From assembly GCA_002269645.1 (NCBI GenBank), contig NIVC01003158.1, forward strand, positions 103,390 to 167,389: a DNA stretch of 64,000 nucleotides, given 5' to 3'. The first letter of the stretch is position 1; every line of letters starts with the position of its first letter. The position numbers and the translations under genes were made by a program. Of the stretch, positions 1 through 64,000 are shown in pieces. Under the pieces are notes generated by a model that did no database searches, had not been told where the DNA came from, and saw nothing but the letters and a program-made list of their open reading frames with translations. Source of the DNA: Macrostomum lignano (Eukaryota).

Positions 1-39
1 CCTCGCGGATCACATGTCAGACTTGTAGCACTGGTGTTG

Positions 40-1993
40 ATCAAGTATTGGTTTTGTCAGCCTAACTGAGAATAAAGCCATCCAAAGTGAGAATCCTGCC
101 TACGCTGACTGCGAAGGGCCTGGCTGCGTGCAGCCTTAGTCTATGGGCCATAGACTATAAAGGACAAGCAAAGTGATAAAAAGCCATCCAATGTGAGAAT
201 CGATTGGTCTATGCGTCGCATTCTTTTATTTTTATACCTTCTGAGCCATATGACTAGCCAATAGCTTGAACGGAATAACGGAAACAGGAACACACTGGAT
301 GATACAGTACAGTAAAGTAAAGAGTTAAAATAGCCGTCCCTCAATGCACTGGCCAAAGATTCGTCTGCAATGCAGGTCCCACGCGGCAGCCTTCCCAGCA
401 GTGACTGTGTCGTCAATCGCTTCGCGCGCCTCCCTCTCGAACAGCATGTTCCTGTTTCCGTTATTCCGTTCAAGCTATTGGCTAGTCATATGGCTCAGAA
501 GGTATAAAAATAAAAGAATACGACTAGGGGTGTTCGGGGTTCGGGGTCGGGTCGGGTTTCGGGTCGGGTTTTGGTACCGGGTTCGGGGTTCGGGGTAGGT
601 GTTCCGGGTCGGGTTCGGGGTTCGGGGTAGGGGTACCGGGTTCGGGGTTCGGGTCGGGTTTGGCCACCGGGTTTTCGGGGTTTAGAACAATTATCATTCT
701 CAAGAGTATTTTCAAGCACTTTTTACTCCTTATGCAAAATCCACAATGCGAAAGATATGCATTGAGTTTCAGGTACAACTTAAGTTATATTTTACATACA
801 ATTTGAAACGGAAATAGCAGATAGAACCATGGATTCATTTACACTTTCTGGTAAATAACGATTGTCGTTTTTCGACCCATTCAGTCTTGCAGTTGATGAT
901 TTAAAAAATTACGTTCAGTAATAATTTTACATGTGCTACGTGTAACATGGTCTGAACTTCTGGATTGGATGAGGAAGCTTAAAATTTATAAATACACTAT
1001 TATTCTCCACGCATCAGTCGCCAATAATCAATTATCACAATGATTACCTACTCATATCAGCATACAATTTTATGTAAAGACGTCACTTTAGTTTTTACAT
1101 AGCAATTCTGTTATACCACTACTGACTTACTGTTAACTGTAGTCAAAAGTAAAAAAATATATATATTTGTGATTAACTCTCCCGTTTCATTGTATCATTG
1201 TTTTATCTGTGCTATCTCTTTATCGCTCTAGTTCTATCTCTACTGATATCTACACTACAGGGTATAATCTAATTTTATTGTACTCTATTTTTGCAGCTTA
1301 AATAAACTCATAGATGTAATATTACTATGAAAGCAATTTCGTTGTAAGTATATAGGTACGAAATGGTCCTGATTTTAGTTGTGAACTTTCATGTATCTTA
1401 CTATTAGATCTTGGGTCTTGGTATTCCTTCCATCTCAATCCCAATCCCATTGCAAGAAGTGTTTCATATTTCTTTTCCTAGTTGTAGAGTAGCTAAGGGA
1501 AATAAAGCCACAAGGCTAAGTGGTTGAAGCTGTTAAGGCACATCTCAATGTATAAAACTGATTTTAAAACTGAAATTCAAAATTAAAAACTGAAAAATTG
1601 AAAACTGAAAACTGAATTTATTAAAATGATTGACCAAAATAAGCGTGAAAATGTTCGGGGTTACGTTCGGGGTCGGGTCGGGTTTTGGTACCGGGTTCGG
1701 GGTTCGGGGTTGGAAGAAATGTTCGGGACGGGGTTCGGGGTTCGGGGTAGGGGTACCGGGTTCGGGGTGAACCCCGAACCCCGAAAAAATGGCCGACCCG
1801 AACACCCCTAAATACGACGCATAGACCAATCGATTCTCACATTGGATGGCTTTTTATCACTTTGCTTGTCCTTTATAGTCTATGGCCCATAGACTAAGGC
1901 TGCACGCAGCCAGGCCCTTCGCAGTCAGCGTAGGCAGGATTCTCACTTTGGATGGCTTTATTCTCAGTTAGGCTGACAAAAGCAATAGTTGAT
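40..1993. mobile_element. Non-autonomous foldback/MITE element with ~250-bp terminal inverted repeats, interrupted by a hAT MITE
   Basis: 40-~292 is the reverse complement of ~444-524 joined to ~1819-1993 once the 525-1810 insert and one TSD copy are removed. No ORF. Outer TSD unresolved (only AT flanks both ends). Confidence 0.8.
525..1810. mobile_element. hAT-family non-autonomous element (MITE)
   Basis: Termini TAGGGGTGTTCGGG...CCCGAACACCCCTA. Exact 8-bp TSD AATACGAC at 517-524 and 1811-1818. Subterminal GGGTTCGG motif arrays at both ends around an AT-rich non-coding core. Confidence 0.9.
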
Positions 1994-2964
1994 ACTTCGC
2001 AAGTTTTCATATCCCATTCTCAGGGGTTTAACTGTTTCTCAGTCAATCAGAAATTAGCATTTTGTCTATGGCCTAATCTGATGGAAGCCGTAGCCTAGTG
2101 CTCTAGCGAGGCGCTCTTATGTGCCAGCGGCCCAGGCTCGATTCCAAGTGCAGTCGCATTAATTTGGGGCTAAATTGGAATCTCGGCTTGGCTCTGCTCG
2201 TGCAATCAACACCCTTCAGGGCCAACCACCAAGGCACAGTGAAGTGCGCATGTCTAGCGATAAATAAAGTCTGTGCCCAACTTGTCTCTATGCTGTAGGC
2301 TCTCAATTTAAAAGAGGTGCGTTTTCCAGCTGAGCATGACAACAGTAATTTTATTAAAACTGCAATCACTGAGACCATTGAACAGTGCTGCAGGGGTTAC
2401 AATATAATAACAATACATATAGACGCAATTTGGGCTAAAAACATTGGAGGAGAAGCAAAGCCTAAGCGAGAAACTGTGTGGTATATTTGTTAGCCAAATT
2501 GTACAGCAGTCAGAGCGAACTGAATAGAACAGCATATATTCATATGCAATTATTTGTCTCAGTAAGAGATTCAACAGCAGCTGAGGGGCTGTGGCAAGCG
2601 GTGGAGTTGGCCTGCAGGCAGCGGTTGGCGAGCACCGCACACTCCTGATAGGCCCGTGTAGACAAAAGTGCAGGTAAAAATCCAGCTAAAATTGGTAGCT
2701 ATATAAAAGTGCACTGGCTGCTACTCACAGTTCAGTAGCCAGCAAAGCGCACGGCATGCAGCTGCACTGCTTAGCAAGTACAAAAACTGATAGGGCGCTA
2801 CATTTAAGGGCTTTGAAGGTTTAACACAGAGAAGCGAATGGAGTTGGTTGGGCGCGGTTTGGGCTTTTAGCCTGCACAAACAATTGAAATTCAATAAAGC
2901 TAGCATATAATTTAAAGCTGCACTTTTCCTTACGAGCACATATGCATAAAGTTCAGTTTTTGTG

Positions 2965-3350
2965 TGGAGTGAGGTGGCTGGCGAGTCTCTGACCCCGGAA
3001 AGGGGTGGGTGGCGATTCTCTGTCCCCGGAGTGAGGTGGGTGGCGATTCTCTGTCCCTGGAGTGAGGTGGGTGGCGATTCTCTGTCCCCGGAGTGAGGTG
3101 GGTGGCGATTCTTCTGTCCCTGGAGTGGGGTGGGTGACGATCCTCTGTCCCGGGAGTGGGGTGGGTAGCGATTCTCTGTCCCGGGAGTGGGGTGGGTGAC
3201 GATTCTCTGTCCCCGGAGTGGGGTGGGTGACGATTCTCTGTCCCCGGAGTGGGGTGGGTGACGATCCTCTGTCCCGGGAGTGGGGTGGGTGACGATCCTC
3301 TGTCCCGGGAGTGGGGTGGGTGGTGATTCTCTGTCGACGGAGTGGGTTTG
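2965..3350. repeat. 31-nt minisatellite downstream of ARF6
   Basis: About 12-13 copies of GAGTG(A/G)GGTGGGTG(G/A)CGATTCTCTGTCCCCG. Confidence 0.95.
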
Positions 3351-4073
3351 GAACAATAAAAGTATGAACCGATTAAAGGGGGCACGGGACACTGAATTGA
3401 ATAAAATTTATAAAATATATTCTGGTTAATAGTGACTGAGAGCAGAAAAATAAAGTAGCAATTACAAACAATTAAAGCTAAGCCTATAATTCGAGATTAA
3501 CAAGTGAAACATCATATGCAATTTGAACTAAACGATTTGATCACAAACAATGCGAGCATATAAAAACTTAGCGATGACAGAGGCGTTACTGAACTAAAAA
3601 CAATCTCTCTGCCAACCAGCCTGAGTATGCATAAAAAATAAAACTTAGCTATCACAAAACAAAGGACATTTTAGGGCATTCATAAGTCCCAAAAGCATGA
3701 AAAGTGCAAATATACAATAAAGTGGCCCAGAAAGTGCAGGTCGCGCAATCAATCAATAAATACTTGTATAAAAGAGCGCACTGCAAAAAACTAGTAAAGT
3801 GCATAAAGTACTTTGTAAAAAGGGCAATAAAACACAGAGCACAGACCCCGCATTCGCAGTTAATAGACAGAAAATCCATCAGGTGGCTGGAGCATCTGAC
3901 TCAGACTAGACAAATGAGGATTAAGCCAAAGTGAGTGAAGAGTTCAAACACAGGTAAACCAGCTAGGGAAGTCAATTAGCATAGGGGGTGCACGGCAACA
4001 AATAAAGTTAATACAAACTGTATTAAATAACAGCACATCCACAAACAAGTGACTGGTTCCAACAGCTCAGGAT

Positions 4074-19895
<15,822 letters not shown>

Positions 19896-22223
19896 TTATA
19901 ATTATGTAGGATCTCTGTTGAGCTGGCAGCCTCATGAATTCAGTTAAATTACTTTCATATGTCTAACTTGTATCTAACACATTTTAAACTCAATAGTCCA
20001 AATTTTAGAGATAGAAATTTCTACGAGTATTTCAAGACCAAAGCCAATCTTAAAACAATAGGTATTGCTTAGAAAAAGTACATTTTGCTATCTTAAACAA
20101 TAGTTTAACATAATAATTATAGTAGGCCCCTATATCTTCTATTAGGCTTAAAAATAAAAACAATAGTAGGCTTAACTTGAATCTTAGTACGCTTGTAATA
20201 TTTTAGGTATAATTTTGACATATTTTATGCTTAAAAACAGTAGAATATAGATGGGACCACAGTATTCTGTGGATGGGACATTGACTATAGTTAAAGAGAT
20301 TCTGGCACTGGCACAAAACATTTTTAAATCAGGATTAGAACTCAATTCAGTCAATCAGTTTTTTTTTCTAATATTTTTATGTCTTTTAAGTAAAAAATAT
20401 GCTTGACTTTGGCTTAGCAAAAATGCATAAGTATTAAATTAAAATCTCGGCAATCCTACACTTCCGTTCAGTAAATTATTTTGACATTTGAATTCGTATT
20501 ATTGTGCCTACTATCATCAGAAAATTTCTAATCAAAAATTGAAATTTTGAAGAAAATTGGTTGAGCAACTTTCCTATAATCAATCGCATACCTAGATAGT
20601 TACTTCAGTTGAAACCTCTTAATATTCAAGTAGGCCTATATGCCTACATTTAACTTTTTTGCAAAGCTAAGCTAGGCCAAAAAATATGATATGGTGACCT
20701 TTCGAAGAAAAGTGAATATACACTTAAGGAATCTATTGTCTTTGTGGACTACAAGCCTTGTTAAGATAGTTATTATTGCTTCTTTTTAAAGCACATTTAT
20801 GCCCACACTAAAATAATAAAAAATATGTTTTGTACCACTAACAAATTGTTTTTTTAACTGCTGCCGATAACTAAAAATGTACTTTTTTAAACTGACCCCA
20901 GCGCGGTTCGAAATATCCGGTTGAGCCATGGTCGGGCCCACGGGATCGACCCAAATTAAGCCTAATATTGGTAATATTCCACCCACGGACTAATTAGGTA
21001 AATAAGTTGATAAAAGTACTCATTAGTCCGTGATCCTCTACCTTATAAAATACGGAAATCATAATTAAAACTGTGCTATTTCTTGTATTTGTCACTCCAT
21101 AAAATTGCAGCTATTGCATAGAATTATTTTGTTTCCGCGAGAAAAAATTGACGGAAACAAATGTGAAATTCCACTAAAACGAATAAGGTGCGGTACCTTC
21201 TACATGCATGTTTATACAAAATGAAATGAACAGCTGAATATTAATACACACCCGTAACTTCTGTACATGTACATGTACCATGGACAACTAGAGTAGAAGG
21301 ACGTTACACTCGGCTTTCGTGGAAATCGGGCTGGAGGCCAAATTTTTGCGTAAATACACTAGCGAGATGGAGGAATATAAAATTTTTCATGCGAGATAGG
21401 CAGCTAAATTTGAGTCGAAGAAGCTGTGACGTTCTTATTTTGATATAAGTTGAAAGCATTATTGCTTTGTTGAATTTTATAAGGCTTTCAACGCGAAAGT
21501 GTAGCATTCTACTTTTTTCATTTACATTATAATTATAATTATAAGGCATACTCTACTCTAGTAGTCATGTGGCCTATCTAGTAGTACAGTATTCCCTACT
21601 ATTATTAATATTAGGCTATGCATGTCTACTGTATTCAGTAATGGACAATGACCAAGCCAGTCTATACATCCAGCCTGTGTACTATCTGTAGTAGATCTCA
21701 AATCTCATGCCTATGATCAATATACTTAGTATATTATAGGGTAGCTTTAGTTTTTGTTTACTTTGATTTGAAATGGTTGTTTTGTAACAGAAAACTGTTA
21801 TTGATTTGTGTCTATGCCATCTGTAGACTCGAACTCAGATGTCAGACATCCCAAACACAATCATTACCTCAAAGTTTGATTTACTTAGAATTATTACTGA
21901 TTTATGATAATATCATATTTATATGATACTATTTAAAGTCTTAATGGCTAATTGTCATTGATTGTTTTGCTCTTTAATACTTAAAAATTGTATAATCTGC
22001 CTACTGTATGTCATTTTTTGTTTTTGTCTTAGGTATGTATATGTTTATGTATATATTTATTAGTATATTTCTTTTTTGTCAATTTGAATATAAAGAAATT
22101 ACAACATATTAATTATGCTTAGTATCCTATTCATTTTGTCTTTCTGAAAGAAACTGAGTAATAAAAAATAATAATAAAATGTTATTCCTTTGCTTTATTA
22201 TTGTCAATGTCTGTCGTTAATTA

Positions 22224-23332
22224 ATGTCAAGAAAATGTTGCCTTCGACAATTTTGTCCAAACTATAAGTCTGGAAACAAGGTTCCAGTATATCGCTTTCC
22301 TTCTGACACTAAAGAATTCAATCATTGGCATCAAGCATTGCCTAGTACAATAAAGGTGAGAGCTGGAATTCAAAGCATTTCTCAATATTTTTCTATATTA
22401 GTAGTACACCATAGTATCTCTAATACACCATAGTATCTCTTTTCAGACTATCACTAAGCATGTGGGCATTTGGTCAAAGCATTGGCCAGATGGTGCACCA
22501 CTTATTAAAGTAAACAATTGTTTCCAACCAGTTGACCCACCATCGATTTTTTTGTGTCCACCAAGTTCCCTTTGGCAGACATTGAAAGGTACGACAGCGA
22601 ATGATCAGCTATCTATTATGTTTGCGGATATGTAGCGCACAAGGTGGACGTCGCAGCAAACCAAGAGCCTCTTCACGGCAATCGGTTCTAGAACCAGAAT
22701 AAATTCGAGTTCTAGAACCAGAACCAGTGTGAAATGAAGAGCTTCGAACCCATTCTATGTTTGACAGTCTTTACAATTTAATTTTGTCGTTCTTTGACTT
22801 TGTTTCCTCTTGGATATGACAAAAAACGGAATAATTATTTAACAATAATAAAAAATTGACGATTTCAAATATATTTTACTGTTAAAGTGTAAACATGACA
22901 TGACAACAAAGCATATTCCAGAACCAGAACCATGTTCCGGAACTGATTCTGTTTTTCGAACCATCGATATGAAGAGCGTCAAACCGGTTCGGAACCGGTT
23001 CCGTTTTTCGAACCGGCGATATGAAGAGGCTCCAAGACGAATCAGATATCCATCCAGTTTATGTGTCAGCCGAGTGTGAGTTCACCTCTTTGCTATCGCG
23101 GGGCAAGTTGCGTCATCCCCCAGAGTGGTTAGTCGTTTTTGCTGTACTATGCTATCATCTGTTCTCTACAGTGCGTTTACAGCGTTCAATTCGGTTGACC
23201 AAATTGTTCGACAAAGCATTTATAGCTTTTGTTGACGTTGAGGTTCCTAGCGACGTTGTACATACGACGAAAGAACATCGTAGAATATCTTGGCGTTTGG
23301 CGAACGTCCTTCTAAAGGGACTGATTCGGTGA
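22224..23332 (+). pseudogene. THAP/P-type transposase remnant
   Basis: Exon 22224-22355 (MSRKCCLRQFCPNYK...YRFPSD...W), 91-nt GT-AG intron, then exon from 22447 (GIWSKHWP...PVDPPSIF): a THAP C2CH finger with the third Cys read as Trp. It runs directly into C-terminal motifs SAIYYVCGYVAHK and SRGKLRHPPEWL...RLANVLLKG; the catalytic core is missing. Confidence 0.8.
22665..23032. mobile_element. 368-bp MITE inserted in the transposase remnant
   Basis: TIR GAGCCTCTTCA...TGAAGAGGCTC with 3-bp TSD CAA. Removing it restores the frame AAC CAA GAC GAA (VAAN-Q-DESDI). Confidence 0.85.
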
Positions 23333-25538
23333 GAGGCGTCGATTTGTCGTGGCGCACTGAATTCGAGAAGTAGACAACAAGTAGACGAGAAGTAGAGAGT
23401 ATTGTTCTAATTTGCTGCTGTTTGTCGGTGTTCAAAATTACAGTTCGTTACCGGTAATTATCATTATTTGCTTATCATTATTATTCTTAGTATTATAATT
23501 GCACCAGATTTAATATGCTCATACGTTCAGTAAATGAATAATGCCTCCCCCAGTCCCTACCGTCCTTACGTGGTATAGTAGCTATCCGGAGCCCTACTGT
23601 ACCCTCAGTATCCACAATTATCCCCACTGCGTCACAAAAGTTTCCTAGCATCGCAAAAGAAAGTGTCCCACCTGTTCCCATTAGGTGCCACCTACAGTTT
23701 TTATTTACTGGTTTTTCCCAGGTTTACATCAAATATTACCTTATCATTTACAACATTTATAAATCATTCATCTTTATTGCCTTATTGCTTTATTATTATA
23801 GTATTGTTTGTTTCGTTGTTGATAAAGTTCTACTACAATTCATGTACAGTAACGTTATATTTATCTCAATTGCTTCCAACTCTGATATATCCGAAAACTT
23901 TCGGCTTTAAATCTATATAAAAGCCTATATAGTATACACATTCGCACTTGTTTTCATACGGCTTTTATAAGCTGATTATGCATCAGATATTTCACTGATG
24001 GCACAAAATAAAATAATCTACTAGAAGGGGGCTGTGGCTTGTATGCCCGAATGGGTCTGCTTTGACTTTCAACTGCGTTATTTTCTGACTGATTAGTTTT
24101 CTGTACATGCTCAGTGCCGATTAATAGCAAAGCGGAGAATTAATCGTTTTTACTCGAGACAACAAATTTCTGAGCAACCTAGTGAAATAATTTTTAGTTT
24201 TCATGCAGCGAATCAAGAGATATTGATTTTTGAATTTTGGCCTCCATTCGCGAGTGTAGCGTCCTTCTACTCTAGTTGTCCGTGACATGTACATGTGCAT
24301 GTACCAATGTTTGCGTGATCAATAGATATCCGGCCTGGTATTTGTGCCTTGACGTAATGTGGCATAGATGTACGCGGGAGCTTATTAGAGGTGCTGCAAC
24401 CCTTAGGGGAGCCAATATGTCTTGGTGGACGTTCCTGGCTCTTAGTGGGCGCCACTACCCCCGTCTCTTATGCCGGGTAGGATGCCAATTCCCAGAAACG
24501 GCAAAATTGAGCTTCTGTCTTTCGTCGAGCTTGGTTATCATCTCTTTCATTTAGCTTTTTGTTGAACGCAATATTTGTGGGGGCTATAGGGAGGGCCCAC
24601 TGCCCCGATTGCTACGGTCTCAGATTAAATTGTACTTTAGTTTGCTGTGCATGTACGTGACGTATCTTATTTCCAGTGGACTATATTAATACAGCCTAAA
24701 TTAAAGCGTCCGTCTGCTGGCGTGCAATAAATGCTATTTCAATATAATAAAGTACCAGAAATAAAAAGCTAACATAATCAATTTCACTACACATGCGTTC
24801 AGCGGCAGATCATTAAAGATCATCTACATAATATCTGCTCTGGTACAAGTACGCTCGTACATGTATGTAGGATTTATTATGCATGCTGACGCGTCTGCAA
24901 AATTTTACAATATTGTTCAGGATGTATCTGCAAATCTCTTTCCAGCCGCATAAATATGGTAGACGCAGCTTCTATGCGCAGAAAGCATTCTCGAATTCCC
25001 TTATCTGGTGGAATCCACGCCGCTTCTGGCTACCGCCGCACGGCAGTCGGCTGCGCAAGGCTGCTGGGCGATTAATGTATTAGGCAAATAGAAGAATAAC
25101 AGAAACTGCAGTTGCAGCACGAGTGCTGCGAATGGCGATAGAGGGCAGCCCCCGCACCCGAAGCTCGTCAACGCTACGAGATCGGGCCACGGCAACAAGT
25201 CAAGTACAAAGCAAGCATGCATGGCAAACAGTTGCTGCTAGAAGAAGCAGGGCAAAATAGCCGCCAATTATACGGCTGCTTCCGTTTGGTCCGCGGACCG
25301 TCAGCGAATGAGAGAGCGCCATGCATAGCGGAGTGCATGTAATGAGTAAATCCAAAAAAATCCCCACGCATATCCTTTCAGGGCCGATTAAGCTTTTTAC
25401 TGCTCACACAATTCTCCCCGAGCCCTAGCAGCAAATGTCAAGGTGCTGAAGAAGCCACGTGTAAATTCAGCAAGTTGAACACTTTTCTAAAAAGCTTTCT
25501 TCACAAGGTATTTCAATTTCTATTTAAACTGTTTCACA

Positions 25539-26135
25539 GATGCCTATACTGTGTCAGATAAGCCTATACTGTGTCAGATATGCCTATACTGTGTCAGATA
25601 TGCCTATACTGTGTCAGATATGCCTATACTGTGTCAGATTTGCCTATACTGTGTCAGATATGCCTATACTGTGTCAGATATGCCTTTACTGTGTCAGATT
25701 TGCCTATACTGTGTCAGATATGCCTATACTGTGTCAGATATGCCTTTACTGTGTCAGATATGCCTATACTGTGTCAGATATGCCTTTACTGTGTCAGATA
25801 TGCCTATACTGTGTCAGATATGCCTATACTGTGTCAGATATGCCTATACTGTGTCAGATATGCCTATACTGTGTCAGATATGCCTATACTGTGTCAGATA
25901 TGCCTATACTGTGTCAGATATGCCTATACTGTGTCAGATATGCCTATACTGTGTCAGATATGCCTATACTGTGTCAGATATGCCTATACTGTGTCAGATA
26001 TGCCTATACTGTGTCAGAGATGTGAGGTGTCAAGAGTTCCTATGTGAGGTGTCAGGAACGCCGAGGTGAAGTGTCAGGAGTGCCGGTGTGAGGTGTCAGG
26101 AGTGCCAATGTGAGGTGTCAGGAGTGCCGGTGTGA
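25539..26135. repeat. 20-nt minisatellite followed by a short ~21-nt array, upstream of the Ly6-like gene
   Basis: About 24 copies of GATATGCCTATACTGTGTCA, then about 5 copies of GTGTGAGGTGTCAGGAGTGCC. Confidence 0.95.
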
Positions 26136-26668
26136 GCGGCATGGATATATACTCGTAGAATTATCGCTGGTCAGAGCTAGGTGCCCCAGCAATCAGTGCA
26201 CGAGCGCCCTACAATCCCAAATGCTCCAAGTGTACACCAGAAGAAAGCGCTGAGCATTTTATTTAAATTTTCGCTCTGATACCGGAGTGCCTGCTCTGCT
26301 CAGAGAAGGCAGCTCAGGTCGAGCACATAATAAGCGCGCACTTGCCGGGCCAGAAACTCCAGACGCAATTGTGGCCCGGTCAGCTGAGCAAGTCAGGGGC
26401 AGAGAGAAGGCGACCTCGTCTCCACCCGCTTGAAGTGCTCAAGAAACTCAAACTTGGCCTAGCTATCTAACCTCTGTCTGCCCGTCTCCACCCGCCCCAG
26501 CCCTGCAGTTTGGCATCTGACTGCCCTAATGCGTGCCTCTCAGGTCTTTTGACTGTCGCGAGCTGGCGGCTATTCAGTGAGCCTGTCCCATTCAAGCCTG
26601 TGGCCAAGCGCAGACCCATGCAGATCAAAGCTTGAGCATTTTTGATTTCCCTTGCCAGGCCGGTCACG

Positions 26669-38259
<11,591 letters not shown>

Positions 38260-38829
38260 CAACCAATATGCTAGTATTTACACCATATGCATGTAAATGC
38301 ACGCAGCCGATAAAGTAGTCTTTACTGCATCTCTAATCAGCTTATTTAACAATGAATTTGACTCAATAAAAGGCAGATTCTTTTGTACTAGTTGCATACT
38401 ACTTATCAAACAATGACGTCATAAGTAGCGTAATGCGTACATGTAAATCAGAAAGGTGAAGATATTTTATTAATTAACGAAATGCTAAAACTAAACAATC
38501 AAAGAAAATTGATGCCTGAAGGCAGAAGCAATCGGCATGGATAGCAATCAATGAAATGATGGCAATAGAATCTGCGAGCGAAATCAATTAACAAGCAGAA
38601 TAAACTACAGATGCCAAGGATAATTCAGAATAAGTATTGAAACCAAGTCGATCTCCAGCTAGGAGCTGGGTTTTCAGTCTCCTCAAATGCACCGAAGCAA
38701 TGTTATCAAAGTGCGCCAACTGCAAGTGCTGTGGGTTCCAAGCCATAACTATAAATTAGCTCAGCTGTGCGACTGCGTTACAAAAACAGATCTCACCGAT
38801 AGGCAACCATTGGTGTGAATGGGTATCTG

Positions 38830-39360
38830 GGAGGTTAGAGCCCAGCAACTGAGGATCTGAGAGGTTAGGGCTCAGCAACTGAGGATCTGAGAGGTTAGGG
38901 CCCAGCAACTGAGGATCTGAGAGGTTAGGGCCCAGCAACTGAGGGTCTGAGAGGTTAGAGCCCAGCAACTGAGGATCTGAGAGGTTAGAGCCCAGCAACT
39001 GAGGATCTGATAGGTTAAGGCCCAGCAACTGAGGATCTGGGAGGCTTGAAACCAGCAACTGAGGATCTGGGAGGCTGGCCCAGCACTTGAGGATCTGGGA
39101 GGCTGGCCCAGCAACTGAGGATTTGGGAGGCTGGCCCAGCAACTGAGAATCTGAGAGGTTAGGGCCCAGCAACTGAGGATCTGGGAGATTGAAGCCCAGC
39201 AACTGACACTCTGGGAGGCTGGCCCAGCAACTGACACTCTGGGAGGCTGACCCAGCAACTGAGGCTTTGGGAGGCTGGCCCAGCAACAGGATCTGGGAGG
39301 CTGGTCCAGACATACTGAAGATCTGTGGTTCAGAATCTGGGTTGCCCAGCACTTGAGGAT
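38830..39360. repeat. ~29-nt minisatellite just downstream of the NUBP2 stop
   Basis: Copies of CCCAGCAACTGAGGATCTG(A/G)GAGG(TTAG/CTG)G. Confidence 0.9.
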
Positions 39361-39391
39361 CTGTCTACAGTCGCACAGAGTCGCAGATTAG

Positions 39392-40336
39392 CTAGGCCTG
39401 GTCCCTACCAGCAGCCGCCTCCCCATCCAGCTGCTCCCTCAGTCTGGTTGCCACCTCCTGCGCCAGTAGCTGAGCTGGCGACGACAGCGCCTTGGCGCCG
39501 GCCGCCTGGCCTTCGTCCAGACAGGCCGCCAGGCTGGGGTCGATCGGCAGGCAGCCGAGGAAGGGCAGCGCCTTGGCCCTGGCGAGCTCGCGGCCGCCGC
39601 CGCTGGAGAACGGGTTGCTGCAGCCGGCGCAGTGCGGGCAGGCGAAGCCGCTCATGTTCTCCACGATGCCCAGCACGGCGAGGCCCGTCTTGGCGCAGAA
39701 GTCCAGCTCGCGGCGGACGTCGCCGACGGCCACGATTTGCGGCGTCGTGACGGCCACCGCGCCGCGCCTGCGGCAGGCCGAGCCGACTGGTAGCGCCTCC
39801 AGCACTGCCAGGTGCTCGTCCGTGGTTCCCGGAGGTGTGTCCACCTGGGATGGGCCGGGGAAAGGGTGGAGGCTGACACTGCCGACTGAGGATGCCGCTG
39901 GGCCCTAACCCCACACTACTGCAGTGCTGCCACTTACCACCAGGTAGTCCAGCCGCTGCCAGTGCACATCCCGCACAAACTGGCCCACCATGCTGGTCTT
40001 CTTCGGGCCCCGCCAAATCACTGGATCGTCTCGACCTTCCAACAGGAAGCCGATCGACATGACTAGGAGTTCGGCGCCGTCTGAGGAAGCTCCGGGCAGC
40101 CTCAGGTGCACCGGCACCCAGCCCTCCGGGCACTGGTGAACCCGCTGGCCCTCCAGACCCAGCATTCGCGGCACACTGGGCCCGCACAGGTCGATGTCCA
40201 GCAGGCCGACCCTGTGGCCCGCCTGTGCCAGGGCCAGCGCCAGCTGCACGCTGACTGTCGACTTTCCGACGCCGCCTTTGCCGGACAGGACCAGCAGAGC
40301 CGTGTCGATCCGGGGACTGCCGCTGCCTTCGGACAT
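39392..40336 (-). CDS. NUBP2: Cytosolic Fe-S cluster assembly factor NUBP2/Cfd1, 2 exons, ~283 aa
   Basis: Exons 40336-39938 and 39844-39392 with a 93-nt intron. [49 protein letters not shown] motifs. Lacks the N-terminal Cys cluster of NUBP1. Confidence 0.92.
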
Positions 40337-40389
40337 CAGCAATTGCAGCGAGGTTGGCTGTCTGTCTAGCCAAATATGAGGCACTTACA

Positions 40390-41045
40390 TAGCCTGAGAT
40401 GGTGTTAACCAAGCCTGAGATAAAGTGTTTACCAAGCCCGAGAATGTGTTTACCAAGCCTGAGATGAAGTGCTTACCTAGCTTCAGATAGTGTTTACCAA
40501 GCCTGAGATTGAGTGTTTACCTAGCCTGAGAAAGTGTTTACCTAGCATAAGATAGTGTTTACCTAGCCTAAGATAGTGTTTACCTAGCCTGAGATAGTGT
40601 TTACCAAATCTGAGAAAGCGTTTACCGAGCTTCAGATTGTGTTTACCTAGCCTAAAACAGTGTTTAACTAGCCTAAGATAGTGTTTACCTAGCCTAAGAT
40701 AGTGTTTACCTAGCCTGAGATAGTGTTTACCTAGCCTAAGATAGTGTTTACCTAGCCTAAGATAGTGTTTACCTAGCCTAATATAGTGTTTACCTAGCCT
40801 GAGATAGTGTTTAAATCTGAGAAAGTGTTTACCTAGCTTCAGATTGTGTTTACCAAGCCTGAGATGAAGTGTTTACCTAGCTTCAAATAGTGTTTACCCA
40901 GCCTAAGATAGTGTTTACCAAGCCTGAGATAGTGTTTAGTTGAGCCTAAGATAGAGCGTTTAGTTAAGACTAAGATAAAGTGTTTACCTAGCCTGAGACA
41001 GAATGTTTACCTGAGACTTGAGAGGGAGTGTTTAGCTAGCCTCAG
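40390..41045. repeat. ~20-21-nt minisatellite in the RBM7-NUBP2 spacer
   Basis: Copies of GATAGTGTTTACC(T/A)AGCCT(A/G)A. Confidence 0.9.
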
Positions 41046-41393
41046 GTTGAGTATAATCTAGTAAGCATATGCATATAAAAAATACAAGCCAGCACCGTCA
41101 TCAATTTAGCTTCATAAAAGCACCGGAATTTTTACAAGAGAGAAACAATCACTTAGTACAGTACTTATAGTAGACAGAAGGAGCGCACTGCTTACAGTGC
41201 CCAGTGAAAAACTGTTTACAAGCGAATTGATGCACATTATTTACGAGCTATTCAAAGCTGAAACTCAAATTAGAAACAAAAAAGCTGCTCAAATGCATCG
41301 CAGACTGAAAAAATCAATATTGATCGATCCAGGAACCCCGACGCGAATAGATTTTTTTAAATTGTCGTTAGCTCGTATTGGCAACCGTATTGT

Positions 41394-43256
41394 TTAAAAT
41401 CGGGCCTGCTTATTTCGGCCATAGTGGCTGTTGAATCCGCTGTCGCTGGTTGATCGCTTAATGCCGTGCTGATGATGGTGGCGCTGATTCTGATGATGCT
41501 GCTGGTGATGGTGCTGATGCTGCTGATGTTGCTGGTGGTGCTGATGATGCTGCTGATGATGGTGCTGCTGGTGGTGAACAACTGGCGGAGGGAGCGGCGG
41601 CGGCGGCGGCAGCAGAAAGTTGCCAGCTTGCTGATGCTGGCGCTGATGCGGCGGCAGCTGCGGCGGCGGCAGAAGGGGGAAGCTTGGCGGAGGCGGCGGC
41701 GGCATCGGAGGCTGCGGAAGCTGGCGGTGGCGCTGATGCTGCCGCCGGTGGTCGCTGCGGGCCTCCCGAGCGGCTCTGTCGGCCCGTTCCCGGTCGGCCA
41801 GCCGCTCTGTCGGCAGAATTTCCTGCCACTGGCGCTCGTGGCCGCTGCCCTGGCGCGGCTTCACGAGGAGTTCGGCGCCGCACAGGCGCAAACTCTGTGC
41901 AACAAGATGCCGGGATGGCGGGTGAGCTCATCTACCTGTGACAGTATCTGTAATAATACTCACTACCTGTGACAGTATCTGTAATAATACTCACTACCTG
42001 TGACAGTATCTGTAATAATACTCACTACCTGTGACAGTATCTGTAATAATACTCACTACCTGTGACAGTATCTGTAATAATACTCACTACCTGTGACAGT
42101 ATCTGTAATAATACTCACTACCTGTGACAGTATCTGTAATAATACTCACTACCTGTGACAGTATCTGTAATAATACTCACTACCTGTGACACAGCTTGCA
42201 TCACTGCCTGTGGCACTACTTGCATCACTGCCTGTGGCACTACTTGCATCACTGCCTGTGGCACTTGCATCACTGCCTGTGACACTTGCATCACTGCCTG
42301 TGACACTTGCATCACTGTCTGTGACACTTGCATCACTGCCTGTGACACTTGCATCACTGTCTGTGACACTTGCATCACTGCCTGTGACACTTGCATCACT
42401 GTCTGTGACACTTGCATCACTGTCTGTGACACTTGCATCACTGCCTGTGACACTTGCATCACTGTCTGTGACACTTGCATCACTGCCTGTGACACTTGCA
42501 TCACTGCCTGTGACACTTGCATCACTGCCTGTGACACTTGCATCACTGCCTGTGGCACTTGCATCACTGTCTGTGACACTTGCATCACTGTCTGTGACAC
42601 TTGCATCACTGCCTGTGACACTTGCATCACTGTCTGTGACACTTGCATCACTGCCTGTGACACTTGCATCACTGTCTGTGACACTTGCATCACTGCCTGT
42701 GACACTTGCATCACTGCCTGTGACACTTGCATCACTGTCTGTGACACTTGCATCACTGCCTGTGACACTTGCATCACTGCCTGTGACACTTGCATCACTG
42801 CCTGTGACACTTGCATCACTGCCTGTGACACTTGCATCACTGTCTGTGACACTACTTGCATCACTGCCTGTGACATTTGCATCACTGCCTGTGACACTTG
42901 CATCACTGCCTGTGACACTTGCATCACTGTCTGTGACACTTGCATCACTGCCTGTGACACTTGCATCACTGTCTGTGACACTACTTGCATCACTGCCTGT
43001 GACATTTGCATCACTGCCTGTGACACGGCATCTGGCAGACGCCACTTACCCTAAACAGGCGGCAGGCATAGAGCACCGACTCCTCGTGTTTGAAGGTGAC
43101 GAACGCGTAGCCATTTTTGCCATCCTTGCCGGCCACGAGTTTCACGGGACACTCGAGCGGGCCGGACTGCAGGAAGAGCTCGGTGAGCAGGTCCGCAGTC
43201 ACATCGGGGCCCAGGTTGCCAACCCACAGGGTTCTCTCGCGGCTATTGTCGTCCAT
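41394..43256 (-). CDS. RBM7: RRM protein of the RBM7/RBM11 family, 2 exons, with a Q/H/P-rich tail
   Basis: Exons 43256-43050 (MDDNSRERTLWVGNL...ELFLQSGP...GYAFVTFKHEESVLYACRLFR) and 41894-41394 (SLRLCGAELLVKPRQGSGH...). Phase 0. The FKHEESV and RxGSxH signatures match the RBM7 family. Confidence 0.85.
41935..43026. repeat. Two abutting arrays filling the RBM7 intron (31-nt x ~8, 21-nt x ~39)
   Basis: GTGACAGTATCTGTAATAATACTCACTACCT (41935-42185), then GACACTTGCATCACTG(C/T)CTGT (42186-43026). Confidence 0.95.
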
Positions 43257-43344
43257 GAAGTCCAGAAACGCTGCAGAAGTAAAATGCACCATTGTGAATG
43301 CTTTGAGATACTTGGGGAATGCTTTCTGAAGGACCAGGAAGTAA

Positions 43345-44040
43345 CAGCTCACTGAATGATCGAGAGAGGGGTGCAGCAGCTCACTGAATGATCAAGAGAG
43401 GGGTGCAGCAGCTCACTGAATGATCAAGAGAGGGGTGCAGCAGCTCACTGAAGGATCGAGAGGGGTGCAGCAGCTCACTGAAGGATCGAGAGAGGGGTGC
43501 AACAGCTCACTGAAGGATCGAGAGGGGTGCAGCAGCTCACTGAAGGATCGAGAGGGGTGCAGCAGCTCACTGAAGGATCGAGAGGGGTGCAGCAGCTCAC
43601 TGAAGGATCGAGAGGGGTGCAGCAGCTCACTGAATGATCGAGAGGGGTGCAGCAGCTCACTGAAGGATCGAGAGAGGGGTGCAGCAGCTCACTGAATGAT
43701 CGAGAGGGGTGCAGCAGCTCACTGAAGGATCGAGAGGGGTGCAGCAGCTCACTGAATGATCGAGAGGGGTGCAGCAGCTCACTGAATGATCGAGAGGGGG
43801 TGCAGCAGCTCACTGAAGGATCGAGAGAGGGGTGCAGCAGCTCACTGAATGATCGAGAGGGGTGCAGCAGCTCACTGAAGGATCGAGAGAGGGGTGCAGC
43901 AGCTCACTGAAGGATCGAGAGAGGGGTGCAGCAGCTCACTGAATGATCGAGAGGGGTGCAGCAGCTCACTGAATGATCGAGAGAGGGGTGCAGCAGCTCA
44001 CTGAAGGATCGAGAGAGGGGTGCAGCAGCTCACTGAAGGA
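43345..44040. repeat. 30/32-nt minisatellite in the CSTF2-RBM7 spacer
   Basis: Copies of GATCGAGAGGGGTGCAGCAGCTCACTGAA(G/T). Confidence 0.95.
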
Positions 44041-44351
44041 CAAGGACAAGGCGGGAACCTGATACAAACAGCTTCTGATATGCACACTCAGTAAAAAATG
44101 AATACTGAAACCTAGAAGCCAAAAATATTTTGCACAGGAACATTTTATTTGATCATATTGAACAGTCATTGAGTAGCAAACATTACAGAATGACAGCAGA
44201 GTTGATTAGCTTTTGCATTGTCCTATCAACAGTTTACTAGTAGCCAGTCAGTACCGGAACACCAGCAGAGATCAGCAGGAACAATGCCTGATGCCTAAAC
44301 CGGCACTAAACCAGAGTGAATAAATGACAGCGGCAATGAGCACACATTGAG

Positions 44352-46176
44352 TCAGATGTGACCAGCCTTGGCCAGCTGCTCTTTCAGAATCATGATGGAC
44401 CGGCGCTGGTCCTCAGGCAGCATGTGGATTTGCTCATCTGACAGCTGCAGCACCTGCATGATGAGCGCCGCCTTCTCCTGATCTCCGCCGGCGATGGCGC
44501 CCATCGACAGCTGAGCGCCGCCGCCCTGCGAAGACTGCGGCTGCTGCGGTTGCTGCGGCTGCGCCTGGGGCGGCGGCGGCGGTGGCGGCTGGCGGTACGG
44601 CTGCTGCTGCTGCTGCTGCTGCTGCGGGTAGATCTGCTGCTGATGCTGTGGTGGCGGAGGCGGCGGCGGTTGGTGATGGTGGTACATCTGCTGCTGCATC
44701 GGAGGCTGCGGAGGCTGAGGCGGCTGGTGCTGGTAGTGCTGCTGCTGCTGCTGCATTGGCTGATCGACTGGCATCACGGGCGGAATCTGCTCAGTGGTTC
44801 TGCTCAGCATAGCGATGGCCACCTTGGGGTCAACCAGCTTCATCACAATCTGAGCCTGCAGCAGGGCGTAGGCCAGCTGTGGGTTCTGCAGCAGCATGTT
44901 GCGGGCCTCGTGTGGGTTGTTCTGAATGCACTGCTTCATCTGGCGCATCAGCTCGAACATCTGCTCGGGCGGCAGGCTGGCAACCGCCCGGCTGATCTCC
45001 TCCGGCGCGTTCTTTGGGTCCACCTGGGCGGGTTGGGGTTGGTTTTTTACCTGAATTTACATTGTTGTTTCTTATCCCAGCTTTTCACTCATCTCGCTTA
45101 TCACACCCCTCTTGCTTAACATGTACTCTTCCTTGTCCTTATCCCCTTCCTTCTCCCTAATCCCCTTTCCTTGTCTCTAAAACCCTTTCCTGTCCCTAAT
45201 CCCCTTCTCTGTCCCTTATCCCCTTCCCTATCCCTAATCCCCTTCCCTGTCTCTAATCCCCTTCCCTATCCATAATCCCATTCATTGTCCCTTATCCCCT
45301 CCCTCTCCCTAATCCCCTTCCCTGACCTTTATCCCCTGCCCTGATCCTTATCCCTTTTTTGTCTCTTATCCCCTTCCTTGACCCTTATCCCCTTCCCTGA
45401 TCCTTATCCCTTTTTTGTCCCTTATCCCCTTCCCTGACCCTTATCCCCTTCCCTGTCCCTTATCCCCTTCCCTGATCCTTATCCCTTTTTGTCCCTTATG
45501 CCCTTCCCTGACCCTTATCCCTTTTTGTCCCTTATGCCCTTCCCTGATCCTTATCCCTTTTTGTCCCTTATCCCCTTCCCTGATCCTTATCCCTTTTTTG
45601 TCCCTTATCCCCTTCCCTGACCCTTATCCCTTTTTTGTCCCTTATCCCCCTCTGTGTCCACATCCACTGCCGCTTATCCCTCCCTACAGCATACAGAATG
45701 CCAAGAGCTCCCGCTCCCACCTTCTCCCCATAAGGCGAGTCCACAGGCGGGCCGGAGACGCCGGAGCCATGGCTCTGGCCATCCTGCTGTTGCTGCTGCT
45801 GCTGCTGGTTCTGCTCGCCAGCGGCCGGGCCGATGCGCAGCGGCCTGCCGCAGAACTCGATATTCTGCAGATTGCGCAGGGCAGCCTGGGCGGTAGGCAG
45901 GTCCTTATACTCGCAGAAGCCGTAGCCCTTGGGCTTGCCGGTCTCCCTGTCGTACACGAGGCGGAAGCCGATGACGGGCCCGGCCTGCTCGAACATCTCC
46001 TTCAGCCGGTCCTCGGACGCTTCGTAGGGGATGTTGCCGACGAATATGGAGCGAGCGGTCCGCTCCAGGGCCTCGCGCTCGCGCTGGCCTTGGCTTTGCC
46101 TGTCAGCCGCGGCTTGCTGCTGCTGAAGCATTTGCTGCTGCTGCTGCTGCAGTTGCTGGGGGCCTGGGGCTGCCAT
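44352..46176 (-). CDS. CSTF2: Cleavage stimulation factor 64-kDa subunit, 2 exons, ~375 aa
   Basis: Exons 46176-45721 (RRM SIFVGNIPYEASE...RETGKPKGYGFCEY) and 45023-44352 (hinge VASLPPEQMFELM...; C-terminal QEKAALIMQVLQLSDEQIHMLPEDQRRSIMILKEQL). Phase 0. AATAAA at 44149-44144. Confidence 0.95.
45125..45645. repeat. Degenerate ~19-nt pyrimidine/purine-biased array in the CSTF2 intron
   Basis: Copies of CCTTATCCCCTTCCCTGA(T/C) with variants. Confidence 0.85.
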
Positions 46177-46257
46177 TTTGGATTGCTGAAATTCAACAGA
46201 GTTATAGCGCTCCGTGATTAGGTGCGCTTGTGAGATAAGGCTAGCTCAAGGACTTCG

Positions 46258-47688
46258 GAAGCAGCAGCCTTACTCAAGTGACATGGAGGGGAAGCAGCAG
46301 CCTACTCAAGTGACAGGGAAGCAGCAGCCTACTCAAGTGACAGGGAAGCAGCAGCCTACTCAAGTGTCAGGGAAGGGAAGCAGCAGCCTACTCAAGTGAC
46401 AGGGAAGCAGCAGCCTACTCAAGTGTCAGGGAAGGGAAGCAGCAGCCTACTCAAGTGACAGGGAAGCAGCAGCCTACTCAAGTGACAGGGAAGCAGCAGC
46501 CTACTCAAGTGACATGGAGGGGAAGCAGCAGCCTACTCAAGTGACATGGAGGGGAAGCAGCAGCCTACTCAAGTGACATGGAGGGGAAGCAGCAGCCTAC
46601 TCAAGTGACATGGAGGGGAAGCAGCAGCCTACTCAAGTGACATGGAGGGGAAGCAGCAGCCTACTCAAGTGACATGGAGGGGAAGCAGCAGCCTACTCAA
46701 GTGACATGGAGGGGAAGCAGCAGCCTACTCAACTGACAGGGAAGCAGCAACCTACTCAAGTGACAGGGAAGCAGCAGCCTACTCAAGTGACATGGAGGGG
46801 AAGCAGCAGCCTACTCAAGTGACATGGAGGGGAAGCAGCAGCCTACTCAAGTGACATGGAGGGGAAGCAGCAGCCTACTCAAGTGACATGGAGGGGAAGC
46901 AGCAGCCTACTCAAGTGACATGGAGGGGAAGCAGCAGCCTACTCAACTGACAGGGAAGCAGCAACCTACTCAAGTGACAGGGAAGCAGCAGCCTACTCAA
47001 GTGACATGGAGGGGAAGCAGCAGCCTACTCAAGTGACATGGAGGGGAAGCAGCAGCCTACTCAAGTGACATGGAGGGGAAGCAGCAGCCTACTCAAGTGA
47101 CATGGAGGGGAAGCAGCAGCCTACTCAAGTGACATGGAGGGGAAGCAGCAGCCTACTCAACTGACAGGGAAGCAGCAACCTACTCAAGTGACAGGGAAGC
47201 AGCAGCCTACTCAAGTGACATGGAGGGGAAGCAGCAGCCTACTCAAGTGACATGGAGGGGAAGCAGCAGCCTACTCAACTGACAGGGAAGCAGCAACCTA
47301 CTCAAGTGACAGGGAAGCAGCAGCCTAATCAAGTGACATGGAGGGGAAGCAGCAGCCTACTCAAGTGACAGGGAAGCAGCAGCCTACTCAAGTGACGGGG
47401 AAGCAGCAGCCTACTCAAGTGACAGGGAAGCAGCAGCCTACTCAAGTGACAGGGAAGCAGCAGCCTACTCAAGTGACAGGGAAGCAGCAGCCTACTCAAG
47501 TGACAGGGAAGCAGCAGCCTACTCAAGTGACAGGGAAGCAGCAGCCTACTCAAGTGACAGGGAAGCAGCAGCCTACTCAAGTGACAGGGAAGCAGCAGCC
47601 TACTCAAGTGACAGGGAAGGGAAGCAGCAGCCTACTTAAGTGACAGGGAAGCAGCAGCCTACTCAAGTGTCAGGGAGGGGAAGCAGCA
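46258..47688. repeat. 27/32-nt minisatellite in the ZCCHC4-CSTF2 spacer
   Basis: Copies of GCAGCAGCCTACTCAAGTGACA(TGGAG)GGGAA. Confidence 0.95.
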
Positions 47689-47857
47689 GTTTCCTACGAA
47701 CTTGAGAAGCAACAAAGAAAACAAAACAGAAAACGAAGATGTTTAGACTTCAAGAAGATTGAGCACGGTGTATTCTGGCGGTTACAGGTAGAAAAATGCA
47801 TTAGAAATGTACAGAGCAGATTTGTTCATCGCAAGCAAATGTATCTCTGTAAGCAGC

Positions 47858-49793
47858 TTAGTTCTCCTTCGCCGACAAACCAGACCGGCAGCCGTGAGAG
47901 TCGATATACTTGGCCTTGACGCATCTGTTGCAGCGCTGGCAGTGCAGCCGGGCAGGCGGGTGCAGCGTGGCGCACGTGCCACAGGCTGCACAATGCGGAT
48001 TCCAGTGGGCCGAGTGGCGGGCGCAGACGGAGCACCAGCTGGTGCCGGGAGGCGGCGGCAGGCGGGACTCGGGCACGTTGGAGAACAGCCGGACGGCAGA
48101 GACCGAGGCGCTGCGCAGCTTGGCGTGATTGGCGTAGGTCAGCTGGCAGTCGTGCAGGCTGAGCCGGGGCCGCAACCACCGCTTGCCCAGGTAGTAGGGC
48201 GCCGCCACGGCTGTGAACACCTGGCGGGAGTTCGGGGAGGCGTTGGCGCTCGGTTGCTGTGAATAGGACAGGTGAGACAGATCTAATAGGACAGGTGAGA
48301 GATCTGATAGGAGATCTGATAGGACAGGTGAGACAGATCTGATAGGACAGGTGAGACAGATCTGATAGGACAGGTGAGACAGATCTGATAGGACAGGTGA
48401 AACAGATCTGATAGGAAAGGAAACAGATCTGATAGGACAAGTGAGAGATCTGATAGGACAGGTGAGACAGATCTGATAGGAAAGGAAACAGATCTGATAG
48501 GACAAGTGAGAGATCTGATAGGACAGATGAGAGATCTGATAGGACAGGTGAGACAGATCTGATAGGACAGATGAGAGATCTGATAGGACAGGTGAGAGAT
48601 CTGATAGGACAGGTGAGAGATCTGATAGGACAGGTGAGAGATCTGATAGGACAGATGAGAGATCTGATAGGACAGGTGAGACAGATCTGATAGGACAGAT
48701 GAGAGATCTGATAGGACAGGTGAGAGATCTGATAGGACAGGTGAGAGATCTGATAGGACAGGTGAGACAGATCTGATAGGACAGGTGAGAGATCTGATAG
48801 GACAGGTGAGACAGATCTGATAGGACAGGTGAGACAGATCTGATAGGACAGGTGAGACAGATCTGATAGGACAGGTGAGACAGATCTGATAGGAAAGGAA
48901 ACAGATCTGATAGGACAAGTGAGAGATCTGATAGGACAGTTGAGACAGATCTGATAGGTCAGGTAAAAACAAGAGTTGCTTACCTCGCAGTGGCCGGCAG
49001 CCGCGGCGAGATCTGCCAGGTGCTGCAGGCAGTCCATCAGGGGGGTCAGCAGGCCGCCAAAGGGCGGGTCGGCCACAATGAGGCAGACGGAGTCCGAGCG
49101 CCGCTTGGCCGCCAGCCAGCTGACGAATCTGTCTCGCCCATCCGGTCGCAGGAACGCGGCGTTGAACATGTTGAAGGCCAGACAGTCGGGGAAGAATTCG
49201 GCCAGCCGCAGGTCGGCGTCAAGCAGGAGGCTGCGGCAGCGCCGGCCGCCGATGGCGTAGCGGGCGGCCTCGTGCAGGCGGGGGCAGCCGACGCAGACAA
49301 GCCGCTGGCAGCGGAGGCGGCGCACCAGGCGGAGCAGGTAGGCCAGGCTGGGCGGGGAGAAGAAGTACTGCGAGGACTGCCGGGCGGTGAGCGCCGGCAG
49401 GAAGCCGGTGGGGGCCAGCAGGCGCCGCTTCGGTAGCCGCGGCAGCAGCCGGTGGGTGGCGCAGGCCGCCAGCTCGGAGCTGCCGAGTGCCAGCCGGCCG
49501 CAGTCCAGGCAGTAGGCGCGCAGCCGGCGCGGCGTGGCGAGGGCTTCGTCCAAGCGGCAGCAGTTTGGCGCCGACAAGGCGGAGGCCGCGCCGGACTCGG
49601 CCGAGCAGGCGCCAGGCCGCCTGGTGAAGGAGCAGCAGTGGCGCCGGGTGAATCGACCGGCGCCGTCGCGCAACACCAGGGCGAGCATGGGGCCGTGTAG
49701 CGGACAGGCGGGCGCAGCCACCTCAGCCGCATCATGGCCAGACTGCTGTATGGAGGCCACCTGTAAAGCTGGGCGCCGATCTCGACTTCGCAT
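47858..49793 (-). CDS. ZCCHC4: rRNA N6-adenosine methyltransferase ZCCHC4, 2 exons, ~402 aa
   Basis: Exons 49793-48984 and 48256-47858, phase 0. APACPLHGP (GRF-type finger start), SSQYFF, VCVGCPRLHE, LLLDADLR, catalytic DPPFGG, YANH, and the C-terminal Cys/His cluster CSVCARH...HCAACGTC...HCQRCNRCVK. Confidence 0.9.
48262..48962. repeat. 23/21-nt minisatellite filling the ZCCHC4 intron
   Basis: Copies of ACAGGTGAGA(CA)GATCTGATAGG. The last unit forms the polypyrimidine tract of the acceptor at 48257. Confidence 0.95.
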
Positions 49794-50654
49794 GAGGATG
49801 GACTGCTGAAAATTGCGTGCCAGAATATTTGATGAGATCGAGCCCAGGACCTCGGCAGGTGAATCTTGAGGCAAGATATGGGGCAACTATGAGCCCAAAG
49901 CTGGAGACCGGGCAAAAAGGCCTCGAGAATCCGCAGGATTCGACTCGAGAGAGAAAGAGGAGGGAAGGACCTCTAAATATTGTATGGCAAGAATAGACAT
50001 CGAACCAATGACCTCCTAAAACTAGTATTAGTAGCTATAGTATCGAACTTTGATAAGAGTTCGAGCCTAGGACCTCTAGACTTATACGAGCGTATGCACA
50101 GACTAGAGATGGGAGCCAAAAGTAAAACAAAAAATACGAAAGAATTGGTAAAACCACAAGAACAAGCAATGTCTGCTTTTATTAAAGAAACAGTAAACTG
50201 ACCATAATCGGCGAGAATGCATATGAAAATCACCGCCAGCCAGCAGGTGCCAACCGCACTGGCCGCTCAATATTACACTTGTCTGGGCGCACCTGGGCTC
50301 GATTAAGTTTAGCATACTACTGACAAGCCTGCACAAAATAGTAGTAACACACTAAAGCAAACTCACTAGAGCTCCGAAAACTACCAAATCAAGAAAATAA
50401 ATTTGCGAACTTCAGTTCCCAAGTTGGGAAATTGAAATGAGAAAGCGGTTGCACCAGAGCCAACAATTTAACTGAGGAGCTTCGAAGTTTTAGCCCTTGA
50501 ATAAAATTGGCGAAACGTAAGCATTAGAAGGACTGCAATGGATAGTGGACAGGCGAGTTACAAATGAGGGCGCATTAAACAATGAACACAGGTGGTCTGG
50601 GACCTTTTGTGCTCAGAAAATTTAACTTTGTATAAAGTTCACGATGTGACAAAG

Positions 50655-51420
50655 GATTTTGGAGTAACTGGGGCGACCTCAATGATGTAGCAGAGAGGAT
50701 TCTGGAGTAACTGGGGCGACCTCAATGATGTAGCAGAGAGGATTCTGGTGTAACTGGGGCGACCTCAATGATGTAGCAGAGAGGATTCTGGAGTAACTGG
50801 GGCGACCTCAATGATGTAGCAGAGAGAATTCTGGAGTAACTGGGGCGACCTCAATGATGTAGCAGAGAGGATTCTGGAGTAACTGGGGCGACCTCAATTA
50901 TGTAGCAGAGAGGATTCTGGAGTAACTGGGGCGACCTCAATGATTTAGCAGAGAGGATTCTGGAGTAACTGGGGCGACCTCAATGATGTAGCAGAGAGGA
51001 TTCTGGAGTAACTGGGGCGACCTCAATGATGTAGCAGAGAGGATTCTGGAGTAACTGGGGCGACCTCAATGATGTAGCAGAGAGGATTCTGGTGTAACTG
51101 GGGAGATCTCCACGGTGAGACAGAGGATTCTGGAGTAACTGGGGCGATCTACGTGATGTGGCGAGGAGGATTCTGGAGTAACTGGGGCGACCTCAATGAT
51201 GTAGCAGAGAGGATTCTGGTGTAACTGGGGCGATCTACGTGATGTGGCGGAGAGGATTCTGGAGTAACTGGGGCGATCTACGTGATGTGGCGGAGAGGAT
51301 TCTGGAGTAACTGGGGCGATCTACGTGATGTAGCAGAGAGGATTCTGGAGTAACTGGGGCGATCTACGTGATGTGGCGGAGAGGATTCTGGAGTAACTGG
51401 GGCGATCTCCGTGATGTGGG
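50655..51420. repeat. 43-nt minisatellite in the UBFD1-ZCCHC4 spacer
   Basis: About 18 copies of GGATTCTGGAGTAACTGGGGCGACCTCAATGATGTAGCAGAGA. Confidence 0.95.
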
Positions 51421-51761
51421 AATTTGAGCAGAAAGCGGTTCTGTCACAAGCGCAGCAGGCAGCATTCGCCAGAGCGCTTAAATCGTTACTGTTTGGCCCC
51501 TGAAGTAGGCAAAGGGTAGCGGCAGCCAGTCAAAGTGCAAAAACCTTGCCGCAAAAATTATGCCTAGCGAATAGAGACCAGAGTTTATCTCGGGCAGTGT
51601 TTTACAGCAGAGGGCGCGTACGCTATTAGAGAAAAAAATAATTTACCGAGCGAACGGAACAGAATGATTACGCAACTGAAAGTAGATCTAAGGAACACAA
51701 CTATGTAACAAGTAGAAAGCCTTCATTCGCGCATGCAGTTGAACCTTTGCAACTCTGCAAA

Positions 51762-54700
51762 TCAAGTACCAATAGTGGTTTGAATAGCTCGTACGTACTG
51801 GCAGGGCACCCAGTACAGCCAGTACATGGACTGCTCTGTGGTGCCCAGCTGCAGTCCGACAATGTGGTGCGCCTCCTGGCCTTCGATGGGCTCGCTGACT
51901 ATCCGCTTGATTGACGACATCGGGATCTTGTTGGTGCGCTCCTTAGTTCCGATCCACAGCTGGTCGATTTCCAGCTTGAATGTCAATCGAACCTGCGGGC
52001 AGGCAGGCGGATGCTGGCGGTTCTCGTGTTGGTGGGGGCGATTCTCATGTTTGATGGGGCGATTCTCGTGTTGGTGGGGGCGATTCTCGTGTTGGTGGGG
52101 GCGATTCTCGTGTTGGTGGGGGCGATTCTCATGTTTGGGGGGGGGCGATTCTCGTGTTGGTGGGGGCGATTCTCATGTTTGGGGGTGGCGATTCTCGTCT
52201 TGGTGGGGGCGATTCTCGTGTTTGGGGGGGGCGATTCTCGTGTTGGTGGGGGCGATTCTCGTGTTGGTGTAGGCGATTCTCGTGTTGGTGGGGGCGATTC
52301 TCGTGTTGGTGGGGGCGATTCTCATGTTGGGGGGGGGGCGATTCTCATGTTTGGGGGAGGGCATTCTCAGCATGGGGGGCATATTCATTTTGGGGGGAAT
52401 TCTCATGTTTGGGGGGCGATTCTCATGTTTGGGGGATTTTTATGTTTGGGAGGCGATTCTTATGTTTGGGGGGGGGGTGTGATTCTCATTTTGTAGGGGC
52501 AATTATCATGCCGGTGGGACAACTCCAGTCTTAGTTGCAGTTCAGGTCAAACGGCCCCAAATACCTTGGCACCCTGCCGATTGTACATGCCACTAAGCGG
52601 GGCCGGGGGCAGCGGCAAGTTGGCATTGAGAATTCCGGGCGTCAGGTCGTCCGGCCGGCCGTACTTGTCCAGCACTCGGCGGTGCAGGTCACGCTGCGAC
52701 AGACGAACCGCGCCAGCGCCATCTGAGTTGCCTGGATTGTTCGCTTTCGACCTGCGGACCAACGTTTGAGCGAAATTGCTCACCCGGACACAGACATCCC
52801 ATCTCGGCCAGGCCACAAGCAGACACAAGTGGACACAGACACATCCCATCTCGGCCAGGCCACAACCAGACACAAGTGGACACAGACACATCCCATCTCG
52901 GCCAGGCCACGAGCAGACACAAGTGGACTCAGACACATCAAATCTCGGCCAGACCACAACCAGACACAAGTGGACTCAGACACATCCCATCTCGGCCAGG
53001 TCACAAGCAGACACAAGCGGACGGACACATCCCATCTCGGCCAGGCCACAACCAGACACAAGTGGACACAGACACATCCCATCTCGGCCAGGCCACAAGC
53101 AGACACAAGTGGACTCAGACACATCCAATCTCGGCCAGGCCACAACCAGACACAAGTGGACTCAGACACATCCAATCTCGGCCAGACCACAACCAGACAC
53201 AAGTGGACTCAGACACATCCAATCTCGGCCAGGTCACAAGCAGACACAAGCGGACGGACACATCCCATCTCGGCCAGGCCACAACCAGACACAAGTGGAC
53301 ACAGACACATCCCATCTCGGCCAGGCCACAAGCAGACACAAGTGGACTCAGACACATCCAATCTCGGCCAGGCCACAACCAGACACAAGTGGACTCAGAC
53401 ACATCCAATCTCGGCCATGCCACAAGCAGACACAAGCGGACGGACACATCCAATCTCGGCCAGGCCACAACCAGACACAAGTGGACACAGACACATCCCA
53501 TCTCGGCCAGGCCACAAGCAGACACAAGTGGACTCAGACACATCCAATCTCGGCCAGACCACAAGCAGACACAAGTGGACTCAGACACATTCAATCTCGG
53601 CCAGACCACAACCAGACACAAGCGGACACAGACACATCCCATCTCGGCCAGGCCACAAGCAGACACAAGTGGACTCAGACACATCCAATCTCGGCCAGAC
53701 CACAACCAGACACAAGTGGACTCAGACACATCCAATCTCGGCCAGACCACAACCAGACACAAGCGGACACAGACACATCCCATCTCGGCCAGGCCACAAG
53801 CAGACACAAGTGGACTCAGACACATCCAATCTCGGCCAGACCACAACCAGACACAAGTAGACTCAGACACATCCAATCTCGGCCAGGCCACAAGCAGACA
53901 CAAGCGGACGGACACATCCAATCTCGGCCAGGCCACAACCAGACACAAGTGGACACAGACACATCCCATCTCGGCCAGGCCACAAGCAGACACAAGTGGA
54001 CTCAGACACATCAAATCTCGGCCAGACCACAACCAGACACAAGTGGACTCAGACACATCCAATCTCGGCCAGGCCACAACCAGACACAAGTAGACTCAGA
54101 CACATCCAATCTCGGCCAGGCCACAAGCAGACACAAGCGGACGGACACATCCAATCTCGGCCAGGCCACAAGCAGACACAAGCGGACGGACACATCCAAT
54201 CTCGGCCAGGCCACAAGCAGACACGGACACATCATATATCGGCCAGGCCACAACCAGACACAAGCGGACACAAGCGGACAGACACATCCAATTTCGGCCA
54301 GGCCACAACCAGACACAAGCGGACACAAGCGGACAGACACATCCAATCTCGGCCAGGCCACAACCAGACACAAGCGGACAGACACATCCAATCTCGGCCA
54401 GACCACAATCAGACACACCACCTCACACACGAGCTGAATCGCCTACCTGACATCAGCCGCTTCGCCAGCCGCGTCCTGACGCCGTACCGACGCCAAGCTG
54501 TCCGGCGTGCTGCCCACGAGCATCAGCTTGGCACCGTCGCCGACCCCGAGCTCACTGAGTCGCCGATCGTCATGGCAGAGGCCTCTGAACATGAGCTTCT
54601 GCATGTCAACCGGAACGCCAGTCAATTCCTGAAGCTGCCGTTTCAGAGAGATGACCTTAGCCGAGACCGGCAAGGTCAGGTCAATCTTGCGCTTATTGAA

Positions 54701-54877
54701 GATGACCTTTAGCGACACTGGTGGGGAGTCTGCATCCGCTTCCACTTCCGGTTCTGCGGCCGCTTCTTCTGCTGCCTCTTGAGTCGGTGATGAGCCCTCT
54801 GGTGCTGCCTCATCGCCATCTGCACAGATGGAAGTCTGCGGCTGCATCTCAGCAACTGTCGTGTGGTCTTCGCTCAT
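51762..54877 (-). CDS. UBFD1: Ubiquitin family domain-containing protein 1, 3 exons, ~282 aa
   Basis: Exons 54877-54447 (UBL: LKVIFNKRK...LTGVPVDMQKLMFRGL), 52751-52565 (HRRVLDKYGRP...PLSGMYNRQGAK) and 51992-51762 (VRLTFKLEIDQLWIGTKERT...YWLYWVPCQYV). Phases 2 and 0 are consistent. Confidence 0.92.
52017..52495. repeat. ~21-nt minisatellite in UBFD1 intron 2
   Basis: Copies of GGCGATTCTC(G/A)TGTT(G/T)GTGGG. Confidence 0.9.
52783..54420. repeat. 47/45-nt minisatellite filling UBFD1 intron 1
   Basis: Copies of ACACATCC(C/A)ATCTCGGCCAG(G/A)CCACAA(C/G)CAGACACAAGTGGAC(A/T)CAG. Confidence 0.95.
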
Positions 54878-56769
54878 AGCTCTAGGTAACATAAAAGTCA
54901 GAATTCAAATGTACGAGTAATAGCCCACCCCAGCAATTTTGAGGAAGGCTATTAGAACATATTGGCAAAGAAAAAGGAACACTCAACTCAACATTTAAAA
55001 AAACTATTATGAAGATTATTAGTCTATTTTTTATTTTATAAGTTTAAAGATCTGATACAGATTTTTATATTTTTCATTTTACTCATCAATAAGTCCTTAA
55101 AACTAAACAAATGGCATCCCAACTGAGATTTAAAAATTCAAAACTAGGCAATACTACCAGTTGAAAAATGAAATTAGTGTTTATACAAATTCATACATTG
55201 GCAAGAGCTTTGGCCCAAAACAAAAATAACACAAGGGATTCAATAAACTGTTCCACTTTAAAGACAAAATATCTAGACTTATTTTTGATATTATTTGAGT
55301 AAAAAATAGACAAAGTGAAAGTTTAAAGTCTTGAAATGAGCAATATAGCTGTGATCATGCTATATTAATTGAGTTTTTCTCTTTATATCTAAAGCTGAGT
55401 AGACTGGTCGATTGACCAGGTTTAACGCATATGTCCTCTTAGACGGCTGCCAACTCAAATGCGGGACTTATATATATCAATGCAGAATTTTTCTATGCAA
55501 CAAATAGGCTATTTTAATGTTGAATTTTTTTAAATTAAGTCTGTTAAAAAGCAGAAAACTGGTTTGTTAACCTTCTTTGGCCACTTTTCCTGCTCTGAAC
55601 TGAAAATTTGCATCAATTTTGAGCAATTGCACCACAACTTTTTCCTATCTTGGCAGTGCATTTTCTCTCCAATATGGGTTTTGGGGAGTTTTAAGTGGCT
55701 GCATTTGTACACTTGGACCCTTGCTAACTGGCGAACAGTAAAATTCAATGCATAAACTTGCAAGCCTCTCACTGTAGCAAGCAGTGAATATACACTAAAA
55801 AATTCAATGCTTTAAACTGGGAAGTTCAAATGCAAACTGTTCCTTAAGTTTTAAACTTTCAAAGAAAAGACTTATATTGCTAGAAAGATCTTTCAATGGT
55901 GAGTTTGGGAATATAAGTTTTTTGCTTTAAGTATGAAAAATAAAAGCACAGCATTCAAAGAAACAATTTCTATTCTTTTAACTTTCTGCAAAGATTGTAC
56001 ACATTTTGGGATTGAATGGGGTTTCAACTGACCCCTACCAGTTGGGGGGTTTCAATTTTTAATTGCCACTGTAGTGGAAGGGGGTTGGTTGCTGTGTATT
56101 GGAGGGTTGATTTAGACTGCACAATCATTTTGTTAACTTTAATTGAGACTGATACTGACAGACAGAGAAATTGATTGTGCAACCAATTGTTTTACTTGGT
56201 TCAATTTTTATAGTATCAGCACCTTTGAACACATAGCTCTAAGCAGCTCTAACCTTAACCCTAGCCACCAAGTCCAGAGAGTTGTTTTTTATTTGATGGT
56301 GAGGCTTTTGATGGTTTTCAGTTTCATGGAAAAGATTTCTATTTTGTGGAGAGGATTTTGATGATGTTCAATTTTATGGAAAGGATTTTTTGGAGATTCT
56401 TTGGAGATTAATTGAATGAGGGGATTTGAGTCAAGGGATTCAGCTGATGGATTTCAAGGAATGGAATTCCAGTGACAGGAGTTCTTCCCTTTTCTCCTCT
56501 AGCAGAGGAGTTGGCCTCATTTTTCTACTTGTATATAGCAATAAAAATATTATAAAGTCAGAAATTTCAACTTATTAAAGCTATACCATAATATGAATTT
56601 TATAGGCCTTCATTTTGCTTATTGAAAAAAGCCACAGGAAAGCAGTTTAAAAAATAATAAAACAAAACTTGAAAATCAACACTTAACAAATGCTTGATTG
56701 TTTTTTTTAAATATAAAAGAAAAAGGCTAGAAACATGCAATTTTGTCTTCTTGAAGGTATGGAAGCATC

Positions 56770-57520
56770 AGGCTAATGACAGAATGCTTTGACACTAGCT
56801 AAGGATGTCCAACAGTTGAAGCTTGCCTATTGTCAAGGCTTGATTGGCAAAACTATAGAAATTTGCATCAGGGTGCTTATAGTCATCTGATGTCATTTGC
56901 TGAAGGAGCCAACAGTGTCAGGGTAATGATGGAATGCTTGAAAGATTAGCTGAGGATACCCAGCAGTTGAGGCTTGCCCATTATTGAGACTTGATTGGCT
57001 AAACTAGAGAAATTTGTACTAGTATCCATAGTCACGTGGTGTCATCTGTTGAAGGAGCCAACAATGTCGGGGTAATGACAGAATACTTGAAAGACTACAC
57101 TGTAGCTGAGGATGTCCAACAGTTAAAGCTTGCCCACTGTCAAGGCTTGATTGGCAAAACTATAGAAATTTGTATCAGGGTACTCATAGTCACCTGGTGT
57201 TATCTGTTAAAGGAACCAACAGTGTTGGGGTAATGATGGAATGCTCATGCTCAAAAGACTAGCTAAGGATACCTAGTAGTTGATGTTTGCCCACTATTGA
57301 GGCTTGATTGGCTAAACTAGAAAAATTCCTACCAGTGTCCATAGTCACCCAGTGTCATCTATTAAAGGAACCAACAGTGTCAGGATACTGATAGAATGCT
57401 CATGCTCAAGAGACTAGCTGAGGATACTTAGCAATTGAGGTTTGCCCACTATCAAGGCTTGATTGGCAAAACTAAAGAAATTCGAATTAGGGTATCTATA
57501 GGCACTTGGTACCATCTTAT
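56770..57520. repeat. Diverged ~150-bp tandem repeat, ~5 copies
   Basis: Recurring TGA(C/T)(A/G)GAATGC...GGCTTGATTGGC(A/T)AAACTA...GAAGGA(G/A)CCAACAGTGT units starting near 56777, 56925, 57076, 57234 and 57390. Confidence 0.75.
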
Positions 57521-60500
57521 AAAGGTCTAGAAGCTCTACCTAGTTAAAGGCTACTGACCAACAAAGTCAATGCTGATGCAGACACATTATCAATGTGCTG
57601 ATAAAATTTGGAGGCTTGGCAAGGCTATATTGAGGCATAGTACTGATTGGCACACTGGGGTATATTGACTGTACTAATGTTTATAGGAAAATCTGACTTG
57701 GCAGAATTGTTGAATATCTTAACAGTCTGGATGGCTGGCAACTAGGCCATTCCATATAATTATGGTTGTAATATAACAGACTATTTTTACTTATAAAATG
57801 AAATCTAAAAATAGAATATACTAAACCAATATTTTAAATGAAAGATTATTTTGTCAAGAATATGTTTATAAAGTTTCATATAGATATTATCATTACTTAT
57901 AGATGCTATTAAACCTTGAATGGCACTTATGGTTGTAACAACAGGATTTTTGACATATAGAAACTAAAAGGTAAAAGTCTTATAACATTTTTCATTTTTT
58001 TATATTTTGCAATAGTTTTTTTAAATTTGATTAAGAATATCTTTAGAAGTCATACTCTTTTATTAGAATATATAAACTCAAAAAGGCAACAAAGATACAA
58101 AAGAAAAGGCAGCCTTATGGTTGTAATATTATGGTCGTAACATTTTTTTCTGTCAATTCAGTAACTTTGAAGTACTGATATATTAAAAATATAATAGATT
58201 ATATGGTTGCTAATGTTTTTATCTGATGATGCAAGTACTATAATTTTAGGTATATATAGTTTGTTTTAACCTTTTAAAGCTTTCTATTTGTTTTTAAAAG
58301 GTAGGCCTACATAAACTTAATGATGTCTTTTGCTTAGAAAATGTCCAATTTTTTACAAAAATAACTTTTTGCCAATTGATGATATACTAATCCAACATTT
58401 TATCATTTATTTATTCTTAGATTGTATACATTACATACAAAAAGATTTAGTAAAAAAATTGGCTGATAAGGCAATGACAAGCAAAAATATTGACTTTTAT
58501 TTTCTAAATATGTCCATCTTATATGGAATGCGCCAACTTGATTCTTGTTTGAGAAGGTATACAACAAAAAGTTAGCTTAAGTTCTTTGTGTGCCTACATT
58601 GCTCCAGTATGGTGCAGCAAATATTGTCAAGGAAGGGAGAAATTTTTCCACTTTTTGGTAGTTTGACAGGCAGAAAAATGGCTTGGTAATCCTATTGTTA
58701 ATATGTACTAGTAGCAAAGTTCTTTGTTATAGTCAATTGCCACTTTAAAACTAGTTGTACTTCCACAAATGGCATAATCCAACTTGAGATTATTGGTTGT
58801 CTAGCCATCCAGAGAGTAGGGGTCTAAAAGCAGAAAAGTAAGCAATGGCTTAGGATTAACATAGAATCCTAATTTTCTGAACGAAAAGCTTTATAAATAT
58901 CGATAGAGCAATAAAAAAGGCACAACATATCAAAAGATGAACACTGGATCTGCCTCCTATCAAACGCAATAACAATTTTTGTGCTGAAAAAATGAAAACT
59001 TCCTATCTCCGTAGTGTATTTTTTCGGGAAAAAGTGCCTTCAAAACTTTTCTAAGAAACGAGGTTTCCCGTCCTTCTACTTAAGTCGTCCTTGGTTTTAG
59101 GGAGACCGATCGGAGAATTGTAGTAAGTAGTAGTAAGAGAATTTGGCTCAGGCAATTAGCCTATTTGGCCAATATATTATAGAGCTATGTATTTGGGTCG
59201 TTCTTAAAGTTTAGCGTAAGCAGTGAAACAAATATTTTTGAAAATCAGCCTGAAATATTAAATCTTTTCTTATTGTAGCTCTAAAAGGACTTAAAATATA
59301 AATGCCTCTCATGGGTCTTAATCTTTTTTAACATTGAACTTTTGATGTTAATCTCAACAGAGTGCGCTATTTCATTTTTCGATATATATTTTTATTATCG
59401 CACGAGCTATAATACCCACTTTAGAGAAGCTACATTCTGTTCACGTGGTCTTATTAAAGAAGAAAATTGATAAATGTTATTTATATCTTTGGTTAGCACA
59501 ACCTAGAACCCATTTAACTCTTTCGATTGCAAAGCAGATGTTGTTATTTCGATTTTCGCTAGAAACGTAACATTATTAATGATTAAAAAATCCACTTTTA
59601 ATTAATTTGTTCTGTTGATGGAATCAGCTAATAGCTGCGTTTTCTGATGTTTTTTTAAGAAAGATAGTCATATCTAACACTAAAGTATCAATTAAGGCAG
59701 TTTCATTCAATATAAAAAAAGAAAAGTTAATTAAATTCAATTTTAAGTTTTTTTCAATAGCACAAAATTAACCTAACAAAGAGAGATTTAGCTGACTACA
59801 ACAAAGCAAGTAGCACCAAAGTTATTTTAATTCAAAGTCCTCATCTGTGGGATGAGAAAAAGTACCACTTTTTTGTCTCTAGTTATGAAAAAAAATTTTC
59901 TCAGCACATTGTTAGGTTTTTTGGATGTTTTTTTATGTATTTAGATGAATTTTTGCTATTGATCACCCAATACGAGCGTATGTTAGTCAGAACAAACAGA
60001 ATTTGATTTATGTAGATAAAATCGACTATTTTTCTCTTAAAAACAGTCGTTTTTTGTTGTTTTCACTCAAAAATTTTTTTAACTGATTTAAAATTTGTAT
60101 TGTAAGTTACAAGTAAACATAATGAGTCAAAACAAGAGGTAGTAGAAACTGAAAAGAAAATAAGAGTAACGAATAATAAAAAAGTTGCATGATTTGATCA
60201 GTCAAGAAATAGTATTAAAACAATTTTGCATCTGATTTATTATCAATGAAATTATCTGTCTGAAGCACAAAAAATTAATTTCTTTGAAACATTAAATTCA
60301 TTCTCATATGTGCTGCACTTCATTAAAGATATACATGTAGCAACTTAAACATTCAGTTGATACTTTGCACCTTTGGATGCATATAGCTACTAACAAAAAA
60401 AAGATAAAAGAAAAAACTTAATTGCCATTGATGCTGGCAATGTAATATTAAATATGGTACAGAAAGATGGAATCTCTACAGAGTGCTGCCACACGAATTT

Positions 60501-62712
60501 GTGAAGTGTTTAACAGATTAGTCATGGCAGTCCCATAACAGACATACTATATTTTATATTTACTCTTCGATTGACAATTACGCTTTAGATATGTTTTAGA
60601 TGATGATTTTCCATTGGGACTGACTCTATATATACCGAGGCCGGACACAGTTAAGTGCGGCTGACAGCACTGAAGCGGCGATAAACAGAGAATGCGATGA
60701 GCTGTGGCCTGTGGAGACAGCCATCTGATGTACGAGCATCAGTAGAAGGGAAAGAAATCCAATAGTGTCTTGCTATTGGTTTGTTACATGTACAGCGAAC
60801 ATCTACTTTTATTCTAATGTGATCGATTTAATTCTACTGACCCAATTGGCTAAAGCACTGTAAACTGCACACATCTCGGACGGATATGTAATGCCATTTG
60901 CTGCACTTTTACCTGTTTCTCTGCCAGAACACCAGCATCATTGTATGTGCCACAATGCTAAGATGTGCAGCGGTCCTTTGGATGTGGTTAGTTCTGCAGG
61001 CATCGACGTAATTTATCAAATGAGACGAATTGTATACCGAGCATGACAGCTAGTGCAGGGCCAGAATTGATTACAGAGGTTCGCCAGAGCAATTGCAGTG
61101 ATCCATGTGGCTGCCAAGTCAGACGTCTGTAATAGGCCAACTCACCAAGACCAAAGTATTTAATTTAAATTTATGGCTCTGTTCTTTTAGTAGTTATGCA
61201 GCCTAATTACATAAGAAAATAGTATTGTAAAATAGTAAAATAGTATTAAAGCTATGTTGCAGAATATAAATGCTTGCTGAGTTCTTTTTCAAAAAAACGC
61301 AAGTCTGTTCGAAAAAAAGATACATGTATTTTAGGTTTTAAAAGAAATGGCTTCCTAGCTCATTTACTATATATTTCTAATTCAAAGAACTTTTAATGCT
61401 TTAAAAGACATATTTTGCAAGCCTAATTTTTAGCTAAACCAGTTTTGTAGATTTTAAGCTTCATATTTCAGTGTTAAGTACAATAATTAAGTTCTTGAGT
61501 GGTACAATATCAATTATTTCGGGTGTTTCTTGTTACGCGATAATTTTAAATACAAGCAATTTAGACGAAAAAAACAAAATGCTGATTTAAAAATAATATT
61601 TTCTATTGAAATAATACTTATTAAATAGTAAACATAAAATAAAAATGTATCTTATTTATAAAAAATAAAAGAAAACTTGCATTATTTCACAATTTTTGGT
61701 CGTTTTATTTTCCGTTGCGAAAAATAACAAATTGCTAGATTTCGTCTTAAATATTTGGTTTCTTGTGGTTTTAACGGCAGTTTCTTAATTAAATTGACGA
61801 AAGAATCGTTTTTGCAAAATAATTACTTTATTCAAAAACTTTTTTTTCTGTACCAAAACATCATGACCTTAATTTGAGAACTACCCATTTGGATCGGGGG
61901 TTGTTTCTTGCCGCGTTCAAATCGGTGCTGGATTTCCGGCGGTTCGACAAGTTAAACAAACTCGGGGTGCAGATTGGAGCTCAGGCTGCTAAGTTCCTCA
62001 GGCTCAGGGAGAGGGTAGCTGTGGTCGTAGCCGGGCGGTCTTGTCTTGATGCTGTCTCTTTCAATGCCAATTGCAGATTAGTCGCTACGCGGAGAACTTA
62101 ATAAAATAAACGAATTCGCTAAATATAGTACCAGAAGAAGTAGTAGGTCGCTGCCACCACCGCAGTAATTCACGTAGAAAAGCTTTAAGACGTAATTAGC
62201 TTGAAATAACCTAAGCACTTCTCTTTGATTATAGACTGCAAGGGGTCGATTAATGCTTTCCGAGGTCACAAAAGCTTGACAACTAAACAGCTTAAAATGA
62301 TTTACTGCGCTTGAAATTTACGCGTCCGAAGAGAAGATGGTATACGAGTTCTAGTCTTTATGATTAAAGTTCAAAAAAAGCCAGTAGAAACAATTCATAT
62401 TTAATTTATATTCCTTCCCTCTGGGAACGGCGCAGCGAATCGCAGGCGAATCGCCGGCGAGGACGCGATTTAGTGGCGATTTTTTTTCTTGGCAAAATAT
62501 TGCCTCTGGGGATTTCAAACAAATGTGGTTCACGAAAAAAAATTGGTCATTTCATTTTTTCTTGCTTTAAAATGGGCGATTCAGTGGCGATTTGGTGACG
62601 AGTGATCGCCAGCGAATAATCGCTGGCGAATAGCCATCGAAATCGCTAGCGATTTTTTTTACAAGAAAATTTTTGTTTTGCATATTAAATGATTAAAAAA
62701 TGAATTTGCAGT

Positions 62713-64000
62713 TGATGTTAGGCGTCCCACTTTGTCAGCAGTCTCGGCCCTCGCCTGGGTTACTGTCTGCCGCTGGTCAGCTTCCCACCCCCTTGGCCCG
62801 TCTGTTGCTGCCTTGGCCTGTTCTGCCCTTCTGCGTCTCTGTTCTCAGCCCTCAGCTTCTCTGCTGTGGGCTGTCTCTGTTCGTTCCCGTCCCGTTTTCC
62901 TCTGTCATAGCAATGACAGACTCTGCGTTCTTCGAGTCCTAAAGTGCAGTAAACATGTTTACTGCACTCGTTGGCCCTGTTTACCGGGAGAATCACGTGC
63001 TTTCGGACCCCTCCCTTCTCTAAGGAGAGGAGTGACTCATGTTGCTAAAAATAGCAACTGAGTCACAGCCGCGTGTACTCTTGCCGGAGACCTCAAGTGA
63101 CGTCAGTTCTAAAAATAGAACGAGTCACGAGGTCTTGCGCGCACTGAGAGAATCTCAAGTGACGTCAGTTCTAAAAATAGAACAAGTCACGAGGTCTTGT
63201 GCGTGGTGTTTTCCCGGCTATAAATAGGACCCCTCTCTCCCTTGTTTCCGTCAAGGAGTTGGCTTCTTATCTGCGGAGAATTCACTAAGATCCCGTGTGC
63301 GTCAGTGTCTAACTAAGTGCCCTTTGCGTACTGAATCCGTTTGTACTGGTCTGGCTGAGACCCCACTAAAGCCCAAGCCTAAGGGAGGCTAACACTGCTT
63401 CCCAGCCACCCCTGAGCCCGGCGGGATCTGCTGATCAGGACGCCTTGTTCATTAATCTGCAAATCTGCACGCTGTGCTGAGTTCGTTGACTTGTTTATTT
63501 CGTTCCGACGGGAAGCTCACCTCATCGAAGGCCGAGACCTGAAGGAACTGGTGCAGCACTACCTACGCTACTGAGAGTTGAGAGAACTTCCCACTGAAGA
63601 GGCTCGAGTCATAAGGTAATCCGCAAGGGCCTAAACCGGGAAGAAAACCACTGTACTTCACTGGTGGCAGCGGTGGGATTCAAAGACCTACCAGGCCACC
63701 CCGAGAAAACCCAAACTATTTCACTGGTGACGCAGCGGTGAGATCCGACTACGACACACCCAAGCCAACCCGCTCTTTCAAGAACGACATCGGCCAGCGA
63801 CTACGACGAGTTCAAACATGTTCAACGAACGAGACGAGAGCCGGTGCAGCAGCAGGCTGGATCAGCACATCAGCAGTTCGAGCCTGCGGCAGCGGACGCC
63901 GCAGCAGCAGCAGCGATCAACGACTTTGGTCAGCAGCCGACGCCGAGGCGAGGTGCCAGAAGCGACGTGTCCGATGACCCGCCAGACGAGCTTCTGCAAG
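62713..64000 (+). mobile_element. 5' end of a second LTR retrotransposon (LTR ~62713-63660, truncated by the window end)
   Basis: Starts TGATGT and ends ACTTCA. TATAAATA at 63219-63226; duplicated ~63-bp block containing TGACGTCA. tRNA-Leu PBS follows, then GC-rich gag-like sequence from ~63818. The second LTR is not in the window. Confidence 0.75.
63662..63681 (+). other. Primer binding site, tRNA-Leu
   Basis: TGGTGGCAGCGGTGGGATTC, 1 nt after ...ACTTCA; 20-nt complement of the tRNA-Leu 3' end. Confidence 0.85.

Follow-up and report, generated by a model that had tools for sequence, protein, structure and literature searches.

Operons of the flatworm Macrostomum lignano are defined by a repeat-adjusted distance between genes of less than 1 kb, repeats are known to inflate their spacers, and the predicted operons contain two genes in 75% of cases, three genes in 18%, and nine genes at the most (PMC8629364). 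Moreover, 45% of the conserved genes of this species are trans-spliced, about 60% of its trans-spliced genes lie outside operons, and the trans-acceptor motif, [T/C]TNCAG (YTNCAG), is carried by only 44% of the published trans-splice sites (PMC8629364). In flatworms, chimeras are taken as evidence for polycistronic pre-mRNAs, and acceptors are often shared by cis- and trans-splicing (PMC12582326).

The window, i.e., the whole stretch of DNA analysed, is the terminal 64 kb of the M. lignano scaffold NIVC01003158.1 in assembly Mlig_3_7. Its reverse complement constitutes locus L004, which was compared with copies on paralogous scaffolds, including L003 and L005, the latter stopping at CSTF2, and the 5' ends of UBFD1 were followed over four copies. 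The locus seems, on balance, to be an SL trans-spliced operon of M. lignano with the order UBFD1-ZCCHC4-CSTF2-RBM7-NUBP2. A first-pass annotation had placed five housekeeping genes on one strand, and this holds, since all five lie on the minus strand, to which the positions below refer unless stated otherwise, and their identities agree with Pfam, PDB, and orthologue comparisons.

UBFD1 (51762-54877; CDS exons 54877-54447, 52751-52565, and 51992-51762), likely the first, promoter-proximal gene, contains a ubiquitin domain and has as top PDB match 1v86, the Ubl domain of mouse UBFD1, PF25343 (PH_UBFD1_C) being present in the orthologues named UBFD1; its exon junctions match GenBank PAA52960.1 exactly and its two introns are nearly all minisatellite (54417-52786 and 52475-52016). 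ZCCHC4, the 28S rRNA m6A methyltransferase (47858-49793; CDS exons 49793-48984 and 48256-47858), carries an N6-adenineMlase domain and matches 6UCA best in the PDB (E = 5e-36). Its intron is a minisatellite (48964-48263) with an alternative acceptor 36 nt further downstream, and the predicted protein agrees with UniProt A0A1I8H52 at every residue except for one 12-aa alternative-acceptor gap (97%, BLASTP). CSTF2, or CstF-64 (44352-46176; CDS exons 46176-45721 and 45023-44352), combines RRM, CSTF2_hinge, and CSTF_C domains, with the CstF-64 RRM as top PDB match (5e-36), and RBM7 (41394-43256; CDS exons 43256-43050 and 41894-41394), with an RRM domain and minisatellites within its intron (43026-41927), finds RBM7 itself (5e-16). 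NUBP2, the last gene in the cluster (39392-40336; CDS exons 40336-39938 and 39844-39392, separated by a 93-nt intron), has a ParA/NUBPL domain and is 65-67% identical to its orthologues. Alignments with homologues begin at residues 6-35 (6-25 for NUBP2, ZCCHC4, and RBM7), CSTF2 having a 34-residue poly-Q lead; thus, the N-termini of these four proteins align with their homologues and an upstream coding exon is unnecessary for all of them. No contigs were returned when the UniProt models P0121 and P0127 were looked up by exact match.

According to the GenBank gene lists of L003 and L004, and of L005 as far as CSTF2, only same-strand genes occur across the cluster, and the five minus-strand models have no opposite-strand gene between them, which is the same-orientation arrangement used to assign operons in PMC8629364. 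Upstream of UBFD1, 9-10 kb are devoid of any called gene in three copies, and the other end of the cluster is closed by a convergent gene, whose last exon (37900-38259, plus strand) matches residues 160-267 of P0248 with 94% identity; a convergent gene, on the minus strand there, is also called after NUBP2 in L003. No match was obtained in the window with Rfam at gathering thresholds or in a search for tRNAs, and scanning it with the 35-mer, up to 9 mismatches being allowed, revealed no SL RNA gene.

The acceptor of CSTF2, TTTCAG (46186-46191; junction 46186/46185), lies 9 nt upstream of the ATG, and an SL AUG added there would be in frame. L003 and L005 have the 3' end of the SL in place of the 13 nt upstream of this junction: both copies contain ACTCAATTTATTGCATG, an exact match to the final 17 nt of the SL that abuts the CAATCC of the CSTF2 exon, whereas the window keeps the native TTTCAG. 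Mlig_3_7 was polished by Pilon using RNA-seq (PMC5730564, Methods), and thus the presence of SL sequence over the native acceptor in two of the three copies examined is attributed to this polishing and records reads from SL-CSTF2 mRNA, so that the assembly imprint indirectly supports the SL-CSTF2 junction at 46186/46185. In the M. lignano publications searched, no gene-level trans-splicing data were found, CSTF2/CSTF2T appearing only incidentally in GO-enrichment lists. The imprint in two copies argues against conventional genes in which the acceptors near the ATGs would end minisatellite-containing 5'-UTR introns, cis-spliced to short non-coding first exons without any SL, as do the CDSs that are 5'-partial from at or near the acceptors without preceding UTR exons and the 45% of conserved M. 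lignano genes that are trans-spliced. Although the spacer arrays resemble the intron arrays, donor-like GTAGG/GTGAG strings occur before and within some of them, and flatworm acceptors are often common to cis- and trans-splicing, such an organization seems highly improbable.

Acceptor strings had been reported 4, 12, 9, 14, and 29 nt upstream of the ATGs of UBFD1, ZCCHC4, CSTF2, RBM7, and NUBP2, respectively, and all of them are present at these offsets. YTNCAG is found 9-14 nt upstream of the ATG in three of the five genes (ZCCHC4, CSTF2, and RBM7), and the candidate sites of UBFD1 and NUBP2, both ending in TAG, fall outside the motif. Only 2.8-3.6% of the ATGs in the window have YTNCAG within 15 nt upstream, and the chance probability of at least three of five genes carrying it is below about 1e-3. 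The mature 5' ends lie near the ATGs: most annotated CDSs of the cluster genes are 5'-partial across the copies (in four of four for UBFD1), and the proposed junctions precede those of the four downstream genes by 0-32 nt. Frequent 5'-partial CDSs near acceptors are the expected output of the TBONE pipeline when transcripts are cut at SL sites. However, the annotated 5' ends are spread over as much as about 30 nt and, therefore, place the junctions only roughly.

The proximal acceptor of RBM7, CTGCAG (43271-43276; junction 43271/43270), is located 14 nt upstream of the ATG, and the 5'-partial CDS annotated in L003 starts 0-2 nt beyond this junction; an alternative YTNCAG is present at 43331-43326, where an SL AUG would be in frame. 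For NUBP2, the candidate 5' AGs are at 40366, 40362, and 40358, and the candidate acceptor falls within the last degenerate unit of the preceding minisatellite. L003 retains the AG at 40367-40366, though with AAG in place of TAG, and the CDS is 5'-partial in one copy. The CDS of L003, which starts at codon 2, prompted the idea of a NUBP2 start codon donated by the SL, with the ATG in the genome as an SL imprint, which was dropped because the window annotation is a complete ORF from the genomic ATG and because annotated 5' ends scatter 0-32 nt past proven junctions.

Transcription also crosses the spacer between UBFD1 and ZCCHC4. The 5' acceptor of ZCCHC4, TTTCAG (49806-49811; junction 49806/49805), matches YTNCAG 12 nt upstream of the ATG, with an SL AUG there being in frame, and is genuinely used, in cis, by annotated chimeras. 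GenBank PAA52960.1 in the window, which was reproduced exactly, and PAA48843.1 in L003 join this acceptor to a cryptic donor, CA/GTACGT (51798-51803; junction 51799/51798), within the final exon of UBFD1. The chimera is a minor, out-of-frame, cis-spliced product, but it joins UBFD1 to the exact acceptor of ZCCHC4 and, thus, implies read-through of the spacer. In L005, ZCCHC4 is annotated separately as a 5'-partial CDS that begins 7-9 nt past the acceptor. Further downstream, ZCCHC4, CSTF2, and RBM7 are bridged only by older ML2 gene models, which fuse ZCCHC4 with CSTF2 and ZCCHC4 with CSTF2 and RBM7, and these fusions may be artefacts of ab initio prediction on an assembly rich in frameshifts. 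In distant genomes, RBM7 is not adjacent to NUBP2 in Ciona or Owenia.

The UBFD1-ZCCHC4 spacer might instead separate two units, a monocistronic UBFD1 and a four-gene operon from ZCCHC4 to NUBP2 with its own promoter, the chimeras representing occasional read-through. This spacer is the sole one with a long unique segment, estimated at about 850 nt in the first-pass annotation and measured here as 859 unique nt upstream of ZCCHC4, where the promoter would lie. A canonical AATAAA located 377 nt ahead of the acceptor (50183), the 6.3-kb spacer of L005 with UBFD1 and ZCCHC4 annotated as separate genes, and the out-of-frame and, hence, non-functional nature of the chimera would agree with such a division. 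Nevertheless, annotations of the chimera exist in two independent copies, at the exact 5' acceptor of ZCCHC4, and the added length in L005 is due to minisatellite expansion alone (about 5.1 kb there), which makes a division into two units doubtful.

The previously reported stop-to-ATG distances of 1968, 1681, 1095, and 1057 nt were exactly reproduced, and each of the four spacers contains one minisatellite: a 43-mer with about 18 repeats between UBFD1 and ZCCHC4 (50653-51417), a 32-mer with about 45 repeats between ZCCHC4 and CSTF2 (46257-47689; only about 530 nt in L003), a 30-mer with about 23 repeats between CSTF2 and RBM7 (43345-44040; about 175 nt in L003), and a 21-mer with about 31 repeats between RBM7 and NUBP2 (40385-41042; about 215 nt in L003). 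Array lengths differ 3- to 7-fold among paralogous copies, and the flanks and acceptors are conserved. With the minisatellite removed, three spacers had been estimated to retain about 250-400 nt, and 248, 399, and 399 nt were measured (1203 nt between UBFD1 and ZCCHC4). From stop to acceptor, less the TRF array, the distances are 238 nt for ZCCHC4 to CSTF2, 384 nt for CSTF2 to RBM7, and 369 nt for RBM7 to NUBP2, all below 1 kb; for UBFD1 to ZCCHC4, the adjusted distance is about 1190 nt from the stop codon, or about 350 nt if the 3' end lies near the AATAAA at 50183. Between an array and the next ATG, there are just 48-88 nt of unique sequence, the unique stretch behind each stop codon measures 168-351 nt, and the unique spacer segments have no second occurrence within the window. 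Among the four internal spacers, a canonical AATAAA precedes the array only after CSTF2 (44149, 202 nt past the stop) and is missing in the other three, so that 3' ends are not placed.

Internal promoters could be located in the 859 unique nt upstream of ZCCHC4 or in the 168-351 nt after the stops. If every gene had its own promoter, in the post-stop unique sequence or in the array, and the minisatellite were lost as outron by SL trans-splicing, the five genes would be mere neighbours without any polycistron. The unique sequence after every stop would leave room for this, and about 60% of the trans-spliced genes in M. lignano have no operon assignment. However, each promoter would have to fit into 170-350 nt together with the 3' UTR and poly(A) site of the preceding gene, array length is unconstrained across copies, the repeat-adjusted distances are inside the published operon range, transcription is documented to run on from UBFD1 into ZCCHC4, and chimeric models cover ZCCHC4-CSTF2-RBM7; independent promoters throughout are thus unlikely.

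The spacer arrays are hypervariable and mostly pyrimidine-rich, and two of the four carry YTNCAG in many units (13-14 per array); on its transcribed strand, the CSTF2-RBM7 array has exact YTNCAG in 13 of about 23 units and GTGAG in every unit. This recurrence of the motif fits the idea that the minisatellites are working parts of intercistronic processing, e.g., decoy or entry acceptors slowing Pol II or recruiting the SL snRNP, in which case the number of repeats would modulate how strongly the downstream cistron is expressed, but such a role is most improbable.

With regard to the 5' end of the cluster, an acceptor TTACCTAG had been proposed for UBFD1, which does not agree with the annotation, since transcripts in three of the four copies begin upstream of the AG or include it. 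Their 5' ends are at 54889 in two other copies, at 54883 in the window, and at 54874 in one copy, the 5'-partial CDSs starting with LPRAM, RAM, or SEDH across the four copies, and inspection of the 60 nt upstream of 54889 revealed no AG. That an A/C difference 3 nt upstream of 54889 might reflect a CAG acceptor partly overwritten by the SL was considered and not adopted, because the match between SL and genome is probably too poor for read extension and because a TSS or ragged assembly fits four scattered 5' ends in four copies better. UBFD1 is more likely a promoter-proximal first gene that is not trans-spliced, and the AT-rich unique sequence at 54878-55100 is its putative promoter/TSS region.

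In the favoured SL trans-spliced operon, Pol II would initiate in this AT-rich region, directly upstream of UBFD1, which would be the first gene, with a very short 5' UTR and probably without trans-splicing, and would pass in turn through UBFD1, ZCCHC4, CSTF2, RBM7, and NUBP2. A single promoter would then be shared by the five genes, and transcription would continue unbroken from CSTF2 to RBM7 and NUBP2, as suggested by the anatomy of the locus and the chimeric gene models. The upstream mRNAs would each be cleaved and polyadenylated, and the downstream cistrons would be capped through trans-splicing of the single 35-nt SL (…TTGCATG) to acceptors 9-30 nt upstream of the ATG, SL addition being predicted for ZCCHC4, RBM7, and NUBP2. 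The 0.7-1.4-kb spacer minisatellites would be, like the intron arrays, neutral filler in discarded RNA, either outron/intercistronic RNA or 3' UTR tail. Of the polycistron first proposed, the core is favoured by the CSTF2 imprint, the UBFD1-ZCCHC4 chimera, and the 5' end of RBM7, the UBFD1 acceptor lacks support, and the TAG site of NUBP2 remains a candidate.

The biological value of the locus is modest. Its gene set (an rRNA m6A methylase, CstF-64, the NEXT-complex protein RBM7, an Fe-S assembly factor, and UBFD1) agrees with the enrichment of conserved housekeeping genes published for trans-spliced genes. GenBank merges UBFD1 and ZCCHC4 out of frame and, as a consequence, the window copy has no proper ZCCHC4 model. 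Moreover, SL imprints in Mlig_3_7 can bias acceptor-motif statistics and, at the same time, offer a record of trans-splice junctions that can be exploited at no extra cost.

The phenomenon is already known in M. lignano, and the locus, so read, is one more, unusually long example, whose individual description as an operon was not found in the M. lignano literature searched. It shares with the described operons (PMC5730564; PMC8629364) the species and assembly, the single 35-nt SL ending in AUG, YTNCAG near the ATG, conserved housekeeping genes, and tandem-repeat-inflated spacers of a few hundred nt once adjusted, and precursors containing more than one trans-splice site have been described there; it differs in its five genes, which belong to the rare tail, and in the merging of UBFD1 and ZCCHC4 as one chimeric CDS in the public annotation of the window scaffold. 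SL2-type operons of C. elegans are similar in polycistronic Pol II transcription, in the coupling of upstream 3'-end formation to downstream trans-splicing, in housekeeping and RNA-processing enrichment, and in a share of genes in operons comparable to that of M. lignano. However, in C. elegans the downstream genes receive a dedicated SL2 and the intercistronic regions span roughly 100 nt, whereas here one SL would serve all positions and the raw spacers measure 1-2 kb, with hypervariable minisatellites. Parasitic flatworms (Calvelo et al. 2025, PMC12582326; Protasio et al. 2012) also have an SL with a 3'-terminal AUG, acceptors shared in cis and trans, and polycistronic pre-mRNA yielding chimeric gene models, but there a spacer of 300 nt or less is the usual criterion for an operon candidate.

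The five genes UBFD1, ZCCHC4, CSTF2, RBM7, and NUBP2 all lie on the minus strand, as the first-pass annotation had it, and the names given to them are correct according to Pfam, PDB, and orthologues. Pfam domains agree with the identity of each gene, the best PDB matches are ZCCHC4, RBM7, CstF-64, and the Ubl domain of mouse UBFD1, and orthologues bearing the names UBFD1 and NUBP2 were recovered. The window is eukaryotic DNA, in which exons are GC-rich, unique non-coding DNA is AT-rich, and minisatellites occur by the dozen. Locus L004 (GCA_002269645.1, Mlig_3_7, scaffold NIVC01003158.1) equals the window in reverse complement, which makes the window the final 64 kb of this scaffold. The join 54883..54447, 52751..52565, 51992..51799, 49805..49046 translates exactly to GenBank PAA52960.1, which confirms the UBFD1 exon junctions. 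The prediction for ZCCHC4 (two minus-strand exons; 97% by BLASTP) coincides residue for residue with a M. lignano UniProt entry except for a 12-residue stretch, which reflects an alternative acceptor. Moreover, homologue alignments of NUBP2, ZCCHC4, RBM7, and CSTF2 start at residues 6-35 and, therefore, these genes are not missing upstream coding exons; the check covered these four, and the N-terminus of UBFD1 is of low complexity.

A single 35-nt spliced leader (SL), CGGTCTCTTACTGCGAAGACTCAATTTATTGCATG, is carried by about 30% of M. lignano genes (PMC8629364, PMC5730564), and its trace is found at CSTF2. Three more copies of the locus are present in the same assembly (the paralogous L003, L005, and L006). 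Two of them, L003 and L005, have a replacement of the 13 nt preceding the CSTF2 exon, which yields ACTCAATTTATTGCATG, the 3'-terminal 17 nt of the SL, directly against CAATCCAAAATGG. This imprint (L003 17647-17663 and L005 20673-20689, two of the three copies) is equivalent to window 46186-46202, where the native CTGTTGAATTTCAG is kept up to the junction. The Mlig_3_7 assembly was polished by Pilon with RNA-seq reads (PMC5730564), and, most simply and most likely, the CSTF2 acceptor was overwritten during polishing by mRNA reads that carried the SL; the overwritten acceptor would thus record an SL-CSTF2 junction between window positions 46186 and 46185. Such overwriting could be widespread in the Mlig_3_7 reference and could skew acceptor-motif statistics. 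Ordinary 5'-UTR introns, in which the SL is not involved, would also place acceptors ahead of the ATGs, but this explanation is contradicted at CSTF2 by the imprint and seems very improbable.

The acceptor strings quoted for the five genes, candidate 3' splice sites just upstream of each ATG, are found in the window. The published trans-splice acceptor motif of M. lignano, [T/C]TNCAG (PMC8629364), or YTNCAG, stands upstream of the ATG of ZCCHC4 (TTTCAG, 12 nt), CSTF2 (TTTCAG, 9 nt), and RBM7 (CTGCAG, 14 nt), and the sites proposed for UBFD1 and NUBP2 depart from it, both with a terminal TAG. Only 2.8-3.6% of window ATGs have the motif at 15 nt or less upstream, and the probability of finding it by chance in three of five genes is below about 1e-3. 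RBM7 has a second YTNCAG 69 nt ahead of its ATG, and the annotation of L003 speaks for the proximal one. At NUBP2, L003 retains the AG of the proposed acceptor in a different context (AAG instead of TAG), and this AG stands as a candidate junction only, placed in the last degenerate repeat unit and followed by two further AGs within 8 nt. Judging by sequence, the SL-terminal AUG would be read in frame with ZCCHC4 (MQSIL-M…) and with CSTF2 (MQSK-M…), and out of frame with RBM7 at its proximal site; the SL AUG is documented as an initiator in flatworms by Cheng et al. (2006), as cited in PMC12582326.

Two annotated CDSs, PAA52960.1 (window 49046-54883, minus strand) and PAA48843.1 (L003), are chimeric and are spliced from a cryptic donor (CA/GTACGT, slash at the junction), 39 nt ahead of the UBFD1 stop, to TTTTCAG/CAGTCC. 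This is exactly the acceptor proposed for ZCCHC4, used here in cis, and because both chimeras splice into it, the acceptor is real and transcripts extend from UBFD1 into ZCCHC4. In flatworms, acceptors are often common to cis- and trans-splicing, and chimeras are treated as signs of polycistronic pre-mRNA (PMC12582326). As a UBFD1-ZCCHC4 fusion, PAA52960.1 is out of frame and, thus, the window copy has no proper ZCCHC4 model; ZCCHC4 is annotated as a separate gene in L005, and older ML2 gene models merge ZCCHC4+CSTF2 and ZCCHC4+CSTF2+RBM7. L003 carries a SINE-like insert of about 355 nt at 15067-15423, one end of which is tRNA-like and which shows an imperfect target-site duplication; the ZCCHC4 acceptor follows 34 nt downstream and is still used in this copy.

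The stop-to-ATG distances of 1968, 1681, 1095, and 1057 nt first reported for consecutive genes are exact. Each spacer contains one minisatellite, whose removal leaves 1203, 248, 399, and 399 nt, in a common layout of stop, 168-351 unique nt, array, 48-88 unique nt, and ATG. For ZCCHC4, the last unique stretch measures 859 nt, which agrees with the ~850 nt estimated initially and regarded as possible room for an internal promoter; a unit split by such a promoter upstream of ZCCHC4 has this stretch on its side and the UBFD1-ZCCHC4 read-through to set against it, and is considered unlikely. The spacer arrays differ 3- to 7-fold in length among paralogous copies, with acceptors and flanks conserved: 765 nt in the window and about 5.1 kb in L005 between UBFD1 and ZCCHC4, and 1433, 696, and 658 nt in the window and about 530, 175, and 215 nt in L003 between ZCCHC4 and CSTF2, CSTF2 and RBM7, and RBM7 and NUBP2, respectively. 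This tolerance, with the insertion ahead of the L003 ZCCHC4 acceptor included, fits RNA destined for splicing out or discard, and arrays acting as structured promoters fit it poorly. Monocistronic trans-splicing, with an independent promoter for each gene, is considered equally unlikely as the split unit. The introns of the cluster genes are also almost all minisatellite, the sole exception being a 93-nt NUBP2 intron. On the transcribed strand (minus), YTNCAG occurs in many or all units of the minisatellites at 43345-44040 (the CSTF2-RBM7 spacer array), 50653-51417, and 41927-42191 (the RBM7 intron array), and each unit of the first and last contains a donor-like GTGAG; the YTNCAG-bearing minisatellites are possible decoy splice sites.

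Most annotated CDSs of the cluster genes are 5'-partial across the copies, including all four of UBFD1. In the four downstream genes, these CDSs start 0-32 nt past the proposed junctions (RBM7 in L003, 0-2 nt; CSTF2, 1-6 nt; ZCCHC4 in L005, 7-9 nt), as expected of the TBONE pipeline, in which transcripts are divided at SL sites. The UBFD1 CDSs start with LPRAM in two copies, RAM in the window, and SEDH in one copy, and the acceptor proposed for this gene, TTACCTAG, is not supported. Since three of the four CDSs include or precede its AG, no other AG is found in the 60 nt upstream, and an in-frame ATG at window 54892 overlaps the site, UBFD1 is more likely to be a promoter-proximal gene whose 5' UTR is very short than a trans-spliced one. 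The trans-spliced polycistron originally proposed is retained in part: the SL trace at CSTF2 and the UBFD1-ZCCHC4 read-through speak for it, trans-splicing of UBFD1 becomes less likely, and a single promoter, unbroken transcription from CSTF2 through RBM7 to NUBP2, and SL addition to ZCCHC4, RBM7, and NUBP2 are inferred. The favoured explanation, by a modest preference, is an SL operon of five genes headed by UBFD1 (window 54877 down to 39392); UBFD1 would probably lack the SL, and ZCCHC4, CSTF2, RBM7, and NUBP2 would follow it in the same unit. The 9-10 kb upstream of UBFD1 contain no called genes and a convergent gene comes after NUBP2, and the cluster is thus bounded on either side.

The last exon of the convergent gene (37900-38259, plus strand) has no Pfam match and only 3 matches in 1.8 billion representative proteins, the best being the M. 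lignano protein itself, so it has essentially no relatives beyond Macrostomum. About 2.7 kb of AT-rich sequence upstream of UBFD1 (59200-61887) is missing from L003, as an insertion/deletion difference. An element of 6.6 kb with terminal inverted repeats (30459-37048; repeats of 1.9 kb, 95% identical) is also missing from L003 and is, therefore, a polymorphic insertion. An ARF-family GTPase gene has its exon 1 at 19554-19886 (minus). A young LTR retrotransposon (6268-19358), with 2.2-kb LTRs at 6268-8486 and 17136-19358 that are 99.7% identical and a gag-like ORF at 13512-14930 (minus), lies just downstream of this exon, probably inside an intron of the GTPase gene. Long arrays include an almost perfect (ATAG)n microsatellite with about 334 units (28577-29913), 54 copies of a 14-mer (27263-28007), and 25 copies of a 20-mer (25528-26022).

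By-products of the analysis are the mis-annotation of UBFD1-ZCCHC4 in GenBank and the presence of SL sequence over acceptors in the reference assembly. About 15% of M. lignano genes have been assigned to operons, and precursors with several trans-splice sites represent about 7% of assembled transcriptional units (PMC8629364, PMC5730564). Repeats are known to inflate operon spacers in this species, and the authors of those studies subtract them and set the limit at 1 kb, the mode lying near 100 bp (PMC8629364, PMC5730564); the minisatellite subtraction of the first-pass annotation is exactly this published procedure, and the repeat-adjusted distances of the cluster fall within the published range. 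Repeat-padded SL operons are, thus, already well described for M. lignano, and this locus is long and otherwise ordinary among them.
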